Below, piece after piece: positions 1-64,000 of a DNA stretch of 64,000 nucleotides. The notes beneath the pieces were generated by a model. It saw nothing but the letters and a program-made list of their open reading frames with translations. It had not been told where the DNA came from and did no database searches. Each line of letters opens with the position of its first letter. Within the stretch, counting starts at the first letter, position 1. The position numbers were made by a program, and so were the translations under genes. The stretch is from a virus: IMG/VR virus record IMGVR_UViG_3300037245_003639. One strand, given 5' to 3'.

Positions 1-329
1 ATCGGCATACAGAAATATTCGACGCAACAAAGCGGGTCTGTCACTCTATGCGCATCATGTCCAAACAGGGCCTCTTTGTACTTCGCAATGGTCGAACACA
101 GTACACCTGTATCCTGAATACATTCACATGCAGTCTTGAATCTATCCTCTATTTCGCAATAGGATGACCAGCAGTTGGTGCATACACATCCGACATCCAC
201 GTTTTCACCACATGGTTCTGTTCCATCCAGTTCAACGCATCGATATGGTTTGATGGGATCATCTGCCTGGATGAGTGCAACTGCCAGCAGAACAACAGAC
301 AATCCGATGAAAATCTTTCCAAACTTCAT
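1..329 (-). CDS. Partial CDS whose 3' end runs off the left edge of the window. Secreted Cys-rich protein, N-terminus MKFGKIFIGLSVVLLAVALIQA.
   Basis: ATG at 327-329 on the minus strand is preceded by AGAGGAG and a 5-nt spacer. The reading frame stays open for about 109 codons to position 1. The N-terminus is a signal-peptide-like hydrophobic stretch followed by many Cys. It is absent from the ORF track because there is no stop codon inside the window. Confidence 0.55.
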   Translation of the reverse strand, partial: MKFGKIFIGLSVVLLAVALIQADDPIKPYRCVELDGTEPCGENVDVGCVCTNCWSSYCEIEDRFKTACECIQDTGVLCSTIAKYKEALFGHDAHRVTDPLCCVEYFCMP

Positions 330-343
330 GTTTACTCCTCTAA

Positions 344-1663
344 TTAAATCGGTCCCCGTTTCTTCTGTTCACGCGTCAGAATGCTATCCAGTCTCGGCTT
401 GAGATAATTCTCGAAGATGTCGTCAATCGGCTTCCTGAGATTGTCCCGCCTTTCAAGTAACTGTGGGTTCTTTGCATCACTCGCTATCTGGGTATCAAGC
501 CGGACAATATCATCTGCTTTTTTCCGCAGATAATTTTGCGCTTGTTCTTTACAGCGACCGTGAACCTGCCATGCTTTCTGTTGTTGCTCATCGTCTAGTC
601 GGTAATGTCGGATAAAATTCGCAACGTATTTTTCCCACTCACTTAACGTCAACTTTTTCTTGACCGGTTCCATGCGGACGAGATGTTCCGTTCCGTGTTT
701 CCATGCATATTCAATAGATGGTCCCGGTTTCTTTATGCCCGATTTGACGGCAGCACTCCATTCCTCGGCTGTCACAATCTCCTGTCCGTCCCATATATGT
801 TCCCCGGTTGGAACGAAAATTATGGTGCCAGCTTCTATCCCAATATCGTTAGGTTTGATCTGTTTAAGTGTGGCATCATCGAATGTGGCGCTCTCAACTT
901 CGATGACCTTTTGGAGTTCACCACTTACGTAAAAAGAACACATTTTGGGAAACCATGTGCCGTTTGGACTTTGAGAAAGCTTGCTTATGACAGAAACTTC
1001 GTTGTCTTCGCCATATTCTATAGCGACCTTTTCTGGATTCCAACCCTTGTTTGGGTTGATATGCCACACCCAGGTCGGTCCTTCATCCTGCACAGCCCGA
1101 AGAACGTGAACACCGTCCTCATTGATTTCCTCTGTTATCTCCGTACCGATGAGACCGAATACGTCGTCAGTTCCCATGAACCGGTTTGATGGAAACTGAG
1201 TTATTAATCCTAACGAGCGAATATCATAAAAGCGACCAATGCGTAGCCGCCATTCTTCTACGTTTTGATCTTTCCAATGCTTGGCCACAAGCATGCCTTT
1301 GAGATGTGACCATACTTCGCCATTTTGCCTGATAAGACCGCCTCTTGTGGATGTGATCTGAGGAACGCCATCCTCATCGTACTGGAATACGCCTGACAAA
1401 TCCCCTCGATCGGTGTACGACATGTCACCATTCAACGCGTAGCGCGAACGATGCAGCCGCTCAACGGTCTCAGAAGTGCCTGCCCAGTTATTTCTTCGAT
1501 CCGTGGGATCTTTGTTGAATTCGATGGATTTCCAACGAATATCCGCTCCGGCGAGACTCTTGCGACTCTCCTCCGCCATCTGCAACGCCATAGGCATATC
1601 TCCGTGGGTCAAAGACGCACCAGAGATAATGATAATCAGCCCAACTAAAAACTTCCCAAGCAT
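344..1663 (-). CDS. Secreted or periplasmic protein of unknown function with an N-terminal signal peptide (439 aa)
   Basis: The ORF is 439 aa and starts MLGKFLVGLIIIISGASLTHG, a signal-peptide-like stretch. The RBS GAGGAG lies 8 nt upstream of the ATG. I recognise no catalytic motif. Confidence 0.6.
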   Translation of the reverse strand: MLGKFLVGLIIIISGASLTHGDMPMALQMAEESRKSLAGADIRWKSIEFNKDPTDRRNNWAGTSETVERLHRSRYALNGDMSYTDRGDLSGVFQYDEDGVPQITSTRGGLIRQNGEVWSHLKGMLVAKHWKDQNVEEWRLRIGRFYDIRSLGLITQFPSNRFMGTDDVFGLIGTEITEEINEDGVHVLRAVQDEGPTWVWHINPNKGWNPEKVAIEYGEDNEVSVISKLSQSPNGTWFPKMCSFYVSGELQKVIEVESATFDDATLKQIKPNDIGIEAGTIIFVPTGEHIWDGQEIVTAEEWSAAVKSGIKKPGPSIEYAWKHGTEHLVRMEPVKKKLTLSEWEKYVANFIRHYRLDDEQQQKAWQVHGRCKEQAQNYLRKKADDIVRLDTQIASDAKNPQLLERRDNLRKPIDDIFENYLKPRLDSILTREQKKRGPI

Positions 1664-1679
1664 TTCAAGTTCTCCTCTT

Positions 1680-2627
1680 CTAATGAACCATCACGCTGCC
1701 GCGTCTACCTTGAGAATCAGTTATTGATATTTTGACCGCTGACGCTATCTCCGTCTGTTTCGTAAGTAATAGCCCATCCTCAACGACCTTGGCTAGAACA
1801 GCGTCATCAGAATCAACAGTAACGATATCGACTGTTTCACCTTCAGTATCGAAAAATTGAACAGTATTCTGTGATCCTACAGGAAGGACCATGCGTGATG
1901 GAATTGCACGCAGTTCTTGAGAACCGACAGCTTTTACGAGAAGGACTTGTTTCGATACATTGTCGTCCGACGTGGTTATTCGCAAAGTCCCAACGTTGAT
2001 GCCAGGAGAAAGCCGATCCTTATCGATTTTCACAACAACGGCTGTTTGGCGCAGATCACCGTCATGCCTTTCTTCTTCGACGTATTCTGCAATCAACCAT
2101 GCCGAGTTGGTTTGAGGTTCACCGACCAAGAAAAGCGATTCACCTTCGAATATAACTGAATCGGAATATTCCGCATCGTCATTGAGCGGGATCTGACCAA
2201 AATCCATAACGCGTTTAGTCAAGGTATACGTGGGGACAACCGTAACGGTCATCTTACCTTCATGCTCCTGACCATCATCGGTTGTGATTTTAAGTCTCTT
2301 GACTGAACGTCCAGGAACTACCCCCACAGCGAAATTCAAATCTAATTCGATATATTCGCCGGGTCGTATCTCAGAACCCATGTATTTCTTGGCATTCATC
2401 CGGGTGCAGCCACAATCCTTGCCGATGCCGCTGATGGTAACTAGATGATCGGTGTTGTTGACGAACTTCCATGGAAAATTAACTTCGGATTTCCATGTTC
2501 GCTCTCCCAAATCAGTTATTGGGGGATCAAATCCAATAACTACACCGTTTTTTTGTGGTTCAGGATTCCACCAATAAAACCCCACAACGACCACAAGAAC
2601 AATAACAACAGAAATTAGTTTTGACAT
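1680..2627 (-). CDS. Membrane-anchored protein with two DUF1573-like repeats (DCGCT motif), about 315 aa
   Basis: The true start is the ATG at 2625-2627 (MSKLISVVIVLVVVVGFYWW), preceded by AAGGAGAGG and a 4-nt spacer. The extra N-terminus in the ORF track (MACHLPVTCLSPACHLPACHL) is a translation of the upstream tandem repeat. The sequences ISGIGKDCGCTRMN and MDFGQIPL resemble DUF1573 (FDFG..., SCGCT). One N-terminal TM helix is present. Confidence 0.65.
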   Translation of the reverse strand: MSKLISVVIVLVVVVGFYWWNPEPQKNGVVIGFDPPITDLGERTWKSEVNFPWKFVNNTDHLVTISGIGKDCGCTRMNAKKYMGSEIRPGEYIELDLNFAVGVVPGRSVKRLKITTDDGQEHEGKMTVTVVPTYTLTKRVMDFGQIPLNDDAEYSDSVIFEGESLFLVGEPQTNSAWLIAEYVEEERHDGDLRQTAVVVKIDKDRLSPGINVGTLRITTSDDNVSKQVLLVKAVGSQELRAIPSRMVLPVGSQNTVQFFDTEGETVDIVTVDSDDAVLAKVVEDGLLLTKQTEIASAVKISITDSQGRRGSVMVH

Positions 2628-2683
2628 GTAACCTCTCCTTTGACGAACCTGACATTCATCGTTTGTATATAAAGAGATGTGAA

Positions 2684-2720
2684 AAGTCAAATAAAAAGTC
2701 AAATAAAAATCAAATAAATG
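2684..2720 (-). repeat. Three tandem AT-rich 12-bp repeats, (A)GTCAAATAAAA. On the minus strand they read TTTTATTTGACT, each carrying a -35 like TTGAC.
   Basis: Direct repeats at 2684-2696, 2697-2708 and 2709-2720, about 60-95 nt upstream of the DUF1573 gene start. A TATATACA box follows downstream on the minus strand. Confidence 0.5.
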
Positions 2721-2775
2721 ACAGGCAGGCAGGTGACAGGCAGGTGACAGGCAGGTGACAGGCAGGTGACAGGCC
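2720..2775. repeat. About 4.5 copies of a tandem 11-bp GC-rich repeat, GACAGGCAGGT. An iteron or operator-like array.
   Basis: A perfect tandem array is visible. It is intergenic, upstream of gene 1680..2627. Confidence 0.7.
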
Positions 2776-2787
2776 AAAAGCGAGCCT

Positions 2788-2820
2788 CCTAAAAGGTGTC
2801 GGGCCTCACATTACCCCGAC
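2788..2820 (-). terminator. Possible intrinsic terminator: hairpin GTCGGG-N11-CCCGAC followed by a U-rich tract on the minus strand
   Basis: The inverted repeat is at 2798-2820. An A-run at 2788-2796 on the plus strand gives the U tract on the minus strand. It lies about 150 nt downstream of the gene 2974..3729 stop. Confidence 0.3.
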
Positions 2821-2973
2821 TGGGAGCGTTATAGCTATGGCTTAACTCGCTGCCCTCACGGCCTTATCCGTAAGCGTAGTCGCATTTGGTAGCGTGCATC
2901 ACGCTCGACTTGCCCATCACGACTCCAGAACAAGTCAACCCTTGGGTATGATGCAAATGTCATTTTTATCCCA

Positions 2974-3729
2974 TTACAAAGATAGGGCGTGAATAACACC
3001 AGTGCCAAACAGTCGTCTCTCCCAGCGCATTGCAGGCGTAATATGCTGGCATTGCCAATCCGCACAATCCATATCCTCATCAAAAACCGCTATTGTGTTC
3101 AAAATACAGTCCAATTCACCATGGCCATCACCCAATTCGATGGTTTGACTGCCGCTGGTCTTAGCTTTAACCCTTACTTTCGCGACCGTTACTGGACATG
3201 GCGGACTACCACTGCTACAGGTATTCTCGCACCAAACACACTCAACTACTCCATGTTCCTTATCGAACCTAATCACCATAAACGCGTAATACCCAGTAGT
3301 GTTATCCAAATACCAATTGGTGAAATTTAAATCGTCAAGGACGATCGTCGGCGGCCCGTCTTCAACCTCGAACAAATCTGGATCAAAATCCAAAACCGCC
3401 TGAACACCGTAACTTGCCTCGTTATCCGAATCGCCGTCATCACTCTCCCAGGCAACCGCTAACTCCACCCAAAACCACTGACCCACAGCAACCGATGAAG
3501 GAGCGGAAAGGGACAAGTAACTGCACGCATTTGTCTCGCATTCGTCTTCACAAGGAGCCCCACCATCCATCGCCGGCGTGCCCGTGCCTCCCCCATAGTT
3601 CAGGATATCGTAATATGGAAATTCCAAAACCATCGCAGCTTGCGCCTCAGGCGCGGGTGAATTAAATACGAACCATCCTCCTACAATAAGCAGGAATACA
3701 ATACAACCTAACATCTTTTTACTTCTCAT
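2974..3729 (-). CDS. Secreted Cys-rich protein of unknown function (251 aa)
   Basis: The N-terminus is signal-peptide-like: MRSKKMLGCIVFLLIVGGWFVFNSPAPEAQAA. The RBS AAAGGAGAAAGA precedes the ATG. There are many Cys and Asp residues. Confidence 0.6.
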   Translation of the reverse strand: MRSKKMLGCIVFLLIVGGWFVFNSPAPEAQAAMVLEFPYYDILNYGGGTGTPAMDGGAPCEDECETNACSYLSLSAPSSVAVGQWFWVELAVAWESDDGDSDNEASYGVQAVLDFDPDLFEVEDGPPTIVLDDLNFTNWYLDNTTGYYAFMVIRFDKEHGVVECVWCENTCSSGSPPCPVTVAKVRVKAKTSGSQTIELGDGHGELDCILNTIAVFDEDMDCADWQCQHITPAMRWERRLFGTGVIHALSL

Positions 3730-3755
3730 TCTTTCTCCTTTCAGAAAGAGTTAAA

Positions 3756-3768
3756 GGGCATAATGCCC
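3756..3768. promoter_or_regulatory. Perfect palindrome GGGCAT-A-ATGCCC between the -10 box and the RBS of gene 2974..3729. Candidate operator.
   Basis: A 6-bp inverted repeat with a 1-nt spacer sits in the 5' leader. Confidence 0.35.
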
Positions 3769-3775
3769 ATCTAAG

Positions 3776-3795
3776 CATTCATTATACACGCAGAA
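3776..3795 (-). promoter_or_regulatory. Sigma70-like -10 region, GCGTGTATAATGAA, first copy of the recurring (G/T)TGTATAATG motif
   Basis: TATAAT with an adjacent TG lies about 55 nt upstream of the ATG of gene 2974..3729. The same box recurs at 7319, 10529, 11967 and 53478. Confidence 0.5.
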
Positions 3796-3841
3796 AAGGA
3801 CGGACTCCGGAGAACCGGTGGTTGTATATACATGCCGCTTG

Positions 3842-4093
3842 TCATTTTTTATCCCAATTTATCTCTTTAGGCGTCCCATCTCCATAAAGAAAATACCGAG
3901 GCGGATGATCGCAGACATCATCGCACATGCAAGATGCTGTGCGAGCTACATGCCGCTTGTCATCATCACACCACCACGACGTGCATCCGTCATACTTCCA
4001 CTTGCCACCGAGGCGCTTTTCAAGATATTTGGTTTTGTTCTTGCAGTGGAAGTTTAAGTCCAGCTTTTTCACGTTGGTCCATCCATTTCTCAT
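3842..4093 (-). CDS. Small Cys-rich protein (83 aa)
   Basis: The ORF has about 9 Cys. It overlaps the 3' end of the HNH gene. Confidence 0.4.
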   Translation of the reverse strand: MRNGWTNVKKLDLNFHCKNKTKYLEKRLGGKWKYDGCTSWWCDDDKRHVARTASCMCDDVCDHPPRYFLYGDGTPKEINWDKK

Positions 4094-4403
4094 GTCGAGC
4101 TTTTACATCCCCATGCTTCTCCACAATCACAGAACATTCATATGCAAAATCCATAATGTTGTTAGTGGCTTTATGCCCCTTGATGCAATGATGAACGTTG
4201 AATTGGCTCTCATTCTCAATCAAATTGACTCGACTACAGGAATAGCACTCAAAACTGTCGCAACCCCATCGGTGATGGGGAAGAGAATTGTAACTTCCAC
4301 ATTGACACTGATACACCCACGTAAAATGTGTTCCGAAGTTATTATTCATACCCGCTAAGGGGACTATATCTCGTTTCTTTCGTTTAGTCAGGTCAACGAT
4401 CAT
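4020..4403 (-). CDS. HNH endonuclease (small, 127 aa)
   Basis: A Cys pair (CQCG ... CYSC) flanks the sequence VHHCIKGHKATNN, which fits the HNH H-N-H pattern. Confidence 0.55.
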   Translation of the reverse strand: MIVDLTKRKKRDIVPLAGMNNNFGTHFTWVYQCQCGSYNSLPHHRWGCDSFECYSCSRVNLIENESQFNVHHCIKGHKATNNIMDFAYECSVIVEKHGDVKARHEKWMDQREKAGLKLPLQEQNQIS

Positions 4404-4420
4404 TCTAATCTTTCTCAGGG

Positions 4421-4705
4421 TTATATATAACGGTCATCTGGAGGCTCAGCCCGAGAACCTGCTTCAGACCGCAATTTTCGCAGTTTGTTATACTCCACAT
4501 CAAATTCACGAAATAGGTCACGTAACGTTTGGAAGATATCATACGAAACACCACCAGCGTCACTAAATCGCACTGATTCCCGTAAAATATTTTTCATGCA
4601 TTTCTTTTCACATTCCTCAAGCATCATGTCTATCGCATCAGTCTCATGCTCATAAAGTTGACCATCAGGCGTCTTAAACGCGGTTATCTCTGTGGTGCAT
4701 CTCAT
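4421..4705 (-). CDS. Hypothetical protein. Corrected start at MRCTTEITAF.
   Basis: The ATG at 4703-4705 is preceded by TTTGGAGAAG. The ORF-track start at 4810 would overlap the upstream gene by 92 nt. Confidence 0.5.
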   Translation of the reverse strand: MRCTTEITAFKTPDGQLYEHETDAIDMMLEECEKKCMKNILRESVRFSDAGGVSYDIFQTLRDLFREFDVEYNKLRKLRSEAGSRAEPPDDRYI

Positions 4706-4718
4706 CGTCTTCTCCAAA

Positions 4719-4931
4719 TTAGGATTCAACATCCGGATTAAAAGGTGGAGGCCAATTCTTTTGAGTTTCTCTAATCCGTTCATAAAGAAAATCGCTTGCT
4801 TGCTCATCAAGAACTCGTTGCACTCGCAGAGCCACCGCTTTCCATTTCACAGGGCCAACTTGATCCAACAAACCAACAATATCATCTGCCGCTTGCTCTG
4901 CTTCAGGACTTATCTTTGTCGAATCTTGCAC
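4719..4931 (-). CDS. Hypothetical protein (70 aa, GTG start)
   Basis: GGAGATTGCA precedes the GTG at 4929-4931. Confidence 0.4.
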   Translation of the reverse strand: MQDSTKISPEAEQAADDIVGLLDQVGPVKWKAVALRVQRVLDEQASDFLYERIRETQKNWPPPFNPDVES

Positions 4932-5137
4932 TGCAATCTCCTAATTCCCGCCAACCGGCGAAATGGTTCCACCATTGCTTGAGAAAGAGCAACGCGACCT
5001 TCGTCGGTGTTCAATGTTTGTGCGATGATGTGATTCAAATCTACAGTACCACATTTTGGACAATAATTGAATTGTCTTTGGTCACCATGCTTGCATTTAC
5101 GACATCGCTGGAGATTATCCAGTTCCATTTTCGGCAT
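4910..5137 (-). CDS. Small protein with an N-terminal zinc ribbon. Its C-terminal half copies the capsid N-terminus.
   Basis: The N-terminus is CRKCKHG...CPKCG. The C-terminal half, IIAQTLNTDEGRVALSQAMVEP, matches residues 14-36 of the 289-aa capsid candidate. The DNA at 4981-5030 is about 48/49 identical to 15246-15296. Confidence 0.5.
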   Translation of the reverse strand: MPKMELDNLQRCRKCKHGDQRQFNYCPKCGTVDLNHIIAQTLNTDEGRVALSQAMVEPFRRLAGIRRLQCKIRQR

Positions 5138-5309
5138 CTTTAGTTTTTACTGTAGTTTGACAATCATCACAGATAAAAGAATCATCATCTTCATTTATGT
5201 ATTCATTGAGAACATTGTCACCACATTTATCACAAATAGAATGAGAAGTGCAATAAGTACAAGGCGGATTAATGTGACACGAACAACCTTCTGCTTCTTC
5301 AAATGCCAT
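5115..5309 (-). CDS. Cys-rich zinc-finger protein (64 aa)
   Basis: Motifs CSCH..CTYC...CDKCG...CDDC are present. The RBS is AAGGA. Confidence 0.5.
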   Translation of the reverse strand: MAFEEAEGCSCHINPPCTYCTSHSICDKCGDNVLNEYINEDDDSFICDDCQTTVKTKDAENGTG

Positions 5310-5314
5310 CTTAT

Positions 5315-5536
5315 TTAGTCCTTGGATCCAAACTTTACCGTCTTGGGATGTGAATATTGAGTGCCATGAACATGGATATGCTTATAACCCAATTCAAGAC
5401 CAACCACCTCTCCTTCATCATCATAGACAGGCTTGTGATCTTGTTTCAAATCAATATCACATGCATCCGCCATAAACTCGTGAGTGAGCCCTTTTCCGTC
5501 TTTATCAAAAAACTCAACAGTTATTTTTGCTTTCAT
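5315..5536 (-). CDS. Hypothetical protein. Corrected start at MKAKITVEF.
   Basis: AAAGGAGAAGTT precedes the ATG at 5534-5536. Confidence 0.5.
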   Translation of the reverse strand: MKAKITVEFFDKDGKGLTHEFMADACDIDLKQDHKPVYDDEGEVVGLELGYKHIHVHGTQYSHPKTVKFGSKD

Positions 5537-5546
5537 AACTTCTCCT

Positions 5547-5933
5547 TTATTCAGCAATTAAGCATGACTTGCAATACCACTGTTTGTTTATCCGTCGCCA
5601 TCCCGTCTTTTCGATGTCCATGACCGATACTCCCTCTTCAATACACTCAAACGAACCGTATTCATCAACTTGAAACACTGAGCATGCCTCATAAACACCA
5701 CAAGAACATTCAAATATGAGTTTCTCTGTACCAGGAATTGTGCTCATTCCAAATCTCTCAGAGAAAAATGTTAGAGCCCTTGTGAGCAAATGCTCTTTTG
5801 CCATTCGCAGATGCAATTCACATGCGTCCTCACAATGCTTGCTGGCAGGTTCGTCGCAGTATCGACATTTACCCATGGTTGTTCCTGTCATTACGAAACC
5901 AATATTAGTCATCTTCTTCTTTGAACTCATCAA
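5547..5933 (-). CDS. Cys-rich protein with CxxC motifs (about 120-128 aa)
   Basis: The sequence contains CRYCDEPASKHCEDAC ... CSCG ... CKSC. The start is ambiguous: 5933 or the ATG at 5912. Confidence 0.5.
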   Translation of the reverse strand: MMSSKKKMTNIGFVMTGTTMGKCRYCDEPASKHCEDACELHLRMAKEHLLTRALTFFSERFGMSTIPGTEKLIFECSCGVYEACSVFQVDEYGSFECIEEGVSVMDIEKTGWRRINKQWYCKSCLIAE

Positions 5934-6246
5934 CTAAACCCTCCAGCATCTCGTCATCCACATCTTTGTAGAACAACCTCAAACGCAAACTGCCATCCCA
6001 ATAAGGATAAAGTTGAACTCCATCATGCTCCCCAAAACCATAATCATAAACGTAAACATATTCCCATTGAGAAATGTGCAAAACCAACTCCTCAAAGGAC
6101 GAACATCCATCGAAGGAATAATCAAAAGACAACTCCAGGTCCAAATTCGAATCAGATGAATGATCTGCAATGACCCAGAGACAGTCTTTGCTGAGGTTGT
6201 CAATAAACTCTACGATACGCTTAAGCAAATCTTTACGAGAACTCAT
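5905..6246 (-). CDS. Hypothetical acidic protein (113 aa)
   Basis: The ORF is preceded by the GCTGCGGAGAAT motif. Confidence 0.45.
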   Translation of the reverse strand: MSSRKDLLKRIVEFIDNLSKDCLWVIADHSSDSNLDLELSFDYSFDGCSSFEELVLHISQWEYVYVYDYGFGEHDGVQLYPYWDGSLRLRLFYKDVDDEMLEGLVDEFKEEDD

Positions 6247-6275
6247 ATCACTCTATTCTCCGCAGCATCTTGGCC
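6247..6275 (-). promoter_or_regulatory. Conserved leader, GATGCTGCGGAGAAT-N-ATG, copy 1 of 2
   Basis: The plus-strand sequence attctccgcagcatc recurs at 6983-7010. Confidence 0.35.
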
Positions 6276-6283
6276 CACTCCAA

Positions 6284-6568
6284 TCAGTCATCGATGGTTT
6301 CAAAGAAGCCTTTGTATAGGATGAAACTGAGTGTTTCTTCGTCGGGATCTTCGTCGAAGACCTCATTCCAAACCTGTCCGATTTTGTCGATCAGGTCTGT
6401 ATTGTTCACAATCTCTTTGGTCGTATCCCCCTTATGAGCACAACAAATGACCCTGTACATCAATTTGGACATTGCCAAGCGAAAATTATCTTTGTTGACT
6501 TTGAACTCCAAAGTGGGCGGATAAAGAGACCGACATATTTGTTCAATATCGATACTTTGATCAGTCAT
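6284..6568 (-). CDS. Hypothetical protein (94 aa)
   Basis: The RBS is AATAGGAGTTGAA-ATG. Confidence 0.45.
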   Translation of the reverse strand: MTDQSIDIEQICRSLYPPTLEFKVNKDNFRLAMSKLMYRVICCAHKGDTTKEIVNNTDLIDKIGQVWNEVFDEDPDEETLSFILYKGFFETIDD

Positions 6569-6586
6569 TTCAACTCCTATTTCATA

Positions 6587-6982
6587 TTAGACAGGTTTCA
6601 CTTGGTCCTCTCGACCGTGCTGATCAATATTTTCAATTAGCACAATAGCGTAATCATAAGCTATTGTCGGAGTCCAGGCATGAACCTCGTAAGAGCCATT
6701 GTTCGTCTCAACTACAACTTTCCACCTAATGGATGAATACCCATCGTCATAAAATGGCTCTTCATGAATATCCTGAACTGTAACACCAAATTTTGCGTGG
6801 TACTTACGCAAGGTATCCTTTGCACTTTCAATGGACTTGTGTAAAAGTTCGCTGAAGTCTCCACCATTGCCAATCTGTGCAATTCTCCAATCAGAAGCTA
6901 CAAGACCAACATCTATATGTAGACCGGAACCTGTTGAGTCAAAGATAGTGTCAATTATCATGTCATTCTCCGCAGCATCCAC
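6587..6982 (-). CDS. Hypothetical protein (131 aa)
   Basis: The ORF is preceded by copy 2 of the GCTGCGGAGAAT motif. Confidence 0.45.
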   Translation of the reverse strand: MDAAENDMIIDTIFDSTGSGLHIDVGLVASDWRIAQIGNGGDFSELLHKSIESAKDTLRKYHAKFGVTVQDIHEEPFYDDGYSSIRWKVVVETNNGSYEVHAWTPTIAYDYAIVLIENIDQHGREDQVKPV

Positions 6983-7301
6983 TTGAGATCAGTGTGTCAC
7001 TAAGAACCTTGACCGCTTCATCCCAATCATCTAAGAGTATTTGCAGCGATTGAATATGAAGTCTAACAGGGTGGAATTTAGCCAAAGTCTTTTGCCCATC
7101 TTCGTCCATTCGCTGCAAGATGGGGATAGTTTGTTCTATCTCAGCTTTCGTGACATAGTGGCTCATACCGAGGCCGGGTTTAATGCACATTGCGATATTA
7201 GAGTTATTTAGATTGAGGTTATTCATGGTTGCTATCTGTTGACCATTTTCATCGAAAAACTCCACTGTTTTGTACGTCTGAGACTGAACTTGAATAGACA
7301 T
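6963..7301 (-). CDS. Hypothetical protein (112 aa)
   Basis: TGTATAAT and AAGGAGA lie upstream of the ATG. Confidence 0.45.
   Translation of the reverse strand: MSIQVQSQTYKTVEFFDENGQQIATMNNLNLNNSNIAMCIKPGLGMSHYVTKAEIEQTIPILQRMDEDGQKTLAKFHPVRLHIQSLQILLDDWDEAVKVLSDTLISSGCCGE
6983..7010 (-). promoter_or_regulatory. Conserved leader, GATGCTGCGGAGAAT-N-ATG, copy 2
   Basis: Same 15-nt core as at 6247-6275. Confidence 0.35.
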
Positions 7302-7318
7302 AATTGTCTCCTTACCTC

Positions 7319-7348
7319 AATTATACACTGGGCTTAGCTCCAGGCCCA
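7319..7348 (-). promoter_or_regulatory. Sigma70-like -10 box, CAGTGTATAATTGAGG, with an upstream imperfect hairpin. A degenerate copy of the 65-bp repeat.
   Basis: Compare with the repeats at 10529 and 11967. Confidence 0.4.
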
Positions 7349-7371
7349 CGTCAGCGGGATATGATCGAGAA

Positions 7372-7680
7372 TCACGCCTCAGCCCCACCAAATCCTCGAC
7401 AATAGAACTCTTTGTTACAGTGAGGACAGGTTATATCCTGCGGATGATCATCTGTCGGCTCTTTGCTGCAAAAAGGAAGGTTCTCCAGCCGATCATATTC
7501 AGCCTCTTCTGCGGCCTGGGCTTTCTCCCCTTCGGTCAGCTCCATAGGAAAACCATGGGCCAGCCGCAATGCCTTGTCAAAATCATATCCGGCTTCTTCA
7601 ACAAATCTTTTGCACTCTAATATAGGCAGAGCTGTCGCCTTACGCAATCTTACAATGACCGTATTTGGCAAAGAAAACAT
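7372..7680 (-). CDS. Hypothetical protein with a C-terminal CxxC motif. Corrected start at MFSLPNTVIV.
   Basis: The ATG at 7678-7680 is preceded by the conserved GGAGATTGAAG motif. Confidence 0.5.
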   Translation of the reverse strand: MFSLPNTVIVRLRKATALPILECKRFVEEAGYDFDKALRLAHGFPMELTEGEKAQAAEEAEYDRLENLPFCSKEPTDDHPQDITCPHCNKEFYCRGFGGAEA

Positions 7681-7715
7681 CTTCAATCTCCAGATACTTC
7701 GCGCTTTGCTAATTC
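7681..7715 (-). promoter_or_regulatory. Conserved promoter-like element a: GCGAAGTATCTGGAGATTGAAG-ATG
   Basis: One of eight copies of the 35-nt consensus. Confidence 0.5.
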
Positions 7716-7894
7716 TGCATGTACAAATAAGCGCAATCAATCCAGGTGCGCTCAAATTTCTTGTTCTGATCTTTCAATTTATGAGCTTCCCGTTTTGTTT
7801 TACATACGGCACGAATTACAGCATCGTGACTCACTAATTCATAAAGCACCCAAAATTTACTGCGAGTTTGCACAACCTTGGCAACCTTTGCCAT
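7709..7894 (-). CDS. Hypothetical protein. Corrected start at MAKVAKV.
   Basis: The ORF-track TTG start lies inside the motif. The ATG is at 7892-7894. Confidence 0.45.
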   Translation of the reverse strand: MAKVAKVVQTRSKFWVLYELVSHDAVIRAVCKTKREAHKLKDQNKKFERTWIDCAYLYMQN

Positions 7895-7928
7895 TTCAAT
7901 CTCCAAATATTTCTCTAATTGAAGAAGT
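7895..7928 (-). promoter_or_regulatory. Conserved promoter-like element b: GAGAAATATTTGGAGATTGAA-ATG
   Basis: Motif copy. Confidence 0.45.
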
Positions 7929-8283
7929 TCGTTGTTACATCAAGTAAGTTTGGAGCGACAAATGCACCACGATAAGAACTGTCGATTACTTCAAACAAAT
8001 GCAAATAACCTTTTTGCACTTGTAGCAGTTTGTCAATCTGATCTTCAAATACGGTATCAGTTATAGCATACGCAGGCACAAGAAAACATTCACCACAATC
8101 GATAATGTCAGGAGAACTTCGGTTAGCCATAACCACGACGCGCTTAGAATACCGATTAAAACAGATTGCTCTGTCTTGTGGCCACTTGTAATAGGATGCC
8201 TGGATAGTGTTATGGCTGGTTTTGATTGTTCCTATGGTATGCGTCCACCAGGCAATTGTTCTAACAGGCAACCAAATTATCAT
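7915..8283 (-). CDS. Hypothetical protein (122 aa)
   Basis: The RBS is AAAGGTGA. Confidence 0.45.
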   Translation of the reverse strand: MIIWLPVRTIAWWTHTIGTIKTSHNTIQASYYKWPQDRAICFNRYSKRVVVMANRSSPDIIDCGECFLVPAYAITDTVFEDQIDKLLQVQKGYLHLFEVIDSSYRGAFVAPNLLDVTTNFFN

Positions 8284-8474
8284 TGTTTATCACCTTTGAA
8301 ATACCGATACAATTCACCATCAGAAAATGTTCTCAACTCATCAGAATGATACAAACGAGGACGGATGGGTTCGGTCATCATGTAAACATATATGTTGTTT
8401 TCATAACGTGGATTGTTTTTAAGTTCATCACCAACTACTTGGTCATGTATGCGAGATGTTCTATTCTGTTTCAT
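8280..8474 (-). CDS. Hypothetical protein (64 aa)
   Basis: The ORF overlaps its neighbours by 4 nt. Confidence 0.4.
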   Translation of the reverse strand: MKQNRTSRIHDQVVGDELKNNPRYENNIYVYMMTEPIRPRLYHSDELRTFSDGELYRYFKGDKQ

Positions 8475-8989
8475 TGGTTGACTTCCAGAAGTGACAAAAT
8501 TTCATCCATTTTTATCTGCTTGATAATATCAGATGCTTCATCACGCATAGATAACTGAAGATCATAAACCTTCTTGTGCCAATCATAATGTATGTTAGGA
8601 CATTCATGCTCGTCCTGTTTTGTTGTTGGACTTCCAGCAGCAACATATTGCTTGTGAGAAACAGAACAACAACTACCCAAAACCTTGCGAACAACACTCC
8701 TGTTAACGTTCATCTTCGTATCACAAATGCCACAATAAACACTCTCATATTTATCCGGACTTGTTGATAGTTTGTCCTGAAAATGTGCATTAGGCTCTTT
8801 TGTCGAACGTTGAGGAAACATCTTCTGTTTGCCCGGGGGATAATAAGATCCTGGATTGGGAGCAAGCGGCAACTTGCCCGCATATACTCGTCTGTTGTTC
8901 TTATCCCTTATGACAACTTCAGCGTCACCAGCAGGATTTTCGTGAACTTGCACCAATTCAAAATCCGCGAATACTTCCTCATTCATCAT
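8471..8989 (-). CDS. Hypothetical protein (172 aa)
   Basis: The ORF is preceded by motif copy c. Confidence 0.5.
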   Translation of the reverse strand: MMNEEVFADFELVQVHENPAGDAEVVIRDKNNRRVYAGKLPLAPNPGSYYPPGKQKMFPQRSTKEPNAHFQDKLSTSPDKYESVYCGICDTKMNVNRSVVRKVLGSCCSVSHKQYVAAGSPTTKQDEHECPNIHYDWHKKVYDLQLSMRDEASDIIKQIKMDEILSLLEVNQ

Positions 8990-9272
8990 TCAAATCTCCA
9001 GATGCTTCTCTATCCGGTGAAAGTCTTCCGTTCTCTCTCTCGGATTCATAAAGTGAAAGCGCAACCTCTACCAACTTTTTCACCGCATTATCATATTCTT
9101 CGTTCATCCGAAGACCAGATCTCCAATTGTCCAAAGCGTGTTTCAAACTTCTTATATACAGATCATCTTGAAGAGGACAACCAGCACCAGTTGTACTCAT
9201 ATTCACTTTTTCGGCAATTGATAAGAGCCCTTCCATGTTATTAACACCAGGCCACCATTCAGGACGATACAT
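8979..9272 (-). CDS. Hypothetical protein. Corrected start at MYRPEWW.
   Basis: The ORF-track start is a TTG inside the motif. Confidence 0.45.
   Translation of the reverse strand: MYRPEWWPGVNNMEGLLSIAEKVNMSTTGAGCPLQDDLYIRSLKHALDNWRSGLRMNEEYDNAVKKLVEVALSLYESERENGRLSPDREASGDLNDE
8990..9030 (-). promoter_or_regulatory. Conserved promoter-like element c: CACCGGATAGAGAAGCATCTGGAGATTTGA-ATG
   Basis: Motif copy. Confidence 0.45.
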
Positions 9273-9318
9273 CTTCAATCTCCAAATACTTCGCTATGCG
9301 GTGAAAATCACTTTGTTC
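9273..9318 (-). promoter_or_regulatory. Conserved promoter-like element d, full consensus: TTCACCGCATAGCGAAGTATTTGGAGATTGAAG-ATG
   Basis: Motif copy. Confidence 0.5.
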
Positions 9319-9341
9319 AGCTTTATCTTCCATGTCGTTTT

Positions 9342-9683
9342 TTAGGGCAAAGGATCAACCATACCATGTTGACGCATAAATCTCCGACGTTCCATTTTAT
9401 CCTCAAATATTTTGTTCGGTGTTAACTCACGATCCCGTTTCTCAAGTTCCTCTTTAAGTGGAACTGTTTCTTCTTCTTCTTCTTCTTTTGCCCACTTTTT
9501 GCGGGCTTCTCTGGCTGTTTTCTCTCCCACTATGTTACATAGATAACCACCGCATGACCAACACTCCCATTCACAACATTCTTCAAGAGTGGGATCAACA
9601 ACGTTGACTTTCTCGCATTTAGAGCACACTTGAGATAATATATGCTTGTTATTTTCCGTTAACTTTTCGCCAATCTTTGTCAT
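9342..9683 (-). CDS. Zinc-ribbon protein with a Glu-rich tail. Corrected start at MTKIGEK.
   Basis: The sequence contains CSKCEK...CCEWECWSCGGYLC. The ATG is preceded by motif copy e. Confidence 0.5.
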   Translation of the reverse strand: MTKIGEKLTENNKHILSQVCSKCEKVNVVDPTLEECCEWECWSCGGYLCNIVGEKTAREARKKWAKEEEEEETVPLKEELEKRDRELTPNKIFEDKMERRRFMRQHGMVDPLP

Positions 9684-9915
9684 CTTCAATATCTCCAGAT
9701 ACATACTTGTCGCTATCGTCTTCTCTGGGTTCTGCCAGTCGAATGATTTCTTCCAAATGTTCAATTATAAATGGAGCAACAGTATACGTCTTCATGCCAC
9801 TTGAAAACATCCCTCCAAAATCATCCAAATCGTCTTTGTGTTCGCAAAGAAATCGCTCGATACGACCAATAGGATTGTTCTTAAATGTCACGGTTTTTAC
9901 TCGTCGCTCGGTCAT
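9649..9915 (-). CDS. Hypothetical protein. Corrected start at MTERRVKT.
   Basis: The ATG is preceded by motif copy f. Confidence 0.45.
   Translation of the reverse strand: MTERRVKTVTFKNNPIGRIERFLCEHKDDLDDFGGMFSSGMKTYTVAPFIIEHLEEIIRLAEPREDDSDKYVSGDIEDDKDWRKVNGK
9684..9722 (-). promoter_or_regulatory. Conserved promoter-like element e: CGATAGCGACAAGTATGTATCTGGAGATATTGAAG-ATG
   Basis: Motif copy. Confidence 0.45.
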
Positions 9916-9950
9916 CTTCAATCTCCAAATACTTCCGACAAACAAGCCCT
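9916..9950 (-). promoter_or_regulatory. Conserved promoter-like element f: GTCGGAAGTATTTGGAGATTGAAG-ATG
   Basis: Motif copy. Confidence 0.45.
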
Positions 9951-10524
9951 AAAATTTGTTGTCAGCTTTGGCAATTAGCTTGTCAAACGGAGCCAGTTTT
10001 TCTACAGGCACCGATAAACCTCTATGCCCTGTCCTGGGAATATTTCCAAGTTTACCATGCTTCTTTATAATCGATCCATTCGCAGAGCATATACCTGCAA
10101 TATGAACATGTGGTTCATTGGTTTCGTCCAAATGGACAAAGACCTGCATATAGCCAAACACGTTCGCTTTCTTTAGTTCTTCCTCTTTAACAAACAGATT
10201 CAGACCGCCTCTGAAAGGAGCATATTTGCTTGTTTTGATATTCCAAATAGTCGTCTTGCCAGAGATATCTATGTGGACATCCCCTTCATCCCCTTTACCA
10301 CAAACCAACTCCAACGAACAAATCTTCTTTGCTTTGCCAAGTTTATCAAAGACGATGAGACTACCCAACAAATCCAGAAAATCACCTTGCCCCCTAAACT
10401 GCTCTTCTATTTCGTTAAAACCGGATCTGCGTTGCTGAGGAACGAGGTTTTGATAGAAGTGCTCTGCAAAACTAAGCAAGGGCTGAGGGATGGCTATATA
10501 AAAGTCGTTTAATATTGCTTGCAT
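9949..10524 (-). CDS. Hypothetical protein (191 aa)
   Basis: The ATG lies immediately downstream of the 65-bp repeat with a TATAAT box. Confidence 0.5.
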   Translation of the reverse strand: MQAILNDFYIAIPQPLLSFAEHFYQNLVPQQRRSGFNEIEEQFRGQGDFLDLLGSLIVFDKLGKAKKICSLELVCGKGDEGDVHIDISGKTTIWNIKTSKYAPFRGGLNLFVKEEELKKANVFGYMQVFVHLDETNEPHVHIAGICSANGSIIKKHGKLGNIPRTGHRGLSVPVEKLAPFDKLIAKADNKF

Positions 10525-10528
10525 TTTT

Positions 10529-10595
10529 CATTATACACTGAGCTTGGCTTCAAGCTCGGCAATTTCAACCCATTATGAGAGACCACGCAGCATCT
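10529..10595 (-). repeat. 65-bp repeat, copy 1: hairpin GAGCTTG-AAGC-CAAGCTC followed by the -10 box AGTGTATAATG
   Basis: It is near-identical to 11967-12030. Its 3' part encodes the C-terminus AAWSLIMG of gene 10565..10783. Confidence 0.6.
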
Positions 10596-10783
10596 ATAAG
10601 TTCATCATCCCATGTCTCTACATATTCATAAGGCAATCCATGTTGAGCCGTCCGAGATGATATGACGTGAATCTGCAAATCTCGGAATTCTTCTTCAGAC
10701 ATGTCTACTGATTGGCCTGGAGCAACAGACCTATTATATAAGTTCATTTTTGTTGATTCGATGTTGGCGATTGTTGTGCTCAT
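10565..10783 (-). CDS. Hypothetical protein (72 aa)
   Basis: The ORF is preceded by motif copy g. Confidence 0.45.
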   Translation of the reverse strand: MSTTIANIESTKMNLYNRSVAPGQSVDMSEEEFRDLQIHVISSRTAQHGLPYEYVETWDDELIDAAWSLIMG

Positions 10784-10830
10784 TTCATCTCCAAATACTT
10801 CGCTATGCGGTGAAAATCACCCTTCTTGCA
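10784..10830 (-). promoter_or_regulatory. Conserved promoter-like element g: TTCACCGCATAGCGAAGTATTTGGAGATGAA-ATG
   Basis: Motif copy. Confidence 0.5.
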
Positions 10831-11026
10831 CCCACGAATTTGATACACCCATATAGTATATTCGTTCCAAAACGCGAGAAGCAAATCGACTGTCACATTT
10901 GGTACAAATCATCAATGGCTCACGCCCGCGATGTTTACCTCCATTCTCAAGATCTGCTAGGAACGCATTTTGGTTAGTTGTGCCACAATTCGGACATTCA
11001 AATTGGTAAACTCGTTTCTTACCCAT
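10817..11026 (-). CDS. Zinc-ribbon protein. Corrected start at MGKKRVY.
   Basis: The sequence contains CPNCG...CTKC. The ORF-track N-terminus is translated through motif copy h. Confidence 0.5.
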   Translation of the reverse strand: MGKKRVYQFECPNCGTTNQNAFLADLENGGKHRGREPLMICTKCDSRFASRVLERIYYMGVSNSWVQEG

Positions 11027-11072
11027 CTTTATCTCCAGATACTTTTCTATGCGGTGAAAGTCACCTATAGAT
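11027..11072 (-). promoter_or_regulatory. Conserved promoter-like element h: TTCACCGCATAGAAAAGTATCTGGAGATAAAG-ATG
   Basis: Motif copy. Confidence 0.5.
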
Positions 11073-11092
11073 TCAGGTTCTAATACTTGCAT

Positions 11093-11347
11093 TTACTTGA
11101 CCCAACTTAATGACCAACTGTCTCCAGGAGCACTATCAATACTGCCAAGCGGATGATGAAAATACAAAGGGTAGTCTTTCCCAAAACAACCGTTAGAACA
11201 GGTGCATTCTTTCCTTTGTGGGTGGTCAGCTTGGGCTGTGTGGTATTTCTCTATTTCCTCGTCACTCACAGCTTTCGTCCAGTCTATTTCTGGCGGTGGT
11301 GGCAAATCGTGGATTTCTAATTTATTTCCGCACACTGGACAGTACAT
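11093..11347 (-). CDS. Zinc-ribbon protein (84 aa)
   Basis: The sequence contains CPVCG ... CTCSNGC. The RBS is AAAGGTGAATC-ATG. Confidence 0.5.
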   Translation of the reverse strand: MYCPVCGNKLEIHDLPPPPEIDWTKAVSDEEIEKYHTAQADHPQRKECTCSNGCFGKDYPLYFHHPLGSIDSAPGDSWSLSWVK

Positions 11348-11374
11348 GATTCACCTTTACTTTCATGTTTTCTT

Positions 11375-11530
11375 TCAATCTGGCCATTTCATCAACTCGG
11401 GCAATGGGAGCGGCAACCATTCTCCGCTACATTTAGGACAACAGTGTTCATCTTTTTTTGAGGCGGGAATTTCTTCGCCGCAAAAAGGACATGTGAGAGT
11501 GACAAATTCGATGATGGTGATTTCAGTCAT
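11375..11530 (-). CDS. Micro-ORF (51 aa) encoding a zinc-ribbon protein that is missing from the ORF track
   Basis: The protein reads MTEITIIEFVTLTCPFCGEEIPASKKDEHCCPKCSGEWLPLPLPELMKWPD. Its ATG at 11530 overlaps the stop of the upstream gene (GATGACTGA), which suggests translational coupling. Confidence 0.45.
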   Translation of the reverse strand: MTEITIIEFVTLTCPFCGEEIPASKKDEHCCPKCSGEWLPLPLPELMKWPD

Positions 11531-11948
11531 CAATCATTCCCCATCCACCTTTGCGAGGCGGTGGACGACGTTCCACTTTTTTATCGTTAACAATACAAGA
11601 ACCATCTTTACTCAATTGGAGGCTCCCACTTAATCGCCCGTTGGCCAAATCAACCCACATGGTTTCTTCGACCTTCCCTGCATGAGTGGTGTCGTCTGTA
11701 TCCGAAATACAAGGGAATGCATACTTGAGTTTGTCCGCCAATGCTATCGTAAAATCTATTTCCCCCGATAAAAGCCCCTCCAGGGTATCCATGCTAATTC
11801 CAGCGTTTTCGCAAACTTGTTCGTTCGAAAGTTTAAAGAGTTTTATGTGCCCCAACAGTGTATCAGATACAGTTTTGCATTTCAGAGCATCTATATCTCG
11901 ATTTTCTATCCACTCCATGTTTTTCATATCATCTTCTATTAGATCCAT
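11523..11948 (-). CDS. Hypothetical protein (141 aa)
   Basis: CTCAGTGTATAATGAATCTGGAGATATGAGAC-ATG lies upstream, giving a -10 box plus an RBS. Confidence 0.5.
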   Translation of the reverse strand: MDLIEDDMKNMEWIENRDIDALKCKTVSDTLLGHIKLFKLSNEQVCENAGISMDTLEGLLSGEIDFTIALADKLKYAFPCISDTDDTTHAGKVEETMWVDLANGRLSGSLQLSKDGSCIVNDKKVERRPPPRKGGWGMIDD

Positions 11949-11966
11949 GTCTCATATCTCCAGATT

Positions 11967-12030
11967 CATTATACACTGAGTTTGGCTTCAAGCTCGGCAA
12001 TACTCAACCCATTATGAGAGACCACGCAGC
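11967..12030 (-). repeat. 65-bp repeat, copy 2: hairpin plus AGTGTATAATG. It carries a 27-aa gene-fragment paralog ending AAWSLIMG.
   Basis: About 90% identical to copy 1. Confidence 0.6.
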
Positions 12031-12121
12031 GACGATGGGCTCATATTTGTCACAATCACATTTCCAGATCCAATGTTGAGCATTCATATAGTTCTCGCCA
12101 ACGAGTACAATCCAAGATGAC

Positions 12122-13306
12122 TCAAAAATCACCCAAATCCAACCCTAGCTCTTTTAGTTCGTTAAAAATCCTTGCAGAATTTACATATGACTGAGTGTAA
12201 TTTGGCTCAGTGGCAATAGTTAGCAATTTGGATTGACGAAGTAAAAAATTGAGTAATGAGAAATCGTTCTTCTGGAATTGTCGAGAGAAATCTTCCTTAT
12301 CCCAGATTCTTGGATCAAAACCATCAATATCATGAACAGCAAAATCCAAATCAATATCAAACCACACAGGTACATCCCAATTTTGCAAAAGACCATGATC
12401 TTTTATAGCATTCTGGTCTAAATTTAATAATTCCCTTATTTCTTCCAATCTCTCATCTTCAGAGAGATCAGAGTGAAAATTTTCAAACAATCCCAAATAA
12501 TAATGAGGGACAGATCCATGTCTCTCTTTTTGTGGATAATTACCCTCGGCTGGGCAATCGGCAAAGAAGGTTATAACGCCTTTCACCATACCCATTTTTG
12601 CTGCCACATAAACCCATGAATCATCTAAAGGGGCTAATTTATTAGCAAATGAGAGGCATTCATCAACATCAGTTATATCATTCATTCCAAATGATCCAAG
12701 TGAATCATAATAATGATCAGGACAGGCATCATTATGTTTGTCAAATCGAATCAACACTGGTGGAGATGTAAATATTCCATCTTTGAATGCAGCCCATATT
12801 GCAGGAATCACCGCCCGATGATCTTCAATGAAAACATCCGTTCTTCCATCTATAGGATAACCTCTATTCACTCTGAAATTCATGCTTTGGTCAAGCCTGT
12901 CCATGTGACAATAACAATCACGATAAGAACTTTTGTCCAATTCAAGAATACCCGACAAGATGGAAACGAAATCGTCAATTTCCTCATCTGAGATACCGCC
13001 TGATTGTCCATCCATATCAAACCAGGCTAACTCAAAAACAACAACCGCGTTTCTGTTATAAATGCTAAACCCAATTATGTTCCCGCGTTTATTTTTAGCC
13101 TTATGAACATCTATGGCCCTCGAAATAGATTCCAAAGCATCCCAGGCGTCATCAGTGGGATTCACAACAAAATTAACATAAAATGCCCCATGCTCAACAT
13201 GCTCAGTATCAGGCTTTTTGTGACCACCGCATGAAGATGCTACCCGAACATCCGGAATTGAATTGAGCACCTCAATGAGTTTTTTAACTCTCTTTTCGAT
13301 CATCAA
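12122..13306 (-). CDS. Hypothetical protein (394 aa)
   Basis: This is a long ORF. It overlaps the LAGLIDADG gene by 4 nt (ATGA). Confidence 0.55.
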   Translation of the reverse strand: MMIEKRVKKLIEVLNSIPDVRVASSCGGHKKPDTEHVEHGAFYVNFVVNPTDDAWDALESISRAIDVHKAKNKRGNIIGFSIYNRNAVVVFELAWFDMDGQSGGISDEEIDDFVSILSGILELDKSSYRDCYCHMDRLDQSMNFRVNRGYPIDGRTDVFIEDHRAVIPAIWAAFKDGIFTSPPVLIRFDKHNDACPDHYYDSLGSFGMNDITDVDECLSFANKLAPLDDSWVYVAAKMGMVKGVITFFADCPAEGNYPQKERHGSVPHYYLGLFENFHSDLSEDERLEEIRELLNLDQNAIKDHGLLQNWDVPVWFDIDLDFAVHDIDGFDPRIWDKEDFSRQFQKNDFSLLNFLLRQSKLLTIATEPNYTQSYVNSARIFNELKELGLDLGDF

Positions 13307-14295
13307 TATAAGTCTCCAGCCATGATCAGTTTCTTTGCACTCTCAATATGCTCAGGCATCATCCTCGGCCTACCTTTAGCACTCGCTCGATAACACCCCA
13401 GCCGACCCGTCTTCACCAGATGACTTAATCTATTATACTGGACGCCAAGCTCATCAGCGACCTCTCGCAGGCGCTTAGCCTCAAATCTCCACTCTGGCAG
13501 GTCGAACTTATAGTCATAACATTTGATGGGAGATTGGCGACCTATAAAATCGAAGAAGGCAGGAATGCCTTTGGCTTTTATCCAGATGCGGTTGTCGTTA
13601 TTACGGTGACAGGCGATACCTTTCTCTCTCAGCTTTTCCGCGAGAAATTCGACATTCTCAGGTGTGAAACCATCAGTTGAAAGGCGGACAACGATAGCAT
13701 CACCAGTCTGAACCAGAGACCCATCACCGAGATACCACATCATAACTGACTTGGGGGTTATGCGCACATCTTCAGGAGGTTGCTTCTTGCCTCCGTCCGG
13801 ATACCAACGAAGATACTGTTTATGGAAATCAGGGTGCGTCTTCGTTTGCCCATTCCACCGAAACCCTGATTTCATACTTTGATCTCTATATTGTGCGGTT
13901 TTTGGCTTGTATCGATGGAAGGGAGTCATCATGTGGTAACAGAAGCCTTCGTGTTCTAAGCCGCATGTAAGCCTTGCGACTTCGGTTTTGCTTCTACTGT
14001 CTGTTGAGATACATCCATCTCCTAAAAGGAATCCATCTAACGCTTCGACGGTGGGTTCCGTCATGTATGAGATCTCATAATCCAGAGGATCAGGATCTCT
14101 TTCTCGTTTGGCTTCAGATCTTGTCCTCCCTATTCCATGTTTCTTAGCATACTTGAATAAAGTTCCGATTGAAATGTCTATACTTTGTTCAAGAAGCATC
14201 GCTCGGATCTTAGGATAAGACATCCTCGCTTCAACATAGTGAGTGACAAAAAACTCTTCAGTCAACAGATCAGAATAATGCGGTTGCTCTCTCAT
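13303..14295 (-). CDS. LAGLIDADG homing endonuclease with two motifs
   Basis: The motifs GFLLGDGCIS and MWYLGDGSLV are two LAGLIDADG-like dodecapeptides. The RBS is AAGGAGAT-CGAAA-ATG. Confidence 0.75.
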   Translation of the reverse strand: MREQPHYSDLLTEEFFVTHYVEARMSYPKIRAMLLEQSIDISIGTLFKYAKKHGIGRTRSEAKRERDPDPLDYEISYMTEPTVEALDGFLLGDGCISTDSRSKTEVARLTCGLEHEGFCYHMMTPFHRYKPKTAQYRDQSMKSGFRWNGQTKTHPDFHKQYLRWYPDGGKKQPPEDVRITPKSVMMWYLGDGSLVQTGDAIVVRLSTDGFTPENVEFLAEKLREKGIACHRNNDNRIWIKAKGIPAFFDFIGRQSPIKCYDYKFDLPEWRFEAKRLREVADELGVQYNRLSHLVKTGRLGCYRASAKGRPRMMPEHIESAKKLIMAGDLY

Positions 14296-14384
14296 TTTCG
14301 ATCTCCTTCGGTAGCATTATACACTTCTCGCTACAAGGTTACCGAAATCTCACTATAATTTTCGTCGCTTTTCATTTTCCACAA

Positions 14385-14424
14385 ATGAACATAAAGAAAG
14401 GAGCGACCCTTTCGGGCCGCTCCC
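14385..14424 (-). terminator. Rho-independent terminator after the capsid gene
   Basis: A GC-rich hairpin, GGAGCGGCCC-GAAA-GGGTCGCTCC, has 9 of 10 bp paired. On the minus strand it is followed by the U-rich tract CTTTCTTTATGTT. Confidence 0.55.
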
Positions 14425-14466
14425 TTGAATCTACTGAGTTGTCACGTAAGTCCTTATACTACAGGA

Positions 14467-15336
14467 CTATGTGCCACTCGTGACTTCGATTTTCGAGACC
14501 GCGTAATCGTTGATGATAACGATTCCTACCTCTTCATAAATTACCCAACCCAGTCTTAATTTTTTGGGGTCATCAGCGGGCAATACGGTGATATCCTGGC
14601 GAATCGGGAAAGCGCCGACGGTGTCGGGGCTCGCGACAATCAGGACAGTATCCGTATCCATCTTGGACGAGACGTGAATGTCAGCCGTCCAAAGGTGACC
14701 AAACAGACCACTGGTTAGGATCTCTCTGGTCGTGGCTTCGTCATAGAAGTCCTTGCCGAACACTCTGATGGCAGCATACTGGTTGGCGTGGACAACGATC
14801 TTGGTGGCAACGAGGTCGTGCTGCTCAATGAACCTAAACGCGGTGTTCAATGAAGCAGGAGACAGCGAGCCAACGTTGGTGACGATCTGGTCGCCACGGT
14901 TGTCAACAGCCGCAATAAGTGCATTAAAGATGTTCGCATCCTCTTCCTTCTGGATCGCTTCTTTGGCCTTGATCTGTGCGCGGTCTACGATGTAGAACCT
15001 ACGAGCTTTGATCTCGGACAAACGAACCTGTGGGTTCGCAGCGATTTCGAAAGTTGGGACAAGGATTTCTTCGCCTTCCTGAATTTGGTCAGGTACAGCA
15101 CCTCGGCGTGAGATGATGTGGGCGATTGCTGCAACGTCGCGCTCGTAACGAGCCAGTGCGCCTTGCGGAAGCTCGTCAACTAACAGGAGCTTACGGCCAA
15201 CGGCCTGGTATTCAAGCGAACGACGAATTGGCTCTACCATTGCCTGAGCGAGAGCAACGCGACCTTCGTCGGTGTTCAATGCTTGTGCGATGATGGCTTC
15301 TTTTTGTTCGTTCGTAAGTGAATTCTTATCAAACAT
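14467..15336 (-). CDS. Putative major capsid protein, HK97-fold and encapsulin-like (289 aa)
   Basis: The N-terminus LTNEQKEAI...QAVGRKLLLVDELPQGA resembles the encapsulin and HK97-like motif LTEKQ...YGRKFVDV. The gene is the last in the structural operon and is followed by a strong terminator. Part of its N-terminus is copied in ORF 4910..5137. Confidence 0.5.
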   Translation of the reverse strand: MFDKNSLTNEQKEAIIAQALNTDEGRVALAQAMVEPIRRSLEYQAVGRKLLLVDELPQGALARYERDVAAIAHIISRRGAVPDQIQEGEEILVPTFEIAANPQVRLSEIKARRFYIVDRAQIKAKEAIQKEEDANIFNALIAAVDNRGDQIVTNVGSLSPASLNTAFRFIEQHDLVATKIVVHANQYAAIRVFGKDFYDEATTREILTSGLFGHLWTADIHVSSKMDTDTVLIVASPDTVGAFPIRQDITVLPADDPKKLRLGWVIYEEVGIVIINDYAVSKIEVTSGT

Positions 15337-15399
15337 TTATATTTCTCCCTTGGTGTCAGCTAAGAGTCCTTCAACATATTAGCTGAACGAAGTTCAGAT

Positions 15400-16083
15400 T
15401 TAGTGATGCAGTTTGATGTGCAGGAACTGACCCCACTGGATCGAGTTAGCACCTTCTTGGCCACCGAGGCCAGAAGCGAAACCAACATCTGTGCCGGGAA
15501 CACCACTCGGATAGGCCAGCGGGCCATTGAGTGTGAGACCAGCAATCATATTAAACGGTGCAGTTCCTGGCTCTTCAGTAAAGCGACCAGCGCGAGCAAC
15601 AAGCTCACCTGTACCAACGGCTTCGCCGGCACCTGATGCATACAGAATAGATCCAGGATTAAACGCGTTGACGGTCGTGCCGTTCGCCCATGCGATTTCG
15701 TACTGGTCTGTCCAGAACTCACCACCTGAGTGATAGACTGTCATCTGCCCGGAGGCAAGAACTTCGTTGTAGTTATCTGCTATACGGTTCTGGGTAAAGC
15801 GAACGGACGCTCCCAGAGCCCCGAGGACCAACGCGCCCTCGAAAGGTGAAGAAGCCGGGTCACGGCTTTGTGCCGATCCCGATTCGGGTGTGTAACTTGT
15901 AATGCCGGTGGAGCGAGTATCACCTGCAATGCCGAGAGGATACATTGTATCACCATCGCACAAAGTAATCTGGCCGTTCGCCGGGTTTGGCGTGACCAGG
16001 CATCCCTGAGGAATGTTGGTCGTATCGTCGGCGTCGATTGGGTGATCGCTAGCAACGACATGAAATACTTCAATAAGTGCCAT
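15400..16083 (-). CDS. Gly-rich structural protein of 227 aa, possibly a decoration protein
   Basis: The ORF lies immediately upstream of the capsid candidate and has a Gly/Ala/Thr-rich composition. Confidence 0.45.
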   Translation of the reverse strand: MALIEVFHVVASDHPIDADDTTNIPQGCLVTPNPANGQITLCDGDTMYPLGIAGDTRSTGITSYTPESGSAQSRDPASSPFEGALVLGALGASVRFTQNRIADNYNEVLASGQMTVYHSGGEFWTDQYEIAWANGTTVNAFNPGSILYASGAGEAVGTGELVARAGRFTEEPGTAPFNMIAGLTLNGPLAYPSGVPGTDVGFASGLGGQEGANSIQWGQFLHIKLHH

Positions 16084-16147
16084 TGGGATTCTCCTTGGAT
16101 TCTATGGCTTCTATGCTTACTTGTTTATTGCCACAGCTTGTGGCAGT

Positions 16148-19100
16148 TTAGCGCCACAACTCGTGGCTTCCTTTGTCGTCTGATAGTTTTCGATAATCCT
16201 CATTACGCTTATCGAGCGTAAACATACTCTGGACTGTTTCTCTCAAATCACTTTTGTTGTCATCCTGTGTTCCAGAGGTTTTTAGGAGAAACGGTGTTTC
16301 AACTGAATCTTTCGATGCTTGCCGACGCAACCCCTTAGTTCCTAATGCTTTTGTAATCAACTTTTGATAGTCAGCTAACATTTCGGTAGATGCTTTGGAC
16401 AACTCTTTTACTTTTCCTGGTAGTTCGTCTATTGAGATTTCATTGAGTTTCAACAGTTGTCCAGCAATCTTGGTTGCTGTTTCTACTTTTGAGGCCATTG
16501 CGGCAATATCGTTTTCTTTGCCCAAAATCTGTTCCTGTTTCTCAGGATCGTATTTTTCTACTGTGTCGTATTCGGGATGGCTGCCTCCGCCCGCTGGGTA
16601 CTCAGGGCCATCCAACTCATTCGTGTATGTATGTTCACGGGCAAGTTGGCCGCCTTCTGGTGCCTCGGGGACGCTTGGTTCGCTCATCCCTTCACTCGGC
16701 TTCTTCTCGTCAACTCCCAGGCTGTGTGATTCGTCAGCGTGTGTCTTACCTTGACCTGGGCCAGAGCTTGGGTTTAGATCTGGATCGTCTTCTAACTTCC
16801 TTACGTTCTTCGTTGTAACTGTTTGGCTTTCCTTTATTTTCTTGTAATTTTGTGCTTTACGTCCACAGGTACATGGACACTTGTCACATTTTTCGCATAC
16901 TTGCTTATCTTCCATGGGTTTGAATTTGGCGATCAGGACGACGTTTTCGTTTTGATCTACATTGAGGTCATAGATCATGCCGTCTGTCAGTTTGACCTGT
17001 TCTTCACCTGCATCTGCCTTCTTCATAAAAGCCGCATAGAATTTGTGGTCTTTTGAGACAGTCCAGATGCGGGCCGTTTTGGTATTTGCCATATCGTTTC
17101 CTTCGCTAGTTGTAGCGGCAGTTTTGACTGGTTTCTTCGACGCAGCCGCCGAAGTCATTGGCCCACCGCCCTGGTTTCCATCAACCACATTGCCTTTTTC
17201 TGGCTTGAAATGTTGCTCACCAGCCATGAGAGGCGAGCCATGCGGGACAGTAGGCAGATCGCCAGTCTCGCTAATAGTAATATCTGCTGTTTCATCACCC
17301 AGCGTGGCTTGTGCCCGTGGGACATCTGGTTTCGACTTTACATCGGTGGTAAATGAATCTTCATGGCCCATACTCCCACCGTCTTTTATTTTTCCAATCC
17401 CGTCAGTTTCTTGGACAGGAGTTGCTTTGATCTTTTCGCCTTCACTGGCGCCTTTGTACTCCATCTTTTTGACATCGCCGTCCGACTTAGCCGCAGTTTT
17501 CTGAGCAGCAGCTTCGGCTTGGGCCAAAAGACCTCCAAAAACGCTATCGAGAGAGTTTTGGTAAGTCTTGATGGTGCCGCGCTTCATGCCGTATAGCTCG
17601 TCGTCAAGACTTGCTTCTTTTACTTGCCCCTCGGTTTCTGCGAAGGGGAGTCTAGATTCTGGCTTTGGTTTTGACTGGATTTCTGGTTTGGATTCCATTG
17701 GCATTGGTTTGGCTTTTGCTTCTGGAGCTTCCATTTCCATTTCCTTGTCTTCGCCAGTAGTATGCTTCTCTAGCATCTCCTTTTCTTCGGGCTCTTCAAA
17801 GGGATTTCCTTCAGCCTCGGGTTCTCCTTCGGGCTCTTCTTCAACCAGCCCTGGAATCCCCTCTTCGCTTTCTTCCATTCCTGGAATTCCCTCTTCGTCT
17901 TCACCCTCTTCCACGGTATCTTCGGTGATATCTCCGACATCGAGTATGTCATCACCTGTCTCATCAATCATGCCTTCGCCAAGTTGTCCCTGGAGAGCAT
18001 CAAAGAGTACTTGAAGGGCTTCCATGGCATCTGGAGGGAGCTGAATCGTGATACCTTCGTCACCGAGACCAATGAGATCATCGTTGGCCATTTCATCGAA
18101 ACCGCCATCCATGTCATCGAAACCGCCATCCATTTCAATGCTCATGTCCATCTCGGTACCGTTGTCTTCAGCCATATCCATACCCATCTCATCGGTATTG
18201 GTTATGACATCATCCATTGGCTGAGGAATGTCAGGCATTTGTTTCATGCCGCCTGGTTCACCCATCGGATCTCCTAGCGGAGAGCCGCCCATTGGACCCG
18301 CCGATGGATCTGCCATAGGATCTGCTGCTCCCGGCTCAGCCATTGGCTTGGGCATAGGAGAAAGCATCTGATCTGCTGGGGCAGCGCCCATTCCTGGAGC
18401 GCCCATTGGTTTCGGTGCCATTCCTGGAGCGCCCATTCCTGGAGCGCCCATTCCTGGAGCTTCCATTGGCTTCGGTGCCATGCCTGGAGCGCCTATTGGG
18501 TCTGTCGGAGGAGCCATCATTGGCTTGGCCTGACCGCCACCTGGTAGCTTCGGCGTCTTAGTTGCCGGGTCCATTGCTCCACTTGGAGCAGGCATTGGTT
18601 TGGCATGCATTGGTTTGGCACGCATTGGCTTCATCTGAAGTGGATTGATCTGAGCAATAGATTCGATGACCAATTCTTCAGCAGAAGCATATGCTGCTCG
18701 GAGAGAGTCACAGACCGTGCAAGCATCGCCCACGTCCATGTTGTTATCACGGACGAGCATAGCCACGCAGGTCTTCATTGGGCTACTGACCATGGGGTTC
18801 TTGTTGGCTTGCATCGAAGCAACCTTCGCTGCCAAGCCATCGGAATAGATACCCATCGAAGAAAGCTGACCACAAACGCAATTAGCTAAAGGTTTGCCTT
18901 CACATGGACCGCTCATTGCCGTGGCATTTTCACCAAAGCGGCGAGCGATACGTTCCATGCAACTGGCGGATGGGAATTTATCAAATTTATCGTAACCCTT
19001 CCAACGTGCGGAAGCGGCAATCTTCTTCAACGGTAGAGGCTCTTGCATTGCAGCCTCAAGGTCGAGTGTACCAGCCTTGGCCATCTTCAAGATGATTTCA

Positions 19101-21583
19101 CCCTGCTCTGCTGCGCCACGAAGTTGACCAAATTCACCCCAAGACATGCCGTAATCGTTCAGCGAAGTGATAAACGCCGTGCGAAGACGATTACAACCAG
19201 AGCAAGATGCTTCGCTTGTCATGGGTTGCCAAATATACTGGCCATAGAGACGATTCTTTTTGCCTTTGGCCATTTTGACTTGGACGTTGAATTCTTGCAT
19301 ACATTCCCAACAGATTCCATCGTTGCCTTTATGTGTAGCAGACTTATCTATTTCAGTGTCGCTGCTACCACAACTGGGGCATACTTTACCAAATTGAACT
19401 TCTTGAGATGCAAGTTTCTCAAGAATTCGTGGGGTCAGGCGGAAACTGGCTGCGACGGGGACATTAGGAAGTGTCGTGCCACCTTCTTCTATGCCTGCTT
19501 CCATGCCAGCCTCTTCGGCTCCGATGCCCATGCCTTCTTCTTCTCCAAGCCCAAATCCGCCTTGTTCCTCGTCGCCTGTCTCTTGAATGGTTTCAGGCCA
19601 CTTGGCGACATCGAGTTTGACACTAATATTACCTTCGGCTCCACAGTTATTACAGCGGAACTCACCATTATCTACGTCAACGTCTTCACCGCCACATGCT
19701 GGACAAACGGAACCTGGTGGTTTAGGTTCACTTCCGCCAAGTCCCTCTTCCTCTCCCATCATAGGATCTTGTGATAGTGCTTCACCGGCAGGAGGTTGAC
19801 CCATATCTCCGCCGCCGGGTGGAGGTGCTGGATTGGCCATGTCTGGTCCTGCTGCTGGCGGCATGCCGCCTGCTCCACCCATTTGAGCGGTTTTGACTGT
19901 TTCTGGGTTAGAAGTCCTTCGAAAGAGATTTACTCCACTACCTTCTCTTGCTTTCCTTTCCTCTTCTTCTGCTGCTTTTTCTGCTGCTTCTTTTTCTCTT
20001 CTTGCTAGCGTAGCTGCGCTCGGAGCATTTGCTTCTTCCTCGGGTGTTTCTTCTGCTTCTTTAGCCAGTTTTCGACGATTCTCTGCTCGCTTGGAGAGTT
20101 CTTTCTCGTGTCTACTGGCTTCGATGAATTGAATCTCAAAAGCCCCCTTTTCAGTATTGACATCGAGCATATTGGGGACAAGTTCTATTTTCTTTCCTAC
20201 TTTGGCTAAGATCTTCTCAGAAGCAAATTGAGCTGCTGCTTTAGCAAACTCATCTTTGTCTTCAACTTTCACACCAGTTGCTTCTACTACTTCTTCAACT
20301 GGGCCAGCGTAGGCATAACGGCCATCCGAATCATCGCCTTCGACGATATCTTCTCTTCCTGCCAGAACTTGCTGGAAGACTGAAGTATTCTCTGATTCTT
20401 TGACGTTGCTATCAGAGTTTGCAAGCACTTGGTCTGATGCATCGTTGATGCGGTCAGCAAATGTTGCATCAGCGGCCATTGCGACGAGACCCTCAACAAT
20501 ATGGCGAGGGTCATAAGCGATTTTGGCTAATTGACGAATAAGGACATCTGCGGCCAAGAATTCTGACCACTCGGTACCAGTGTTCGCTGTCTTGCCGAAG
20601 TGTCTGGCTTTTGCGATCTTCTTATTAATGACAGAAACGTCATGCTCAGCATAACGTTTCAGGGTATCAGCCAGAACTCTGTATTTTGTTTCATCCGATA
20701 CAAGCCGACTGGCAATGCCTGCCAATTCTTGAGGGGTAATACCTACGGAGATAACTGTCTTGCCGAAAGCATCCAGAGCCTCTTTGATAATCTTCCCAGC
20801 AATTTCAGCCGTCAATCTGGCGAGTTCGCCGTCTTGCTGAGGGAGCTGGTCTTTACCTTCGGTGACTGTTAGAGGTTCGGTCCATTTATGGTGACGCAGC
20901 AACTCCATGAGTTGCTTCTCGCCGGTTTGTTTGTGTTGTTTCTCTAGACCGCCGTCATATTTCGATCCGATTTCGCCACGCTCTGAAGCTCCAACGTCGG
21001 TATAGTCATCGACGCCTTGGTTGAATTGATCTTCGGTGACAGTGTTGCGGTCTTCTTGCTTCCAATCACCAGCGGTTCGGTCAACCCCATAAAAAGTAGT
21101 CCGCTCATCGCGGAATTGACCTTGGGTGATAATGTCGTAGGTTCCAGGGCGCTGGCCATGTTCTGGAAGTTGTCTCTGAGTAATATTAGTATAGTAGTCT
21201 TCCCAACGAGGGTGAAGACTGGTTTTCTGGTCGTCAAACTGTTTTTGGGTAATCTTGTCAGAGGTGTCAGTGTCAAGAGTGGCATGCGCTGCCTCTTTTT
21301 CCATCTCTTCTGCATCAAAGCTCGCTACAAATTCACCTAAAATTTCTTGTGCTGCGTCCTGAGGATCTGAATTTATGAGTTCGACAAGACTGTCATCTAG
21401 TTCCGCAACCCTTATTGCAGCAATTTTCTCTCCATCGAAAAAATGATCGATGCTGGTTTTGGAAATGATGATTTTGTATTGGCCTTTCTCGGCCTCTACT
21501 TTGGTGGATACGTTAGAACTCGCTTGCTTGATCCGGTTTCGGAGCTTGTGGACGAGTTCTTGACGTTTGGCTGTATCTAACAT
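16148..21583 (-). CDS. Giant acidic protein of about 1811 aa with Pro/Met/Gly repeats and two Zn-ribbon modules. Likely an internal virion protein.
   Basis: The corrected start is MLDTAKRQ, preceded by TAGGAGCC and a 6-nt spacer. It contains (GAPGM)n repeats, the motifs CPACGG...CNNCG and CPSCGSS...CWEC, and long Asp/Glu-rich tracts. Confidence 0.6.
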   Translation of the reverse strand: MLDTAKRQELVHKLRNRIKQASSNVSTKVEAEKGQYKIIISKTSIDHFFDGEKIAAIRVAELDDSLVELINSDPQDAAQEILGEFVASFDAEEMEKEAAHATLDTDTSDKITQKQFDDQKTSLHPRWEDYYTNITQRQLPEHGQRPGTYDIITQGQFRDERTTFYGVDRTAGDWKQEDRNTVTEDQFNQGVDDYTDVGASERGEIGSKYDGGLEKQHKQTGEKQLMELLRHHKWTEPLTVTEGKDQLPQQDGELARLTAEIAGKIIKEALDAFGKTVISVGITPQELAGIASRLVSDETKYRVLADTLKRYAEHDVSVINKKIAKARHFGKTANTGTEWSEFLAADVLIRQLAKIAYDPRHIVEGLVAMAADATFADRINDASDQVLANSDSNVKESENTSVFQQVLAGREDIVEGDDSDGRYAYAGPVEEVVEATGVKVEDKDEFAKAAAQFASEKILAKVGKKIELVPNMLDVNTEKGAFEIQFIEASRHEKELSKRAENRRKLAKEAEETPEEEANAPSAATLARREKEAAEKAAEEEERKAREGSGVNLFRRTSNPETVKTAQMGGAGGMPPAAGPDMANPAPPPGGGDMGQPPAGEALSQDPMMGEEEGLGGSEPKPPGSVCPACGGEDVDVDNGEFRCNNCGAEGNISVKLDVAKWPETIQETGDEEQGGFGLGEEEGMGIGAEEAGMEAGIEEGGTTLPNVPVAASFRLTPRILEKLASQEVQFGKVCPSCGSSDTEIDKSATHKGNDGICWECMQEFNVQVKMAKGKKNRLYGQYIWQPMTSEASCSGCNRLRTAFITSLNDYGMSWGEFGQLRGAAEQGEIILKMAKAGTLDLEAAMQEPLPLKKIAASARWKGYDKFDKFPSASCMERIARRFGENATAMSGPCEGKPLANCVCGQLSSMGIYSDGLAAKVASMQANKNPMVSSPMKTCVAMLVRDNNMDVGDACTVCDSLRAAYASAEELVIESIAQINPLQMKPMRAKPMHAKPMPAPSGAMDPATKTPKLPGGGQAKPMMAPPTDPIGAPGMAPKPMEAPGMGAPGMGAPGMAPKPMGAPGMGAAPADQMLSPMPKPMAEPGAADPMADPSAGPMGGSPLGDPMGEPGGMKQMPDIPQPMDDVITNTDEMGMDMAEDNGTEMDMSIEMDGGFDDMDGGFDEMANDDLIGLGDEGITIQLPPDAMEALQVLFDALQGQLGEGMIDETGDDILDVGDITEDTVEEGEDEEGIPGMEESEEGIPGLVEEEPEGEPEAEGNPFEEPEEKEMLEKHTTGEDKEMEMEAPEAKAKPMPMESKPEIQSKPKPESRLPFAETEGQVKEASLDDELYGMKRGTIKTYQNSLDSVFGGLLAQAEAAAQKTAAKSDGDVKKMEYKGASEGEKIKATPVQETDGIGKIKDGGSMGHEDSFTTDVKSKPDVPRAQATLGDETADITISETGDLPTVPHGSPLMAGEQHFKPEKGNVVDGNQGGGPMTSAAASKKPVKTAATTSEGNDMANTKTARIWTVSKDHKFYAAFMKKADAGEEQVKLTDGMIYDLNVDQNENVVLIAKFKPMEDKQVCEKCDKCPCTCGRKAQNYKKIKESQTVTTKNVRKLEDDPDLNPSSGPGQGKTHADESHSLGVDEKKPSEGMSEPSVPEAPEGGQLAREHTYTNELDGPEYPAGGGSHPEYDTVEKYDPEKQEQILGKENDIAAMASKVETATKIAGQLLKLNEISIDELPGKVKELSKASTEMLADYQKLITKALGTKGLRRQASKDSVETPFLLKTSGTQDDNKSDLRETVQSMFTLDKRNEDYRKLSDDKGSHELWR
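18384..18500. repeat. In-frame tandem repeats, cattcctggagcgcc units, encoding (GAPGM)n in the giant protein
   Basis: Direct repeats of 15 to 30 bp are visible. Confidence 0.6.
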
Positions 21584-21674
21584 ATTTTTGGCTCCTATTA
21601 GTATGCACAATAGGTAGACAATACCCCATAGGCATTGAATTTTCTTTCAAATTCTGGCACAGATTTCCTTTGTA

Positions 21675-21705
21675 TTTTTATCAAAACCCGTGTCGAAGTG
21701 TCAAA
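21675..21705 (-). promoter_or_regulatory. Candidate sigma70-like promoter upstream of the giant gene: TTGACA-N17-ATAAAA with TG
   Basis: The minus-strand sequence TTGACACTTCGACACGGGTTTTGATAAAAAT lies about 100 nt upstream of ATG 21583. Confidence 0.3.
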
Positions 21706-23116
21706 TCTGGAATGGTAACTGAAGTTTTTTCTTCGGTTTTATTTCTAGTTCTAACCTTAAGAGTTTTTCCCTGGTAAAGTTCAAGTCAGTCTTTAGGTCC
21801 AATTCCTTTTCCTTTCGAATCAACTGGCTAGACAACTTATCAAAGTTTATTCTTCTTGTAGTTGCTTGTGGAGAAGTAATAGTCCCCACCTGACCTGCTG
21901 GTCCTGACTTTATTCCACCTCCAGGAGCAACTGAGTGAGTAGGAGGTTGATCACCCATTTCCGGCGTAGGGGGTTGCCCTGGAACTTCAGCCTCTGGTTG
22001 TCCTGTTTCTGGTGGAGATTGAAGGCGCCCATAACCCTGTTGCGTCAATTCATCCGTCACGGTTTGAAGATCAGCCAGAACTTTTACTAAATCGCTCAAA
22101 AACTCCAGATCAAGTTGGTCTTTTTGTGCCAACATAGATTGGGACACAGAAGTTATAGCGTCCAATGCGTCCTGTAATTTCTGAATCTCATTTTGCCCAG
22201 CCAATTTCATGCAGCCTTGATCTGAGCACATGACATCAGTCTCAGCCGCAATTCTTAGCAATTTCGGTAGCCGCTGTCCTATATCAGCCACTTTTGCAAG
22301 AAAGTCCTGGGGATCTATTACTTCTGTGACACCGCAATCTGAGCAAGCCGGGTTGACAACGAAACTGTTCTCGATGAACTTGATGCCGTAGTTGTATTCA
22401 TAGGCTTTATCACTGACTGCATAAGTATTTGTTTCACCTTTTTTACACTGACAGAGAGGACATTCATCTTCATCGCCATGTTCATGGTATTTGCATTTCT
22501 GTTTCTTGGCTTCGATCTGCCGAGTTTTTCTCTCTCGAATATGCTCACAATACTGGTCAGGAGTCTCTGCTTTATTGTGGCAGATAGAGCAGATAGAATA
22601 CTTGACTTGGCATCCCATTGAAGTTCCCATGATATATTCTTCTTTGATACCACGGGCCAATTGGGGATAGGCTTCGGCATCCACCCGAGCAATAATCATG
22701 ATGCCTTTACGATTTTCATCCCACCAAGAATGAACGACTTTACCTCGGGCAGCTTCGGCATCAGCGTTATTGTGGTTTGTGAAAACCGGAACTCCTACAA
22801 ATGTAGATGTGGCTTCCTTTAGTTCGGTATATCCAAACCAGTCACCGTTATCGTTCATCTCATCTGCTTTGATGGCAAAGCATTTGACGAATAGAGAGTC
22901 AGGGTGAGATTTGATTTCTGCTTCAAGATCGAAACGAGTAGCGTCACTATCCGTTCCCATCTCAGCCTCTTTATTGGATGCCGTGATTATCCGCAATGTA
23001 GCAGCTAGAGCTTCCTTATCCGCTTCAACTGCCTGATCTTTGAAAAACGAATATCTTGTCGGCGTATTGAGGAGCTTTGGTTCTATGAATATGAATTGGG
23101 CTATTTTTTCGAACAT
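21701..23116 (-). CDS. Cys-rich protein in the structural operon, function unknown (471 aa)
   Basis: It carries a cluster of at least ten Cys residues with CxxC spacing (CSICHNKAETPDQYC, ECPLCQC, ACSDCG and others). The C-terminus is Pro/Gln-rich. Confidence 0.55.
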   Translation of the reverse strand: MFEKIAQFIFIEPKLLNTPTRYSFFKDQAVEADKEALAATLRIITASNKEAEMGTDSDATRFDLEAEIKSHPDSLFVKCFAIKADEMNDNGDWFGYTELKEATSTFVGVPVFTNHNNADAEAARGKVVHSWWDENRKGIMIIARVDAEAYPQLARGIKEEYIMGTSMGCQVKYSICSICHNKAETPDQYCEHIRERKTRQIEAKKQKCKYHEHGDEDECPLCQCKKGETNTYAVSDKAYEYNYGIKFIENSFVVNPACSDCGVTEVIDPQDFLAKVADIGQRLPKLLRIAAETDVMCSDQGCMKLAGQNEIQKLQDALDAITSVSQSMLAQKDQLDLEFLSDLVKVLADLQTVTDELTQQGYGRLQSPPETGQPEAEVPGQPPTPEMGDQPPTHSVAPGGGIKSGPAGQVGTITSPQATTRRINFDKLSSQLIRKEKELDLKTDLNFTREKLLRLELEIKPKKKLQLPFQI

Positions 23117-23117
23117 A

Positions 23118-26100
23118 TTACTCCTCGTTTAGGACTTGTAGCAAAACATCTAGTTTGTCTGCTAGTTTAGTCTGCCCTTGTTTATCCAGTTTGTTTGCCA
23201 AACTAAGCAGAACATTTTCTTTAGATGAGTGCCGCAATTTAGCTAGCATAGGATCTGGACCTTTACGCACAAGCGGCTTCATCTTTTTTCGTCTACCAAT
23301 ATAACCAGGCTCTGACATGGGGAATTCTTTGGGCGCCGTTGGCATAGCTTTTGGCATAGCATTGGGTTCTTCCTCTTCCTGCCCTGGAGGAAAAGCGATC
23401 CCGGGTTGGCCCGGAGGTATCTGTTCTTCCGGTAATCCTGGTATCTGTGGTGCGAGTTGTCCAGGAGTAGGCTGTTCCACTGGAGGAACTTCTTGTATTG
23501 CTGGAACTATCTCTTCTGGCTGTTGCGGTGGCGCTTGCTCATAACCTGCTCCAGGGGGAGCCGCCATAGGTTGCTCTTGCACGTTAGCCGCGGTCTCATC
23601 ACCCGCTGCCATAATATCTTCTAAAACTGCTGCTGCTCCCAAATCTTGAGAATCAACGATGCGAGACCTATTCATTGGGTCAGTAATAGCGATGTCCAGA
23701 TCAACTCCCATTTGTACAAGTTCTTCTTTCACTTTGACCATGGTTTTGTCCATGGCTTGCTTGAGTTTTTCAATATTCAAACTTATAGGAACAAAAATGA
23801 TTGCCAAGTCTTCCTTGAGTTGAGGATAGAGTCTTTCCAGCTCAGCTAAGGCATCTTGGTATGAATACGTATTCGGCAATCGGACAGAGAATGACTCTTT
23901 GGTCTCTTTACCGCGCAGAGTTCGCGCGAAACCAGATCCGGAACTTTTTAGCCCTATCCAGAATGTCATATCTTCCATCACTCGGACAATCCCATGCGGA
24001 CGTTCTGGCTGGAAGACTTCTTCTCTTTCTATTCCTTGTTGAGGATGCTGTGTCACACGTCCTGCTGCCGGATCTGGAGCCCCTTCGGGAGCAGTGTAAA
24101 GCCCGGGCTCTGCCGCGCTTCTTCCGGGTCTTGCTGCGCGGGGCCTTCTGCGATGTTTACTCGAAAGTTCTGACAATAATGGATCGTTCGAACCCTCCGG
24201 TGAAGTGAAAGCATATTTGATACCGAAGGTGATTTTACCACCATCATTTTTGCCTGTGGTTGAAGAATAGCTTCTTCCAAATGATAGATGATGAGCTTCG
24301 TCATCCGCAGTACGCTTTTCTTTAGGTACTGCGGCCATATCCAAGGGCTTCAGCCCCGCAGCTTCTCGTTTGGCATTTTTTTGTTCAATTATTTTCTGAG
24401 CAGCATCAGGATCGTATTTTTGGACAATACGTTCTTCACAAGCTCTTACCATCAGAGCATGTAAGAAGTCCATCATCTTAGATACTGCATATCCGTTTTG
24501 ATGAAGTTGCTGGTACAGGTTGTCAGAAATTCCAGTGCTCTTCGCCTTTTGCGGTTTTCTGCCACTGGCTTTCAAAGTGCTCAACAGAGCTTTCTCTTCT
24601 TTGCTCTCACCTCCTGGCCGCATACTGTTTAGTCTTTGTAATCCTTCAGGGTCAGATTGAATGAGTCTGATGAGTTCGGTGGATTCTGCCTTATCAGAGA
24701 AATTTACATCTTGAACCTTGTTAGTAAAAAATGCTGCAATTCTTTCTCCGTCACGCAGATGTTCTAGCCAACCTGAATTTAATATCTGTTCAGCTTTTTT
24801 GCTGACTATCGCTTTATTCCACTCTGACGCGTAAGACATCTGAAGATATTGCTCCAACTCATCTTTGCTTCTGGGTTGCCCTGTGGCCGAATCGTAGAGA
24901 AGATTTTCCTGGAAAGATTCGGCGCTAGTGCGATTTCCAAGGCTATTTTGTCTCTGGTACTTTCGATCCAGTTCTTCTTGAGCTAAGTCCAATTCTTCTT
25001 GGGTTCTGGGCCGTCCAGTGGACGGATTATTTGGCTCCACTTCAGTGCGCTGTCCCACTGTACCAATGTATTTGGACCAAACATCCATTGCTCCCCCGAT
25101 GTCCTGGCCTCGTCGAGCTTTGTCGAAAAGCTTTTGGACATTTTTGCCAGAAGCTTGGCGTGTTCTCTGCCTGCCAAATTGTCTTCGACCTGTATATTCT
25201 GGGTTTGGCTCTTGTAATGTTGCTAACGCTTTAGTGGCCCACTCCCCCACTCTTGGGTCAGCGAAGAATTTCTCTACTAATTCGTTGCCGGTATTGACCA
25301 AAACGCTTCTGCATAAATTCCCCTGATCAGTGTTATATGTAACTCCTTCACCCATATGCTTGGGTAAAGATATCACTGGAGGAAGCACCATCATCTGAGG
25401 AGCTAACATGCCTGGCGAGACTAACGACGGATCAGAATCAAACCCATTGGATGTATAAGTCATGCTGTAACCAGGGACAATAAATCCACCCTTTTGGGGA
25501 ATATTCTTCGTGGTTGTATTCAGCTTCGCTCTCTGGACTTCACCGGGTTCATGCTTTTGTAAAGCATACAACAGATACTGAAGCTCTTTGTTATTCAAAT
25601 CAAGACAATAAGAGTTTTTAGTTAGTCCTTTACCCTTTAGAGCATTTGTTCTAAACCCTCGCATGGGTTGTCCTTGTGAGTCAGTCCCGAAATTAGCCAT
25701 TTGAACGTTCATTTGTTCGGGTTGCCAGTTTCCGTCTGGACTTAGTCGCAATACCTCTCTTTGTATGTCTGCCTGAGTCGGAGCAGAGATGGATTTCTCA
25801 TATTGCTCGATAATCTTTGCTTCTTGTTGTTTTGCTGCGTGACGTAAAGTCTCGTAGCGTATTCCTTTGTCCTGTGATTCTGATGCTCTGCTGGCCGTAA
25901 TGGCTTGATCAATATCTTTACGGATAACCTGACGCAGCAATCTCGGGTCCATTCGAAAGCCCTGGTAAATCTTCGTTTGTATAGCCCGCAATAGATATGT
26001 AGGATATGTGATTTTGAAGACAGCATCGGGACCGAACTCTCGGTCGTTACTGTTTTGGTAAGTGGCTTTAGGTACACCTTGATCTGGTTTGTTCATGCGA

Positions 26101-26834
26101 TTTGCATGTTGAGTCCAGAATTTGGTAAGAGGGATTTGTCCTGCTGATGTCGGAATAGCATGTCCAGCAACGCCTCTTTCGGTTTCGCTTTCCACAAACG
26201 TCCTTAGTTGCTTTTCGGTTGGCCTGCCATATTGCAGATTCGCCGTATATCCTGGGACCAGTGGTACTCGATGCTCATTTACTGCATTCACAAAATCCTT
26301 GAATCCAGGAACTGCTTCATCTATAAGACTGACACTGTTTTCGGCTGCTTTGGCAAAATCACCAACAACAGGGACTACTAGTCTTTGGAATTCGAATTCC
26401 ATACGCAGTGTGGAGCCCTCTTCTTCCTCAGATATGTTGACTTCTTCATTCCCCGGGAAATATGCGTTCAAAGCCCTGTCAAGATTCTGGCCCTGACTGA
26501 GTTGATTTTTAAGATTTGGAATATCGCGAAGAAGAGGCCTAAAATAAGGCTCGAAAGCTTGAACCAACTCACCTTCAATTTGTTTGATGCGCTCAGTCTT
26601 AGGAGGAATAGTCCATTTCGTGTTAGCCCGAGCGTTTTTCAGTTCTTTGTTCGACCATTGAGCCATTGCTTCTTTGCGAAGCGCTGCTTCTTTAATTCGA
26701 TATAGCCGCGTCTCCGCTTCTTTTATCAATATGGCCGTAATAGAGGCGTCCCCGCTGGCAGTTTTTTGAACGCCATGCAGCTTCCCGTTAGCTTCCTGAA
26801 GCAATTCTTTTTTGAATTCTGCTAGGTCGATCAT
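23118..26834 (-). CDS. Large virion-module protein of 1238 aa with a Pro/Gln-rich N-terminal region
   Basis: The ORF is tightly coupled to its neighbours. I recognise no motifs. Confidence 0.55.
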   Translation of the reverse strand: MIDLAEFKKELLQEANGKLHGVQKTASGDASITAILIKEAETRLYRIKEAALRKEAMAQWSNKELKNARANTKWTIPPKTERIKQIEGELVQAFEPYFRPLLRDIPNLKNQLSQGQNLDRALNAYFPGNEEVNISEEEEGSTLRMEFEFQRLVVPVVGDFAKAAENSVSLIDEAVPGFKDFVNAVNEHRVPLVPGYTANLQYGRPTEKQLRTFVESETERGVAGHAIPTSAGQIPLTKFWTQHANRMNKPDQGVPKATYQNSNDREFGPDAVFKITYPTYLLRAIQTKIYQGFRMDPRLLRQVIRKDIDQAITASRASESQDKGIRYETLRHAAKQQEAKIIEQYEKSISAPTQADIQREVLRLSPDGNWQPEQMNVQMANFGTDSQGQPMRGFRTNALKGKGLTKNSYCLDLNNKELQYLLYALQKHEPGEVQRAKLNTTTKNIPQKGGFIVPGYSMTYTSNGFDSDPSLVSPGMLAPQMMVLPPVISLPKHMGEGVTYNTDQGNLCRSVLVNTGNELVEKFFADPRVGEWATKALATLQEPNPEYTGRRQFGRQRTRQASGKNVQKLFDKARRGQDIGGAMDVWSKYIGTVGQRTEVEPNNPSTGRPRTQEELDLAQEELDRKYQRQNSLGNRTSAESFQENLLYDSATGQPRSKDELEQYLQMSYASEWNKAIVSKKAEQILNSGWLEHLRDGERIAAFFTNKVQDVNFSDKAESTELIRLIQSDPEGLQRLNSMRPGGESKEEKALLSTLKASGRKPQKAKSTGISDNLYQQLHQNGYAVSKMMDFLHALMVRACEERIVQKYDPDAAQKIIEQKNAKREAAGLKPLDMAAVPKEKRTADDEAHHLSFGRSYSSTTGKNDGGKITFGIKYAFTSPEGSNDPLLSELSSKHRRRPRAARPGRSAAEPGLYTAPEGAPDPAAGRVTQHPQQGIEREEVFQPERPHGIVRVMEDMTFWIGLKSSGSGFARTLRGKETKESFSVRLPNTYSYQDALAELERLYPQLKEDLAIIFVPISLNIEKLKQAMDKTMVKVKEELVQMGVDLDIAITDPMNRSRIVDSQDLGAAAVLEDIMAAGDETAANVQEQPMAAPPGAGYEQAPPQQPEEIVPAIQEVPPVEQPTPGQLAPQIPGLPEEQIPPGQPGIAFPPGQEEEEPNAMPKAMPTAPKEFPMSEPGYIGRRKKMKPLVRKGPDPMLAKLRHSSKENVLLSLANKLDKQGQTKLADKLDVLLQVLNEE

Positions 26835-26835
26835 G

Positions 26836-27243
26836 TTAGCCCTTTACATGCTTAGGTATATCTATTCCCATTAGCTCGTTCTTTTGGTAGTTTCCTGCAT
26901 TCTTCGGCATTGGGACGCCCCACATATCTGTGGCGTGAGAAAGAGCACCCTTCAATGATTCAAAATACTTACCTGACGGGGAATAGGCTTTCTTCTTGGG
27001 GTCTTTCGGCATTCGCTTAACCCCAGCAAAAAAAGATTTTCCATAACGCTTGGAAACAGCAGGGCCAACCACTACGTAATAGGGATGGCCTGACTCGTGA
27101 TCAAAACCTTCCCATCTGAAATAAGAACCAGGTAAAATCTTCTCGAATTTTACTTTTGCATCTTTAGATTTCTTGCCGTATCGTTCTTCCCAACGAATAT
27201 GTCTTTCTTTTAGCCGTCGCCGGCCCGCGATGATAGTTTTCAT
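26836..27243 (-). CDS. Small basic protein (135 aa)
   Basis: The RBS is GAGGGTG. It overlaps the upstream gene in an ATGA arrangement. Confidence 0.5.
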   Translation of the reverse strand: MKTIIAGRRRLKERHIRWEERYGKKSKDAKVKFEKILPGSYFRWEGFDHESGHPYYVVVGPAVSKRYGKSFFAGVKRMPKDPKKKAYSPSGKYFESLKGALSHATDMWGVPMPKNAGNYQKNELMGIDIPKHVKG

Positions 27244-29675
27244 TGTTGAAACACCCTCGAAGATGCTTGTTTGTTGTATTCGGTCACCGAGAAATCACCG
27301 GGAGTCTGCCCAAAGCTTTGTCCCAGATACGACTTAAGTCGTCCGAAATATTTCCCGTAATCGCGGTGACAGTTTTTTAGTCTTCCTTCCTCGTCAACCG
27401 AGAAGAGATAGACATTATGTCTGTGTCCATTACCATTAGAAGATGCGTGTTTCTGTGGCCCTTTCATCAAAGTTTGGGTATAACTAGATACAGTCTGCTT
27501 CACTGCCTGTGGAGATTCCTCAATAGCTTTATCATCAAACCTCAATACGCTCCATCCTCGTTGAGCTAACAAATTGTCTCTTTCCTGATCGTCTAGCTGT
27601 TGCTCTGGCTGTCCGTGCCAAATCTCGCCATCACATTCAATCGCTAATTTGATTGGAGGTATGGCGAAATCCAGCAAGAAGGGTTTGCCTCCCTTGGGAT
27701 TCTCTATGGGAAACTGGGCTTTGATAACTTGTTGAGCGTTGATACCAAGATTAGACATCACATCAGTTAGCATGCCAGCCATGGACTGTTCGATACGGGT
27801 TAGCTTGACCATGGGACTCATGGCTGCCATTTCCTCTGGGTCCATTTCCTGACCTTTGCCACCTTTGCCCTTTTTCATTACCTTGCCACCTTCAGCAGCC
27901 GGTGACATTGGCATTCCTCCGCCCATGCCCATATCTCCGCCAGGCATTCCTCCGCCCATGCCCATATCTCCACCAGGCATTCCACCTGGGGCCATGCCAC
28001 CCATCTCGCCACCAGCGCCACCGGCCATTCCACCAGCACCCATTCCGCCCATGCCGCCCATGGCTCCTGCTCCTGCTCCGCCAAGCATGCCACCTGCCGG
28101 ACCCATCTGAATCTGTTCATAACGCTGACGTTTAACTTCCTGGTCATAGTCTAGATCCATTTCCTCCATGAGTGTTTGGGTAGAAATGACTTGTTTATCG
28201 TGAAGTTGCATCAACTTCTCATACCATTGATTCTTGTCTTTCAGTTGCAAGTCATTCCATTTGATAGTCGGATACAAGAAGACCGGCTCGCCAACTTCAG
28301 CGCTGGCTTCTTCGTCGATGAAACCTTGCATTTCCGCGATAGGTTTGAAGATGTTCTCTTCTGCCCATTCGGCCAAAGTATGACGCCAAGACTCGATACG
28401 ACGGATAAGTGTTTCGACGCCAACCTGAGCACTTTGATATCCAGACATCTCGCCGTTGAGCAAAGACTGGTTCAACATAAAGCCATCAAGAATCTCTTTG
28501 CCAACGTATTCCATTTCCTGAGTGACCTGTAGAATCTTGCCAGTTGCCCCATACCACTCGTATTCAAAGTTATGGTGTGTAACAATGGTAAGATTCGGGT
28601 CGTTAGCAGTTGCTGCCAATTGCTGTTGGACATCAGCAATGTCCGCGCTGGTGGCAGGACGGTTATCGCTACCAATCTTGACAACTCTCACTGGAATAAT
28701 CAGTCTCTCAGCGACAATCCAGTTAGCAGTCATGATTTTGGTTTTGTATGCCAGAGTCGTAAACAAACGACGAATCAACGACGATCCATAAGTGCCATAA
28801 GGAACTGGCATATGTCGGAGGTGAGAAACTGTCCTGTTCGATAGCGGAATTGGTTTATTCTGTAAGACCAGACTTTTGACATAATCTGGGATGCGGTCAT
28901 AGACTACCTTGGGTTGCTTGTAAAAGACAATTCGCTTCAGTTCTTCGTCGGGAACCAGGACTACTGCGGGCTCATCCGCTAAGACCGACTGCTGAACTTC
29001 AATCCAGTCAGGATTAAGAACAATCAATCGTTTGAATGAGCCACCCGGATGGTCGCATTGCTCACCAGAATCGGGGTCAACACCTCTGCCCTCACAAACT
29101 GGACATTCCACGTCAGTATGGATAAAGACATCTCCGAGCATGAAATATTCAGAGGCAATCATCTTGAATTTCTCATTAAGTTTAAGACGTTTGACTACGT
29201 GATGTTCAAAGAACTTCAGGACTTTACGACTGGTACATTCTAACTTGAAGCCATTCATAGGGAAGCGACTGTAGAAGTCGATGGCAGCAGCAACTTTAGG
29301 TTCATTTTCGTAGAAGAAACGACACCATTGATAGATTTCACGTCTACGGGATGCAATTTGCCAGTTCTGGGGAGTATGTAATGGAGAGAACCACATAGGG
29401 TTCGTCATCATATTACTAACGCCAGAAGCCTGAGCCATTTTTACCCAGGCATCGGGAGCCATTGCATATTGAGTGCTAGCGTATTTGAAATTGGGATCGT
29501 AATATGGGAAAAGAGCTTGGCTGTCTACAGCTCGCTCAGCATCAAGTTGTCTAATGCGATGTTCCGAAGCCATCTTTGGTGGCATGGCATTGGGATCTTT
29601 ATATGTATCTCCCATCACGATTGGCTGATGCCATTCGGGATCATCGGGAAGAAGTATATTGCGGCCTTGTAGCAT
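27240..29675 (-). CDS. Large structural protein (811 aa), portal-like by size and position (hypothesis). It has a Gly/Met-rich linker and a C-terminal DUF559/Vsr-like endonuclease domain.
   Basis: The C-terminal region PFLLDFAIPPIKLAIECDGEIWHGQPEQQLDDQERDNLLAQRGWSVLRFDDKAIEE matches the DUF559 or very-short-patch-repair-like PD-(D/E)xK fold pattern (VDF...IEVDG..H.......D..R...L...GW.VLRF). A (GGM)n linker precedes it. There is a CPVCEGRG...C zinc knuckle mid-protein. Confidence 0.6.
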   Translation of the reverse strand: MLQGRNILLPDDPEWHQPIVMGDTYKDPNAMPPKMASEHRIRQLDAERAVDSQALFPYYDPNFKYASTQYAMAPDAWVKMAQASGVSNMMTNPMWFSPLHTPQNWQIASRRREIYQWCRFFYENEPKVAAAIDFYSRFPMNGFKLECTSRKVLKFFEHHVVKRLKLNEKFKMIASEYFMLGDVFIHTDVECPVCEGRGVDPDSGEQCDHPGGSFKRLIVLNPDWIEVQQSVLADEPAVVLVPDEELKRIVFYKQPKVVYDRIPDYVKSLVLQNKPIPLSNRTVSHLRHMPVPYGTYGSSLIRRLFTTLAYKTKIMTANWIVAERLIIPVRVVKIGSDNRPATSADIADVQQQLAATANDPNLTIVTHHNFEYEWYGATGKILQVTQEMEYVGKEILDGFMLNQSLLNGEMSGYQSAQVGVETLIRRIESWRHTLAEWAEENIFKPIAEMQGFIDEEASAEVGEPVFLYPTIKWNDLQLKDKNQWYEKLMQLHDKQVISTQTLMEEMDLDYDQEVKRQRYEQIQMGPAGGMLGGAGAGAMGGMGGMGAGGMAGGAGGEMGGMAPGGMPGGDMGMGGGMPGGDMGMGGGMPMSPAAEGGKVMKKGKGGKGQEMDPEEMAAMSPMVKLTRIEQSMAGMLTDVMSNLGINAQQVIKAQFPIENPKGGKPFLLDFAIPPIKLAIECDGEIWHGQPEQQLDDQERDNLLAQRGWSVLRFDDKAIEESPQAVKQTVSSYTQTLMKGPQKHASSNGNGHRHNVYLFSVDEEGRLKNCHRDYGKYFGRLKSYLGQSFGQTPGDFSVTEYNKQASSRVFQQ
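27911..27990. repeat. 33-bp in-frame tandem repeat, 2.3 copies, encoding GGDMGMGGGMP
   Basis: The sequence gcattcctccgcccatgcccatatctccgccag is directly repeated. Confidence 0.6.
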
Positions 29676-29688
29676 AATGTAACCTCAC

Positions 29689-32613
29689 TCAGCCGTCCAT
29701 TTCTAGGTCTTTACTTGTCTCATCAACATCGTCCTGGACGCGTTTGACGATTTTAATCAGCACCTGACTATCAGGGGCGCTGTCAATTATACCTCTTTCA
29801 TGTTCATCGCAACTATCTAAGAAGTTATGGATGTCATCTTCATCCCTATTAAAGAGATCCAGCAACTCGGGCCGGAGTCTTATCGTTGGGGTTTCTTTAT
29901 GTAATAGAGGTTTTGCTCTATTGTAAGGAAGTGATCTGCGTATAGGTTCTACCGTTGGTCGTCCTATAGGAGGATCGGTTTGCTCTCTGCTTAGATATGC
30001 TTCTCTGAAGGCGTCGAAATGGCCTTTGTCTGCTGCGGATGCTCTTTCATTCCACGTTAGCTTTTTTTTTTTAGGTTCTACGTCCTCGGGCTCTATGTCT
30101 TTGGGCTCAGGGAATCCACAGAATCCACACGCTTGTTTGTAATTCCAAGAAGATGCTTTGCGACAGTCTTTGTCTTTCTTTTTGTCTTTCTTTTTGTCTT
30201 TCTTGTCGTCTTTCTCTCGGTCTTGCTCTTTCACATGCTGGACGCAGCGTTCGAATTTTGCTTCACCTTCGTCTTTGCCACCGGTGGATTTATTGCAAAC
30301 AGCCCAAGGGTTGTATTCAAAATGTTCACCCTTATAGGTGACACCTTTCTCTTTCTTCGCCTGTTTGTCATGAGATTGACATTTTTGATTGAAGCAGCCT
30401 CCCTTTCCCATCTTTGAGCCACATCTCCGACAGGTGGGCACATCAAATGGTTCTGTGCTAAGCCGTCCGTCAGGGCTACGTCGGCCTCCATCTGCAAACC
30501 CAGTAGACAGGTTGCCTCCTTGGGCAAATCTGTTCATATCGAAAGATATTTTGCGAGTGTTGGTTCTGCTGGCAACTGGGCCTACTCCGTTATGCTGTTT
30601 TTTGGGGACTAACCATAAGGCCGGTCCTGAAGCAGTTGAAACGGCATAATCTGACAGGTGATAATATGCTTTGCGACTTTTTTGAGAAGGATAGACTACA
30701 ATTCCTCCTGCTTGTGATTGTATTGAATCTCCCGTAGCATTTATTAGCTCTTGTAGTGTTTTGGATTGTCTCTCTTGGTCTATCAGATCCATTTCTTCGT
30801 TAGTATACGGTTCTCCCCCATCAGCATATCCGTCATCAGGTATGATCTGAGCAAATCTTTTCATATTGAAAGATGCCTGGCGTTTGCCATTACCGTTGTT
30901 GACAATGACCGCCTTATCTCGGATCTTCTTTAGCCTATCAATCTGCTTAGGATCTGTTTCCTCGGGAGCAGGTAGTGTCATATTGTTTTCGTCCACTATG
31001 GATTGTAGTCTATTATAAGGTGCTTTAATATCACCCATTTCTACATCTGCTGTTTTGAGACTAGATAGGTTGAAACCCTTCTTTGCTATTTTGGGTTGGT
31101 TTTCTTGTTTTGTTTTGTTGGTATACTGAACTGTTTGATGACCACTGGCCTCTTCTCGATTGTCACGAGTTGACTGGGGCTGTTGGACATTATTCTGGTC
31201 TACATCCGTATTCCATTGGAATGGGTCGCCCGTGTTAGTGTCTGGACGATAGCCCCGGTCTTTGCCCTCTGCTTTACGCATGGCTTGCATACGGGATTCA
31301 GTATTGCCCCATGCCGGTGGACGAGCTTTTCTGGTCTCGCCTGGCTTGAGCCGCATTTTGTTTTCTTCAGGGACATTGCGGTTGATTTCAAATCGTTTGT
31401 TGAGATAACCGCCTTTGATATTGCCATCTGCATCAACGTATTCACGGGAGAATTTATCCATGGCGTCAGCTCGCCATAGGGCTTCGCCACAGATGGTCTT
31501 ATTGTCATCGATTACGATTGCATCATGGCAATGGTGCCGACAGATATACTCAGAGACAACATCTCCTGAGCCGGATGGTCCACCTCCTTTACCTCGAAGT
31601 TTCGGACAGATGCGTTTCTCAGTCGGACCATATAGAAGATATTGCTGCCCGAATTGATCCGCAGCCGTTTTTATCACCGTATGGCTATTATTCAAGACCT
31701 GTTCAGACAGGTTGAATTTGATAATACCCTTCGGGTTTTTGTTATCGCTCATTACTGGCTCCATAGGTTGAGGCTCGGGCTGCATAGGTTGAGGCTCGGG
31801 CTGCATCTGGCTTTCGACAGCCGCAGGAGCAATCCAGTTATCGAAGATATATGCCAGATATTGCTCTGCTTCCTGCTTGTCTATTTGTGATGAAAGCCCC
31901 TGAATCTTCTCAAGAGGGCTATTGACCTCCTCATGAGCAGCGGGGCTGACCATTCCCATGATCTCGTTTTTGGCCTGTTCTGATATAGCGTCTTCTCGCC
32001 CCTTTTTACTGTCGTAAGCAAGCAAAGCATCAACGTAGCGTTCTATAAATAGCCCTTTATCAGCAACGTTAGTTTCCAGCGGTTGCACTTGAGCCATTTT
32101 TCTTGATGCTGCCACGGGCATCATCATTTCATTGCCCTGCTGATCTCTTTGAATTCTCAGTAGATTTTGAATCGTCTGACCCAACGGGCCATTCATGACC
32201 ACTTGCTCTGCCTTCTGTAAAAGTTGCGGCTCCAGTGACATCAACTGGGGTTCAGTAGTAATTTGGTCAGATATGTCTCGGTACCTGGCATCATTTGCTA
32301 CGTCTTGAGCAGCAAGTTCGTTAATCAATTGATACCAAACTGTGCGTCCCTCTTGCCCTTGGTTGAATAGATATTCCTGGGCCTGTTTGAGTGTAAAATC
32401 ATCCACAAGCATATCTGCTTGTTCTGCCAATTGTCTATCTTGCAAATCCTCAGATTCAAACTCTTGTTCTGATTGACCTCTATCAACAGCTATTTCATCT
32501 TGACCCTGTTCATTTAACTGATCTGCGATATCATCTAAACGACCGGCCTGCCACATATCTGTGACAGCACCGCCGCTGGGAATATCATCCGCAAACTTCG
32601 AGAAATTGAACAC
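29689..32613 (-). CDS. Large protein of 974 aa with an internal duplicated segment, a Cys cluster and a (DKKK)n tract
   Basis: The internal repeats are ASFNMKRFAQIIPDDGYADGG and ISFDMNRFAQGGNLSTGFADGG. DNA tandem repeats lie at 30167-30216 and 31762-31806. Confidence 0.55.
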   Translation of the reverse strand: MFNFSKFADDIPSGGAVTDMWQAGRLDDIADQLNEQGQDEIAVDRGQSEQEFESEDLQDRQLAEQADMLVDDFTLKQAQEYLFNQGQEGRTVWYQLINELAAQDVANDARYRDISDQITTEPQLMSLEPQLLQKAEQVVMNGPLGQTIQNLLRIQRDQQGNEMMMPVAASRKMAQVQPLETNVADKGLFIERYVDALLAYDSKKGREDAISEQAKNEIMGMVSPAAHEEVNSPLEKIQGLSSQIDKQEAEQYLAYIFDNWIAPAAVESQMQPEPQPMQPEPQPMEPVMSDNKNPKGIIKFNLSEQVLNNSHTVIKTAADQFGQQYLLYGPTEKRICPKLRGKGGGPSGSGDVVSEYICRHHCHDAIVIDDNKTICGEALWRADAMDKFSREYVDADGNIKGGYLNKRFEINRNVPEENKMRLKPGETRKARPPAWGNTESRMQAMRKAEGKDRGYRPDTNTGDPFQWNTDVDQNNVQQPQSTRDNREEASGHQTVQYTNKTKQENQPKIAKKGFNLSSLKTADVEMGDIKAPYNRLQSIVDENNMTLPAPEETDPKQIDRLKKIRDKAVIVNNGNGKRQASFNMKRFAQIIPDDGYADGGEPYTNEEMDLIDQERQSKTLQELINATGDSIQSQAGGIVVYPSQKSRKAYYHLSDYAVSTASGPALWLVPKKQHNGVGPVASRTNTRKISFDMNRFAQGGNLSTGFADGGRRSPDGRLSTEPFDVPTCRRCGSKMGKGGCFNQKCQSHDKQAKKEKGVTYKGEHFEYNPWAVCNKSTGGKDEGEAKFERCVQHVKEQDREKDDKKDKKKDKKKDKDCRKASSWNYKQACGFCGFPEPKDIEPEDVEPKKKKLTWNERASAADKGHFDAFREAYLSREQTDPPIGRPTVEPIRRSLPYNRAKPLLHKETPTIRLRPELLDLFNRDEDDIHNFLDSCDEHERGIIDSAPDSQVLIKIVKRVQDDVDETSKDLEMDG

Positions 32614-32614
32614 A

Positions 32615-33631
32615 TTAAGTATCCTTCTTCTCCATTACATCGGCCAAGCCCTCAAACAACTTATCTACCGATGACCGATGTAAAGACGTTCGATGACCGT
32701 CATTGGGTAATTCTACTTCAGGGTCACCGAAAACAAAATTGCCCGTGTTGTCGGCTTTCTTCGTTGCCACAGTCTTATGCCATTCTTCTCTGGCCTGAGC
32801 TTTCTTTTCTGCTCTTTGTTCTACTTGTTGTCTAAGAACCTCGCCAGCCGTTTCTGAGGGGAGATTTTCAAAATCCCGATCATCGCTAAACATGCTCATT
32901 GCATTTTTGGGAATATTGGGATTGAAATCACTTGAAGCCTGAGTATGAATAGGAGTTATTCCATCGTGGAGATTCTGTGGGTCAGACAGTTTATCTTGTA
33001 GTGACTGCCAGAATTGAGACTTCTGGTCGTGAGCATAATCCTTTTGAGCTTGCTTACTGACTGCAATCTGCTCATCACCCATTTTGTCTTGATGCTCTTC
33101 GGGCTCTTGGGCCATCTTATGGAGAGACTCGGAATCCCAAATCGTATTGGGGTTCTTTGACATGCCCATAAAGCCGCCTTTGTGACCTTGGTTATTTTCG
33201 CCGCCACGCACATCCATCGGGAGAATCGTGCTTGCTCCAGCTTGACGAATCAAAGTCTCGGCATCTATTCTCATAGTTCCTTGAGGAGGAGTAACTTCTC
33301 TTTGTAGATCGCAACAGTAACGACGGGCTGCCCGTTCAAGACCTTTGCCACGTAGACTTTCGTGTTTGGCCTGATGAGCAAATACTCGCAGATCATCACC
33401 GGTTACATCGACGCTGGCTTGTTTAGCAGCAAACAGTAGTTCGTTTGCAATGAAACGAAGCTCCTCCGACAAGACGCCCCTGAAGGTATCTTCGGTTACT
33501 GTCGTAAAGTTGAAGTCCACCTTTGGAGCGGCTTTCTTCTGGGCTTCTTTCTTGAGGACGACATCACCCTTGAGACCGTCGAGCAAGCTCGCAAAGATGT
33601 CGTTATCGTAGTTATGTCCTGAGAGCTTCAT
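32615..33631 (-). CDS. Hypothetical protein (338 aa)
   Basis: ORF in the structural operon. Confidence 0.5.
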   Translation of the reverse strand: MKLSGHNYDNDIFASLLDGLKGDVVLKKEAQKKAAPKVDFNFTTVTEDTFRGVLSEELRFIANELLFAAKQASVDVTGDDLRVFAHQAKHESLRGKGLERAARRYCCDLQREVTPPQGTMRIDAETLIRQAGASTILPMDVRGGENNQGHKGGFMGMSKNPNTIWDSESLHKMAQEPEEHQDKMGDEQIAVSKQAQKDYAHDQKSQFWQSLQDKLSDPQNLHDGITPIHTQASSDFNPNIPKNAMSMFSDDRDFENLPSETAGEVLRQQVEQRAEKKAQAREEWHKTVATKKADNTGNFVFGDPEVELPNDGHRTSLHRSSVDKLFEGLADVMEKKDT

Positions 33632-33642
33632 TGTTTTCTCCG

Positions 33643-34296
33643 TTAATTTTTCCCTGGCGGTTTAATTCTGTTAGGAGCACCCATGCCTTGCGGAGTGTAT
33701 TCCAGAGTCATAGGACCACCTGTGGAAGCGGCAGGGGTTTCCTCCCCCTTCCAGGCACCACCGACATGCTGTTGTAAACCTTCCAAAAGCCCGCCAATAT
33801 CAACAGGTTGACCTTGTGGAGGTATAACAACCACTTTCATAGAGCCATCGGTGCCTGGGCTCATTTTTACGCCATAATTCTGGTAACCCAAGAATTGTCG
33901 AATCCTCTGTCTTTCCTCGGCAAACCCGTCTACAGGGTTTTGATCTTCGACTGGCGCAGGTCCAAGGAACTGATCCGCGGGAGCACTACCTTGGCTACCA
34001 GCAGGGGCAACCCCATCGTTACCCAGACCAGTATCTTCTTGAGATCGTAAATCTCCCATTTGAGGAGGAGCATTACCTGAGATACCGGGAGAGTTACTTC
34101 CTGGGCCGAGTGCTTGATCAAGACCACGACGTAAATTACTCTTGTCAGCATCTGGCGCCGTAGGGGCTCCGAGAGATCCACCTGGAGGGCCTTCTACCGC
34201 GATAGCCACCTTCTCAAACAGCTTGTCGAAGATGCTCTCGTTTTGACATGGCCCCTGAGCGACCTGTTTGCGTCTTTTACCCGAAGGTACAATCAT
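33643..34296 (-). CDS. Gly/Pro-rich protein (217 aa)
   Basis: Low-complexity ORF. Confidence 0.45.
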   Translation of the reverse strand: MIVPSGKRRKQVAQGPCQNESIFDKLFEKVAIAVEGPPGGSLGAPTAPDADKSNLRRGLDQALGPGSNSPGISGNAPPQMGDLRSQEDTGLGNDGVAPAGSQGSAPADQFLGPAPVEDQNPVDGFAEERQRIRQFLGYQNYGVKMSPGTDGSMKVVVIPPQGQPVDIGGLLEGLQQHVGGAWKGEETPAASTGGPMTLEYTPQGMGAPNRIKPPGKN

Positions 34297-34310
34297 AATA
34301 AACTCCAGAA

Positions 34311-35150
34311 TTAGCGATCAGCGACCATCTCTTCAACGTAACTCTCTGGATAAAGAACGTTCCAAAATGCTCGGAACCACTCTTTCTCGTCATCCTGCAT
34401 GTTGGCATAGGTCTCACCAACCATTGCCTCGACATAAGCGAGCGATGGCTTGCGGGTTGTACCTTCAGCAGTCTTCTGAGGAAGATGAGTGTTTGACTTC
34501 TGAGCAGAGAGGTAAGCGAAGAGTTGAAGTTTCTTCTTACGATTTAATGATGCAATCTTCTCAAACTTAGCTACAGCAGATGAAGATTTGCCGGCAACCG
34601 GTTCACCCGGTTGTTTCTTGGAATCGCCCTTTGCCTTGGCAGGATCGGTGGATTCACCTTTCTGGTAATTCGGGTCATTGTTGATTAGGATCTTGGGTTC
34701 TGGATTCTCATCATCCCCCGGACCTGCCTCAGTGTGGTCTTCGGTGACTTTGCCCGCATCATCGGACCCGCCCATCTCCTTACCACATGTGGCCTCAACG
34801 ACCTTTTCGACAGACACTGCGCCCTTGTCGGTTTGCTTCTCTGGCTCATCGCCAGTATCAGTCTTGCCGCCCTTATCTTTTCGAGCATTTCCGCCCTGGT
34901 CGTTTTTACCATCAACGGATTCGCCTTCTTGATAACTATGGGCACCTTCCTCGTTGTCATTATTGATCACTTGACCACGTTGCTGACCGCGAGGTTCGTT
35001 GCCTGTGTCCTGGCCCAACCCAGGCTTTGCCTCAGAAGCTACTTTCTCTTCCTGAGAGGCGTGCTTGGTAAGGAATTCAGCGAGCCATTCATCGAATGAT
35101 GCGCCGCCATCCCCTGCCGGGTTCACAATTTTATGCGTGAAGAAATTCAT
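34311..35150 (-). CDS. Gly/Asp/Lys-rich protein (279 aa)
   Basis: Low-complexity ORF. Confidence 0.45.
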   Translation of the reverse strand: MNFFTHKIVNPAGDGGASFDEWLAEFLTKHASQEEKVASEAKPGLGQDTGNEPRGQQRGQVINNDNEEGAHSYQEGESVDGKNDQGGNARKDKGGKTDTGDEPEKQTDKGAVSVEKVVEATCGKEMGGSDDAGKVTEDHTEAGPGDDENPEPKILINNDPNYQKGESTDPAKAKGDSKKQPGEPVAGKSSSAVAKFEKIASLNRKKKLQLFAYLSAQKSNTHLPQKTAEGTTRKPSLAYVEAMVGETYANMQDDEKEWFRAFWNVLYPESYVEEMVADR

Positions 35151-35227
35151 GAGTCTCTCCTAATTTGCCTCTTCTATGTTGGACACCGTTATTTGGCGTT
35201 CCTCCCTTAAATTATGTTATTCTTCTA

Positions 35228-37084
35228 TCAAACTTGTAGTTCCTTTACTGGAACGCTGAATTCCGGAAACGTCAAGTCGATAATGGGCTTTTTATACTCT
35301 TTAATGAACTCGTCTAATATATCGGCTACATCCCCATCGATTTCATCAACTATGTCAGCGATTTTCACTAAATCACTCATCTTGATGATACTGTTGTCAA
35401 ATCTAAAACTTTCTGTCCCCATCAATTCTTCTAACATACGATCTGCGGCAGTCTCATCTCCAATATCTTCGCTAGCATCTTCGGTTGGAGCTACTGTAGT
35501 TTCTTCACCAACCTGAGGAGTTCCTACCATTTGTTTTTGCTTCTCGATGGCTTCAACAAAATCTCTGATTGTTTTCTGAGCCTCACCTTTGAAAATAAAG
35601 GACATCCAACTCAAAATCTTAATCACATCATCATATTTGAAAGATTCTCTGTTCATATCTGGGAGAAGACCATCATATAACTGTCCGAGAGCTTTGTCGT
35701 TGACAACCTCCTCAGCGACGGCTTCGGGAGGTTGTTCTTCGTCTGGCAGCCCTTGATCATATTTATCACCATATTCTTGCGGACCAGCGGCTGGAGTCTG
35801 GAGCCAACTTTGCATGCCTTCATCAGATTCTCTATTGATGTAGCGAAGTTTATCCCATAAACGCCCATGAGCCTTTTGAGCATACCATTGGGCTTTAGAG
35901 TTCATGGGATTCTGGTAAAGACGTTCTAATATCTCCTGGAGAGTAGCGTATTCCTCTGCCGGCGAACCCTGAGCGAAGGGATTTCTGCGGCCCTGCTCTG
36001 TAAGTCCAACATCTCTACCGAGAATTGGTTGACGAGTTCTGAGATCTTGCATACTCTCTTGAATGGAGTTGATATGTGCATATACTGTTTCCATAGATGA
36101 GAATATCTGGTCTATCGATTTTTCAGCCCGTCCAAAAATTTGTTGGTTGTATTCATTCTGAACTGGAGTATTATCTAATAGATGTTTTAACTGTTGCAGG
36201 ACTAAAGCGCTGCGATTCCAGTCATCTAACTCCACTCCTCTTATTGTTTGAACTACATTTTGAAGAACGTCAACATCTTCTTGGGCTGGCTGTTGAGTCC
36301 ATGGCAATTCTCTTCCCGAACCAGCAGTATATCCCTCAGCTTCAGCTTTAAGCCGGGATATCTGCGTTTTGATTTGCTGGGTGATTCGAGTGATCGATGA
36401 TAAATCGTTGAGAATTGCATCAAGTTCTTGGATGGCATCTAAATCTTGACCGCGCTCCCGGGCGTCTCTGGACCAACGACGTGGATTAAAGGCGCTCCAA
36501 AAGCTGCCTTTATCACTTGGGTTCCAAAAACGCGACCACCATCCTCTGCGGGGCGCGGCTAACTTAAAATTTGAGTGAGTTTCCGAATCTTTTGATAGAA
36601 GGTTACCCAATGTTCCAAGGTGACCTAAGATCGAAGCGAAAACCTCCTCTTCGATTCCGTTGTCTTCGAGCATCACTGCAACCTTTTCTACCTTCTCGAT
36701 ATGCTCGCTGATTTTTCCTTCATCACCGACCGTGGACAAGAAGAAGAGATGGGCCACATCGAATTGCTGAGGCTCATGTTGAATCACCTGAGCATATTTT
36801 GAGGTCCACTCAGTATCATGGTAATCCTGTCCATCTTGGTATTCTTTCAAGCAATCCAGAACAACTTCTTGCATAGGAGATTGTGAACCCGCTCTCTTCT
36901 TGCGGATACAATTACCCATTGCTCGGTTTTGCTTGAGAACGTATCCAATTACCCCAACATATTGAGCCAACTTTTGCAATGATGCTGTTTTGACTAAATC
37001 GTCCACAGCATCAGCACAAATTTGTTTGCCCTGCTTGTCGAGGCGGTCAGATAGTTCAAGTAAATAGCTCTGCAAACTACCCAT
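35228..37084 (-). CDS. Hypothetical protein (618 aa)
   Basis: Long ORF. Confidence 0.55.
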   Translation of the reverse strand: MGSLQSYLLELSDRLDKQGKQICADAVDDLVKTASLQKLAQYVGVIGYVLKQNRAMGNCIRKKRAGSQSPMQEVVLDCLKEYQDGQDYHDTEWTSKYAQVIQHEPQQFDVAHLFFLSTVGDEGKISEHIEKVEKVAVMLEDNGIEEEVFASILGHLGTLGNLLSKDSETHSNFKLAAPRRGWWSRFWNPSDKGSFWSAFNPRRWSRDARERGQDLDAIQELDAILNDLSSITRITQQIKTQISRLKAEAEGYTAGSGRELPWTQQPAQEDVDVLQNVVQTIRGVELDDWNRSALVLQQLKHLLDNTPVQNEYNQQIFGRAEKSIDQIFSSMETVYAHINSIQESMQDLRTRQPILGRDVGLTEQGRRNPFAQGSPAEEYATLQEILERLYQNPMNSKAQWYAQKAHGRLWDKLRYINRESDEGMQSWLQTPAAGPQEYGDKYDQGLPDEEQPPEAVAEEVVNDKALGQLYDGLLPDMNRESFKYDDVIKILSWMSFIFKGEAQKTIRDFVEAIEKQKQMVGTPQVGEETTVAPTEDASEDIGDETAADRMLEELMGTESFRFDNSIIKMSDLVKIADIVDEIDGDVADILDEFIKEYKKPIIDLTFPEFSVPVKELQV

Positions 37085-37093
37085 TTCGTTCTC

Positions 37094-37669
37094 CTATGTT
37101 ACTCCCCTCATAATCTCATCCAGGGGTGTAAAGACTACCTTCTCATATCTTACGCCCCCTGGATGGATGTTTCCTATAATAAACGCACGGATATCATTCA
37201 CATCTCTATCCAAGGTTACTATTACTTCATTGCCCGTTGTAGGCGCCACAAATGCATAGTGTGGTTCTACAGTGCGGCGGCCTGCATAGTAGCCATGTCG
37301 ATTTGTATATTCGAAGGAAACCACTTCTGCTTTATCCATGGCATCGTACAGAAGTTCTTGAGATGACTGGTACTGGATCTCACGAGTTCCTTCTGGAATG
37401 CCTAATAACTCGCTTCCAGTGGGAATTTCCTCTCGCATTTCATCGATCTCAGTAGGAACCGGGTGTCTTCCTTTTGGAGTTTTAGGTTCTTCATCTGGTT
37501 TCTCTACCTCATCCACCAAATAATCATTCAGATTATCCTCATTGACGATCCCGGGTGTATCCGGCGTATCAAATGTGCTGGGTTCATCATTCCCCCAATC
37601 CACATTCCGGATTTCATCCCTCCAATATTGCGATCGCTTACGAAGTTGTGGACTGCGTAGTTTGAGCAT
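37094..37669 (-). CDS. Hypothetical protein (191 aa)
   Basis: ORF. Confidence 0.5.
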   Translation of the reverse strand: MLKLRSPQLRKRSQYWRDEIRNVDWGNDEPSTFDTPDTPGIVNEDNLNDYLVDEVEKPDEEPKTPKGRHPVPTEIDEMREEIPTGSELLGIPEGTREIQYQSSQELLYDAMDKAEVVSFEYTNRHGYYAGRRTVEPHYAFVAPTTGNEVIVTLDRDVNDIRAFIIGNIHPGGVRYEKVVFTPLDEIMRGVT

Positions 37670-37671
37670 TA

Positions 37672-38040
37672 TTACACCTTGAAAATTACCTCTATCTCTT
37701 TGCCGTCCTTATCTGTTATAAACTCTATTTTGTGTCCAACTCGTATATTGTTCTTGTTAAAAAACCCCGCATTAGCTTCCACTGCCATAATACAGTCACC
37801 GTTGCTACGAACAACCCTGGTAGACATGGGGACAATCGGTTTGATCGCGGTAATCTCATTCTGGTTATTTACAAACGCCACATCCAATGGGATATAAGTG
37901 TTTTTCCCCCAAAAGTTGGCTTCCAAAATCCTTGGAAACTTAAACAGCATGCCTTTATTCTTAGGAAGTTCATTCCTATACATTAGCCCTTGGGCCAAAG
38001 CCGAAGGGGTTTCTGCTACTTCTATCGAAAGTTTGGCCAT
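37672..38040 (-). CDS. DUF192-like protein (122 aa)
   Basis: The sequence GLMYRNELPKNKGMLFKF...NTYIPLDVAFVN...G fits the DUF192 pattern (GLM.R..L....GMLF.F....M.NT.IPLDI.F.D). Confidence 0.55.
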   Translation of the reverse strand: MAKLSIEVAETPSALAQGLMYRNELPKNKGMLFKFPRILEANFWGKNTYIPLDVAFVNNQNEITAIKPIVPMSTRVVRSNGDCIMAVEANAGFFNKNNIRVGHKIEFITDKDGKEIEVIFKV

Positions 38041-38390
38041 TAATCACCCTCCCAGTCGAAAAGAATGTTTTTAGTGTAGAGTTCTCTTGTTACATCATCG
38101 AACTCACCCGCTGGGACATCTATCATAACAAAATGACTTTTCGCGGAACTCAGAATAGGAAAACCGCTGTTTTCCACCCAGTCGGTTATTTTTTCATAGT
38201 TGTTTTCTGTAATCCATTCTTCGGCATCTACAACGTAAGGAACGCTTCGTTTGAGAGCCGGATTATAACGAAATCGCATCTCTCCTCCACGGCCTCGCAG
38301 AACTTTCTGCGTATGAGTGTCATACCACTGAAAGTCCTGAATAACTTTCTGCTTGACGCGTTTGTTTGTGGCTCTAAGTAGAATTTCCAT
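38040..38390 (-). CDS. Hypothetical protein. Corrected start at MEILLRATNKR.
   Basis: The ATG overlaps the upstream stop (ATGGAAATTCTACTTAG). The ORF-track start would overlap by 134 nt. Confidence 0.4.
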   Translation of the reverse strand: MEILLRATNKRVKQKVIQDFQWYDTHTQKVLRGRGGEMRFRYNPALKRSVPYVVDAEEWITENNYEKITDWVENSGFPILSSAKSHFVMIDVPAGEFDDVTRELYTKNILFDWEGD

Positions 38391-38841
38391 ATCTAAAAGC
38401 TCGTTGTACCCAGTTATTGTATTCTCTATCTGCCAAAGTAAATGCCACTTTACCTTCATGCTGTGAGGCTCTGTGAATAAACTCATAGTTGAAATCAAAG
38501 TCGTCATCTTCGAACGATGATTTTTCAGAATGCAAGATGATATTCCGGATAATCGTTTTCCCTTTGTCAGTTATCTCCACAGTTCTGACGGGTATTCCTT
38601 CCGCCCCTACTCGACTCATGGGTTTATTCTTCACCATGCCCTTCGATGTCAGAGATGCTATAACCATTGGGTCCACATCTTCTGGGACCACCAGATAACC
38701 ATATGAATCCTTTTCTCCCCGCCAAACAGAAAAAAGTGCTTTCGCTTCCTTGTCGGTGATAGGTGAACGAGGAATGATCTGAATTGATTGAAGTGGAAAA
38801 ACGTTAATAAAGTCAAGCAGCGACTGTGCTTTCTTCTTCAT
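38374..38841 (-). CDS. Hypothetical protein (155 aa)
   Basis: ORF. Confidence 0.45.
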   Translation of the reverse strand: MKKKAQSLLDFINVFPLQSIQIIPRSPITDKEAKALFSVWRGEKDSYGYLVVPEDVDPMVIASLTSKGMVKNKPMSRVGAEGIPVRTVEITDKGKTIIRNIILHSEKSSFEDDDFDFNYEFIHRASQHEGKVAFTLADREYNNWVQRAFRYGNST

Positions 38842-39643
38842 CTTTGGCTCCTAACTCTAGAAAATTCTCTACCTCTTCATTCATCAGTAATTTCCCAAGC
38901 CGAAATCTCTTAAACATATCAAGAGCTTTCACAGCATCTATCTTCAAAATACGCACCATTTCCTTGACGATCCTTTCATGAGTAATCATCTCAGGAAGGA
39001 GATGTAAATTCTTTTTCATTTCATTACGCAGATTGGCCTCGATAAAGAAGTCATAAGTAACAGCAAAGCGAATCGCACGCAGGATTGCTAATGGGTTATA
39101 TTTGATAAGCATGTCCGGCGGCAGTACAGAAATAATCCGTTTGCGTTTCAGGTCTCTAACAGCTTTACCCAGCGGATCCAATAGTTCATCTTTGACAGGC
39201 GAGTAAATCAAAGTGTTGATTGTAAAATCACGACCATAAATATTGTTCATCAAAGGAACATCGTCTACGTTTGACTGATGGAGATAATCCTTCACTTCTT
39301 GATTGTACATATAGGATTGGGCGCTTTTGCCTTGAAATTCTACTTTAATGGAACCCTGCTCGGACTTATACTCCAACACTGCTGTGCCAGTTCTTTGATA
39401 GAACTTCGGCATAGTATTCAATTCTTCTGATGCAAACAAACCGCCCAACTGAATGGCCTGCTCATGATATGCTGAAGCAACATCAATATCATTTGTTTCC
39501 CAACGGCGACCCATAGCCACAGAACGACAATAACCACCGACTATGAACAACGAATCTATACCATACAACTGAGTGAAGTGCCGCAGATGAGCAATCACTT
39601 CATCGATTAGAATCTCTTTGTTGATAATTTCTTCTTTGGTCAT
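38813..39643 (-). CDS. tRNA nucleotidyltransferase or poly(A) polymerase family protein. A minimal head-domain enzyme that may add CCA.
   Basis: GGYCRSVAMGRRWETNDIDVAS resembles the GGxVRDxLLG...DxD nucleotidyltransferase motif. GRDFTINTLIY resembles the RRDFTINA motif of class II CCA-adding enzymes. The protein is only 276 aa. Confidence 0.7.
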   Translation of the reverse strand: MTKEEIINKEILIDEVIAHLRHFTQLYGIDSLFIVGGYCRSVAMGRRWETNDIDVASAYHEQAIQLGGLFASEELNTMPKFYQRTGTAVLEYKSEQGSIKVEFQGKSAQSYMYNQEVKDYLHQSNVDDVPLMNNIYGRDFTINTLIYSPVKDELLDPLGKAVRDLKRKRIISVLPPDMLIKYNPLAILRAIRFAVTYDFFIEANLRNEMKKNLHLLPEMITHERIVKEMVRILKIDAVKALDMFKRFRLGKLLMNEEVENFLELGAKDEEESTVAA

Positions 39644-40419
39644 TATGGTATCGTAAGCAAGTGCCGCGATTTGTACGGCGAATCCGTCTTCATATCATTG
39701 AAACTGTAAGGATCACGATTCAAATCTTGCCAAACGTAGTAATATCCCTGAGCGTCATATTCAGGGTTGTACCGAGTTTGGTTGCGCTTAGACCTGCCTC
39801 GCATATCAAAATACTCCTGATCCTCCTCCCATTCCCAGACCCGCTCTTTCATGGGTAAATCAAGGTTGGCCCATGGACCTGAAATCTGAGCCATCTTATG
39901 GACTTTCATATAACGGCCCAAAACTTTGGAACGATATATTTCTCTCATTATCAGATGATGCAATAAACGAATCTCGATATATTTCCTATTGAACTTGGCA
40001 ATCAGTTTCTCATGGACTTCGGCTGCATCAATATGAAAAAGAGCCTGAAGATCGTCGGTGATTTCATTTAGGTCACTGAAATTACGTGAAAACAGATAAG
40101 ACTTCTTAACGGCATTTAAGAACAATAAGTTATCAAGACCTCCGTTATTCCCTGCTCCGTTCTCTACAATGACAACTGCCAGACGACCAAGGTCAATCCA
40201 GTCTTCCCATAGATGCTCTTTTAATTCAGATAAAGCTGCTTCGATATGCTCTTTACATTCTTGAGGAGAGTGTGATGAAATTTGTTCATCCCCAATATCC
40301 ATAAACCATTCATCCATACGATGTTGGATATCGAGGGCTCTAAGCTCTTGTAGCAACAGGTCTTGTGGGGATGCCTGGCGACTTTCTTGTTTCACCTGAG
40401 ATTTTTGCATGTTGAACAT
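39643..40419 (-). CDS. Hypothetical protein (258 aa)
   Basis: Strong RBS: AGAGGA plus a 6-nt spacer. Confidence 0.5.
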   Translation of the reverse strand: MFNMQKSQVKQESRQASPQDLLLQELRALDIQHRMDEWFMDIGDEQISSHSPQECKEHIEAALSELKEHLWEDWIDLGRLAVVIVENGAGNNGGLDNLLFLNAVKKSYLFSRNFSDLNEITDDLQALFHIDAAEVHEKLIAKFNRKYIEIRLLHHLIMREIYRSKVLGRYMKVHKMAQISGPWANLDLPMKERVWEWEEDQEYFDMRGRSKRNQTRYNPEYDAQGYYYVWQDLNRDPYSFNDMKTDSPYKSRHLLTIP

Positions 40420-40562
40420 TTGAGTCCTCTAACGCAGCTACGAGCTTTCGTACATACTCCCTGGGGTATATACTTCTGAAATAACGCTTCAAACTCCTGG
40501 AATTTTCAGGAGACAAGCTGGCGTAGAGACAAACCCAGTGTTCATCCGACAATGAAATGAAT

Positions 40563-41495
40563 TTATTCAATAGGCTCTACCTCGTTATCGTCCTCTCCTA
40601 TAATGGGAAGATTCGGATTCCGCCTCCTGCCCACATCCTCTAGATTCAATAGTTCTAAGTCCTCAGCTTGTTCTTGAGGTTTCAATGTAGGATGTTGTTC
40701 AATTCGTTCCTGAGTCTGCTCTTGGTCTACGAAGGCGATTCCTCTATTTGTCTTGGGTATCGTTACCGATGCGTTTTTCATAATTCTAAGAGGCTTGGCA
40801 CCTGTGGGATTGAAGATCACAGATTTCCCTAAAGCGTCTGGAATGTCCGATGTTTCAATTGGAGGCGGATTCTCTGTGTCGATAATTCTATTTGGTTCTA
40901 CTATCTTCGTAGGAGCAGAAATCTCTTCGTTGGTATCCAGCTTTGGTGGTTTCTCTGCTGTGGTTTCTTTAGCCTTCTGGGCAGCGAGCAAAAGGGATCG
41001 CTGGGCAGGACTTAGGTTTTTCAAGAACTCTTCAGATGGAGGCTGCGAAATATCTGGGACGGGAGCCTCAGTGGGAACACTGGGAGCCTCTCCAAGTTTG
41101 ATGAAGCCTTCTTCTTCTTCGTTGGCTACATCGACGGAACTTATAACTCCAATGATACCCTTCGCTATCGCGCTACGAATATCCATATTTTGTAATTCGG
41201 ATTCTCGAAGTGTGAATTGAGCGCCAGCAGAAATTGAGTCAGTTCTGCCAGGAAGATTTAGAGGAGTTTTATGCTTATTGACAAGTTTGATAACTCGTTC
41301 AACTTCTCCATCTGCATCCGGAAACTGTATAACATCACCAGTTGCGGTCAGATATCCCATCTTGAGAGCTATTTGAACGTCAGAACTCCAGAATTCAACA
41401 TCACTCAGGGGAACACTGTCGTCTTTACCAAGCTGTTTTTTGATATTAGGTAGGTCAAGCACGCCTCGAATACGAGGAGTTCCTTTGATAATCAC
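40563..41495 (-). CDS. Hypothetical protein (310 aa)
   Basis: ORF. Confidence 0.5.
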   Translation of the reverse strand: MIIKGTPRIRGVLDLPNIKKQLGKDDSVPLSDVEFWSSDVQIALKMGYLTATGDVIQFPDADGEVERVIKLVNKHKTPLNLPGRTDSISAGAQFTLRESELQNMDIRSAIAKGIIGVISSVDVANEEEEGFIKLGEAPSVPTEAPVPDISQPPSEEFLKNLSPAQRSLLLAAQKAKETTAEKPPKLDTNEEISAPTKIVEPNRIIDTENPPPIETSDIPDALGKSVIFNPTGAKPLRIMKNASVTIPKTNRGIAFVDQEQTQERIEQHPTLKPQEQAEDLELLNLEDVGRRRNPNLPIIGEDDNEVEPIE

Positions 41496-41516
41496 TTCAA
41501 GCTCCTTATCTCAGCT

Positions 41517-42005
41517 TTAATTCACAGGGTAACGTTTGTGAATTCGAGCGGGTTTCTGATTCATAACCTTGTTCAGATGATCTTGAATTCGTTTCTCTGT
41601 GTACGGGTTTGGAGACTCTTTCATGGCCAAATCTAGGAATAACTCATTATGATGTCCAGAATATGGCTCAACTAACTTTGGTGCAAATCCTGGTCCCGCT
41701 TCTTTCTCGTCCTGTTGAACGGCTGAATCGCCATCATTATACCCAGAACCTATTCCTCTGTGGGATTCTTCTTCATTCTTTTGTTCGGGACTCATGCCAG
41801 CCCCCGGATTGTTTTCGCGCCATTGCGAACCCATCCCCGGGTATAGCATAACGTTTTTTCGATGTGATCCACTATCTTCTTTGGTCCGGTAGCGGGGGTT
41901 TGTACCCCATAGACCTTCCTCCAGTTCCTTCCAAAAGTTGTCCTGGAGCAATTGTCCACCCGGCCAAAGAGCTACTTTGATGTTTGGACTGATTATTCGT
42001 TTCAT
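41517..42005 (-). CDS. Hypothetical protein (162 aa)
   Basis: ORF. Confidence 0.45.
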   Translation of the reverse strand: MKRIISPNIKVALWPGGQLLQDNFWKELEEGLWGTNPRYRTKEDSGSHRKNVMLYPGMGSQWRENNPGAGMSPEQKNEEESHRGIGSGYNDGDSAVQQDEKEAGPGFAPKLVEPYSGHHNELFLDLAMKESPNPYTEKRIQDHLNKVMNQKPARIHKRYPVN

Positions 42006-42709
42006 TTTGATAAGAGGTCTTTTGTCCTTGCAATCTTGAGATCGACAACCGCCCTACGTTCTACTGGGCTCAATTCTCGCTTCTCGGCGTATGCCTGTTT
42101 AAGAATAGCGATGATTGCAGTATCGAAGTCCACGGCTTCACCTGTTTTGATGCCGATGATCACCCTGTCTATATCAGCCGTCGTAATATCGCCAATAAGC
42201 GGTTTTACATCCCCTCCCGTTAGTTGGGTATCATTGGCTTTGAGACTGCTAAAGCGATCTGGGTCATTCTCAAGAACTATCTTGCCATGCTGCGGAGCAT
42301 TTTTCGGCCATTTGGGCAGAGTCCCTTGCTGGGTCTTATGTTCTGAACCTTGGCTCCAATGCTTTTCTTTTTTGACTTCCCAGTCTTTGTCGAAACGGGC
42401 TTGTCGCATTTTTTCCACAAGGGCTGACATTGGCGGAACTTTTAGCCAGGTCGTGTCGCTACGATGATCAACATATTTGCCGGCAGTTTCATTCAAAGCT
42501 TTTTCGATTATGGGAATATCGAGAGAGTCAGTATCTGCCTGAGCGTTTATTTGGTCCTCAGTGATTGTTTGTTCAAATCCATCGCGATGGGGAAGGCGCT
42601 TCTCATGAATGGGCTCATCTTCTCCACCTTTAGGTCCGACATTCTCGTCTCTAAGGTATTTCTCTTGAGGCTTAATGGCTATTTTCTCTAATTTTTTCCA
42701 GTTGAACAT
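42002..42709 (-). CDS. Hypothetical protein (235 aa)
   Basis: ORF immediately downstream of the large terminase gene. Confidence 0.5.
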   Translation of the reverse strand: MFNWKKLEKIAIKPQEKYLRDENVGPKGGEDEPIHEKRLPHRDGFEQTITEDQINAQADTDSLDIPIIEKALNETAGKYVDHRSDTTWLKVPPMSALVEKMRQARFDKDWEVKKEKHWSQGSEHKTQQGTLPKWPKNAPQHGKIVLENDPDRFSSLKANDTQLTGGDVKPLIGDITTADIDRVIIGIKTGEAVDFDTAIIAILKQAYAEKRELSPVERRAVVDLKIARTKDLLSK

Positions 42710-42758
42710 CGTTTATCTCCGTTTGCACAGATTTATACAAGAAAAAGGTTTACAACTC

Positions 42759-44669
42759 CTATCCTATTTTGCCGAACTTGCGATTTAAGAACTGCCATTG
42801 TTGAGGAGCATATTGTCCCCTGCCAATGTTCCAACTCTGTCCACCCACCGCTGCATCTCTACTTTGTGGCATATTGACTACGCCTCCTTTAGCGTAACCA
42901 GCATAATGTTGCTCCATTGCAACTCCACAGGCCCCTGCCAATGAGTCACAGCAGTCATCCGTGGTTGCAAGGGCATCGTCATCAGGTTGAATTTTAAAGC
43001 CCAAAGGTCCGTAAACACGCTTTAGACACTTTAATTCCATTGCCATCAATTCAGCATCGTGGCCTTTGTAAGGTAAAGCAAGCTGATGGTTTACCAGTAA
43101 GTGTTCAAGATGATTGTAAATCTGTATTTTGTATTGCTTGCGGAAGGGCGTCATCCGAGTTGGAATTCCCTTCGATCTTAACTTTTGAATACTCGCCATG
43201 GAATTCCAACTATCGTAAGTTACCAAAGCAAATCGGAACCGTTTTGCTAAATCTATGACATATTCGTCTACCTCGTGAACACTAATAGATCTGTCAGGAT
43301 AAGGATGCCATACTTTCACATGATCAACAACAAACAGTTTGAATTTCTCTTTTTTGGGAGGCCCGATTTCACTTTGGTTTGTTCTGATACGTTCCTCGAC
43401 ATGCAGAACGGTTAAAGCGTAATTATGTGAAGTAGCGGCCGGGTCCAAGTGAGCAAAATAGACCACTCCAGGGATGCCCTGGATATGCGCTCCACTATTA
43501 AGCCTGCGACCCATTTCAACTGCTTCTTCTATATAAATGTCTGGAATGAACTTCTCTCCTGCCGTTCCCGAAAATTCTGCTCCAAATTCCATCAAGAACT
43601 CATTAGGGTTCATGAATTTGAATTCTGAGCGTAAAGAAATTTCGCTAAACATCTGGTTTACTTTCCAGGTTGGCAGTTGGTAAGCGAGACGGTTGTGGTT
43701 TTTTGGAGCCGTATTGTATAGATGGAAAAGCATACCCTCTTCACCACGGGGCGATGAAATACTGATGATTTTACTATCCAAGAGAGGAACATCTTCACCG
43801 TTCTCATCTTTGTAAGTTTTGGTCGGATGCTTGAAGTCTGCGGTGGCGGGAGTTAGAGCAGAATAAATACGGTCACCAGATGTGGCTCCACCAGTCGTCT
43901 TAAATGATGCTACTTCGTCCAGCAACAAACAATAGATACGTTTACCCAGCAGACCTTCGCTGTTAGAGTGACCAGACATAATACAAATAGAACCCGGCGT
44001 TTGAGCCGTGGGTAATCCTTGCTTCACCAAATCAGCGTTATTCTTCTTATCTTCAGGGGTTAAGAACCACAATCTGTCAGCCTCAACTTTGCCTATTTTG
44101 CTCTTGAAATATTCCGAACCTTGCATTCGTGATTTAATTTCGTTGTACAAAATTCGCGCCTGATCTGCCGATGTAGCAACTGTGATGATGTAGATGGGAT
44201 TACCCGGAGCCAAACCGTAATAGCCAAAGGGACTTCCACTGGGACATTCCAATAGTTTCATGCACTCATAGAGAGCAATCATAGATGTCATAAAGTCCTT
44301 GCCAGAACGACGACCCAGGACCAGAACAAGCTCTCTAAACAATGCATTCGAGTGATATTTATCAAGAACTAACTGCATTTTGTTGGTAAACAACATCTCG
44401 ATTTCTTCCGGAGTCAATTTGATATGTTCATTTCCTGATTGCCCTCGGTAGAAAGATTTCAGGATAATCTGTTGCATTGGAAAGAGGTTAATTGGCCTGA
44501 CTCCAACCTTCCCGATGGCTTTCATATTGAGGTATTTCTTTGAATAGCAGAATTCAATAATATCAGGAATGTATGGTTCTGATGTGTCAGATGAGGAGAG
44601 GGCTACCTGCTCCTTTATCTTAGATACAACTTCACTTATACTAATTGCACTATCTTCGTCTTTTGACAT
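42759..44669 (-). CDS. terL: Terminase large subunit
   Basis: Walker A-like VLGRRSGKD and Walker B-like CLLLDEV are present. The C-terminal nuclease has the acidic residues FAHLDPAATS, VVDHV and DDCCDSLAG. The size is 636 aa. Confidence 0.75.
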   Translation of the reverse strand: MSKDEDSAISISEVVSKIKEQVALSSSDTSEPYIPDIIEFCYSKKYLNMKAIGKVGVRPINLFPMQQIILKSFYRGQSGNEHIKLTPEEIEMLFTNKMQLVLDKYHSNALFRELVLVLGRRSGKDFMTSMIALYECMKLLECPSGSPFGYYGLAPGNPIYIITVATSADQARILYNEIKSRMQGSEYFKSKIGKVEADRLWFLTPEDKKNNADLVKQGLPTAQTPGSICIMSGHSNSEGLLGKRIYCLLLDEVASFKTTGGATSGDRIYSALTPATADFKHPTKTYKDENGEDVPLLDSKIISISSPRGEEGMLFHLYNTAPKNHNRLAYQLPTWKVNQMFSEISLRSEFKFMNPNEFLMEFGAEFSGTAGEKFIPDIYIEEAVEMGRRLNSGAHIQGIPGVVYFAHLDPAATSHNYALTVLHVEERIRTNQSEIGPPKKEKFKLFVVDHVKVWHPYPDRSISVHEVDEYVIDLAKRFRFALVTYDSWNSMASIQKLRSKGIPTRMTPFRKQYKIQIYNHLEHLLVNHQLALPYKGHDAELMAMELKCLKRVYGPLGFKIQPDDDALATTDDCCDSLAGACGVAMEQHYAGYAKGGVVNMPQSRDAAVGGQSWNIGRGQYAPQQWQFLNRKFGKIG

Positions 44670-44735
44670 TTTAGTCTCCTTTGACTTTCAAGTATCCAAT
44701 TCAGTGTCTTCAATTTTCTGGACACATAATCCTGC

Positions 44736-45155
44736 TTATGGAGCACAAACTACTGGATCTCCATAATCTCGGATGTTAGCGGGTTCAATTGTTTCACCAA
44801 AAAGATTAGACAGAGAAGCGTATGTAGGAAGAACCTTTATTCCAAAATGCTCGACAAACGCGTTGACACTTTCATATCCTTCTATTCGACGAATGTGACG
44901 AGCCAATGATGTAAACGAATTCTCCATCGGCCTGGTAGAACTCATATTAGTGAAGACCACTTCATAAGCTGTTCGTATACCGAAATCCAAATCATCACGA
45001 GCCGTTTGGGCATCTTGGAAAATATCGAATGTCAGAATATCTATTTGCTGTATTGGGGATATGGCTCCGAACAGAGCTTGAGCTGCATGAATGCCTGCTT
45101 GAGCGATATAGGCATAGTAATCAGCATAAAATGTGAAATCACATGGATCTTGCAT
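44736..45155 (-). CDS. Hypothetical protein (139 aa)
   Basis: ORF upstream of the large terminase gene. It could be the small terminase subunit, but I recognise no motif. Confidence 0.45.
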   Translation of the reverse strand: MQDPCDFTFYADYYAYIAQAGIHAAQALFGAISPIQQIDILTFDIFQDAQTARDDLDFGIRTAYEVVFTNMSSTRPMENSFTSLARHIRRIEGYESVNAFVEHFGIKVLPTYASLSNLFGETIEPANIRDYGDPVVCAP

Positions 45156-45157
45156 TA

Positions 45158-47008
45158 CTATCTCTTAATGAGCAACTTCTGAGGATCTGTTGTCCAATTG
45201 CTAATAGCTGAACCTAATGAATCTAAAATTCTCCACCGAATGAAGTAAGTCTCTGTTCTAGTTAAATAATTGGCTTCAGGAGCCTGAAATCTAATACGTC
45301 GTCCACTAAAACTTGAAGAAAGTCCTTCACTGATAATTTGAACAAATCTATTGGTTTCTTGTTCGAATTTCCAACCTGTGTTGTCCGTGAAACTTGAACT
45401 ATCGACCGCCAAAACGGTGAATGCATTATTAGCTGCCACCTGTAATTCGAAGAAGACGTTTTCGTATCTCTGTCTAGGATGAATATAAGTAAACTCATAC
45501 TGCCAGCTTCCCTCTTCATAAATCAAAGATGTGGCAATTGAGGCAGTCGGTATCCCAGCGGTAATTAGATCGTTCAGGAACTCTGTTGTCTTTTCATTAT
45601 GAGCTTCTAGCCAATCAGCAAATTCCAAACCGGTAGTCAGGGGAATATAACGGATAAGTGCTTGCACCGCAGACGTAAACAGGCTATATTGTGACTGGTC
45701 ACTCCTGAGTGTTCTCCACTGATTAATGGGATAAAGAAGATCTATCTCTTCCCAGACTTCCTGTTGTAGATAAGCAAAGTCCAAAAGATTGCCTGCCAGT
45801 CGGGATTGACGCATCGCATAACCCACCGCTTCTTCGATGGCTTCCTTGGCTAAACGAATACCTTCGTCATTAGAAATTAACGAGTAACTCGGGTCATCTT
45901 CGTTTGGAATATCTACGGGGAAGTTAACAACCATCAGTGGGTCACCGATGAGAATTATCTTCCAATCGACGACAGGAGAAGCATATAAAAAGGCTTCACC
46001 AATGGACGCTCCCTGATGCAAAGCTGCAAAGAAAACTCTTGGTCGCAGATAGTTGGCTTCTCCAGGAGCATCTACTGCTCCAGCGCAACATGCGTAACCA
46101 GGTTCAGCATGAATAGCGACATTACACCATGGGTCACTTCCCTGGGAACTAAGTTCTTCAGTTATCGCTGATGCAGCATCCTCATCTGCGTTGTAGAGAA
46201 AGACTCGTCTCTGATTTTGATTCAGAAATAGACCGGTGGTATATCGTGGTGTAAACCATCCCCAGTAAAAAGAATCATATCTGAAATACCCCACCAGAGG
46301 ATCACTGCCATCTATAGGAAGAACGGTAATTTGGGGTTCCAACCCGAGGTCAGTAAGCCCATTGTTCACAAAATAAAGGATGTCATCACGGTAATCTTCT
46401 TGATCAGATGTAGCTTGCAGACCGTAGGGATCGAGATATACTTGTCCCGAAACAAAATGTTGATTATCGACATCGATAGCTCGGTCGATTAGTGTTAAAG
46501 CATCATCCTTGGTTGGGCCGTTGATAACAGCCGTCATATATAATCCGATTGAGTCTTCCTCGTCGAAATATTTGAAGACCTGCCTATCATAGAGATAGTT
46601 GGCAAATTGGTCTTCTTCTGTGAAGCCGAGACGATGCAAACGACTGGCTACTGCTTTGGTTGCTCCTGAGTAATAGGGGTCATATGGATCTTCTTCCAAA
46701 TAAGCCACAGGAACATTGTAACCAAGGATAATTACCCAAATCTCTCTTGCTCCACTGGAAGATAAATTGTCATCCAGGACAGCAATGGCAGTTGCCAGAG
46801 GTTGTTCAATGGTTGAGATGTAATCTGCGTAAGATATAATCTCATCGGATGCACAAGGAAGTGCAATTAAATTAGAAGCAGGTATGCCTCGAAGACTGCG
46901 GTAGTATTGGGCGACTTCCAGAGAATCTGCGTCACCCTGCCGGTAGGCAAAAACCACTCGGTCGGGCGTAACATTGTGTTGTACAGGAACATATTCAGTT
47001 ACTGGCAT
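45158..47008 (-). CDS. Hypothetical protein (616 aa)
   Basis: ORF. Confidence 0.5.
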   Translation of the reverse strand: MPVTEYVPVQHNVTPDRVVFAYRQGDADSLEVAQYYRSLRGIPASNLIALPCASDEIISYADYISTIEQPLATAIAVLDDNLSSSGAREIWVIILGYNVPVAYLEEDPYDPYYSGATKAVASRLHRLGFTEEDQFANYLYDRQVFKYFDEEDSIGLYMTAVINGPTKDDALTLIDRAIDVDNQHFVSGQVYLDPYGLQATSDQEDYRDDILYFVNNGLTDLGLEPQITVLPIDGSDPLVGYFRYDSFYWGWFTPRYTTGLFLNQNQRRVFLYNADEDAASAITEELSSQGSDPWCNVAIHAEPGYACCAGAVDAPGEANYLRPRVFFAALHQGASIGEAFLYASPVVDWKIILIGDPLMVVNFPVDIPNEDDPSYSLISNDEGIRLAKEAIEEAVGYAMRQSRLAGNLLDFAYLQQEVWEEIDLLYPINQWRTLRSDQSQYSLFTSAVQALIRYIPLTTGLEFADWLEAHNEKTTEFLNDLITAGIPTASIATSLIYEEGSWQYEFTYIHPRQRYENVFFELQVAANNAFTVLAVDSSSFTDNTGWKFEQETNRFVQIISEGLSSSFSGRRIRFQAPEANYLTRTETYFIRWRILDSLGSAISNWTTDPQKLLIKR

Positions 47009-47011
47009 AGA

Positions 47012-50000
47012 TTATCGCCTCGGGGGCTGCCGCCAAAGCTCGTCTAATTCCTCCGCAGGAGGAATAGCTACATCTTCTTCATATCCTTGTCGGCGGAGGC
47101 GTTCCTCCGTAGTTCCGGGATCATACACTCCTCCTTCGAACATCGCTTCAAGTTCTTCAGGGGAAACATCGCCTTCATCAGGTTCGCTGGGTTGCAATCC
47201 GGCAAATTCTCCAGGCCCCTCCTCCTCGAATGGATCGAAATTTTGGGTGTTAATTACATGCTGCCTGACCACAGATTTAGCCGCGGATCTCAAATCTCCG
47301 GTTTCATCGAACAGGAATGATAAATCATGAACTGCATTTTTCATCCATTCTGCGAAAATGTTACGGTTGTTTTCGTTTTGTTCCCAACCTCCGTTTTCTG
47401 TTTCAAATTCAGGCCCTCGTAACTCTGGGCTTTCTCTTCGCATTACTTCGAAGAACTTATCCAGACTGGTATGTAACATAAGAGCTTGGGAACCTGTTAG
47501 CGGAGTTTCCGCGTCGGGAGCGGCACGTTCGGCTCCAAGGCTGTGTTTTTCAGTAGCGTATTGTCTGGCCATATCTTCAAATCCAGGGGGCATTTTATCT
47601 CTTGCGATCTCAGCCCATAGATTAAAGATCTCTTCATCGCTATGCGTTCCTGCTGGTCTTAACTCATTGAAATACGCATCCAAAGTTGTCTGCCATATCG
47701 GAGAGTTACTACGAGGGTCTATGCCCTCCCATTCAGTGGCCTCTTTATAGAATGCTCGTTTTACCCAATTGTCCATAGTTTGCTTCCTCGATGCGTAACG
47801 CAGGTCTTCCCCGCCTAAGTCGATTTCGTACCAATTGCGGTTATACGCTTTCGCTGAACTAGCGCCATATTGTTGCGCAGTGCGATTATATATTCGTTCA
47901 AAAAGTTGTTTCTTTTCAGGGCCTCCAAATTCAGCCCAAATCTTCATAAGCTCATCTGCTGTAATAATTCGGACTTTCTCAAACCCTCTCCCCTTTGCCT
48001 CTCGGATAGCCACATTAAAAAACAATGGAATCCAATCTTTGAAGCGATTTTCCAGTTTGGACCGCCAATCATGCCATTTACCAGGATCTTTGCTTGTGTA
48101 CAGGTCCGTGTCGGTCTGAACACCCGATTCCATTTTGTTACGGGCATCTCGAAGTTGCTCCTCTAAACCCTCAAGTTCCATCGCGCTCTTAGACCGTCGT
48201 ATGGAATCATCAGCCCCTTCGGGCATCTGAGATAACTGTCCCTGAAGCTTTTCCAGCAGAACCTGGTTTTTCTGGAACTGAGTATCTTGCGGCTGGCCCA
48301 TTCTGGACATATATGTAAGTTGTTCTTGTTCCTTGTTTATAGCATCAATTTTTTGTTGGAGTTTGTCTCTAGGGCTGACTATCGGTTCTTCCATTTTCGA
48401 TCGGATTCTGTGAACCCGATCTTGAAGACGAGCAACCTCACCTTCCCAAAATTTAGTTACTTTCTTGGGATCTCGCATATAAGGAGTGCGTTGCATAATA
48501 TCACTCTGCACTTCTGTGATATACATCACTTTCTCACTATAATCGGCATAACCCCCAATCCAACCCAATGGGGGCACACCTTCCGTCTTCTGAACAGTGT
48601 GGAAAGGCAATTCGGTCATTAACTCACGCGGAATGCGGTCTTGTTCCTTTTCATTTGTCTCTCTCCCCTGAATCATTTCAGATCCAGGTGAAACAGAAAT
48701 CTGGAACGGCTCCAAGAAATCAGGCATCCCTCCGTGTCCCGAGCCAGGATAAGAACCACGCTGAAGACTATATTGATGTGGAAATGGTCTTTGAGATATC
48801 CCAAGTTCTTTCAGTTTTTGCAATTCCTCTGGAGAAAGTTGTTCCGCTCCCGGATTAAGCATATGATGATATTTCTCTTGTTCCGCTGCTTGTTGTTGTT
48901 GCTGCTGTAGGTAGAGTTGCCTGGCTTGTTCTTGACGTTCTGCATCTTGTTCTCGTTGAAGCATAACAGCCTGAATAGCATCATTGGCTCGAATGGATTC
49001 GGGAATAACCACATCACTTTTACCAATGGCTTCTTCAACCCCTCGTAATACTGCCCGAGGATCTGGGGCCAAACGGTTTATTTCGTTTGAGAACAACTGT
49101 TTCAAAGTATCATTGGAACTAATGATATCTTTAATGCCCTGGGTATACATGGACGTTGTGCCAACCACCTTGTATACACTGGATGCTATGCTCCCAGCTT
49201 CTTCCATCGCATTTAGAGCCGAAAGGATTTTAGATATGCTCATGTCTTTGCGTTCATCGTCTTCCTCTTCAGGCATGATATCGCGGTAATATTCATCTTT
49301 GAATAATTCGTAGGGATCGAATCCTAATCGATGATTCATTTCCCTGGCATGTTCCTTAGAATATTCAGTATCACTGTCGGATATACTTTGCTCCGCGTTC
49401 TCTTTGAGATCTGCTCCATGATACTCCGTGTACCAATCAGATACTGTGCTATCACGGTCAAAGGTATCATCAGCTTTGTCCCTCAACTGTGCATCATCAA
49501 CCCACTCGACATCTCCTGGTATCTCTTTTCGATCCCAAGAATTCATTTCATTATTCGACCAGATTTCTGAGAATAGTTCCGCAGTGAATTTAGCCATTGT
49601 TTCATAGAACTCTTCCATCGGCCTGACATTATCAGGGTCTTCCGCAGCCGTTTGGTAAGCTGCTTGAATGTCCGCAACTGATATATCTAACGGGATGCCC
49701 TGATTGGTAAAAGCTTGTTCATACTCTGTCATTTTCTCCCATAACCCTTGAAGTGCTTCGGGAGCGGGAAGATCGCGCTTACCTAATGTTTCTTCGTAGT
49801 AGTCTTTTAAAAGTTGTGGAAGGTTCGTGTCGTCATCAATGTATTTGAGAAAACTTTCCCATTGGTCTTCTTTAAGGCGAGTGAAGTCCAAATCAGCCAC
49901 GTACATATCAGCGTATGTGCCTATCTCATCTTTTACTCGTTCTTCATCTGGCTCATAATCAGGTCGAGGATAGTTGGTATAGTATGTGTCGTATACAGGA

Positions 50001-50299
50001 ATTCCCTGTTCATTTTTGATTATCTGTCTATTCTCGTCATATCGATATTGTCTCTGAGATTCTTGTTCTATTTCGATATCTTCATACAGAGTCTCAAAAA
50101 TGGTATGAAAATATTCCAAAGCAGTTGTCACTACATCTTTGAATTGGGCCGCACTACGCATTTGACGCAAATCAGCTACCCCCGGTCCTTCAAACAGATA
50201 GCCCTGACCTAACTGTTCAGGTGGTATCTCCAGGATTTGCTGTAAGCCATTGACTGATAATGGCACTATATGTTGTGAGAATTTGATAAGCCAGTTCAT
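47012..50299 (-). CDS. Large protein of about 1095 aa, paralog A of the 59025..61814 gene
   Basis: The corrected start is MNWLIKFSQ, preceded by GAGGCTATCC-ATG. The ORF-track TTG extension is removed. Shared blocks with paralog B are GWIGGYADYS..YITEVQSDIMQRTPYMRD and WHDWRSKLENRFKDWIPLFFNVAIREAK. Confidence 0.6.
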   Translation of the reverse strand: MNWLIKFSQHIVPLSVNGLQQILEIPPEQLGQGYLFEGPGVADLRQMRSAAQFKDVVTTALEYFHTIFETLYEDIEIEQESQRQYRYDENRQIIKNEQGIPVYDTYYTNYPRPDYEPDEERVKDEIGTYADMYVADLDFTRLKEDQWESFLKYIDDDTNLPQLLKDYYEETLGKRDLPAPEALQGLWEKMTEYEQAFTNQGIPLDISVADIQAAYQTAAEDPDNVRPMEEFYETMAKFTAELFSEIWSNNEMNSWDRKEIPGDVEWVDDAQLRDKADDTFDRDSTVSDWYTEYHGADLKENAEQSISDSDTEYSKEHAREMNHRLGFDPYELFKDEYYRDIMPEEEDDERKDMSISKILSALNAMEEAGSIASSVYKVVGTTSMYTQGIKDIISSNDTLKQLFSNEINRLAPDPRAVLRGVEEAIGKSDVVIPESIRANDAIQAVMLQREQDAERQEQARQLYLQQQQQQAAEQEKYHHMLNPGAEQLSPEELQKLKELGISQRPFPHQYSLQRGSYPGSGHGGMPDFLEPFQISVSPGSEMIQGRETNEKEQDRIPRELMTELPFHTVQKTEGVPPLGWIGGYADYSEKVMYITEVQSDIMQRTPYMRDPKKVTKFWEGEVARLQDRVHRIRSKMEEPIVSPRDKLQQKIDAINKEQEQLTYMSRMGQPQDTQFQKNQVLLEKLQGQLSQMPEGADDSIRRSKSAMELEGLEEQLRDARNKMESGVQTDTDLYTSKDPGKWHDWRSKLENRFKDWIPLFFNVAIREAKGRGFEKVRIITADELMKIWAEFGGPEKKQLFERIYNRTAQQYGASSAKAYNRNWYEIDLGGEDLRYASRKQTMDNWVKRAFYKEATEWEGIDPRSNSPIWQTTLDAYFNELRPAGTHSDEEIFNLWAEIARDKMPPGFEDMARQYATEKHSLGAERAAPDAETPLTGSQALMLHTSLDKFFEVMRRESPELRGPEFETENGGWEQNENNRNIFAEWMKNAVHDLSFLFDETGDLRSAAKSVVRQHVINTQNFDPFEEEGPGEFAGLQPSEPDEGDVSPEELEAMFEGGVYDPGTTEERLRRQGYEEDVAIPPAEELDELWRQPPRR

Positions 50300-50327
50300 G
50301 GATAGCCTCAACTATCCTATTTTACAC

Positions 50328-50358
50328 AAAAAAGGCCCCCATTCCTTGCAGAAAGGGG
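50328..50358 (-). terminator. Rho-independent terminator downstream of the RNR gene
   Basis: The minus strand reads GAGTCCCCTTTCTGCAAGGAATGGGGGCC followed by TTTTTT. Confidence 0.5.
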
Positions 50359-50382
50359 ACTCATTTAAGATAGAAACCAGAC

Positions 50383-52635
50383 TTATCCGCAGCGAGAGTG
50401 CAGACAGACAGGACACTTCAGACAAGCCGCATCTGATTGCATCTCCGTCTTCTTGCCCTTCTTAGCACATTTCTCGCAATAACGGTCCTCGGAAACAGCC
50501 AGAATCTCATCCACGGTCAAATAGTGTTTCTTAAGAATCCGTCCAACGGCTTTCGAAAAACTGGTCAATTTGTCGCTGCTCTTATCGATTTGCTGCACAA
50601 TATACTTCGGGAGGATGCCATGACGAAGCTCCAGACTGAAGCGCCGAGTCTCCAAGCCCAATCTGGGGTCAATTTCTTCTTCAACTATGTTTAGATTATC
50701 AATCAGAATCTCACCAGATTCGTCCAGAAGCGAGTAATGTCTTTTTTTCCTCTTCATTACCTGGCCTTGTGACGGCAGATTTTCGTAACCACCATTAACA
50801 GCAAAAATTTCATAAGGCTGGTTGTTCTCAAGTCCTACGATAATATGCCACTGCATGCCCTCGGCCGTCGTTCTGTAAATATCACAGGCAACAGTTCTGG
50901 GTCGAGGTCGAGAGAGATTAGCTCCATAGTTAGTGTTGGTTTTGTCGTCCGACGTAAGCACTTGAGATGTTTTGCACTCGTCTCGATAAATGGTGATTCC
51001 TTTACAACCTTTTTTCCAAGCCCGAAAATAAGCTTCAGCGATATTTTTCTTAGTCGCATTGTTAGGCATGTTGATTGTTTTGGAGATTCCCGAATCGACG
51101 TTCTTTTGGAATGCTGACTGCATATCTACATGCTGTTTCCAATCAACTTCTCGGGCTCCATCCCGATCTTTGTCTATGGCACATCTGAAATACATTTCAT
51201 CTGCTTGCGGATGCGACATCTTGTAATTACCAGTGTTATCTGAGCGATATGTAGTAGGGGCATAGATGGGTTCAGCCGAACTGGAACATCCTGCTATAAT
51301 GGCAATTGAACCTGTGGGCGCCAGCGAGAGGGTTGTGGCATTGCGACGGTAATCCAATTCTCGATACTTACAAGATTTTGGAGTGCCACGTTCTTCAGCC
51401 AACTCAACCGATTTCTCGTGAGTTACATCTTTGAAGAATTTAGACATCTTTTCCGCATAAACGATAGAAGGTTCTTCTCCATAAGCCATATGCTTCTTCA
51501 ACAATAGATCTGCCCAACCCATGATGCCCAAACCCACGGGGCGGTTGTCCTGAGCCCATTGCTTAAATTCTTCGGTGGGGAATTGATTCTTGTCGATAAC
51601 GTTGTCCAAAAACTGGAAAGATGCGCGAATGTCATCCCTTAGTTCATTCCAATTTACGTCATCAAAATCAGGAATGTAATATTTTGAGACATCGATAGAA
51701 CCTAAATTACACGATCCCCATTGCGGTAGCATTTGTTCTCCGCAGGGGTTTGTGGCCGTAAGCTCTTGTCCACTATGTTTGTAAGGCCCATTGTTAATGG
51801 CGTTGTAGAACAATATTCCTGGGTCACCATTGTTCCAGGAATTTGCTACAATTAGATCAAACACGTCATGAGCTTTGATGCTTTCGTAAACTTCGCCGCC
51901 GAAGCGTAAATCAAAAAGACCATCCTTTTCAACGGCCTGCATAAACTCATCAGTTATTAGAACAGAGATATTGAAATTGGATATAAACTTATCCAACATA
52001 ATGTTTGCATGTTCATGAGTATGACCGTTCAGTTTGTCGAAGTGATTGAAGAAATCTTCTTTGAGTTGGTATTTCAGGGCGAACTCGCGTTGTTTACAGG
52101 TAATGAATGTATGAATGTCAGGATGATCTACCCGCAGCACGCCCATATTAGCCATGCCTCGAAATCCCGCTTGAGTAATCGAATTCATAGCCTCAGATAC
52201 AACAATCATATGACGAACGGGGCCGCACGCTTTATAGTGAGTAGAGCCAAATACTCTATCGCCTGAAGGTCTGATTTGCGAGAAGTCAACTCCGCATCCG
52301 CCCCCACGGCGGGCAATATGCCCAAAGTTGGCTATGTTTTCACACATACCAATCCAACTATCTTCTGGGCTTTTGGTTACAAAACACGCCAGCAATCCAC
52401 CAACTGGATTGCCAGCGTTTACAAGACAAGGGGAGTTTGGAAGAAACCTGGTGGAGTAAAGCAGTTTCGAGATTTTCTTTTTGAACTCTTGGGATTCGTG
52501 GCCACAAACTGCCTTCGTTACCCTTTGAACTAACCCATCCCAGTCTTCAATGTTATTGCCATCATCATCCTTACGATAATATCGCGTGGCGGCGACGTTA
52601 CGCGCCGCGGCGTTGAGTGGACACTCTTTTCCCAT
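50383..52635 (-). CDS. nrdJ: Ribonucleotide reductase, class II type (NrdJ-like)
   Basis: The active-site motifs are NPCGEQMLPQWGSCNLGSIDVS and LAPTGSIAIIAGCSSSAEP. The C-terminal Zn ribbon is CEKC...CLKCPVC. The corrected start is MGKECPLN, preceded by GAGGAGA and a 7-nt spacer. Confidence 0.8.
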   Translation of the reverse strand: MGKECPLNAAARNVAATRYYRKDDDGNNIEDWDGLVQRVTKAVCGHESQEFKKKISKLLYSTRFLPNSPCLVNAGNPVGGLLACFVTKSPEDSWIGMCENIANFGHIARRGGGCGVDFSQIRPSGDRVFGSTHYKACGPVRHMIVVSEAMNSITQAGFRGMANMGVLRVDHPDIHTFITCKQREFALKYQLKEDFFNHFDKLNGHTHEHANIMLDKFISNFNISVLITDEFMQAVEKDGLFDLRFGGEVYESIKAHDVFDLIVANSWNNGDPGILFYNAINNGPYKHSGQELTATNPCGEQMLPQWGSCNLGSIDVSKYYIPDFDDVNWNELRDDIRASFQFLDNVIDKNQFPTEEFKQWAQDNRPVGLGIMGWADLLLKKHMAYGEEPSIVYAEKMSKFFKDVTHEKSVELAEERGTPKSCKYRELDYRRNATTLSLAPTGSIAIIAGCSSSAEPIYAPTTYRSDNTGNYKMSHPQADEMYFRCAIDKDRDGAREVDWKQHVDMQSAFQKNVDSGISKTINMPNNATKKNIAEAYFRAWKKGCKGITIYRDECKTSQVLTSDDKTNTNYGANLSRPRPRTVACDIYRTTAEGMQWHIIVGLENNQPYEIFAVNGGYENLPSQGQVMKRKKRHYSLLDESGEILIDNLNIVEEEIDPRLGLETRRFSLELRHGILPKYIVQQIDKSSDKLTSFSKAVGRILKKHYLTVDEILAVSEDRYCEKCAKKGKKTEMQSDAACLKCPVCLHSRCG

Positions 52636-52732
52636 GCTTACATTCTCCTCAATTCCATATAACGGTGAAGGCAATATTCACAAATTCAATCTCAGTTCCT
52701 TCACCGATTTTCAAAGGGACATAGAGCGTGGA

Positions 52733-53461
52733 CTATACTGCTGGATCGAAGAGACCTTCCTGTTGGGCTTTGTATTTTTCTTTGATTTCGACACGTTTTT
52801 GTTCGCGCTTTCTGGCCTTCCGGGTTTGCTGTTTTGCTTTCTTTAGCTCTTTCTGCGATTTCGGTTTCTTTGCACTGATGTTGGTTGTGCCGGTCGCTTG
52901 TAATCGCTTTCTTGCTTGTCTCTTGGCATGAATTTTGGCTTTACGCTTGTCGTTGCGTTCCTGCATTTTTTCTTGAGTTGATTGAACGGTAGGCAAATCG
53001 ACAAGTAATTTGCCCTCTAAATGGTCGTATTCATGTTGAACGATGACAGCCTCTGTCCAATTCAATTCTAAAGGACCATCGACATCACTCAGGAAAAAAC
53101 CATTTTGATCTTCGGATAATTCGACGATGCGATCCGCATCAATGACAACGCAAGCACACCTTTCAACAGTCCGCATGACGCCTGGAAGAGAAAGACAACC
53201 TTCAGTGGAAGGAGTTGTATTCTCACCCATCTCTTCAAACCTGGGATTTACAAAACCGTATCTGCGGTTCAAAGCAGGCAACCAGGCGATAAAGACCCTT
53301 TGTAATGTGTTTATTTGGGGTGCAGAAAGACCCAACTGTCTGTCAGGCAAGGAGTCGCATAAGTCATGGAGTAAATTGAGAGTTTCTGCTGATTTGGGAT
53401 CAACTGGTTCTGATTTTTGATGCAGCAACTCTCGGTCAGTAATGATAGTTCGCTTAGCCAT
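52733..53461 (-). CDS. def: Peptide deformylase with a long Lys/Arg-rich C-terminal extension
   Basis: The three PDF motifs are GLSAPQI, EGCLSLPG and QHEYDHLEG. The basic tail is about 80 aa long. Confidence 0.85.
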   Translation of the reverse strand: MAKRTIITDRELLHQKSEPVDPKSAETLNLLHDLCDSLPDRQLGLSAPQINTLQRVFIAWLPALNRRYGFVNPRFEEMGENTTPSTEGCLSLPGVMRTVERCACVVIDADRIVELSEDQNGFFLSDVDGPLELNWTEAVIVQHEYDHLEGKLLVDLPTVQSTQEKMQERNDKRKAKIHAKRQARKRLQATGTTNISAKKPKSQKELKKAKQQTRKARKREQKRVEIKEKYKAQQEGLFDPAV

Positions 53462-53477
53462 AGTAGTCCTCTTAGAC

Positions 53478-53492
53478 TACATTATACAACGA
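53478..53492 (-). promoter_or_regulatory. -10 like box TTGTATAATG upstream of the PDF gene
   Basis: The minus strand reads TCGTTGTATAATGTAGTCTAAGAGGACTACTA-ATG. Confidence 0.45.
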
Positions 53493-53738
53493 CTAAGCTT
53501 TGCGAAAGACGTTTATAGGATTGATCGCCCACAGGAATTTGTTGGACTTTGCTTGCGACTTCGCGTCCATTGCAACAATCTTTTTCTTATCGACCTGAAT
53601 CCTGCGATAAGTGTTAAAGATGATAACCAACAATTCACCGAGCGTCGCGGCGGCTCCAGCCAATATGACTTTGTGAGACGCTAAATATTCTATGAGTTCA
53701 CTTAGCATGGCCCCCTCCAAAAAAGAAACCAGCCCCAC
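53493..53738 (-). CDS. Small membrane protein of 81 aa with one TM helix. It is holin-like, but this is speculative.
   Basis: VILAGAAATLGELLVIIF is a hydrophobic helix. The C-terminus is basic. Confidence 0.4.
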   Translation of the reverse strand: MGLVSFLEGAMLSELIEYLASHKVILAGAAATLGELLVIIFNTYRRIQVDKKKIVAMDAKSQAKSNKFLWAINPINVFRKA

Positions 53739-53760
53739 AGTAGCGAGGCTGGCTCTTTGG

Positions 53761-54444
53761 TTAGTCCTCTAATTCTACGTTCCAGTATAGTTCGTCGTTC
53801 TGGACTTTCAAGAACTGAGCCCAGGACTTCGGGAACCGTTGGAAACGTCGAATAGAATAAATCGGGCTCCAGCATGGAGCTTTCGGACGTTCGTAGTATT
53901 TCGGTCGCAGGTGACCGTTTTTCTCGATCATCTGACGCAGAGTCATGCCTGCTTGCTCCGGGGTTCGGTTATCCTTGTGCTTGTTGCAACTGACACAAGC
54001 CAAAACGCAGTTCTCGAAGCAGGTCACGCTTTTGTCGTGCTGCTGTCGATTCCAGATCGCCTTCGGGACAACGTGGTCCACAGAGATCTCATCATGTCGT
54101 GGACGCTTACCACAATACTGGCAGCGGAAACGGTCCCGCTTCCATAGGTTGCGGCGAGAGAATACCACAGTACGACGAGGCACTTTGTCGTAGTGATTGA
54201 CTACGACTTCGGGAACCAGAATACGCTGACGAGCCGCTTGGATGAAACGACCGTCTCCGACTTCTTGCTCCATCCATCCTTCCATGTCATGGAGCGTAAA
54301 CGACTGCGGATGGACCACTCGCGCTTTTTCAGCCATTACGTCTGTAATGGCCTCACGCGCAGTTGTCGCATCAATTGCGAACCATCCCTTGTTCAAAACA
54401 AGGACTGGGCTATCCAGGGCTGTCGTTTCTAAAGTCGCTACCAT
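53761..54444 (-). CDS. HNH endonuclease
   Basis: CQYCGKRPRHDEISVDHVVPKAIWN...NCVLACVSCNKHKDNRT fits the HNH pattern C..C..H.....DH..P.....N...C..CN..K. Confidence 0.75.
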   Translation of the reverse strand: MVATLETTALDSPVLVLNKGWFAIDATTAREAITDVMAEKARVVHPQSFTLHDMEGWMEQEVGDGRFIQAARQRILVPEVVVNHYDKVPRRTVVFSRRNLWKRDRFRCQYCGKRPRHDEISVDHVVPKAIWNRQQHDKSVTCFENCVLACVSCNKHKDNRTPEQAGMTLRQMIEKNGHLRPKYYERPKAPCWSPIYSIRRFQRFPKSWAQFLKVQNDELYWNVELED

Positions 54445-54453
54445 AACATCACC

Positions 54454-54642
54454 TCACTCATACAACTCCATTTTTTTCTTACGTCCCTTGCCAACACATT
54501 TAGCTTGGAGCCGCTTTTGATGCGCCTCCCGGGCCTTTACGTCCTCGATAGTGGGGGAGAAATGCGAAAAATGCAGTCTCATCCACGCTTCGGAGGGAGC
54601 TTTAGCCATATTATAATGGATTAGTGCTTCTGTCAACCTCAT
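54454..54642 (-). CDS. Small basic protein (62 aa)
   Basis: The ORF overlaps the DHH gene stop by 4 nt. Confidence 0.4.
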   Translation of the reverse strand: MRLTEALIHYNMAKAPSEAWMRLHFSHFSPTIEDVKAREAHQKRLQAKCVGKGRKKKMELYE

Positions 54643-55763
54643 TTTTCAGTTATTTTCTGGAATTTCCGCTCGATATTCGTCTTTACCAAGTCCCAGAGGC
54701 CCGACATCTCGTCGGCTGGCATCGATGATACGTCAAAAACGTTGATCTGGACCTTGGCCCCTCCGATACCATGTTTGGCTCCACCGTTACCCTGACCGAA
54801 GAGTTCGTCCAAAAGATTCTGAGCATCCAGAGTTGAACTTGAAGTTCGCACACTTCCTCGCACAGCACCTTCCACAATAGCATATACCACAACTGTCTGA
54901 ATGCCCTGCAATCTCATGAACTTATCTGCCAAATAAGGAATACAATCGCTCTTGGAATCTTCCAAGAACCCTAAACCCGCAATCAAACTTGGGGGTTGAT
55001 AACTTTTGTTCTCCCAGGCGGTACGTTCCGCATCAAACACGTAAGGTGATAGTTCATAATTGACGATTTTATGGAATTTTTCGTCACTAAAATGACGGCT
55101 CAAAACTTTGTATGCCTGAAAATCATCATCTGTCGTGTTTTCTGTCAAAAAGTCCAGTGTGTCTGTTTTGATACCAACTGCTAAAGATGTGGCAATCTCT
55201 CTCATGTTGTCTGCATCAGGATCGAAACACTGAATTTGCTCATCCTCCACTTGTATGCAAAGCGAAAGCATCAGATCAACAATCAGGGTCGCACATGCTC
55301 CAATTTCATCATGAATCGAGAGGACGCCTCTGGCCGGGACATTTTTGTGATGATCCACCACAATATCAGGATCAAATGGAATGCTCATGTTATTTTGGCC
55401 GCCAACACAATCTACGAAAACAACAACTGGTTTCTCTTTGGCGTTGATGAACTCATTCTCGATGGTTTTTGTCCAAGGGTTGATCGGAATCTTCAAGACG
55501 GTTTTCATCGCTCGATTTTGTGGGTGAGAGATTTCTCCGCAGTAATACATTTTGATCGATTCTGCGCCCAAGAACGATAGAATATGGAACATTCCATACG
55601 CAGAAGCCAGTGAATCAGGATCGGGATTATCATGCGAACAAACTATAAACTGTCTATGTCGTTGCTCTTCAATAAATTTGCAAAAGGCATCTTTCTTGGC
55701 TTTGACCTTTTTGTTGCCAATTGGGGCGATTAGATTTTTGTGTTCTTTATTACTATCGGACAT
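54639..55763 (-). CDS. DHH-DHHA1 family phosphoesterase, NrnA or RecJ-core like
   Basis: Motifs present: VCSHDNPDPDSLASA (DHH motif I), VFVDCVGG, VVDHHKN (DHH), and Gly-rich GNGGAKHGIGGAK (DHHA1 GGGH-like). Confidence 0.7.
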   Translation of the reverse strand: MSDSNKEHKNLIAPIGNKKVKAKKDAFCKFIEEQRHRQFIVCSHDNPDPDSLASAYGMFHILSFLGAESIKMYYCGEISHPQNRAMKTVLKIPINPWTKTIENEFINAKEKPVVVFVDCVGGQNNMSIPFDPDIVVDHHKNVPARGVLSIHDEIGACATLIVDLMLSLCIQVEDEQIQCFDPDADNMREIATSLAVGIKTDTLDFLTENTTDDDFQAYKVLSRHFSDEKFHKIVNYELSPYVFDAERTAWENKSYQPPSLIAGLGFLEDSKSDCIPYLADKFMRLQGIQTVVVYAIVEGAVRGSVRTSSSTLDAQNLLDELFGQGNGGAKHGIGGAKVQINVFDVSSMPADEMSGLWDLVKTNIERKFQKITEK

Positions 55764-55772
55764 GACTGCTTT

Positions 55773-56201
55773 CTAGATGTTGCGGATGGCTTTGCGGGCG
55801 ATATCCATATGAGTCGAGAGATATTCGTTCACTATTGTACAACAAGTCTCCTCGATAATTTCAAAATCGCGTAAATCAAGTCCTTCCGAACTCTGAAGTC
55901 TTTTTCTTTGGGCGTCAATTAAATCAGATAGTTTGGTTTCATCCACGATAGCGCTAACCACCTGAAGCCAAGTTTCCCCATTGTCAAACGCAGCGTTGAT
56001 TTCGTCGTCGGAGGCTTCACCGAATAAATCAGCCAAACATTCGACATAACCGGTCTGGCACCCATCTTGTTGCTCCATGTCCAAACCAACGAGTTTTTTG
56101 GTTTCCCATTTGACTAAACTGGAGAATATCGTGACAATGAAATCATCTGTCAATGATGGTTCAAGTATATACACTGCCATATCAGTATTTTCCTTGGACA
56201 A
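55773..56201 (-). CDS. Hypothetical acidic protein (142 aa) within the RNA-repair operon
   Basis: The ORF is tightly packed between the HD-Pnk and DHH genes. Confidence 0.5.
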   Translation of the reverse strand: MSKENTDMAVYILEPSLTDDFIVTIFSSLVKWETKKLVGLDMEQQDGCQTGYVECLADLFGEASDDEINAAFDNGETWLQVVSAIVDETKLSDLIDAQRKRLQSSEGLDLRDFEIIEETCCTIVNEYLSTHMDIARKAIRNI

Positions 56202-57269
56202 TTATACATAGATGACCTCGTGGGCCTCGGTTAGATCAGGGACTTCCCATTTATTCAATAGCTTGTTGATAACGGTTTCGGGGACTGCATTTTTTCGGGC
56301 TTTGTTTTGCTTCCATAGGTTATCGTGATCGGTTTCAACATAGACTATACAGATACGGGCTCCGTACTGCCGAAGCAACGTGAGACATTTATTACGAACC
56401 ATTTTGCTTACGTTAGTAGCATTCCAAACAAAATCCCGCCTGGCACCCAATAGACGTTTCGCTTCATCCTTGGCCTGCCGGATGACCTTTGACTGATTAT
56501 CCGCAGGTCGGACTCGCAGACTCTCTCTGATTGCGTCAAGAGAAACAACTGGTAGACCATCACAGTTGGCATGGATATAATGGCTTTTCCCTGAGCCCGG
56601 TAATCCTGACATAACTATCACTGTCGGTCTAAGCGGCGGACGAGCTTGGCTGCGGATATCTTGGCCCAGGTTGAAATGAGCAACCCGGGCATGATCAGAA
56701 GCAAATGGGTAAGAAGCTCCCCAGCAACCAATCTCCTGACAGAATTTCCGGAATATATGAACTTTCTCAACACTTTCGCCCCCATCAGATAGACAATGCC
56801 GACCTTCCGCATCCGCCTCAGCCAATATAGCCAGCAAGTCAGTTCTGACGGACAAACTGATTTGTGCCACGTAACTTTCCATGTCAGATGCATCCAACAG
56901 ATGCAAAGGGCGCATATGATATTTGACCAGATTGCAAACATCTTCGCGGGCTCTGAAGTCGGCTCCGGCTTCCCAAAGAATGCGACGAGCCTTTATAGTC
57001 CCTTTGAGAGCATGGTTTTTGCTGGTAATGCGCCCATCAACAACATCGAATACGTCAGGCTTGGCACAGTCATGCAAGATTGCTGCCGTTAGGAGAATAT
57101 CCTGAATCTCATTTGGTTGTGCCTGATAAGCGCGGAGTCCACGTAGAGCCGAGCATACTAACTGCGTATGAACCCAAACATCGCCTTCTCCGTGATATTC
57201 GGGACTTTGCTCACATTGACGCATCGCATCAACCCAGGGAGCATCCAGATTATTCGGGTCGAGCAACAT
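56202..57269 (-). CDS. HD-Pnk: an N-terminal HD phosphohydrolase fused to a C-terminal P-loop polynucleotide kinase
   Basis: The HD motifs are HGEGDVWVH, ILHDCAKP, KYHMRP and EADAEGRH. The Walker A motif is VMSGLPGSGKSH. Confidence 0.75.
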   Translation of the reverse strand: MLLDPNNLDAPWVDAMRQCEQSPEYHGEGDVWVHTQLVCSALRGLRAYQAQPNEIQDILLTAAILHDCAKPDVFDVVDGRITSKNHALKGTIKARRILWEAGADFRAREDVCNLVKYHMRPLHLLDASDMESYVAQISLSVRTDLLAILAEADAEGRHCLSDGGESVEKVHIFRKFCQEIGCWGASYPFASDHARVAHFNLGQDIRSQARPPLRPTVIVMSGLPGSGKSHYIHANCDGLPVVSLDAIRESLRVRPADNQSKVIRQAKDEAKRLLGARRDFVWNATNVSKMVRNKCLTLLRQYGARICIVYVETDHDNLWKQNKARKNAVPETVINKLLNKWEVPDLTEAHEVIYV

Positions 57270-57978
57270 TACATTTGCATCCTTCGTTTATCTGGGTCTC
57301 GATACGTCTAATCTGCGAAGTCCAACAATCGATAGCCAAATAGCCACTTAGCGCATCAGCCTCGACTAACAGTTTGATTACTTCGATGGCTTGCATGCTA
57401 CCGACCATGCCAACCGCTGCTCCTAATACTCCTCGCTCAACATCTGGAGTACCGCAGACGCTGGCCTCAAATATGCACCACAAACAAGCTGTCTGGCCCG
57501 GGACAATAGCCCAGACTCTTCCTTCTGTTTCTGTCACTCCGCCGTAAACCCAGGGTTTGCGGAGTTTGATGGCCCAATCGTTGATGATAAAACGACTATC
57601 CATATTGTCTGTGCAATCGGCAATTACATCTGCATCCGCCAGCAACTCCTCTGCGTTGCCATCTGTCAGTCGTTTAGATTCCAATCGCAGCCGAATCGTT
57701 GGGTTAATTCTTAATAAACGAACTCCTGCTCGTTCAACTTTGAATTTACCCACGTCAACGCTGTCGTAAAGAACTTGACGAGGCAAATTGCTTGATGCAA
57801 CTCGGTCATCGTCAATGAGTGTTACGTTGACGCCTGAGCGAACCAAAGACGAGCTAACTACGCAGCCCATTCCTCCGCAACCAACGATGGCTACTCGTTT
57901 TTCACGCAGTTTAGTATGACGCTTCGCTCCCAGAAGAGCTATTTGCCGATTGTATCGGTCATCGGTTATGCGGCCCAT
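57250..57978 (-). CDS. E1-like adenylyltransferase of the ThiF/MoeB family
   Basis: Motifs present: RYNRQI, VAIVGCGGMGC, DDDRVASSNLPRQ, DCTDNMDSRF, plus the Zn motif CLWC...GCKC. The RBS is AGGAG with an 8-nt spacer. Confidence 0.75.
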   Translation of the reverse strand: MGRITDDRYNRQIALLGAKRHTKLREKRVAIVGCGGMGCVVSSSLVRSGVNVTLIDDDRVASSNLPRQVLYDSVDVGKFKVERAGVRLLRINPTIRLRLESKRLTDGNAEELLADADVIADCTDNMDSRFIINDWAIKLRKPWVYGGVTETEGRVWAIVPGQTACLWCIFEASVCGTPDVERGVLGAAVGMVGSMQAIEVIKLLVEADALSGYLAIDCWTSQIRRIETQINEGCKCNVARPE

Positions 57979-58754
57979 ATATCAACTCCTGGAGCCAGTT
58001 GATTTTCTACAATTGGTCGTTCCATCCAATGAGAGCCCGAATCAAGCAACTGCTGTACGAAACTGTGTCGCACAAACTTTAGTCGCTCACTGACAACTCC
58101 GTCTTCTTCCACTTTGATATATAGGCCCTCGGAGAGCCTGCTCATATCCGTCTCTGCTTTCGTGGCGTCAAACTCATGTTTGGCAGCTTCGGCTGCAAGT
58201 TCCAGGGCTAATTCCCAATCCTCACTTTTGTACAGAGAAGTTCCTACCAGCGAAAGCAGATGATCATAATCTTCGGCGGTTCCTGACCACAAAACAGGCA
58301 CGGAGATCACTGGCAATTTCTCCAGCATCGCATAACGCCGTGGAGTATCCAAAAAGACTTCTGTTTCTTTGTCGAAAATATCGAACTCCATGAAGAGATG
58401 CGGGAGCATGTCATAAAACTCGGTATGCTTAGCCTGCATCCATTCGCCGTACATAATATAGCGATTACCTAGCACCTTCCAGAAACTGTCTGCATGGCAT
58501 GGAGCCCAAGCTTTCAGCCTCGTGAAGTGGCGCTCGCGTGGACCTCCCCGCAACGCATGGCCTCGACTTTGAAGCAACAAATCACCTTTGCCATGAAAAC
58601 TGACAGCGCAATTGGCCCCGTCGAGTTTCTCTTCCACGACGATATGACGACCCTTCAAATCCACGAACGGAACCTGTGTCAGGTCTTCATCGCCTTGTTG
58701 AAGACGAGAACCTTTCAAGTGACGAGTCCTGGGATATTTGTAGAAGTCTTTCAT
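57966..58754 (-). CDS. ATP-dependent RNA ligase, Rnl2-like nucleotidyltransferase
   Basis: The N-terminal KYPRTRHL is followed by motif I EEKLDGAN (KxDGxN). The likely true start is MKDFYKYPRTRHL. The ORF-track start at 58781 is a GTG. Confidence 0.65.
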   Translation of the reverse strand: MKDFYKYPRTRHLKGSRLQQGDEDLTQVPFVDLKGRHIVVEEKLDGANCAVSFHGKGDLLLQSRGHALRGGPRERHFTRLKAWAPCHADSFWKVLGNRYIMYGEWMQAKHTEFYDMLPHLFMEFDIFDKETEVFLDTPRRYAMLEKLPVISVPVLWSGTAEDYDHLLSLVGTSLYKSEDWELALELAAEAAKHEFDATKAETDMSRLSEGLYIKVEEDGVVSERLKFVRHSFVQQLLDSGSHWMERPIVENQLAPGVDIWAA

Positions 58755-59024
58755 AATTTCATCAACCCTATAGCGTAACACTGCGGAGCCAATTTGTCAA
58801 GGTTTTTTGGCAGAACAAAAATAACGGCAACTGCCGCCAGGGTATAAAACTCAAAATTATATGGTCTTTCCTGGAATGATGACAAAAAAAGTCACCATCC
58901 GCCTCTCCAGTATTGGAATTAGACGATTTCAATGCAAGGATTTTCCTCTCACGGGCCGTAAATAAGATAACAGGACAATATCCATATAATGGTGTAAATA
59001 TTTTTCGGACTATAAGGCACAAAT

Positions 59025-61814
59025 ATGAACTGGTTATTTCGCTTCAAAAAACTGGCTCAACAAACCATTCCACTTAACATGAAGAGTCTGATGGAACTCG
59101 GTGAGAGTCCATATGCCGAGACTGCTGCTAGTCTTCTACGCATGTTTGATAAGATGTTTACCCAAATTCCTCAGCTTCTCACAAACGAACCAATACTCAC
59201 AGACGTTGATGCCAGCAATCTCGGTAACGAAATATTCATTGCAGTAAAAGAAAATGATGATCTTCAGTTCGACGATTGGGATGATACATGGAATTTTATT
59301 ACGACTGTTGAGAGTGAAAGAGAACATCTTAGATCTAAATCAGAACTAAGGACAAGTTTCCATATTGATGGCTTAACCTATTCAGAAGAACCAGGCGCTT
59401 ATGGACCGATGATTAACGGAATTGCACTTCGCCAGGCAGATCCTGCTACACTTAGCGAGTTTGTTAACAAAATAAGAAAACTTGGCGAATATATCGAAGA
59501 AGCTAAAGATATGGTTGCAGGCGAACCCGAAGAGGCAGGTGGAGACTGGAACTCAGAAATGATGGTGGGCAGTGGCTGGTGGGAAGGCAAAGAAGTCAGA
59601 CAGTTCTACGACCAGTATAAAGCTGGTCTAGAACAAATACAACTTGTTATTCAGCAAAATCCCGGCTGGCAAAATAATTTCAATGAGTTGGTGGATAGCG
59701 TCACTGAATTGTCTATTACCTTCCTGTCTTTAATGCGAAAAAGCGAAACAGGGGAAACTGTCCCTCCGCCACAACTTCCCTGGATTGATGCCGAATTATT
59801 CAAAAGAAGCATCAAGGCAAATAACATCAACAAATCCACCGAATGGTTTATGAACAAAAATCCTGAATTCAAAGCAGGACTTCTAGCAGATGCTCAACGG
59901 CGGCACAGAGATGCTCAAGTTGCTGCATTGGAAGATAGCAAAATCCAATTTGATCATGCCCACGGCATGGCAGACACCCCTGTAGGAGAGACTAGCTGGT
60001 TGAATGCCCTGAGGATGCCATTCAATGGTCTTGATGAAGGTGATCCTCGTCTTTCATTGGACGCTAAAACTCTTTCCACTATGTCTGGTCGTATAGCCGC
60101 ATTACAAGTGCGGGGAGCAAACGAGACAAGTCAAGTCATTGCACTCTACGTTGTTGCCATTCAAATGAAAGCCATGAGTGATCCCAACCTTACTGACGCA
60201 TTCGGTAATAGTTTGGAATACGCTCCTGACAGAGATCGAGCGCGAGCAGGAGCCATGGCAGCGGAAGGAACCTACACATTACCTGAAGTTTTCCAAGGCA
60301 GGAGTGTTCGAGAAATCAGCGGATCGATTGAAACGCACTTCAGTGAAATGAGAGATTTCTTCGAGAATATCAAACGAATTGTCAAAACCCGAAATTACGA
60401 ATATTCAGAAGCAGAAGCTGTTCGCCTAAGAGAACTGGGGATTTTGAGCAAACCGATGCCGGGTATAAAATATCGAGTCCAGGAAGAACGTTTTCCAGGC
60501 ATGGGTTATCTGGAGGGTGAAGAAGTTGGTCGCGTTGGAACTAACTTCCAAATTGCTATCGCTCCTACTGCGGAATACTTGCAACAGAAAGGTTTACCCG
60601 AGAAAATCTTCTCCAAATATGACGCCCGCGACAGCCAAAAAGGTATGCACCTGCACGGATCTGCTCGCGACATAGATGGATTAGCTCCTATCGGATGGGT
60701 CGGTGGTTGGGTTGATCCTGAAACCAGGGAAATGTTCGTATTCGAAACTCAAAGTGACATAATGCAGCGCTCCGGGTTCATGAGAGATTCAGTTAAACTT
60801 GAGGACGAACGAAAAGCCAGGGCATTCCAATTAGAAGCAGACATGACTGCCGTGCAACAACAGATTACGGATCTGCAAACAGGAGCCACTCAACCTAAGA
60901 AGAAAAAAGGTCCAAAAGACGCTATCCGGGCCAATATCCGACGCATCAGAGCAGATATAGAACAGGCTAAGGCCGATTTAGATCAATTATCTCAGCAAAA
61001 TCAAGCAATGGAACAGCAGGCAGACTTCGATCCTAACCACCCAGGTTACTTGCATAATAAACAAGTCATAGACACCAAACTAAAAGCAATCTCCAAATTT
61101 ACTCAACAACTCCAGAGGATGGAGGAAAACCTGGCTCGCATTCCCGATCCTGTCGAGCCCGAACTCGCGCCCGAGATTCAGCAGCCCGAGGGACAGCCCG
61201 TTGCACCTGAAGGACAACCTGTTGCACCTGAAGGACAACCTGTTGCACCTGAAGGACAACCAGTCCCTGAGTTGCCGCAACAACTTCAACAGAAAATAAA
61301 TAAACTGCAAAACAAACTACAGAATCTGGAAGTGGAGTTGATTGAATCTAAAAAGCCAGTTCAACCACTTACGGGTTCATACGTTTGGCCACATTGGCAC
61401 GACTATCGTTCTAAGTTAGAGACGGCTTTCAAAGACTGGATTCCGATCTTCTGGAATACAGCCGTTAGAGAAGCCAAGCAGATGGGTATTGTCAGTCTCT
61501 ATATCGTCCACTCAGACGAACTTATGAAGATATGGGCGGGCGTTCTTAGAGGCAAAACCGCTGAAGAAAAAGAACTTGTCAGAGGTTTGTACAAAAGGGT
61601 CTACGATAAAATTGCAGAGGGCTATGGTGCAACAGAAGTCAATTATAGGGGCAGAAAATTCTTCCGAATTGACATCAACGATCCAAACCTGCGATTTGCG
61701 TCTAATTGGTTTATGAGAGCCCCTTACGACTCTCCGTATGCCCGTCTGGTCAAAATCAACTGGCCTAAATCACACGGGTTACCCAACACAACAGGATTGG
61801 TTCGTAGATCCTAA
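59025..61814 (+). CDS. Large protein of 929 aa, paralog B. It is the only plus-strand gene and carries a (PEGQPVA)n repeat.
   Basis: It shares N-terminus MNWLFRF with paralog A, along with GWVGGWVDPETREMFVFETQSDIMQRSGFMRD and WHDYRSKLETAFKDWIPIFWNTAVREAK. Confidence 0.6.
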   Translation: MNWLFRFKKLAQQTIPLNMKSLMELGESPYAETAASLLRMFDKMFTQIPQLLTNEPILTDVDASNLGNEIFIAVKENDDLQFDDWDDTWNFITTVESEREHLRSKSELRTSFHIDGLTYSEEPGAYGPMINGIALRQADPATLSEFVNKIRKLGEYIEEAKDMVAGEPEEAGGDWNSEMMVGSGWWEGKEVRQFYDQYKAGLEQIQLVIQQNPGWQNNFNELVDSVTELSITFLSLMRKSETGETVPPPQLPWIDAELFKRSIKANNINKSTEWFMNKNPEFKAGLLADAQRRHRDAQVAALEDSKIQFDHAHGMADTPVGETSWLNALRMPFNGLDEGDPRLSLDAKTLSTMSGRIAALQVRGANETSQVIALYVVAIQMKAMSDPNLTDAFGNSLEYAPDRDRARAGAMAAEGTYTLPEVFQGRSVREISGSIETHFSEMRDFFENIKRIVKTRNYEYSEAEAVRLRELGILSKPMPGIKYRVQEERFPGMGYLEGEEVGRVGTNFQIAIAPTAEYLQQKGLPEKIFSKYDARDSQKGMHLHGSARDIDGLAPIGWVGGWVDPETREMFVFETQSDIMQRSGFMRDSVKLEDERKARAFQLEADMTAVQQQITDLQTGATQPKKKKGPKDAIRANIRRIRADIEQAKADLDQLSQQNQAMEQQADFDPNHPGYLHNKQVIDTKLKAISKFTQQLQRMEENLARIPDPVEPELAPEIQQPEGQPVAPEGQPVAPEGQPVAPEGQPVPELPQQLQQKINKLQNKLQNLEVELIESKKPVQPLTGSYVWPHWHDYRSKLETAFKDWIPIFWNTAVREAKQMGIVSLYIVHSDELMKIWAGVLRGKTAEEKELVRGLYKRVYDKIAEGYGATEVNYRGRKFFRIDINDPNLRFASNWFMRAPYDSPYARLVKINWPKSHGLPNTTGLVRRS
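61188..61270. repeat. 21-bp in-frame tandem repeat, about 3.5 copies, encoding PEGQPVA
   Basis: The sequence cctgaaggacaacctgttgca is directly repeated. Confidence 0.6.
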
Positions 61815-62064
61815 ACTGCCAACAATCTTTGTCCCATCGATTGCAGATGTTACGCTTGAATCCATCGTCGGGGTCATACCAGACCCGGAGAACGACATCT
61901 CCAAATCTGGCAGCAATTTCCTGGGAATCCGTCAGGTAGGTGCAGCGATTCGGGGCGAAACGGGCATACTCCGGTCCGCAGTCGCGTTTACCCCACAACA
62001 CGCCCTCCTGCTGAATGGCGTCCCACGCAGCAGGAGAGGTGCCATGGAAGAATCGCTGCATCAT
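61765..62064 (-). CDS. Hypothetical protein (99 aa) that converges on and overlaps paralog B
   Basis: The ORF overlaps the plus-strand gene by 50 nt. Confidence 0.35.
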   Translation of the reverse strand: MMQRFFHGTSPAAWDAIQQEGVLWGKRDCGPEYARFAPNRCTYLTDSQEIAARFGDVVLRVWYDPDDGFKRNICNRWDKDCWQFRIYEPILLCWVTRVI

Positions 62065-62495
62065 TCGGCGTTATCCTTCTTGCCATCATCATCGGAGCCA
62101 CCCTTCTGCCATTTCTGAAGAGCGTCATAATCGGCCTTGTTGATGCATTTGTCGATGGCCTTGTCGCATTTGTCGAGTCTTTCCTTGGCCTTTTTGAGGG
62201 TGTCAGCTTGTTTCTTCGAGAACAACTCAGCCTGTTTTTCTCCGTGTGCATTGTAAGTCACATTGTCAGGCTTGATTTTGTTCACCTCACGAGCTAGGTC
62301 TTCACGAGTGGCCAGAGCTTTGGCCAGCATTTCAGCGCGACGTTGGATTTCCTTTTCTACTAACTGATTTTTCACTCGTCCGCGGATTTCACCACGATCT
62401 TGCAATTCTTCAACCGCGGTTTTAACATCTTTTCGCAATTGTACGGCAGCCGGGATTCTGTTGGCATCTACTTCGACAGTTGCACTATCAGTCAT
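62061..62495 (-). CDS. Coiled-coil Lys/Glu-rich protein (144 aa)
   Basis: ORF. Confidence 0.45.
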   Translation of the reverse strand: MTDSATVEVDANRIPAAVQLRKDVKTAVEELQDRGEIRGRVKNQLVEKEIQRRAEMLAKALATREDLAREVNKIKPDNVTYNAHGEKQAELFSKKQADTLKKAKERLDKCDKAIDKCINKADYDALQKWQKGGSDDDGKKDNAE

Positions 62496-62910
62496 CTAAA
62501 AACTCCTTTGCAACATTTGTGGGGAAACGTTTCGGAAGAAACTTGAAACTGCGGCGTTGACGAGCGGTTGGGTTAAACCGCTTCGTACAGTGTTCACATG
62601 GCCAGATTGAATGAAGCAATTGCCTCAGAGTATTAGCATTTCTCTGAGCTTCATACAATAGTGGGCCATGGACGGACAAAGCGGTATGTTCTCGCCAATA
62701 GGGGGGATCATATCTAACGCTATGGTAGTGTTCTGCTACTCGTGTGTTAGCATACTGCCTTAGCAACTGCTCAAAATCCAATGCATTCTGAGGGTAGTCG
62801 CAATGGGGGCATCTAAGACCACGCGAACGGAAAGCCTTCTGGATGACTTCGGCGTTACGCCAATCGGCATCTTCAAATGCTTCGGCTAAAATGTCAGTAG
62901 CAACGCTCAT
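62488..62910 (-). CDS. Zinc-finger protein (140 aa)
   Basis: The sequence contains CPHCDYP...CEHCTKRF. Confidence 0.5.
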   Translation of the reverse strand: MSVATDILAEAFEDADWRNAEVIQKAFRSRGLRCPHCDYPQNALDFEQLLRQYANTRVAEHYHSVRYDPPYWREHTALSVHGPLLYEAQRNANTLRQLLHSIWPCEHCTKRFNPTARQRRSFKFLPKRFPTNVAKEFLDD

Positions 62911-62941
62911 TTTTGATGGAAATCTGATTCCAGCAGGAAGT

Positions 62942-63226
62942 TTAGTCTTCTTGTACTTTCTTCATATCTTCGAGAACAGCAACAATCTCGTTGCCATTCC
63001 CGAACCATTTGGCGATTTTGTGCTGCATCTCACCCGGCGCTTTCGACAGAATTTCAGCGAAGGCGACCGAGACGCCAAATGAGATGTAGCGTTTGAGCAT
63101 CGCCAAAGCAGTGAAGAGAGCAACCCAGAAAATCACTTGGCCAATCAGACCAACCACCAGTTTTGCACCGAAGTCTTCCATGTTATACTCGCTGGGATAT
63201 GACGACTTCCTCTCGCTGTCCGACAT
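62942..63226 (-). CDS. Small membrane protein. Corrected start at MSDSERK.
   Basis: The RBS is GAGGAAG with a 7-nt spacer. There is one TM helix. Confidence 0.4.
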   Translation of the reverse strand: MSDSERKSSYPSEYNMEDFGAKLVVGLIGQVIFWVALFTALAMLKRYISFGVSVAFAEILSKAPGEMQHKIAKWFGNGNEIVAVLEDMKKVQED

Positions 63227-63419
63227 GGGCAGCTTCCTCAATTACGGCTGCATCAGTCGTCATCTCAACGCAACCGGATTCTAGTAACTCAAAACGAGGC
63301 AGCGTTAAATTCGCTGCCTGTTGATAACCGACTGTATGGCCGAGCCGATACGCAATAGCAACAATGGCCAGCGTAGCTCCAAGGCACATGAACACCCAAA
63401 ATAAGGTTTCTGGCGGCAT
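63183..63419 (-). CDS. Small membrane protein (78 aa)
   Basis: The N-terminal TM helix is FWVFMCLGATLAIVAIAY. Confidence 0.4.
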   Translation of the reverse strand: MPPETLFWVFMCLGATLAIVAIAYRLGHTVGYQQAANLTLPRFELLESGCVEMTTDAAVIEEAAHVGQREEVVISQRV

Positions 63420-63428
63420 GGTCTATCC

Positions 63429-63665
63429 TTACGATTCATGGCTGCGTTTCCGCTCAGGTATAGCGATGAGACGCTGGCCAGAAGCTAACTCAATAACACC
63501 GTTAGTGTTATCATTGCATAACTCTTGAAGAAAAGCAAGCAATTTTGTCTGGCCTTCGCGGATGTCGAAATGAGGGAGACTGGCAGTGAGTTGTTTATCA
63601 TTGCACTTCAAACATATACCTGCTACCAAGCAAGTGACTTCCTGTTTACACTTGGAACATTTCAT
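63429..63665 (-). CDS. Zinc-ribbon protein (78 aa)
   Basis: The sequence contains CSKCKQ...CLKCNDK. Confidence 0.45.
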   Translation of the reverse strand: MKCSKCKQEVTCLVAGICLKCNDKQLTASLPHFDIREGQTKLLAFLQELCNDNTNGVIELASGQRLIAIPERKRSHES

Positions 63666-63676
63666 TTCCGCACCAT

Positions 63677-64000
63677 CTATGGCCTTTTATCGTTGCGCTT
63701 TCGAGAACTGGGTCTGACAGTATTGTCGAGCCAATCCGCGAAATCCTCCTGACAGGCGGGTTTGTTACAACAGGTTTCTTTATCGTCTTTAGCAGGCGTC
63801 GAGATTTCTTCACCACAAATTTTGCACTTCATCACAGACCTCTTTGTCGTCGATTTATTATGGTGACCAGTATAAGCAGGAAGATGCAAATTGTCAAGAC
63901 TTCTATCGAGATCTTCGCTACCAAATCCAAGAAATTTGAAAACACTCACTGTTTCCTTCCATTGGGCCAAACCATCAGCATTTCTTCCGCTGTTGGATCG
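63677..64000 (-). CDS. Zinc-finger protein. The start may lie beyond the right edge of the window.
   Basis: The sequence contains CKICGEE...CCNKPAC. The frame is open to position 64000, and the ORF-track start is a TTG. Confidence 0.35.
   Translation of the reverse strand, partial: RSNSGRNADGLAQWKETVSVFKFLGFGSEDLDRSLDNLHLPAYTGHHNKSTTKRSVMKCKICGEEISTPAKDDKETCCNKPACQEDFADWLDNTVRPSSRKRNDKRP

Follow-up and report, generated by a model that had tools for sequence, protein, structure and literature searches.

Features of the locus

The window, by which we mean the whole stretch of DNA analysed, comprises 64 kb and comes from an uncultured huge phage with a genome of roughly 403 kb. By capsid protein, Bacillus phage G (54% identity) is the sole cultured relative of this phage. 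Gene order on the upstream side of the capsid gene is conserved among relatives, and everything downstream of the capsid-gene terminator varies. A Shine-Dalgarno (SD) sequence is present in 47 of 61 genes, against a background of 17%. The features on which our analysis centres are the following.

14397-14426, minus strand: canonical intrinsic terminator behind the major capsid gene, with a 13-bp G+C-rich stem and a U-tract, -24.1 kcal/mol
14315-14324, minus strand: box P1, GTGTATAATG, 20 nt before ATG 14295 of a LAGLIDADG homing endonuclease
11967-11976, minus strand: box P2, GTGTATAATG, in repeat copy 2, 19 nt before ATG 11948 of a 141-aa ORFan
10529-10538, minus strand: box P3, GTGTATAATG, in repeat copy 1, 5 nt before ATG 10524 of a 191-aa ORFan
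7318-7327, minus strand: box P4, GTGTATAATT, in degenerate repeat copy 3, 18 nt before ATG 7301 of a 112-aa ORFan
3780-3789, minus strand: box P5, GTGTATAATG, 51 nt before ATG 3729 of a 251-aa protein
53480-53489, minus strand: box P6, TTGTATAATG, 19 nt before ATG 53461 of a peptide deformylase
56201-56208, minus strand: box P7, TGTATAAT, overlapping the stop codon of an HD/kinase gene, 20 nt before ATG 56180
50319-50326, minus strand: candidate variant box, TGTAAAAT, 19 nt before ATG 50299 of a 1099-aa gene
10527-10648, minus strand: repeat copy 1 (core 10527-10591, weaker collinear in-frame homology to 10648)
11965-12081, minus strand: repeat copy 2 (core 11965-12030, weaker homology to 12081)
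7318-7353, minus strand: degenerate repeat copy 3, with the hairpin in the same place and an 'AG' spacer still preceding TGTATAAT
10540-10557, minus strand: inverted repeat GAGCTTG-AAGC-CAAGCTC, exact, at about -34 to -17 of P3
11978-11995, minus strand: inverted repeat GAGCTTG-AAGC-CAAACTC, with a central C·A mismatch, -4.4 kcal/mol
7330-7347, minus strand: inverted repeat GGGCCTG-GAGC-TAAGCCC, diverged, -7.1 kcal/mol
7686-11969, minus strand: nine copies of a ribosome-site module, (GTGAYTTTCACCGSATAG)MRAAGYATYTGGAGAT(TGAAG)ATG, a second junction cassette

Box P1 follows the capsid-gene terminator at a distance of about 75 nt, and P2 is fused to one copy of the ribosome-site module (ATCTGGAGAT). 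The product of the P5 gene has a signal-peptide-like N-terminus and the next gene codes for a DUF1573 protein; a palindrome, TGTATATACA, stands about 45 nt upstream of this box. The peptide deformylase gene behind P6 is followed by that of the ribonucleotide reductase large subunit, and downstream of P7 there is a 135-aa ORFan and then a DHH protein.

The boxes are enriched, sense-strand and gene-proximal

The 8-mer TGTATAAT occurs seven times in the window when 1.63 copies are expected, and no shuffled sequence reached seven. All seven copies are on the minus strand, which is the coding strand, and all are at gene 5' ends, close before start codons; six are intergenic and the remaining one overlaps a stop codon. 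The longer form KTGTATAATG is found exactly five times, always on the minus strand (3780, 10529, 11967, 14315 and 53480), with about 0.12 expected and none of 100 shuffles giving five. Neither plain TATAAT (29 observed in the window, 27.5 expected) nor the one-mismatch variants of TGTATAAT (44 observed, 48 expected) were enriched. The five minus-strand TG-TATAAT boxes reported in an earlier note on this sequence are thus real, but that set missed the boxes at 14315 and 56201. Two of its positions, 10529 and 11967, are correct and two others, 3776 and 53478, need a shift of 2-4 nt, while the copy that it placed at 7319 does contain TGTATAAT but ends in T at 7318-7327, so that it is not an exact match to KTGTATAATG.

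Measured from the last base of TATAAT, the distances to the ATG are, in coordinate order, 51, 18, 5, 19, 20, 19 and 20 nt, that is, 18-20 nt in five of the seven cases. The range of 15-55 nt previously given for the distance to the gene start accommodates all boxes but the one at 10530, with its 5 nt. This short distance predicts a leaderless mRNA, and the gene at 10524, which has no SD, is probably leaderless. Leaderless mRNAs are known from lambda cI transcribed from PRM, and are widespread in Actinobacteria and Deinococcus. Six related phages also have the arrangement TGTATAAT-N5-7-ATG before long ORFs. As a difference from leaderless systems, the present phage has a strong SD in most of its genes.

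No -35 hexamer was found when the seven TGTATAAT sites were scanned. Canonical extended -10 promoters (TGnTATAAT, with TG at -15/-14) need no -35, and the present boxes resemble them in this respect, but here the TG adjoins the hexamer and is therefore at -14/-13.

Conservation in related phages

We compared relatives with 72-95% capsid-protein identity at the capsid-gene terminator. TGTATAAT comes directly after this terminator in L001-L004, L009, L020, L031, L032, L064, L074, L076 and L079; in L032 there is a perfect TTGACA-N17-TATAAT, as in full sigma70/sigmaA promoters, and in L079 the box is paired with TTGAAA. The spacing between box and ATG is bimodal in relatives, 5-9 nt in L001, L020, L064, L076, L077 and L070 versus about 22-32 nt in the others. 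A true terminator often immediately precedes TGTATAAT, for instance in L074 and L008. Bacillus phage G (JN638751), of the same capsid lineage, likewise has a run of small genes after the capsid gene, punctuated by modules of a terminator and a TATAAT box in the intergenic gaps. In contrast to the phage studied here, it puts a full hairpin and U-tract terminator before each box and does not use TGTATAAT, and no 65-nt repeated cassette was seen in its post-capsid region.

Anatomy of the repeat and its hairpin

To the core of copy 1 a 72-aa ORF contributes its last 8 codons and its stop, and the hairpin and promoter box make up the rest; copy 2 has in its core the end of a 27-aa ORF, the mismatched hairpin and the box. 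Over about 65 nt the two cores have 63 identical positions and one 1-nt indel, in full agreement with the near-identical unit described before at 10529 and 11967, and the copy at 7319 is indeed degenerate (65% identity over 37 nt). The repeat spans about -62 to +3 of the promoter together with the tail of a duplicated small gene, and on its 3' side it stops sharply between the -10 and the SD/ATG. Copies 1 and 2 are direct, 1,438 bp apart with five small ORFs between them, and are unchanged in L081 and L085, two independent short assemblies of the same phage. Searches of related genomes found none carrying the cassettes, and consequently give no direct sign of cassette-mediated rearrangement. 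The repeat is present on just two or three promoters and a single hairpin copy is stable, which counts against the explanation that we favour below.

The stem-loop previously ascribed to the unit is exact in copy 1 and has one mismatch in copy 2. It folds stably in copy 1 (-11.1 kcal/mol, z = -4), while for copies 2 and 3 shuffled sequence does at least as well; z-scores for the wider regions around the hairpins are unremarkable. The inverted repeat at 7330 has a C·A mismatch and a G·T pair, and one of its A-T pairs has become G-C by a compensatory change. Hairpins of 7 bp number 41 in the window, against 24 ± 6 in shuffles.

The ribosome-site module has its 14-mers at 7686, 7899, 8994, 9278, 9691, 9921, 10787, 11031 and 11956, nine copies within 4.3 kb, each before an unrelated small ORF; two of them, between unrelated genes, are identical in 34 of 34 nt. 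The small ORFs flanking the cassettes are not paralogues of each other, and no homologues were found in 80 related loci or in protein databases.

Probable promoters and proposed junction cassettes

The sense-strand location at gene 5' ends, the spacing of about 19 nt and the conservation in relatives indicate that the boxes are likely real promoters, independent of a -35. On balance we think it probable that TGTATAAT marks genuine -10-type promoters read by a sigma70-family enzyme, and that the repeat is a duplicated junction cassette. Their perfect TATAAT, strand and closeness to genes are those of sigma70/sigmaA bacterial and phage early promoters, from which they differ in the TG abutting the hexamer and in an 8-mer that is invariant rather than degenerate. 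The promoter reading of the earlier note is partly supported: strand, placement, spacing and conservation are as for real -10-type boxes, and a -35 is absent. The reader would most likely be a sigma70-family holoenzyme, with the host enzyme as the simplest candidate. The boxes would provide internal promoters within a long series of co-directional genes, serving accessory functions: the homing endonuclease, ORFans, a secreted protein, and the peptide deformylase with ribonucleotide reductase. With the box fixed about 19 nt before the start codon, the predicted mRNA would begin just before the SD. Such a promoter cassette is a credible, yet fairly ordinary, regulatory feature.

Concerning the host, a TATAAT-type -10 together with heavy use of SD argues against an expression grammar of the Bacteroidota type, and this part of the earlier proposal stands. 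Its proteobacterial alternative is unsupported: the -35 is absent, the TG is not canonical, the sole cultured relative by capsid protein is a Bacillus phage, and the peptide deformylase carries no host signal. The early timing that the note proposed for the promoters is likewise unsupported.

The closest analogue of the repeat is the promoter-early stem-loop (PeSL) cassette of T4-like phages, described in RB49/phi1, PST/T4 and nt-1/KVP40 (Arbiol et al. 2010, PMC2839356; Comeau et al. 2014, PMC4122927). The two have in common that they are brief, conserved composites placed between small ORFans in a hypervariable region; in each, an upstream stop codon is followed by a stem-loop, a sigma70-like -10, and then SD and ATG. 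Furthermore, a stem-loop in the spacer/-35 position is the commonest PeSL arrangement, the edge of the present repeat coincides with the position between -10 and SD/ATG where PeSL crossovers have been mapped (PMC2839356), and the 1.4 kb between our copies fits the sizes of PeSL mini-circles (about 0.4-1.4 kb). The differences are that the phage lineages are unrelated, with a phage-G-type instead of a T4-type capsid; that the present cassette has neither a -35 box nor an AT-rich upstream region; that its stem is weak and not of the G/C-run type; that only 2-3 copies exist in 64 kb; that about 27 nt of upstream coding sequence are included; and that any promoter, terminator or recombination activity of it is putative. 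On our reading, one promoter region would have been duplicated along with the final codons of the small gene before it, two near-identical copies and a diverged third surviving. The repeat and the nine ribosome-site modules would then be repeated junction cassettes between unrelated ORFans, in the variable region downstream of the capsid gene, working like PeSL in function and architecture. As had been suggested, the stem-loop might be an RNA-processing site and the repeats might be recombination hotspots.

Alternative explanations

A more modest view of the repeat, less probable in our judgement but deserving attention, is that its roughly 65 nt (up to about 120 nt) are what remains of a recent event in which the 3' end of a small gene was duplicated locally with the downstream promoter; the inverted repeat would be fortuitous, and there would be no role as a cassette or in recombination. 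The homology does extend beyond the upstream border of the core, where both ORFs keep the frame (AQH...E-x-I-x-AAWSLIMG) and differ in four codons, two of them synonymously; good copies are only two, the C·A mismatch breaks the stem in copy 2, and 7-bp hairpins are frequent by chance. However, near-perfect identity is confined to the promoter region and decays steeply elsewhere, the older third copy still has the AG spacer, one compensatory pair and its hairpin in the same position, and an independent second junction repeat has nine copies in the same 4.3 kb.

As to the promoters, the boxes might owe their recognition to a specificity factor encoded by the phage, be it a sigma (gp55-like or other) or a polymerase, instead of to the host housekeeping sigma, and would then form an invariant -10-only class like the T4 late promoter TATAAATA. 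We hold this to be unlikely, since the core is the exact sigma70 consensus, two relatives add the -35 elements described above (TTGACA at 17 nt in L032, TTGAAA in L079), the genes driven are accessory and none is structural, and the window proteins scanned, from 64 kb of roughly 403 kb, include no sigma factor or RNA polymerase. Nevertheless, an invariant 8-mer with no excess of one-mismatch variants is a pattern that fits a phage-specific factor better than it fits degenerate host promoters, the missing -35 also speaks for such a factor, and the 8-mer is common to relatives that range from about 30% to 49% G+C. At the equivalent post-capsid site, other relatives have conserved another motif, TGCCGATA(T/A), a TGTATAAA(T) variant stands 23 nt upstream of the terminase gene, and the clade-specific palindrome TGTATATACA accompanies the boxes.

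The stem-loop had also been considered part of a terminator-promoter module, and an intrinsic terminator or RNA-processing site could end the upstream transcript before the promoter restarts transcription. The hairpin starts 8 nt past the stop of the upstream ORF and is stable in copy 1, true terminators often hold the corresponding place in relatives, and the G·T pair and compensatory change of copy 3 fit a sense-strand RNA structure; attenuation of transcription has been shown for PeSL stem-loops (PMC2839356). Nonetheless, there is no U-tract 3' of the stem (AGUGUAUAAUG), the terminator scan did not report the hairpin, and its three copies (-11.1, -4.4 and -7.1 kcal/mol) compare poorly with the capsid-gene terminator, our reference for a true terminator in this phage, where -24.1 kcal/mol is combined with a U-tract; two of the three, moreover, do not surpass shuffled sequence. 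The repeat hairpin is weak and is not a classical intrinsic terminator, and we give this explanation little credence. At best, the inverted repeat at -34 to -17 would be a weak attenuator, an RNA 3'-end element or a protein-binding site.

A last and quite improbable explanation takes the 7-4-7 inverted repeat as an operator or activator site that replaces the missing -35 and binds a dimeric protein, either the 141-aa product encoded directly downstream of copy 2 or a MotA-like activator (the repeat contains GCTTGA, similar to the Mot box TGCTT): the position is exactly that of a -35 or activator box, presence at three of seven promoters is what a co-regulated subset would predict, a further 27 nt upstream are conserved, and phage nt-1 has PmSL cassettes of a Mot box and a -10 (PMC4122927), but half-site symmetry is not retained in copies 2 and 3, and the 141-aa protein has no helix-turn-helix match in Pfam, PDB sequences or a HMMER search of 1.8 billion proteins, its only weak match being the helical-repeat region of a SIR2-STAND protein and its structure model being of low confidence (pLDDT 47.7).

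Returning to the -10-type promoters, the candidate variant box TGTAAAAT at 50319 comes immediately after a canonical terminator, and its spacing to the start codon equals that of the other boxes.

Genomic context

Almost all genes in the window are on the minus strand, and the recognisable ones include those for the major capsid protein (14467-15336), portal protein, terminase large subunit, ribonucleotide reductase, peptide deformylase, RNA ligase, and endonucleases of the HNH and LAGLIDADG types. Bacillus phage G has a capsid protein with 54% identity to that of the window, and other matches are mycobacteriophage-type capsids. Capsid proteins 72-95% identical to it are found on 80 IMG/VR contigs of up to 548 kb, and two window proteins are recorded on a contig of 403,172 bp. 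These capsid matches and the record on the large contig assign the window to an uncultured huge phage in the capsid lineage of Bacillus phage G, the one relative that has been cultured. A near-identical DNA search with window 3000-15000 against 50,697 phage records gave no match, and Rfam and tRNA scans of the window found nothing. Among the relatives gene order is kept 5' of the capsid gene, and everything 3' of the capsid-gene terminator differs.

An exact 8-mer upstream of accessory genes

The motif KTGTATAATG has five exact matches in the window, all on the minus strand (3780, 10529, 11967, 14315 and 53480), with about 0.12 expected, and the 8-mer TGTATAAT has seven, again all on the minus strand, adding 7320 and 56201 (1.63 expected). 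Neither TATAAT by itself nor the one-mismatch variants of the 8-mer are enriched in the window, so that the exact 8-mer is the special element. What an earlier note had observed, a five-copy list of such boxes, is real and more extensive than reported, but the copy placed at 7319 has T as its last base, two boxes had been omitted (an exact copy at 14315, and 56201), and two coordinates were 2-4 nt off.

Six of the seven boxes are intergenic and one overlaps a stop codon; the distances from box to ATG are 51, 18, 5, 19, 20, 19 and 20 nt. The genes served are accessory: the LAGLIDADG endonuclease, ORFans, a secreted protein with a DUF1573 protein, peptide deformylase with ribonucleotide reductase, and an ORFan with a DHH protein. 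Three of the boxes belong to copies of a repeated junction cassette made of gene tail, hairpin and box, listed here with a variant box.

Cassette copies, their hairpins and a variant box
10527-10591, minus strand: repeat copy 1; hairpin at 10540-10557, -11.1 kcal/mol, z = -4
11965-12030, minus strand: repeat copy 2; hairpin with a central C·A mismatch, -4.4 kcal/mol
7318-7353, minus strand: repeat copy 3, degenerate; hairpin at 7330-7347, -7.1 kcal/mol, position and AG spacer kept
50319, minus strand: variant box TGTAAAAT, directly 3' of a canonical terminator, ATG 19 nt away

Probable promoter character of the boxes

The strand, position and spacing of the boxes fit a -10 element and the comparative data agree, and their reading as promoters is well supported. 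All seven contain an exact TATAAT on the coding strand, 5-51 nt upstream of gene starts. In -10 element and position they are like sigma70-family promoters; they differ from them in the -35 and in the canonical extended -10. A scan for two hexamers returned none of the seven boxes, inspection of the flanks found no -35, and a TTGACA-like hexamer 16-18 nt upstream is thus missing at the window boxes. The canonical extended -10 is TGnTATAAT, in which TGn at -15/-14 compensates for a missing -35; at the boxes TG abuts TATAAT (-14/-13) in 7/7 copies.

In several relatives (L001-L004, L009, L020, L031, L032, L064, L074, L076 and L079) TGTATAAT stands just 3' of the capsid-gene terminator, and the next long ORF follows it in a bimodal manner, after 5-9 nt or after about 22-32 nt. 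A -35 is present among the relatives only in L032, where it is perfect (TTGACA-N17-TATAAT), and in L079 (TTGAAA at 17 nt). Early timing of the box-driven units is plausible.

The alternative that a phage-encoded specificity factor reads the boxes stays live, because they have no -35, because their TG directly adjoins TATAAT, unlike that of TGnTATAAT, and because the 8-mer is without degeneracy. The T4 late promoter TATAAATA, which is gp55-dependent, is likewise an invariant 8-bp element consisting of a -10 only; the boxes resemble it in their invariance and missing -35 but differ from it in sequence. No phage-encoded sigma was seen among the scanned window proteins, most of the genome lying outside the window. 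An N4-type hairpin promoter was rejected, since the hairpin is missing at 4/7 boxes and no phage polymerase was seen, and a shared late-promoter motif (CATAGAAG) was dropped because the search was confounded by coding bias.

The only inference on the host that the TATAAT-type box and the heavy use of Shine-Dalgarno (SD) sequences permit is one against a Bacteroidota-like system, and a "proteobacterial" host is without support; the peptide deformylase, with 30-37% identity to many phyla, is uninformative and carries no host signal.

Some other sites in the window resemble the boxes. The divergent intergenic region 58782-59024 has CCATATAAT boxes on both strands (58856 minus, 58985 plus), with a CCATATAAT box 34 nt before the only long plus-strand gene (59025-61814); these are candidates for TATAAT promoters without TG. 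At 42732-42740, 23 nt upstream of the terminase large-subunit ATG, TGTATAAAT differs from the box by one base; the core of this variant, TATAAATC, is similar to the T4 late promoter.

Predicted leaderless start and SD use

SD precedes 47/61 genes. At 10530 the sequence reads TATAAT-GAAAA-ATG and the gene has no SD, which is the layout of a leaderless gene; the short spacing from box to ATG and the missing SD together predict a leaderless mRNA. The site corresponds to the short spacing class (5-9 nt) of the relatives, its layout recurs at L001:2795, L020:11147, L064:11107, L076:10948 and L077:11650, and some leaderless genes are probable in this lineage.

Inverted repeats were also seen at window 14296-14350, 50299-50330 and 53461-53490 and, in a relative, at L002:8183-8240 and L002:11162-11225, with 5' arms across or upstream of the -10/start region and 3' arms against SD/ATG. 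Transcripts that read through would fold there (-10 to -17 kcal/mol, z down to -3), and those begun at the box would be unstructured. These sites (14316, 50319, 53481 and the two in L002) are suggestive, with weak statistics, of hairpins that hide the SD in read-through transcripts only. A similar layout is present in T4 lysozyme and I-TevI, where a hairpin hides the ribosome site only in read-through transcripts.

The junction cassette

The repeat of about 65 nt is confirmed, its cores at 10527-10591 and 11965-12030 having 63 matches and one indel, as is the degenerate third copy at 7318-7353. Counted from the predicted start, near-identity spans about -62 to +3, as much as a promoter region covers. 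The core breaks off sharply on the 3' side, between the -10 and SD/ATG, and fades gradually on the 5' side. Local alignment lengthens the repeat to about 120 nt (10527-10648 against 11965-12081). This extension is in frame in both upstream ORFs (AQH ... E-x-I-x-AAWSLIMG), with 2/4 differing codons synonymous, so that the repeat arose by duplication of a gene tail together with the promoter that follows it. The predicted promoter part is almost unchanged while the coding part has diverged.

Short contigs of this phage that were assembled independently have identical cassettes, including the mismatch of copy 2. Exact and degenerate pattern scans of IMG/VR and JGI metagenome contigs gave no match to either the hairpin-plus-promoter cassette or the ribosome-site module described below, and the only cassette-bearing sequences recovered were identical pieces of this very phage. 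Its short-read contigs (L081, L082 and L085; Logan SRR11832402, JGI 3300043172) end at or beside the cassettes, one place being the ribosome-site module near 10820 and the other the promoter cassette near 10525; repeats that exceed the assembly k-mer in length would have this effect.

Only one hairpin, that of copy 1, is stable; in the hairpin of copy 3 one pair has changed from A-T to G-C in a compensatory way, one is G·T and one is mismatched. The earlier note had suggested a terminator-promoter module and a calculation of folding energies, and neither the calculation nor the sequence favours a terminator. The sequence 3' of the hairpins is AGTGTATAATG, with a U-tract after none of the three, and the G+C-rich stem followed by a U-tract that marks an intrinsic terminator is missing. 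Furthermore, a terminator scan that does detect the capsid-gene terminator returned 0/3 hairpins, whose energies (-11.1, -4.4 and -7.1 kcal/mol) compare with -24.1 kcal/mol for that terminator. Hairpins with a perfect 7-bp stem are frequent in the window, where 41 were counted; shuffles gave 24 ± 6. We conclude from the folds and flanking sequence that the cassette hairpin is no intrinsic terminator. It may serve as a weak attenuator, as an RNA-end element or as a protein-binding site, or may be just a passenger. The inverted repeat lies at -34 to -17, in the place of a -35 or activator site. A role as XRE-type or helix-turn-helix regulator is not borne out for the 141-aa protein coded by the gene 3' of copy 2, which has no Pfam or PDB match, a low-confidence structure model and, in an exhaustive HMMER search, a weak helical-repeat match alone.

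The ribosome-site module and the ORFan region

A second repeat family, the ribosome-site module AAGTATYTGGAGAT(TGAAG)ATG, is present in nine copies at 7686-11969. An upstream extension, GTGAYTTTCACCGSATAG, is found on 4/9 copies, and two copies are identical at 34/34 nt. In the form (GTGAYTTTCACCGSATAG)MRAAGYATYTGGAGAT(TGAAG)ATG the module precedes unrelated small ORFs, and copy 2 of the promoter cassette is fused to it. Substitutions in the module look synonymous in the frame DFHRI(A/E)KYLEI; a coding peptide (DFHRIAKYLEI) was rejected, as the frame relative to the downstream ATG varies among copies and the module is not consistently translated.

The small ORFs between these elements show no mutual relationship, and no homologues of them were found in 80 related loci or large protein databases. 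Searches with the 191-aa, 141-aa and 394-aa cassette-flanking proteins gave the phage's own sequences alone, from short contigs or the 403-kb contig. The ORFan region is without counterpart in 80 relatives, and the adjoining structural module keeps its gene order.

Relation to known cassettes

In T4-like phages, promoter-early stem-loop cassettes (PeSL), consisting of stop codon, stem-loop, sigma70-like promoter and SD/ATG, flank ORFans and recombine (PMC2839356; PMC4122927), and their crossovers have been mapped between the -10 and SD/ATG (PMC2839356). The upstream stop codon, stem-loop, -10 and SD/ATG are present in 3/3 repeat copies. Two near-identical copies and one diverged copy are located, like PeSL, within 4.7 kb of ORFans, and the layout of the region is that of the hyperplastic regions of T4-like phages. 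However, the repeat copies lack a -35 and the AT-rich upstream region, and their stem is weak, the stem-loop being stable in one copy alone. The phage itself, with a capsid protein of the phage-G lineage, is not T4-like, and the cassette is therefore a PeSL analogue and no family member. By this analogy, the cassette would work like PeSL. The feature is thus of a known type, here in a phage lineage of which little is known. Phage G has a similar small-gene region after the capsid gene, punctuated by terminator-plus-TATAAT junctions. An integron attC-like reading was rejected, there being no long imperfect palindrome, no conserved GTTRRRY core and no integrase.

The earlier note had also raised recombination at the repeats. 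We consider it unlikely that the cassette and the nine-copy module are active recombination substrates, through which ORFan genes would be cut out, inserted and exchanged, for instance by way of a 1,438-bp circle with the five ORFs between 10527 and 12030. If they were, PeSL-type modular shuffling would extend from T4-like phages to an unrelated huge phage-G-like lineage, and the T4-like mobile regulatory cassette mechanism would also build ORFan regions in other large phages. In connection with this, the invariant TGTATAAT and the palindrome TGTATATACA might make up a clade-specific transcription code with a phage-encoded reader.

The boxes provide a first testable promoter map for this uncultured huge-phage lineage, in which one invariant 8-mer would mark the starts of accessory-gene units at a fixed ATG spacing of ~19 nt, probably with some leaderless genes. 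In practice, the motif can help to set the bounds of transcription units and to find accessory-gene modules in related metagenomic phages. A few points are of moderate interest: the invariant box that lacks a -35, the genes that are probably leaderless, and the junction cassettes, of which there are two families.

Other motifs and repeats

The 10-bp palindrome TGTATATACA occurs three times in the window (3823-3832, 40466-40473 and 56165-56172) against 0.2 expected. In the relatives it occurs 77 times (about 42 expected) and gathers around TATAAT boxes, on either side of them, with many copies in L001, L017, L019/L020, L039 and L048; it may be the operator of a clade-specific regulator.

Relatives without TGTATAAT after the capsid-gene terminator (L007, L008, L010-L012, L014, L025, L058, L061, L062, L065, L067, L071 and L072) share another motif, (T)TGCCGATA(T/A)(A/T) or TGTCGATAA, about 100-200 nt after the capsid gene, which may be an alternative promoter type. 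This motif is not enriched in the window; the window cassette has TTGCCGA just 5' of the hairpin.

A free-standing LAGLIDADG homing endonuclease gene (window 13303-14295), with its own TGTATAAT box in the window, lies directly 3' of the capsid gene, and at this capsid-adjacent position it is kept in 23 related loci with 52-66% identity. The capsid gene of relatives L009, L019, L020 and L064 has an interruption near codons 33-59. Furthermore, 75 nt of the window (4956-5030) are 89% identical to capsid-gene codons ~13-37 (15221-15295), ~10 kb apart, and are embedded in frame within a 75-aa zinc-ribbon ORF (4910-5137). The interrupted genes and the capsid-like stretch suggest an insertion hot spot for introns or endonucleases.

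At the start of the DUF1573 gene (2726-2780) there is an 11-nt tandem repeat, CAGGCAGGTGA, in about 3.5 copies, and just upstream of it a G+C-rich intergenic region of 196 nt (2778-2973) with an unremarkable fold (z = -1.1) and no Rfam match. Finally, a relative whose capsid protein is 93% identical to that of the window (L003, IMGVR_UViG_3300014205_000198) carries two CRISPR-like arrays, at 14101-14464 and 17086-17386, with six and five copies of a 36-nt repeat, GTTGCAATTCACTCCCC(T/C)TTTC(A/G)GGGGAGAAACACC, at a period of 65-66 nt. Degenerate single copies of the repeat lie near 16324 and 16888, and a conserved trailer of 98 nt follows both arrays.

What the first reader, a model, noticed from the sequence alone, without database searches (positions are those of the whole stretch)
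3842..12093. Island of about 30 small genes (50-190 aa), rich in C4 zinc ribbons, each with its own promoter. A candidate host-takeover or anti-defence region.
Between 3.8 and 12.1 kb nearly every gene is under 200 aa. At least ten encode CxxC...CxxC zinc-ribbon or zinc-finger proteins, for example ORFs 4910, 5115, 5547, 9342, 10817 and 11093, plus the micro-ORF at 11375 that is missing from the ORF track. Others are very acidic. The island also contains a small HNH endonuclease and is punctuated by two classes of promoter. Phage islands of this kind typically encode inhibitors of host defence, transcription or replication. None of the proteins resembles a characterised family that I can recognise, so this is a pool of candidate anti-defence and host-shutoff factors.
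Basis: partly seen in the sequence, partly recalled or inferred. Interest (0 to 1): 0.65.

Follow-up and report, generated by a model that had tools for sequence, protein, structure and literature searches.

The report
Shuffled small-gene island in huge phage
This 8 kb stretch of an uncultivated phage (over 400 kb, related to Bacillus phage G) is a fast-turnover accessory region of 26 small, mostly orphan genes in three operons, joined by repeated promoter and start-codon cassettes at which related phages have swapped genes; this is a familiar kind of phage region, and nothing yet shows that it blocks host defences.

Summary
26 co-oriented minus-strand genes of 51-191 aa fill 3842-11948 at 94% coding density. 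Cysteine content is 3.6% against 1.1% elsewhere in the window. There are 18 CxxC motifs against 4.4 expected, and 6 (strict) to 11 (loose) proteins look like zinc ribbons.

The genome is a phage G-like huge phage: its head protein is 54% identical to gp27, and the source contig is 403 kb. In 80 relatives, genes upstream of the head gene are conserved (median shared with 57 loci). Genes downstream are replaced (median 0-2).

Closer relatives (L088, L091/L092) carry the same cassettes at junctions where gene order and content differ. The region therefore works like a T4 hyperplastic region with PeSL cassettes, plus elements resembling mycobacteriophage start-associated sequences.

An anti-defence or host-takeover role is plausible but has no direct support. 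This is a new variant of a known kind, of moderate-to-low interest.

The parts
11965..12044 (-). Class A cassette copy 1. About 40 nt of upstream-gene 3' coding sequence (..AAWSLIMG*), then stem-loop GAGCTTGaagcCAAaCTC, then CAGTGTATAAT. Promoter for operon 1 (g01-g05).
   Evidence: 95% identical over 66 nt to copy 2, with homology extending to about 80 nt. Exact GTGTATAAT 19 nt before the g01 ATG.
10527..10605 (-). Class A cassette copy 2. Promoter for operon 2 (g06-g14). Its stem-loop is the best preserved copy.
   Evidence: Hairpin -12.7 kcal/mol, z = -2.4. TATAAT ends 5 nt before the g06 ATG, so the mRNA is probably leaderless.
7317..7353 (-). Class A cassette copy 3 (diverged). Promoter for operon 3 (g15-g26).
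   Evidence: 65% identical to the reference copy. Exact GTGTATAAT 18 nt before the g15 ATG.
3781..3816 (-). Class A variant (decayed terminator plus T-run plus GTGTATAAT) at the downstream edge of the island. Promoter for the 251-aa gene at 2974-3729.
   Evidence: 89% identical to L091 273-308, where the same element is an intact terminator hairpin (-24 kcal/mol, z = -5.4) followed by UUUUU and GTGTATAAT.
14316..14324 (-). Fifth exact GTGTATAAT. Promoter of the LAGLIDADG homing-endonuclease gene just upstream of the island.
11024..11065 (-). Class B cassette (extended part plus core) ending at the g04 ATG.
10781..10822 (-). Class B cassette (extended part plus core) ending at the g05 ATG. The g04 stop codon lies inside it.
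   Evidence: 34 nt are 100% identical to the g09 copy.
9270..9311 (-). Class B cassette (extended part plus core) ending at the g09 ATG.
8987..9027 (-). Class B cassette (extended part plus core) ending at the g10 ATG. It lies inside the 3' coding end of g09.
9913..9937 (-). Class B core ending at the g07 ATG.
   Evidence: Exact 22-mer.
9681..9703 (-). Class B core ending at the g08 ATG. It lies inside the g07 coding region.
7892..7915 (-). Class B core ending at the g13 ATG.
7678..7702 (-). Class B core ending at the g14 ATG.
11946..11968 (-). Degenerate class B core (aATCTGGAGATatgagacATG) directly after the class A -10 element, at g01.
11523..11948 (-). g01, 141 aa, acidic (net -10). First gene of operon 1. 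Possible DNA-binding protein.
   Evidence: Weak PADLOC homing-endonuclease hit, E = 8e-4. No similarity to the neighbouring LAGLIDADG enzyme.
11375..11530 (-). g02, 51 aa zinc ribbon (CPFC..CPKC).
   Evidence: Its start overlaps the end of g01 (ATGA).
11093..11347 (-). g03, 84 aa, CPVC plus CxC..C.
10817..11026 (-). g04, 69 aa zinc ribbon (CPNC..CTKC).
   Evidence: Start chosen at the ATG that follows class B.
10565..10783 (-). g05, 72 aa, acidic, no Cys. Its C-terminus (AAWSLIMG) lies within class A copy 2.
9949..10524 (-). g06, 191 aa PD-(D/E)xK-fold nuclease (Hjc / I-Ssp6803I-like). The only island gene with an assignable fold.
9649..9915 (-). g07, 88 aa, acidic.
9342..9683 (-). g08, 113 aa zinc ribbon (CSKC..CWSC) with a charged helical tail.
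8979..9272 (-). g09, 97 aa, acidic.
8471..8989 (-). g10, 172 aa. A variable 54-aa N-terminal extension followed by a conserved 113-aa Cys/His core (CGIC ... ECP ... WH).
   Evidence: Homologs at 65-88% identity over the core only. dN/dS 0.13-0.18. 32% identity to the 595 kb phage record LR756511.1. The AF2 model is unusable, pLDDT 39.
8280..8474 (-). g11, 64 aa.
   Evidence: 77% identical homolog in L088/L089, but placed before the g10 homolog there with an unrelated gene between them. dN/dS 0.14.
7915..8283 (-). g12, 122 aa (one CGEC).
7709..7894 (-). g13, 61 aa, basic (net +7).
7372..7680 (-). g14, 102 aa, with a C-terminal Cys cluster (C..CPHC..C).
6963..7301 (-). g15, 112 aa. First gene of operon 3.
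6587..6961 (-). g16, 124 aa, acidic (net -10).
6284..6568 (-). g17, 94 aa, acidic.
5905..6246 (-). g18, 113 aa, very acidic (net -19).
5547..5930 (-). g19, 127 aa, 10 Cys (CRYC ... CKSC).
   Evidence: Start at 5930 follows the independent gene call and a GGAGG Shine-Dalgarno.
5315..5536 (-). g20, 73 aa.
5115..5309 (-). g21, 64 aa, 8 Cys (three CxxC), acidic (net -11).
4910..5128 (-). g22, 72 aa chimera. An N-terminal zinc ribbon (CRKC..CPKC) is fused in frame to a copy of the phage's own major head protein, residues 15-39.
4956..5030 (-). 75 bp duplicate of head-gene codons 15-39 (source 15221-15295), inside g22.
   Evidence: 89% nt identity to this phage's own head gene against at most 76% to relatives. 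Of 8 differences, the 3 non-synonymous ones all lie in the copy at positions invariant in head proteins.
4719..4931 (-). g23, 70 aa (GTG start).
4421..4705 (-). g24, 94 aa.
4020..4403 (-). g25, 127 aa, 7 Cys plus HH pairs. The most HNH-like candidate, but no HNH model matches it.
   Evidence: Only itself is found among 5.8 billion protein clusters.
3842..4093 (-). g26, 83 aa, 6 Cys. It overlaps g25 by 74 nt, so this is the least certain gene call.

Best explanation
The interval is the local version of a lineage-wide plasticity hotspot that begins just downstream of the major head gene in phage G-like huge phages. It behaves like a hyperplastic accessory region. SHOWN: It holds 26 small, tightly packed genes. 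Three consensus -10 elements (GTGTATAAT) divide them into three polycistronic units (g01-g05, g06-g14, g15-g26). Each -10 element sits in a repeated composite cassette (class A) made of the 3' end and stop codon of the upstream gene, a stem-loop (an intact terminator hairpin plus U-run in the relative L091) and the -10 box. Nine genes in the first two units begin with a near-identical 22-40 nt cassette (class B) that contains the Shine-Dalgarno GGAG at a near-fixed distance from the ATG. In closer relatives the same cassettes sit exactly at the points where homology to the window starts and stops, and gene order and content differ there. g10 and g11 are under purifying selection, so at least these genes are functional. 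INFERRED: Host sigma-A RNA polymerase transcribes the island from the class A promoters at a different time from the virion genes, probably early or middle. Class B gives the genes behind it a uniform, strong translation start and may be a site for coordinated control. Both cassette types act as portable patches of homology through which co-infecting relatives exchange, duplicate, truncate and fuse small genes by homologous recombination. The cargo is small, fast-turnover proteins whose most likely collective role is to modulate the host and competing elements. About a quarter are zinc-ribbon modules that bind nucleic acid or protein, and one is a horizontally mobile PD-(D/E)xK nuclease.
For: Gene model, density and independent gene calls. 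Five exact GTGTATAAT, all on the minus strand and all between 3781 and 14324 (about 0.5 expected), each 5-51 nt before a start codon. No such box precedes the terminase, portal, protease or head genes. Class A repeats. Stem-loops. Class B has 13 matches against 3.7 expected, 11 of them in the island on the coding strand. Its frame relative to the ATG varies, and it is absent from 1.35 Mb of relatives and, beyond chance single hits, from IMG/VR. Lineage-wide contrast: ORFs upstream of the head gene are shared with a median of 57-58 of 79 loci, downstream ORFs with 0-2. Phage G has the same layout, with about 24 small genes after gp27 and gp28. Mosaicism at cassettes: L091 is assembled from a class A element like window 3816-3781, a class B element like 9305-9269, the g10 core (8824-8486, 91%), a class B element like 10822-10787, and another class A element followed by unrelated genes. 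In L088 the g11 homolog precedes the g10 homolog. g10 homologs carry different N- or C-terminal extensions. Purifying selection (dN/dS 0.13-0.18). Nuclease. Its homologs sit in small-gene runs of unrelated viral contigs (GC 39, 50 and 64%). Group 3 jumbo phages, including phage G, lack RNA polymerase and sigma genes (PMC7824862). PeSL definition: PMC2839356.
Against: No transcription or translation data exist, so promoter activity, timing and any effect of class B are inferred from sequence alone. Class A has no recognisable -35 element, the generic -35/-10 scan is not enriched (16 found, 24.6 expected), and only one of the five window copies folds clearly better than shuffled sequence. The 80 head-gene relatives are ancient (head-gene dS about 2, saturated), so missing homologs there could reflect age alone and need not mean rapid turnover. 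The closer relatives are contigs of only 1.0-2.9 kb. Recombination at the cassettes is inferred from breakpoint positions and was not observed. Only 64 kb of a genome of at least 403 kb was examined, so the genome-wide cassette distribution and the presence of a phage RNA polymerase are unknown.
Confidence: 0.7

Rival explanations
1. One reading: the island is mainly a pool of early host-takeover and anti-defence proteins, that is, inhibitors of restriction, CRISPR, abortive infection, host RNA polymerase or replication. This concerns the function of the cargo and is compatible with the architecture described in the best explanation.
For: The proteins are small, orphan, often acidic (g18 net -19) or zinc-binding. 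Their promoters differ from those of the virion genes. The location is hypervariable. In one relative (L086) the g10 homolog lies between a PRPP-synthetase-type gene and an NAPRTase-type gene. That enzyme pairing is of the kind used by the phage NAD+ reconstitution pathway NARP1 (10.1101/2024.02.11.579819 and PMC12774641, listed).
Against: There is no similarity to any characterised anti-defence or defence protein. The only fold obtained is a nuclease. The g10 context differs in every relative, so the NAD-gene neighbourhood (one of four contexts, with both flanking genes partial) may be coincidental. Zinc-ribbon abundance in this lineage has another published reading. Early timing has not been demonstrated.
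Confidence: 0.3
2. The zinc-ribbon proteins are phage-specific transcription factors or DNA-binding or DNA-packaging proteins, as proposed for the ~35-copy ZnR expansion of Bacillus phage G. On this view the island is chiefly a regulatory module for the phage's own large genome.
For: Phage G's ZnR example, YP_009015343.1 (gp32), and its paralogs gp34, 35, 37 and 46 lie in the equivalent small-gene run just after the head gene. Group 3 jumbo phages have no RNA polymerase or sigma factor of their own and would need factors to redirect the host enzyme. Weak Pfam hits point to Com, TFIIS or TFIIB-type ribbons.
Against: The window's zinc proteins are not members of the phage G family (best profile score 11 bits, only at the CPxC knuckle, and no KENDRYL motif). 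They are not paralogs of one another. Regulators of a phage's own programme would be expected to be conserved in relatives, yet none is. Zinc-ribbon density here (6 of 26) is about 5 times that of the equivalent regions in relatives (16 of 340).
Confidence: 0.2
3. Class B is a promoter. It would be recognised by a phage-encoded or phage-modified RNA polymerase, giving nine extra transcription units with very short or no leaders.
For: It is a strongly conserved, strand-specific motif of 22-40 nt placed upstream of genes. Single-subunit phage polymerase promoters have a similar length.
Against: The motif includes the SD and runs to within 0-1 nt of the ATG at near-fixed spacing, so a start site inside it would remove the ribosome-binding site. 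In L091 it lies about 20 nt downstream of a class A -10 box, inside the predicted 5' UTR. Two copies lie within the coding sequence of the preceding gene. No RNA polymerase domain was found among the window's large proteins. Phage G-type jumbo phages are reported to lack RNA polymerase and sigma genes. The motif does not match a sigma-70 site.
Confidence: 0.08
4. The small genes encode minor virion, head-completion or head-tail connector proteins, as is common directly after a major head gene.
For: The genes lie immediately downstream of the protease, scaffold-like and head genes in the same orientation.
Against: None is conserved in 80 relatives whose neighbouring structural genes are conserved. 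None hits a PHROG structural family. The genes have their own consensus -10 promoters, which the virion genes lack. The set is rich in zinc ribbons and includes a nuclease.
Confidence: 0.04
5. Most of the ORFs are non-functional: decaying selfish DNA or chance ORFs that happen to be Cys-rich.
For: 22 of the 26 have no detected homolog by the searches that were valid. g25 matches only itself among 5.8 billion clusters. g26 overlaps g25 by 74 nt. The head-gene fragment in g22 shows relaxed constraint.
Against: The region has 94% coding density on one strand, and 19 of 26 genes have an SD at the right spacing. An independent gene caller reaches the same model. CxxC pairing far exceeds what the composition predicts (0 of 5000 shuffles). 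g10 and g11 show dN/dS 0.13-0.18. g06 belongs to a conserved family that folds with pLDDT 94.8.
Confidence: 0.05

Closest known systems
PeSL (promoter-early stem-loop) cassettes in the hyperplastic regions of T4-type phages (Arbiol et al. 2010, PMC2839356; Comeau et al. 2014, PMC4122927)
   Same: Both are repeated composite intergenic cassettes made of the upstream stop codon, a stem-loop or terminator, a host-type promoter and then SD and start. Both are concentrated in regions of small ORFan genes set among conserved core genes, and both are found at the breakpoints of insertions, deletions and replacements between related phages.
   Different: The phage lineage differs (phage G-like, not T4-like) and the sequences are unrelated. 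Class A has a perfect -10 box (GTGTATAAT) but no recognisable -35 or AT-rich upstream element. The stem-loop is well preserved in only 1 of 5 window copies, though it is intact in L091. There is one cassette per 5-12 genes, not one per ORFan. Promoter and terminator activity and mini-circles are untested.
Start-associated sequences (SAS) and extended SAS of Cluster K mycobacteriophages (Pope et al. 2011, PMC3203893)
   Same: Both are short, asymmetric, single-orientation repeats a few bases upstream of ATG start codons of unrelated non-structural genes. Both contain the SD core but are conserved well beyond what 16S rRNA pairing explains. In both, a subset carries an additional conserved element immediately upstream, the motif is private to one phage group, and the function is unknown.
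   Different: The consensus is unrelated (AAGTATYTGGAGATTGAAG here, GGGATAGGAGCCC for SAS). The extended part is a single direct element (GTGATTTTCACCGCATAGCG), not a 17-bp inverted repeat pair. There are nine copies clustered in 4.3 kb, not 11-19 spread over half a genome. Here the cassettes also mark recombination junctions.
Lineage-specific zinc-ribbon (ZnR) expansion of Bacillus phage G (Iyer et al. 2021, PMC7824862)
   Same: Both belong to the same broad lineage (head protein 54% identical). Both show many small zinc-ribbon proteins in the run of small genes directly after the head gene.
   Different: Phage G's copies are true paralogs with a shared C-terminal KENDRYL motif (E down to 6e-18 between copies). 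The window's zinc proteins are related neither to them nor to each other.
Archaeal Holliday-junction resolvase Hjc and PD-(D/E)xK homing endonuclease I-Ssp6803I (for g06 only)
   Different: Sequence identity is only 8-12%. The third motif reads N-x-K, not (D/E)-x-K. g06 has extra N- and C-terminal elements and conserved histidines (H131, H139, H141) that Hjc lacks. Substrate and activity are unknown.
Stoperators of Cluster A mycobacteriophages (L5), as contrasted with SAS in PMC3203893
   Same: Both are multiple copies of a short asymmetric motif, in one orientation, in short intergenic spaces of non-structural operons.
   Different: Stoperators are repressor-binding sites that act on transcription and are not tied to start codons. 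Class B is locked to the SD and ATG. No repressor was identified here.

Membership tests
PeSL-type regulatory cassette (T4-like hyperplastic regions) | Sigma-70-like promoter with -35 and -10 boxes | tested here: inconclusive
   There is a perfect -10 box with a conserved GTG prefix in 5 copies. No -35 is recognisable, and the generic scan is not enriched.
PeSL-type regulatory cassette (T4-like hyperplastic regions) | Associated stable stem-loop acting as terminator or attenuator | tested here: inconclusive
   The g06 copy folds at -12.7 kcal/mol (z = -2.4). The L091 copy folds at -24 kcal/mol (z = -5.4) and is followed by UUUUU. The other four window copies are no better than shuffled sequence.
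PeSL-type regulatory cassette (T4-like hyperplastic regions) | Concentrated in variable ORFan regions and located at indel or replacement breakpoints between relatives | tested here: met
   5 of 5 exact copies lie at 3.8-14.3 kb. Homology breakpoints coincide with cassettes in L091/L092 and L088.
PeSL-type regulatory cassette (T4-like hyperplastic regions) | Demonstrated promoter and terminator activity and formation of mini-circles | not testable with these tools
   This needs reporter assays and PCR on phage DNA.
Start-associated sequence (SAS/ESAS), Cluster K mycobacteriophages | Consensus 5'-GGGATAGGAGCCC | tested here: not met
   The class B consensus is AAGTATYTGGAGATTGAAG. It is therefore not a member, only a functional analogue.
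Start-associated sequence (SAS/ESAS), Cluster K mycobacteriophages | Asymmetric, one orientation, 3-7 bp from ATG starts of unrelated non-structural genes, and conserved beyond the rRNA-pairing bases | tested here: met
   9 of 9 copies are on the coding strand and 9 of 9 precede ATG. GGAG lies 5-7 nt (9 nt in the degenerate g01 copy) from the ATG. The flanking AAGTATYT and ATTGAAG cannot pair with the anti-SD. The downstream proteins are not paralogs.
Start-associated sequence (SAS/ESAS), Cluster K mycobacteriophages | A subset carries an extended upstream element made of 17-bp imperfect inverted repeats | tested here: not met
   4 of 9 window copies, plus copies in L088 and L091, have an upstream element (GTGATTTTCACCGCATAGCG). 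It is a single direct element with only a 3-bp dyad.
Phage G lineage-specific ZnR family (gp32-like) | Sequence homology to gp32/34/35/37/46, including the C-terminal KENDRYL motif | tested here: not met
   BLASTP E >= 0.005, at the knuckle only. The best profile HMM score is 11.1 bits, for g03.
HNH endonuclease | Match to HNH-family profiles (beta-beta-alpha-metal core) | tested here: not met
   No HNH model matches any of the 26 proteins at E <= 0.1 in Pfam or PHROGs. The most HNH-like candidate, g25, has no homologs with which to build a model, so its fold was not tested.
PD-(D/E)xK nuclease superfamily (g06) | Restriction-endonuclease-like alpha-beta-beta-beta-alpha-beta core | tested here: met
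PD-(D/E)xK nuclease superfamily (g06) | Catalytic D ... (D/E)-x-K signature | tested here: inconclusive
   D82 is invariant and N95-x-K97 nearly invariant (asparagine, not an acidic residue), together with conserved D48, D79 and E116. The spatial arrangement was not inspected and no activity assay exists.
Known anti-phage defence or anti-defence proteins | Profile or sequence match to a characterised family | tested here: not met
   PADLOC gives only a weak g01 match to a homing-endonuclease model, E = 8e-4. Pfam, PHROGs and PDB give nothing. No dedicated anti-defence library was available.
Virion structural proteins | Conservation with the structural module, or a match to structural PHROGs | tested here: not met
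   0 of 26 proteins are found in 80 relatives that conserve the adjacent structural genes. There is no structural PHROG hit.

The most novel reading that the evidence does not exclude
Class B would be a new start-codon-linked control and exchange element of huge phages. On this reading, a 22-40 nt RNA or DNA cassette is recognised by a phage factor, for example g01 or one of the zinc-ribbon proteins, to switch a set of unrelated accessory genes on or off together at the level of translation. Because the cassette travels with each gene, it would also act as an integrase-free gene-cassette system that plugs any captured ORF into that regulon. A related possibility is that g22, a zinc ribbon fused to the N-arm (residues 15-39) of the phage's own head protein, is a functional capsid mimic, either interfering with a capsid-sensing host defence or regulating assembly, and is not merely a recombination scar.
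Probability: 0.15. Interest if true: 0.6.

Novelty: new variant of a known kind. Interest (0 to 1): 0.35.

Why it matters
Huge phages carry hundreds of orphan genes, and how they acquire, regulate and discard them is poorly understood. This window indicates that a phage G-like lineage uses the same general solution as T4-like phages and Cluster K mycobacteriophages: short repeated regulatory cassettes that both express small accessory genes and provide homology for shuffling them. The cassettes here are unrelated in sequence to those in the other two groups. The region also marks a fixed plasticity hotspot just after the head gene, which would be a practical place to look for accessory functions in related metagenomic phages. 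It yields a short, ranked list for experiments: the g06 nuclease, the g10 family, the very acidic g18, and the g22 capsid-fragment chimera. It does not by itself reveal a new defence or counter-defence mechanism.

Tried and rejected
(1) Megablast of the island against 50,697 phage records found no match.

(2) One X-spaced concatenate of all 26 proteins in the search for homologous proteins returned nothing. The exact g06, g10 and g25 proteins are in that collection, so the trick failed as a method and is not used as evidence of absence. The same concatenate is valid for tblastn against phages (one hit, g10 to LR756511.1), for PDB phmmer (no meaningful hit: one at E = 0.82, 9 bits), and in triplets for Pfam, PHROGs and PADLOC.

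(3) Using the downstream 251-aa gene as a second anchor found no relatives in IMG/VR.

(4) HNH claim: no model hit. g25 has no homologs, so no alignment-based model was possible.

(5) g01 as a fragment of the adjacent LAGLIDADG enzyme: no similarity.

(6) Membership of the zinc proteins in phage G's ZnR family was rejected. Paralogy among the island proteins was also rejected.

(7) AF2 of g10 from 5 sequences gave pLDDT 39, so no fold search was run on it.

(8) Class B as a sigma-70 promoter or as a conserved peptide was rejected on sequence grounds and because its frame varies.

(9) Rfam found nothing in the window or in L088, L091 or L092.

(10) Searching IMG/VR for the cassette sequences gave only isolated single hits in unrelated contigs.

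(11) Longer contigs of close relatives were sought through the g10 family in the metagenome and viral collections. Only the same short contigs were found.

(12) Host inference from the CRISPR-like repeat of L091: no exact match, and the degenerate pattern hits type I-E-like repeats in many phyla.

(13) Alignments A1/A2 were too diverse for the loci search in some collections, and the afdb50 library was unavailable.

(14) No RNA polymerase was found among the window's large proteins, but only 64 kb of at least 403 kb was examined.

Full report
WHAT IS THERE. All genes from about 58.8 kb down to 0.3 kb of the window lie on the minus strand. Reading that strand from 12.1 kb to 3.8 kb gives 26 tightly packed genes of 51-191 aa, g01 to g26. 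Coding density is 94%, intergenic gaps range from -74 to +70 nt, and 19 of 26 genes have an SD-like 4-mer at the right distance. An independent gene caller, run on a separately assembled contig of the same phage, gives the same sizes for g09-g21. In the rest of the window only 9 of 36 genes are under 200 aa, so the run of small genes is not a chance pattern.

ZINC-RIBBON CONTENT. Cysteine makes up 3.6% of island residues against 1.1% elsewhere in the window. There are 18 CxxC motifs against 4.4 +/- 1.9 in within-protein shuffles, and 0 of 5000 shuffles reach 18. Six proteins (g02, g04, g08, g19, g21, g22) have two or more CxxC against 0.57 expected. About eleven have four or more Cys with at least one close Cys pair. 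The proteins are not paralogs of one another. Several are very acidic; g18 has net charge -19.

FAMILY SEARCHES. No island protein reaches threshold in Pfam, PHROGs or PADLOC. The only matches are generic zinc-ribbon hits below cut-off and one weak match of g01 to a homing-endonuclease model. There is no HNH match. tblastn against 50,697 phage genomes gives a single hit, g10 to the 595 kb uncultured phage LR756511.1 at 32% identity. PDB sequences give nothing meaningful. g25, the most HNH-like candidate, has only itself among 5.8 billion protein clusters.

WHAT GENOME THIS IS. The window encodes a terminase, a portal, a protease and a 289-aa major head protein at 14467-15336. The head protein is 54% identical to gp27 of Bacillus phage G (497 kb). 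It is 73-95% identical to proteins on 80 IMG/VR contigs of up to 548 kb. The exact g10 and g25 proteins sit on a 403,172 bp JGI contig. Short contigs 100% identical to the window occur in two other samples. This is therefore a phage G-like huge phage. According to Iyer et al. 2021, jumbo phages of this group lack their own RNA polymerase and sigma factors (PMC7824862). None was seen among the large proteins of this window.

CLASS A CASSETTES ARE PROMOTER-LIKE. GTGTATAAT occurs exactly five times in the 64 kb. All five copies are on the minus strand between 3781 and 14324, where about 0.5 would be expected by chance. They lie 5-51 nt upstream of the LAGLIDADG gene, g01, g06, g15 and the 251-aa gene that follows the island. 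Of the six intergenic, gene-proximal TATAAT boxes in the window, five are these; none precedes a virion gene. The island is therefore three operons (g01-g05, g06-g14, g15-g26), not one promoter per gene.

The copies before g01 and g06 are 95% identical over 66 nt, with homology extending to about 80 nt. They include the last codons and stop of the upstream gene (..AAWSLIMG*) and a stem-loop that abuts the -10 box. Only the g06 copy folds clearly better than shuffled sequence (-12.7 kcal/mol, z = -2.4). In the relative L091, the equivalent of the window's 3816-3781 element is an intact terminator (-24 kcal/mol, z = -5.4, followed by UUUUU) directly before GTGTATAAT. A similar terminator-plus-promoter composite precedes the 1099-aa gene at about 50.3 kb. 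The g06 ATG lies 5 nt after its TATAAT, so that mRNA is probably leaderless.

CLASS B CASSETTES ARE START-CODON ELEMENTS. AAGTATYTGGAGATTGAAG-ATG precedes g01 (degenerate copy), g04, g05, g07, g08, g09, g10, g13 and g14. Four copies extend upstream as GTGATTTTCACCGCATAGCG. The motif contains the SD sequence GGAG and keeps a near-fixed distance from the ATG. Its reading frame relative to the ATG differs between copies, and two copies lie inside the coding end of the preceding gene. It is therefore conserved as nucleotide sequence, not as a peptide, and it does not resemble a sigma-70 site.

Class B is confined to 7678-11968. It is absent from 1.35 Mb around the head genes of 80 relatives, and beyond single chance hits it is absent from IMG/VR. 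Phage G's equivalent gene run has ordinary, varied SD regions. In L091 the cassette lies about 20 nt downstream of a class A -10 box, which places it in the 5' UTR.

A LINEAGE-WIDE HOTSPOT. In the 80 relatives, ORFs upstream of the head gene are shared with a median of 57-58 other loci, and 5-10% are unique. ORFs downstream are shared with a median of 0-2, and 34-50% are unique. This holds with either strand and with 45, 60 or 100 aa cut-offs. None of the 26 island proteins, nor the flanking 394-, 251-, 365- and 439-aa proteins, occurs in those loci. Phage G has the same layout: gp27 is followed by gp28 and then about 24 small genes.

One caveat applies. The head gene is so constrained (dN/dS 0.03) that its synonymous sites are saturated even against the 95%-identical relative (dS about 2). 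These are old relatives, and the contrast shows long-term replacement, not necessarily fast turnover.

SHUFFLING AT THE CASSETTES. Closer relatives were found through g10 (dS 0.27 to L091). L091/L092 read as follows: a class A element like window 3816-3781, then a class B element like 9305-9269, then the g10 core (91% identical to 8824-8486), then a class B relic like 10822-10787 with no ATG, then another class A element and unrelated genes. The g10 homolog there starts at residue 55 of the window protein, directly after class B. In L088/L089 the order is a relative of the 394-aa protein's N-terminus, an unrelated gene, a g11 homolog, an unrelated zinc-ribbon gene and then a g10 homolog. In the window g10 directly precedes g11. 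g10 homologs carry different N- or C-terminal extensions. Homology thus begins and ends at the cassettes. g10 and g11 are under purifying selection (dN/dS 0.13-0.18).

THE CHIMERA g22. Residues 34-58 of g22 are an in-frame copy of residues 15-39 of the phage's own head protein. The 75 bp copy is 89% identical to this phage's head gene against at most 76% to relatives. The three amino-acid changes all fall in the copy, at positions invariant in head proteins. It is most simply a recombination scar that is still in frame. A functional role cannot be excluded.

INTERPRETATION. The best-supported reading (confidence about 0.7) is a hyperplastic accessory region. It is transcribed from host-type promoters embedded in composite cassettes, and a subset of its genes carries a common translation-initiation cassette. 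Both cassette types also serve as homology patches for modular exchange. This is how PeSL cassettes work in T4-type phages (PMC2839356; PMC4122927). Class B closely parallels the start-associated sequences of Cluster K mycobacteriophages, whose function is also unknown (PMC3203893). Neither membership holds at the sequence level, so these are analogues in a different lineage.

It is supported only by circumstantial features. One weak association exists: in L086 the g10 homolog lies between a PRPP-synthetase-type gene and an NAPRTase-type gene, an enzyme pairing of the kind used by phage NAD+ reconstitution pathways.

An alternative for the zinc-ribbon proteins is a role as transcription factors or DNA-binding proteins, as proposed for phage G's ~35-copy ZnR family. 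The window's proteins do not belong to that family.

VERDICT. Three details need correcting: the number of promoters, the nature of class B, and the type of nuclease. The region is a new variant of a known kind of phage genome feature, of moderate-to-low interest by itself. The class B element and the g22 chimera are the parts most worth an experiment.

Noticed in passing
L091 1-262 and L092 1-272 (relatives; SDBU01198288.1 of GCA_004196255.1, and ERZ23486252): A mini CRISPR-like array has three full and one truncated ~29-nt GC-rich palindromic repeats (GGTCTCCCCGTGCGCGCGGGGGTGGACGG) at 61-63 nt spacing. It ends about 40 nt before a class A terminator/promoter cassette and the g10 homolog. The window has no such repeat. 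Rfam is silent. The exact repeat is absent from GTDB representatives, and a degenerate pattern hits type I-E-like repeats in many phyla, so no host could be inferred.
   Followed up: partly
window 4956-5030 (inside g22) and 15221-15295 (head gene): A 75 bp in-frame duplicate of codons 15-39 of the phage's own major head gene forms the C-terminal half of a zinc-ribbon protein. All three amino-acid changes fall at positions invariant in head proteins. It could be a recombination scar or a capsid mimic.
   Followed up: partly
window 10524-10538: The g06 ATG lies only 5 nt downstream of its TATAAT box, so the nuclease mRNA is probably leaderless.
   Followed up: no
window 27240-29675 (-): The portal protein (Mu-type portal domain) carries a C-terminal DUF559 / REase_MTES_1575 (Vsr-like endonuclease) domain at residues ~659-729. 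This is an unusual fusion.
   Followed up: no
window 13303-14295 (-), and 22 of 80 related loci: A free-standing LAGLIDADG homing-endonuclease gene with its own GTGTATAAT promoter sits immediately after the head gene. It occupies the same position in 22 of 80 relatives at 54-66% identity.
   Followed up: partly
window 2682-2774: A perfect 11-nt tandem repeat (4.5 copies; TGTCACCTGCC on the coding strand) is followed by three 12-nt repeats containing TTGACT. Both lie upstream of the probable true start (~2658) of the DUF1573/Ig-like gene. They look like iterated operator or promoter elements.
   Followed up: no
window 2974-3729 (-): The 251-aa protein just after the island has a signal-peptide-like N-terminus and several Cys-rich motifs. 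It has no relatives in IMG/VR.
   Followed up: no
L081 (equals window 9282-10816): A short-read assembly of the same phage from another sample breaks exactly at two identical class B copies. This shows that these repeats fragment metagenomic assemblies of the island.
   Followed up: yes
L086 3-242 and 2201-2755: In one relative the g10 homolog, with two unknown genes, lies between a PRPP-synthetase-type gene (Pribosyl_synth) and an NAPRTase-type gene. That pairing resembles phage NAD+ salvage or reconstitution loci. Both flanking genes are cut by the contig ends.
   Followed up: partly
window 14467-15336 versus L001-L003: The head protein is under extreme constraint. It shows 93-95% amino-acid identity alongside saturated synonymous divergence (dS about 2, dN/dS about 0.03). 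Head-protein identity therefore greatly overstates relatedness in this lineage.
   Followed up: yes
window 50319-50360: A terminator-like hairpin, a T-run and GTGTAAAAT lie directly before the 1099-aa gene. This is the same composite terminator/promoter architecture as class A, but outside the island.
   Followed up: no

What the first reader, a model, noticed from the sequence alone, without database searches (positions are those of the whole stretch)
4910..5137. A zinc-ribbon mini-protein whose C-terminal half is a near-exact copy of the capsid N-terminus
ORF 4910..5137 has an N-terminal zinc ribbon, CRKCKHG...CPKCG. Its C-terminal half, IIAQTLNTDEGRVALSQAMVEP, is identical at 19 of 22 positions to residues 14-36 of the 289-aa capsid candidate (IIAQALNTDEGRVALAQAMVEP). 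The underlying DNA at 4981-5030 matches 15246-15296 at 48 of 49 bases. The two sites are 10 kb apart in the same orientation. The N-terminal arm of HK97-fold capsid proteins governs interaction with the scaffold and the portal during assembly. A diffusible copy of that arm fused to a zinc ribbon could regulate or poison capsid assembly, tether nucleic acid to procapsids, or mark a recent recombination between the capsid gene and the early region. I see no other nucleotide repeat of this length and identity between two coding regions in the window.
Basis: seen in the sequence. Interest (0 to 1): 0.65.

Follow-up and report, generated by a model that had tools for sequence, protein, structure and literature searches.

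The report
Zinc-ribbon protein carrying capsid N-arm copy
A phage-G-like giant phage encodes a 75-residue protein made of a zinc ribbon joined to a copy of the most conserved helix-turn-helix of its own capsid protein; related giant phages carry the same fusion, so it is a real gene family that probably imitates the capsid arm during head assembly.

Summary
ORF 4910..5137 lies on the minus strand and encodes 75 aa. It has a CxxC-x10-CxxC zinc ribbon. Its residues 37-61 match residues 15-39 of the 289-aa major capsid protein (MCP, 14467..15336, minus strand) at 22 of 25 positions. That MCP is 54% identical to phage G gp27 (PDB 6WKK).

The fusion is not a one-off. An exhaustive HMMER search found five small proteins (61-107 aa, 46-56% identity) with the same collinear zinc ribbon plus arm. 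At least three are encoded on metagenomic contigs, and two of those share homologous genes with this window. Synonymous sites between family members are saturated, so the fusion is old and constrained at the protein level.

Within this genome the DNA is a mosaic. The first 44 nt of the arm copy match the resident MCP at 43/44. The best MCP of any relative reaches 38/44. The last 31 nt match at only 23/31 and keep the S and F residues typical of arm-only proteins. This points to a recent gene-conversion patch on an old paralogue.

Other small proteins carry the same arm on different N-terminal parts.

The function is inferred, not shown. The protein most likely mimics the MCP N-arm and acts in head assembly. 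Expression is untested and the ribosome-binding site is weak.

The parts
4910..5137 (-). Mini-gene: 75-aa zinc-ribbon plus MCP-arm protein, a member of a six-member family (alignment A2).
   Evidence: ORF list. Homologues P0001-P0005 cover both halves, E=2e-13 to 1.8e-7. AF2 model has mean pLDDT 79.5.
5048..5104 (-). Zinc ribbon, residues C12-G30 (CRKC-x10-CPKCG).
   Evidence: Four Cys are invariant in the family. Pfam zinc-ribbon matches are all below threshold: Zn_ribbon_15 22.2 bits, DZR 18.7 bits. AF2 shows beta knuckles at residues 10-32.
4986..5029 (-). 5' part of the arm copy (aa 37-51, IIAQTLNTDEGRVAL): the recent gene-conversion tract from the resident MCP gene.
   Evidence: 43/44 nt identical to 15251-15294. 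The best relative MCP reaches 38/44.
4955..4985 (-). 3' part of the arm copy (aa 51-61, ...LSQAMVEPFRR): the old paralogous part, carrying the S and F residues typical of arm-only proteins.
   Evidence: 23/31 nt identical to the MCP, against a median of 26/31 for relatives' MCPs. ALSQAMVEPFR is shared with P0001.
4910..4954 (-). Basic C-terminal tail (LAGIRRLQCKIRQR*). It overlaps the AGGAG Shine-Dalgarno (4938-4942) and the GTG start (4931) of the next gene.
   Evidence: Sequence reading. AF2 continues the helix to residue 74.
14467..15336 (-). Major capsid protein gene (289 aa), HK97-type, phage G gp27-like.
   Evidence: phrog_2522 E=4e-67. 54% identity to phage G gp27. PDB 6WKK E=4e-96.
15220..15294 (-). 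Donor or partner copy: MCP N-arm residues 15-39 (IIAQALNTDEGRVALAQAMVEPIRR).
   Evidence: Repeat D4. Twelve residues within 19-38 are invariant in 43 MCPs.
5115..5309 (-). Upstream neighbour, a 64-aa Cys-rich protein. Its stop lies 20 nt inside the mini-gene, which may allow translational coupling.
   Evidence: A homologue in the close relative L125 is followed there by an unrelated gene.
4719..4931 (-). Downstream neighbour, a 70-aa protein with a strong Shine-Dalgarno inside the mini-gene tail.
   Evidence: Called as a gene in L083.

Best explanation
**What it is (shown).** The ORF is a genuine accessory gene of a phage-G-like giant phage. It belongs to an old, rare family of mini-proteins. 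In each member a four-cysteine zinc ribbon is followed, after a linker of about 7 residues, by a copy of the helix-turn-helix that forms the MCP N-arm. The arm motif is ..II.QAL.T.EGR.AL..AMVEP.RR. In this genome the 5' 44 nt of the arm copy were recently overwritten by gene conversion from the resident MCP gene. This kept the copy matched to the capsid protein it coexists with.

**How it works (inferred).** The free arm imitates the MCP N-arm and occupies the arm's binding partner during head assembly. In HK97-fold capsids that partner is the C-terminal helix of the scaffold or core protein, or the groove on a neighbouring MCP subunit. The protein would therefore do one of two things:
- hold back or time capsid polymerisation; or
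- dock its zinc-ribbon payload onto assembling procapsids.

The direction of the effect is not resolved.
For: **A conserved family**
- Exhaustive phmmer over 1.84 billion representatives found five proteins (61-107 aa) matching query residues 9-64, across both modules, at 46-56% identity.
- The four Cys and the arm residues L, T, G, R, L, M and P are invariant, and the spacing is the same.
- Between members pS is 0.67-0.89 (saturated) while pN is 0.35-0.39.

**Members come from related phages**
- L088 is syntenic with window 50.4-56.2 kb.
- The 913-aa gene next to P0003 is homologous to window 47012..50311 (E=1e-126).
- Gene callers called the homologues, and their starts have Shine-Dalgarno-like sequences.

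**Constraint between the mini copy and the MCP copy**
- There are 6 synonymous and 3 non-synonymous differences, giving dN/dS 0.13 and Fisher p=0.007.

**Mosaic pointing to gene conversion**
- The 5' block is 43/44 and the 3' block 23/31. The probability of at most 1 of 9 differences falling in the first 44 nt is 0.005.
- The 3' part keeps the S and F also seen in P0001, P0003 and P0035.

**The arm is a discrete, reusable module**
- Other small proteins carry it on unrelated N-termini and lose MCP homology right after EP.RR: P0028, P0031, P0035, P0037 and P0038. P0027, P0030 and P0036 continue further into MCP-like sequence. P0035 and P0036 sit in non-structural contexts.
- AF2 predicts helix 34-42, a turn, then helix 45-74, with pLDDT above 90 over the arm.

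**The arm is among the most conserved parts of the MCP**.

**Established knowledge**
- In phage 80alpha the scaffold's C-terminal helix-and-hook binds the capsid N-arm helix, and SaPI1 CpmB competes there (PMC5644958).
- N-arms also make long-range inter-subunit contacts (bioRxiv 10.1101/2022.09.09.507160).
Against: - No binding, expression or phenotype data exist.
- The window's gene has no recognisable Shine-Dalgarno before ATG 5137 or ATG 5128.
- The JGI gene caller left it uncalled in L083.
- The family is rare, with six members. None was found in IMG/VR or the JGI metagenomes by strict pattern scans.
- The closest relatives of this phage (MCP 93-96% identical) lack the gene within 10 kb downstream of the MCP, so it is dispensable.
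- Phage G itself has no second arm copy.
- The scaffold of this phage group is not identified, so the proposed partner is hypothetical.
- A mimic of the phage's own arm would be expected to harm its own assembly unless dose or timing is controlled.
Confidence: 0.45

Rival explanations
1. Counter-defence or sensor decoy. The arm is the most invariant surface of the MCP and so a likely trigger for host immune sensors that recognise capsid proteins. The mini-protein would present the same epitope early, or in a non-productive form, to titrate or block such a sensor.
For: The arm motif is nearly invariant across more than a thousand MCP clusters. The gene lies among small accessory genes and is variably present, which is typical of conflict genes. 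From established knowledge, several bacterial defence systems (CapRel, Lit/Gol, PifA) are triggered by defined parts of major capsid proteins.
Against: A copy of the trigger would be expected to activate a sensor rather than silence it. No member matched PADLOC convincingly (one member, E=0.003). The host is unknown.
Confidence: 0.15
2. Interference weapon against co-infecting relatives. A dominant-negative arm would poison the assembly of related giant phages sharing the invariant arm, while the producer tolerates it through timing or through the S/F substitutions.
For: The arm is conserved among relatives. Arm-only proteins share substitutions at two MCP-invariant positions, A30 to S and I37 to F/L. 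This phage group is rich in competition-type selfish elements around the MCP gene.
Against: The producer's own arm is 88% identical to the mimic and was recently made more similar by gene conversion. That is the opposite of what self-protection would favour.
Confidence: 0.1
3. Non-functional by-product. A fragment of the capsid gene would have been pasted in frame into a small zinc-ribbon ORF during double-strand-break repair near a homing-endonuclease hotspot, and has not yet decayed.
For: The MCP 5' region is an intron and endonuclease hotspot in relatives. A LAGLIDADG gene abuts the MCP here. The insert is 75 nt, so the host ORF would remain intact without it. The Shine-Dalgarno is weak. 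A different MCP-fragment chimera exists in a close relative.
Against: The same collinear fusion, with the same spacing, is found in five diverged genomes whose synonymous sites are saturated. The differences from the MCP are mainly synonymous. The 3' part carries family-specific residues rather than MCP residues.
Confidence: 0.1
4. A DNA- or RNA-level element. The repeat would serve as a second copy of a homing-endonuclease target, a recombination site or an mRNA operator, and the encoded peptide would be incidental.
For: In L019, L020 and L080 a group I intron with a LAGLIDADG gene is inserted after MCP codon 32, inside the duplicated stretch. Eight of the nine nucleotide differences lie within about 20 nt of that insertion site.
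Against: Family members conserve the peptide, not the nucleotides. No Rfam family reaches its gathering score anywhere in the window. The window's MCP gene has no intron.
Confidence: 0.05
5. Metagenome assembly artefact or chimera at a repeat.
For: The Logan contig L082 ends inside the repeat. This shows the repeat does break short-k-mer assemblies.
Against: JGI contig L083 crosses the whole copy with unique flanks on both sides at 100% identity. The copy differs from the MCP at 9 positions. Homologous fusions exist elsewhere.
Confidence: 0.02

Closest known systems
Phage G gp27 major capsid protein (PDB 6WKK; phrog_2522), N-arm
   Same: The arm of the mini-protein is homologous to residues of about 12-36 of gp27-type MCPs. 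The resident MCP is 54% identical to gp27.
   Different: The mini-protein has only the N-arm helix-turn-helix. It has no E-loop, P-domain or A-domain, so it cannot be a shell subunit. Phage G has no second arm copy.
SaPI1 CpmB and the phage 80alpha scaffolding protein C-terminal helix-and-hook (PMC5644958)
   Same: A small protein carries a copy of one partner of the capsid N-arm/scaffold interface and competes at that interface to redirect assembly.
   Different: CpmB copies the scaffold side, whereas this protein copies the capsid side. CpmB is encoded by a satellite, not the phage. It has no zinc ribbon and there is no sequence similarity. Binding is not shown here.
Phage T4 capsid targeting sequence of the internal proteins (own knowledge: Mullaney and Black)
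   Same: A short shared peptide attached to different payloads could direct them into the prohead. Here the arm occurs on zinc ribbons, on predicted membrane anchors and on other N-termini.
   Different: The T4 sequence is N-terminal, about 10 residues long, not derived from the MCP, and removed by the prohead protease. Here the module is 25 residues, C-terminal to the payload, and derived from the MCP. Cleavage is unknown.
Full-length MCP paralogues such as T4 gp24 (own knowledge)
   Same: A duplicate of capsid-gene sequence is retained in the same genome.
   Different: Those are complete HK97-fold subunits that occupy vertices. This is a 25-residue fragment fused to an unrelated domain.
Small zinc-ribbon proteins (Pfam DZR, Zn_ribbon_15, Zn_ribbon_Com)
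   Same: CxxC-x10-CPxCG knuckles. Foldseek's best, non-significant matches are zinc ribbons.
   Different: No Pfam model reaches its gathering score. None of those families carries a capsid arm.
Exon-1 products of intron-split MCP genes in relatives (P0011, P0012, P0017, P0024; L064)
   Same: Short ORFs encoding just the MCP N-terminus with the arm. They are a plausible raw material for arm-only genes.
   Different: They start at the MCP start codon, sit in the MCP locus and are completed by splicing. The mini-gene is 10 kb away and has its own N-terminal domain.

Membership tests
HK97-fold major capsid protein (phage G gp27-like, phrog_2522) | Full fold: N-arm, E-loop, P-domain with spine helix, and A-domain (about 280-290 aa). 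| tested here: not met
   The mini-protein is 75 aa, and only aa 37-61 align to the MCP. The 289-aa gene at 14467..15336 does meet this feature.
HK97-fold major capsid protein (phage G gp27-like, phrog_2522) | N-arm motif AL.T.EGR.ALAQAMVEPIRR. | tested here: met
   22/25 identical to the resident MCP. Twelve residues within MCP 19-38 are invariant in 43 MCPs.
Zinc-ribbon plus MCP-arm mini-protein family (defined here, alignment A2) | Collinear CxxC-x10-14-CxxC[GA], a linker, then the arm, in a protein under 110 aa. | tested here: met
   Five homologues match across both modules. The four Cys and seven arm residues are invariant.
Pfam zinc-ribbon families (Zn_ribbon_15, DZR) | Score at or above the curated gathering threshold. 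| tested here: not met
   22.2 bits against 28.9, and 18.7 against 27.3. Three of six members hit DZR below threshold.
Pfam zinc-ribbon families (Zn_ribbon_15, DZR) | Four metal-ligand cysteines in two knuckles. | tested here: met
   C12, C15, C26 and C29 are invariant. AF2 shows beta knuckles. Metal binding itself was not tested.
Scaffold-interface mimics (SaPI1 CpmB type) | Binds the capsid protein or scaffold at the N-arm interface and alters assembly. | not testable with these tools
   Only single-chain structure prediction is available. No complex modelling or biochemistry was possible.
Scaffold-interface mimics (SaPI1 CpmB type) | C-terminal amphipathic helix plus RIIK-type hook homologous to the scaffold C-terminus. 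| tested here: not met
   The mini-protein's helix is homologous to the MCP arm, not to a scaffold. No such motif is present.
T4-type capsid targeting sequence | N-terminal tag removed by the prohead protease. | tested here: not met
   The arm is in the C-terminal half. Cleavage is not testable. PDB 6WKK deposits an almost full-length gp27 (280 aa), which suggests the arm is not removed from the MCP.
Group I intron / homing-endonuclease element at the mini-gene locus | Intron RNA fold or endonuclease ORF at or next to the repeat. | tested here: not met
   No Rfam family reaches its gathering score in the window, and there is no endonuclease ORF at 4.4-6.0 kb. Introns are present only in relatives' MCP genes.

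The most novel reading that the evidence does not exclude
The MCP N-arm helix-turn-helix is a portable capsid-docking tag in phage-G-like giant phages. It has been copied out of the capsid gene and attached to different payloads: zinc ribbons, predicted membrane anchors and other domains. Occasional gene conversion keeps it matched to the resident capsid protein. The tagged proteins would be recruited to the arm's partner in the assembling head, so they are either packaged or control when and where the very large capsid polymerises. This would be a capsid-derived targeting or regulation system with no described counterpart.
Probability: 0.2. Interest if true: 0.8.

Novelty: new variant of a known kind. 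Interest (0 to 1): 0.6.

Why it matters
**Open question it addresses.** How capsids of the phage G class control nucleation and size is unknown, and their scaffold is not identified. Phage G builds a T=52 shell (own knowledge).

**What this family offers.**
- A natural, conserved, soluble copy of the MCP's most invariant element gives a direct handle on that problem. It can serve as bait to find the arm's partner, or be expressed in trans to perturb assembly.
- It would be an example of a virus mimicking its own capsid protein, rather than a satellite mimicking a scaffold.
- The gene-conversion patch shows how such a mimic can be kept in step with its target.
- If the arm proves to be a docking tag, it could be used to load cargo into large phage capsids.

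**If it is inert.** The locus would still document how intron- and endonuclease-rich capsid genes shed in-frame fragments that become parts of new genes.

Tried and rejected
**Searches with the single protein or its DNA**
- The word-indexed protein search with the mini-protein alone found nothing. Only the exhaustive HMMER search revealed the family.
- An exact 26-mer of the repeat gave no hits in IMG/VR.
- blastn of 4400-6000 against GenBank phages gave no match.

**Synteny and neighbours**
- No gene of window 344-13306 has a relative within 10 kb of the MCP in 80 related loci, except the LAGLIDADG gene.
- Neighbour proteins 5547..5933 and 4719..4931 have no relatives in IMG/VR.

**Degenerate pattern scans**
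- The pattern for 'CPxCG...T..GR..L...MV' gave 1 chance hit in IMG/VR and 27 chance hits in the JGI metagenomes.
- The pattern for 'QAMVEPF' gave 3 chance hits in IMG/VR.

**RNA, structure and domain searches**
- Rfam at gathering score found nothing in the window or in three intron-bearing loci. Only a sub-threshold group I intron hit appeared in L019, and none in L064.
- Foldseek of the mini-protein model against the PDB gave nothing significant.
- PADLOC gave nothing convincing.
- The promoter and terminator scan showed no enrichment over shuffled sequence.
- The AF2 model of the MCP, built from 43 close homologues, was poor (pLDDT 42.8), so it could not show where the arm docks.

**Follow-up on a side lead**
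- The search for relatives of the C-terminus of the 974-aa protein, to test its arm-like 'VEPIRRSL' motif, found none.

**Ideas rejected**
- The arm as a prohead-protease cleavage site: rejected, because phage G has N instead of E at that position and its deposited MCP is nearly full length.
- A copy imported from another phage's MCP: rejected, because the resident MCP is the closest at the DNA level.

Full report
**1. The observation**

ORF 4910..5137 lies on the minus strand and encodes 75 aa. The N-terminal part has two CxxC knuckles, C12/C15 and C26/C29. Residues 37-61 (IIAQTLNTDEGRVALSQAMVEPFRR) match residues 15-39 of the 289-aa protein encoded at 14467..15336 on the minus strand (IIAQALNTDEGRVALAQAMVEPIRR) at 22 of 25 positions.

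At the DNA level the window-wide repeat search returns this pair as family D4, 4956-5030 against 15221-15295. It is 75 nt long, 89% identical, in direct orientation and 10,265 nt apart. It is the longest repeat unit reported in the window.

- The matching MCP residues are 15-36, not 14-36.
- The range 4981-5030 is 47/50 identical. The best block is 44/45, at 4986-5030.

The 289-aa protein is a genuine major capsid protein. It matches phrog_2522 'major head protein' at E=4e-67. It is 54% identical to Bacillus phage G gp27 and matches PDB 6WKK 'Gp27 major capsid protein' at E=4e-96.

The surrounding genes follow the phage G head-module order:
- large terminase, 42759..44669
- portal, 27240..29675
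- prohead protease, 21701..23116
- a gene at 15400..16083 that occupies the position of phage G's gp26 decoration gene, immediately upstream of the MCP
- the MCP

The window therefore comes from a phage-G-like giant phage.

**2. Not chance, not an artefact**

I fetched 80 loci encoding relatives of this MCP. In the 79 where the arm stretch could be read, the same 44 nt match the window's MCP at 38/44 at most (median 30). This holds even in the six relatives whose peptide is identical there (35-37/44). The mini-gene copy matches at 43/44. The resident MCP is also the closest DNA match to the copy among all loci.

Two separately assembled public contigs are 100% identical to the window across this region. 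JGI contig L083 (1,231 nt) crosses the whole copy with unique flanks on both sides. Logan contig L082 enters the copy from upstream and ends inside it. The two contigs may come from the same sample.

**3. The decisive result: a conserved family**

The word-indexed search with the single protein found nothing. The exhaustive HMMER search of 1.84 billion representatives found five proteins of 61-107 aa. They match the query across residues 9-64, that is, across both the zinc ribbon and the arm, at 46-56% identity and E=2e-13 to 1.8e-7. One example is P0003: MKQKFECKKCLHFDNRDFQHCPECGEINKERVIRQALSTPNGRENLAKAMVEPFRRRLMVENG.

In the alignment the four cysteines, D19 and R21 are invariant, as are the arm residues L42, T44, G47, R48, L51, M55 and P58. 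Four of the six members have exactly 13 residues between CG and the T of the arm. This points to a single ancestral fusion.

For the three members whose DNA I hold, synonymous sites are saturated (pS 0.67-0.89) while pN is 0.35-0.39. The fusion is therefore old and constrained at the protein level.

The contigs carrying the homologues look like giant-phage DNA, and two share genes with this window:
- L088 (P0001) is syntenic with window 50.4-56.2 kb.
- In L085 and L086 the 913-aa gene just downstream of P0003 is the homologue of window 47012..50311 (E=1e-126).

The homologues were called as genes, and their starts have Shine-Dalgarno-like sequences or an ATGA overlap with the upstream gene.

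**4. A mosaic inside this genome**

The nine nucleotide differences between the two 75-nt copies are unevenly spread. One lies in the first 44 nt and eight in the last 31 nt. The probability of at most one of nine falling in the first 44 nt is 0.005, although I chose the boundary after seeing the data.

In the last 31 nt the mini copy (23/31) is more diverged from the resident MCP than the MCPs of other phages are (median 26/31). It also carries S52 and F59. These residues replace positions that are invariant in the MCPs (A30 and I37), and they recur in distant family members and other arm-only proteins. Examples are P0001 ALSQAMVEPFR, P0003 AMVEPFRR, and P0027, P0030, P0035, P0037 and P0038.

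The simplest reading is an old paralogue whose 5' 44 nt were recently overwritten by gene conversion from the MCP gene. Overall the differences are 6 synonymous and 3 non-synonymous (dN/dS 0.13, Fisher p=0.007).

**5. The arm is a reusable module**

The profile search also returned small proteins in which the same arm follows unrelated N-terminal sequences:
- hydrophobic, membrane-anchor-like segments (P0027, P0028)
- a signal-like segment with cysteines (P0030)
- other N-terminal sequences (P0031, P0035, P0036, P0037, P0038)

In most of these, homology to the MCP ends right after EP.RR. P0035 and P0036 sit among non-structural genes such as ThiF, methyltransferases and DNA polymerase III alpha.

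Many other hits are exon-1 products or truncated ends of MCP genes.

AF2 on the family alignment gives mean pLDDT 79.5. It predicts beta knuckles at residues 10-32, helix 34-42, a turn, and helix 45-74, with pLDDT above 90 over the arm. Foldseek against the PDB finds nothing significant, only generic zinc ribbons.

**6. Mechanism**

*Shown.* This is a conserved small gene with two modules, one of them paralogous to the MCP N-arm. The arm is one of the most conserved stretches of the MCP. There is a recent local gene conversion.

*Inferred.* The protein imitates the arm. In HK97-fold capsids the N-arm helix is the docking site for the scaffold's C-terminal helix-and-hook, shown at high resolution for phage 80alpha, where SaPI1 CpmB competes at the same site (PMC5644958). 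The N-arm also makes long-range contacts with neighbouring subunits.

A free arm would therefore occupy either the scaffold or core protein, or the arm groove on the MCP. It could delay or limit polymerisation, or it could dock its payload on procapsids. The variety of payloads on the same arm favours the docking idea. The existence of nearly payload-free versions (P0035, P0038) fits either. I cannot decide between them.

**7. Caveats**

- No Shine-Dalgarno sequence precedes ATG 5137 or ATG 5128. Translation would have to rely on coupling to the upstream 64-aa gene, whose stop lies 20 nt inside the ORF.
- The JGI gene caller skipped the ORF, whereas the Logan caller called it from Met4.
- The tail of the ORF overlaps the strong AGGAG and GTG start of the next gene.
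- The gene is dispensable. Relatives with MCPs 93-96% identical have no such gene within 10 kb downstream. In L125 the homologue of the 64-aa neighbour is followed by an unrelated gene.
- The family is rare. Strict degenerate-pattern scans of IMG/VR and the JGI metagenomes gave only chance hits.
- Phage G lacks a second arm copy.

**8. Rivals**

- **Dead recombination by-product.** This is hard to reconcile with the shared junction in six diverged genomes.
- **DNA-level role.** This was worth considering because in L019, L020 and L080 a group I intron carrying a LAGLIDADG gene is inserted after MCP codon 32, inside the duplicated stretch. L019 has an Rfam Intron_gpI hit of 31.8 bits, E=6e-6, below the gathering score. 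In L064 an insertion carrying a different endonuclease-like ORF follows codon 54, but Rfam detected no intron there. However, the family conserves the peptide and not the nucleotides, and the window has no intron.
- **Decoy for a host capsid sensor, or weapon against co-infecting relatives.** Both remain possible but have no direct support. The gene conversion towards the phage's own MCP argues against a weapon that spares self.

**9. Novelty**

I found no description of capsid-arm mimics encoded by the phage itself. The nearest concept is scaffold mimicry by SaPI1 CpmB. I rate this a new variant of a known kind, namely interface mimicry in capsid assembly. The function is inferred only, and the interest is moderate to high because the idea is directly testable.

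Noticed in passing
L019 8832-10000, L020, L080 8776-10006; L064 8904-9985: In some relatives the MCP gene is split inside or just after the arm. After codon 32 (ALAQA|MVEP) there is an insertion of about 1.15 kb encoding a double-motif LAGLIDADG protein. L019 has a sub-threshold Rfam group I intron hit there (31.8 bits, E=6e-6). After codon 54 in L064 there is a different endonuclease-like ORF, with no Rfam intron hit. Databases hold many 54-aa 'exon 1' ORFs ending ...GRKLLLVD.
   Followed up: partly
window 13303-14295 (-): A free-standing LAGLIDADG homing-endonuclease gene lies immediately downstream of the MCP gene (Pfam E=6e-19). It is present at the same position in 23 of the related loci at 53-66% identity. 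The closest relative, L121, has an HNH_3 gene there instead.
   Followed up: partly
L121 8195-8623 (also L122, L123): In the phage whose MCP is 96% identical, a 142-aa ORF about 2 kb downstream of the MCP begins with a copy of the MCP C-terminal segment (residues of about 230-280). tblastn gives 54% identity over MCP residues 203-284. The rest of the ORF is an unrelated domain. This is a second kind of MCP-fragment chimera in this phage group.
   Followed up: partly
window 29887-29994 (-), inside ORF 29689..32613: The C-terminal region of the 974-aa charged protein next to the portal gene contains PTVEPIRRSLPY, which resembles the MCP arm MVEPIRRSLEY. tblastn E=0.04 within the window, so the match is marginal. 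No relatives were found to test whether it is conserved.
   Followed up: partly
window 7677-11064 (D2/D3); 10527-10605 and 11965-12044 (D6/D8): Five copies of a 26-34-nt element recur in this stretch. Read on the minus strand each ends in GGAGAT. An 80-nt direct repeat also lies just upstream of two gene starts (ORFs 9949..10524 and 11523..11948). These look like repeated promoter/RBS units of the small-gene region.
   Followed up: no
window 27240-29675 (-), residues 618-730: The portal protein carries a C-terminal DUF559/MTES_1575/HNH-like endonuclease domain. This could be a fusion or an inserted mobile element.
   Followed up: no
window 16148-21610 (-), tandem repeats 18383-18497: A 1,820-aa ORF with no family match lies between the protease gene and the gene just upstream of the MCP. 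It contains 15-nt tandem repeats. It is a candidate scaffold or internal head protein.
   Followed up: no
P0027, P0028, P0030 (proteins): These arm-only small proteins have hydrophobic N-termini that look like membrane anchors or signal peptides. If real, the capsid arm would be presented at the membrane.
   Followed up: no
L088 9823-11688 versus window 53761-54444: The homologue of the window's 227-aa gene carries an intein with LAGLIDADG/HNH domains in L088. The window's copy has no intein.
   Followed up: no
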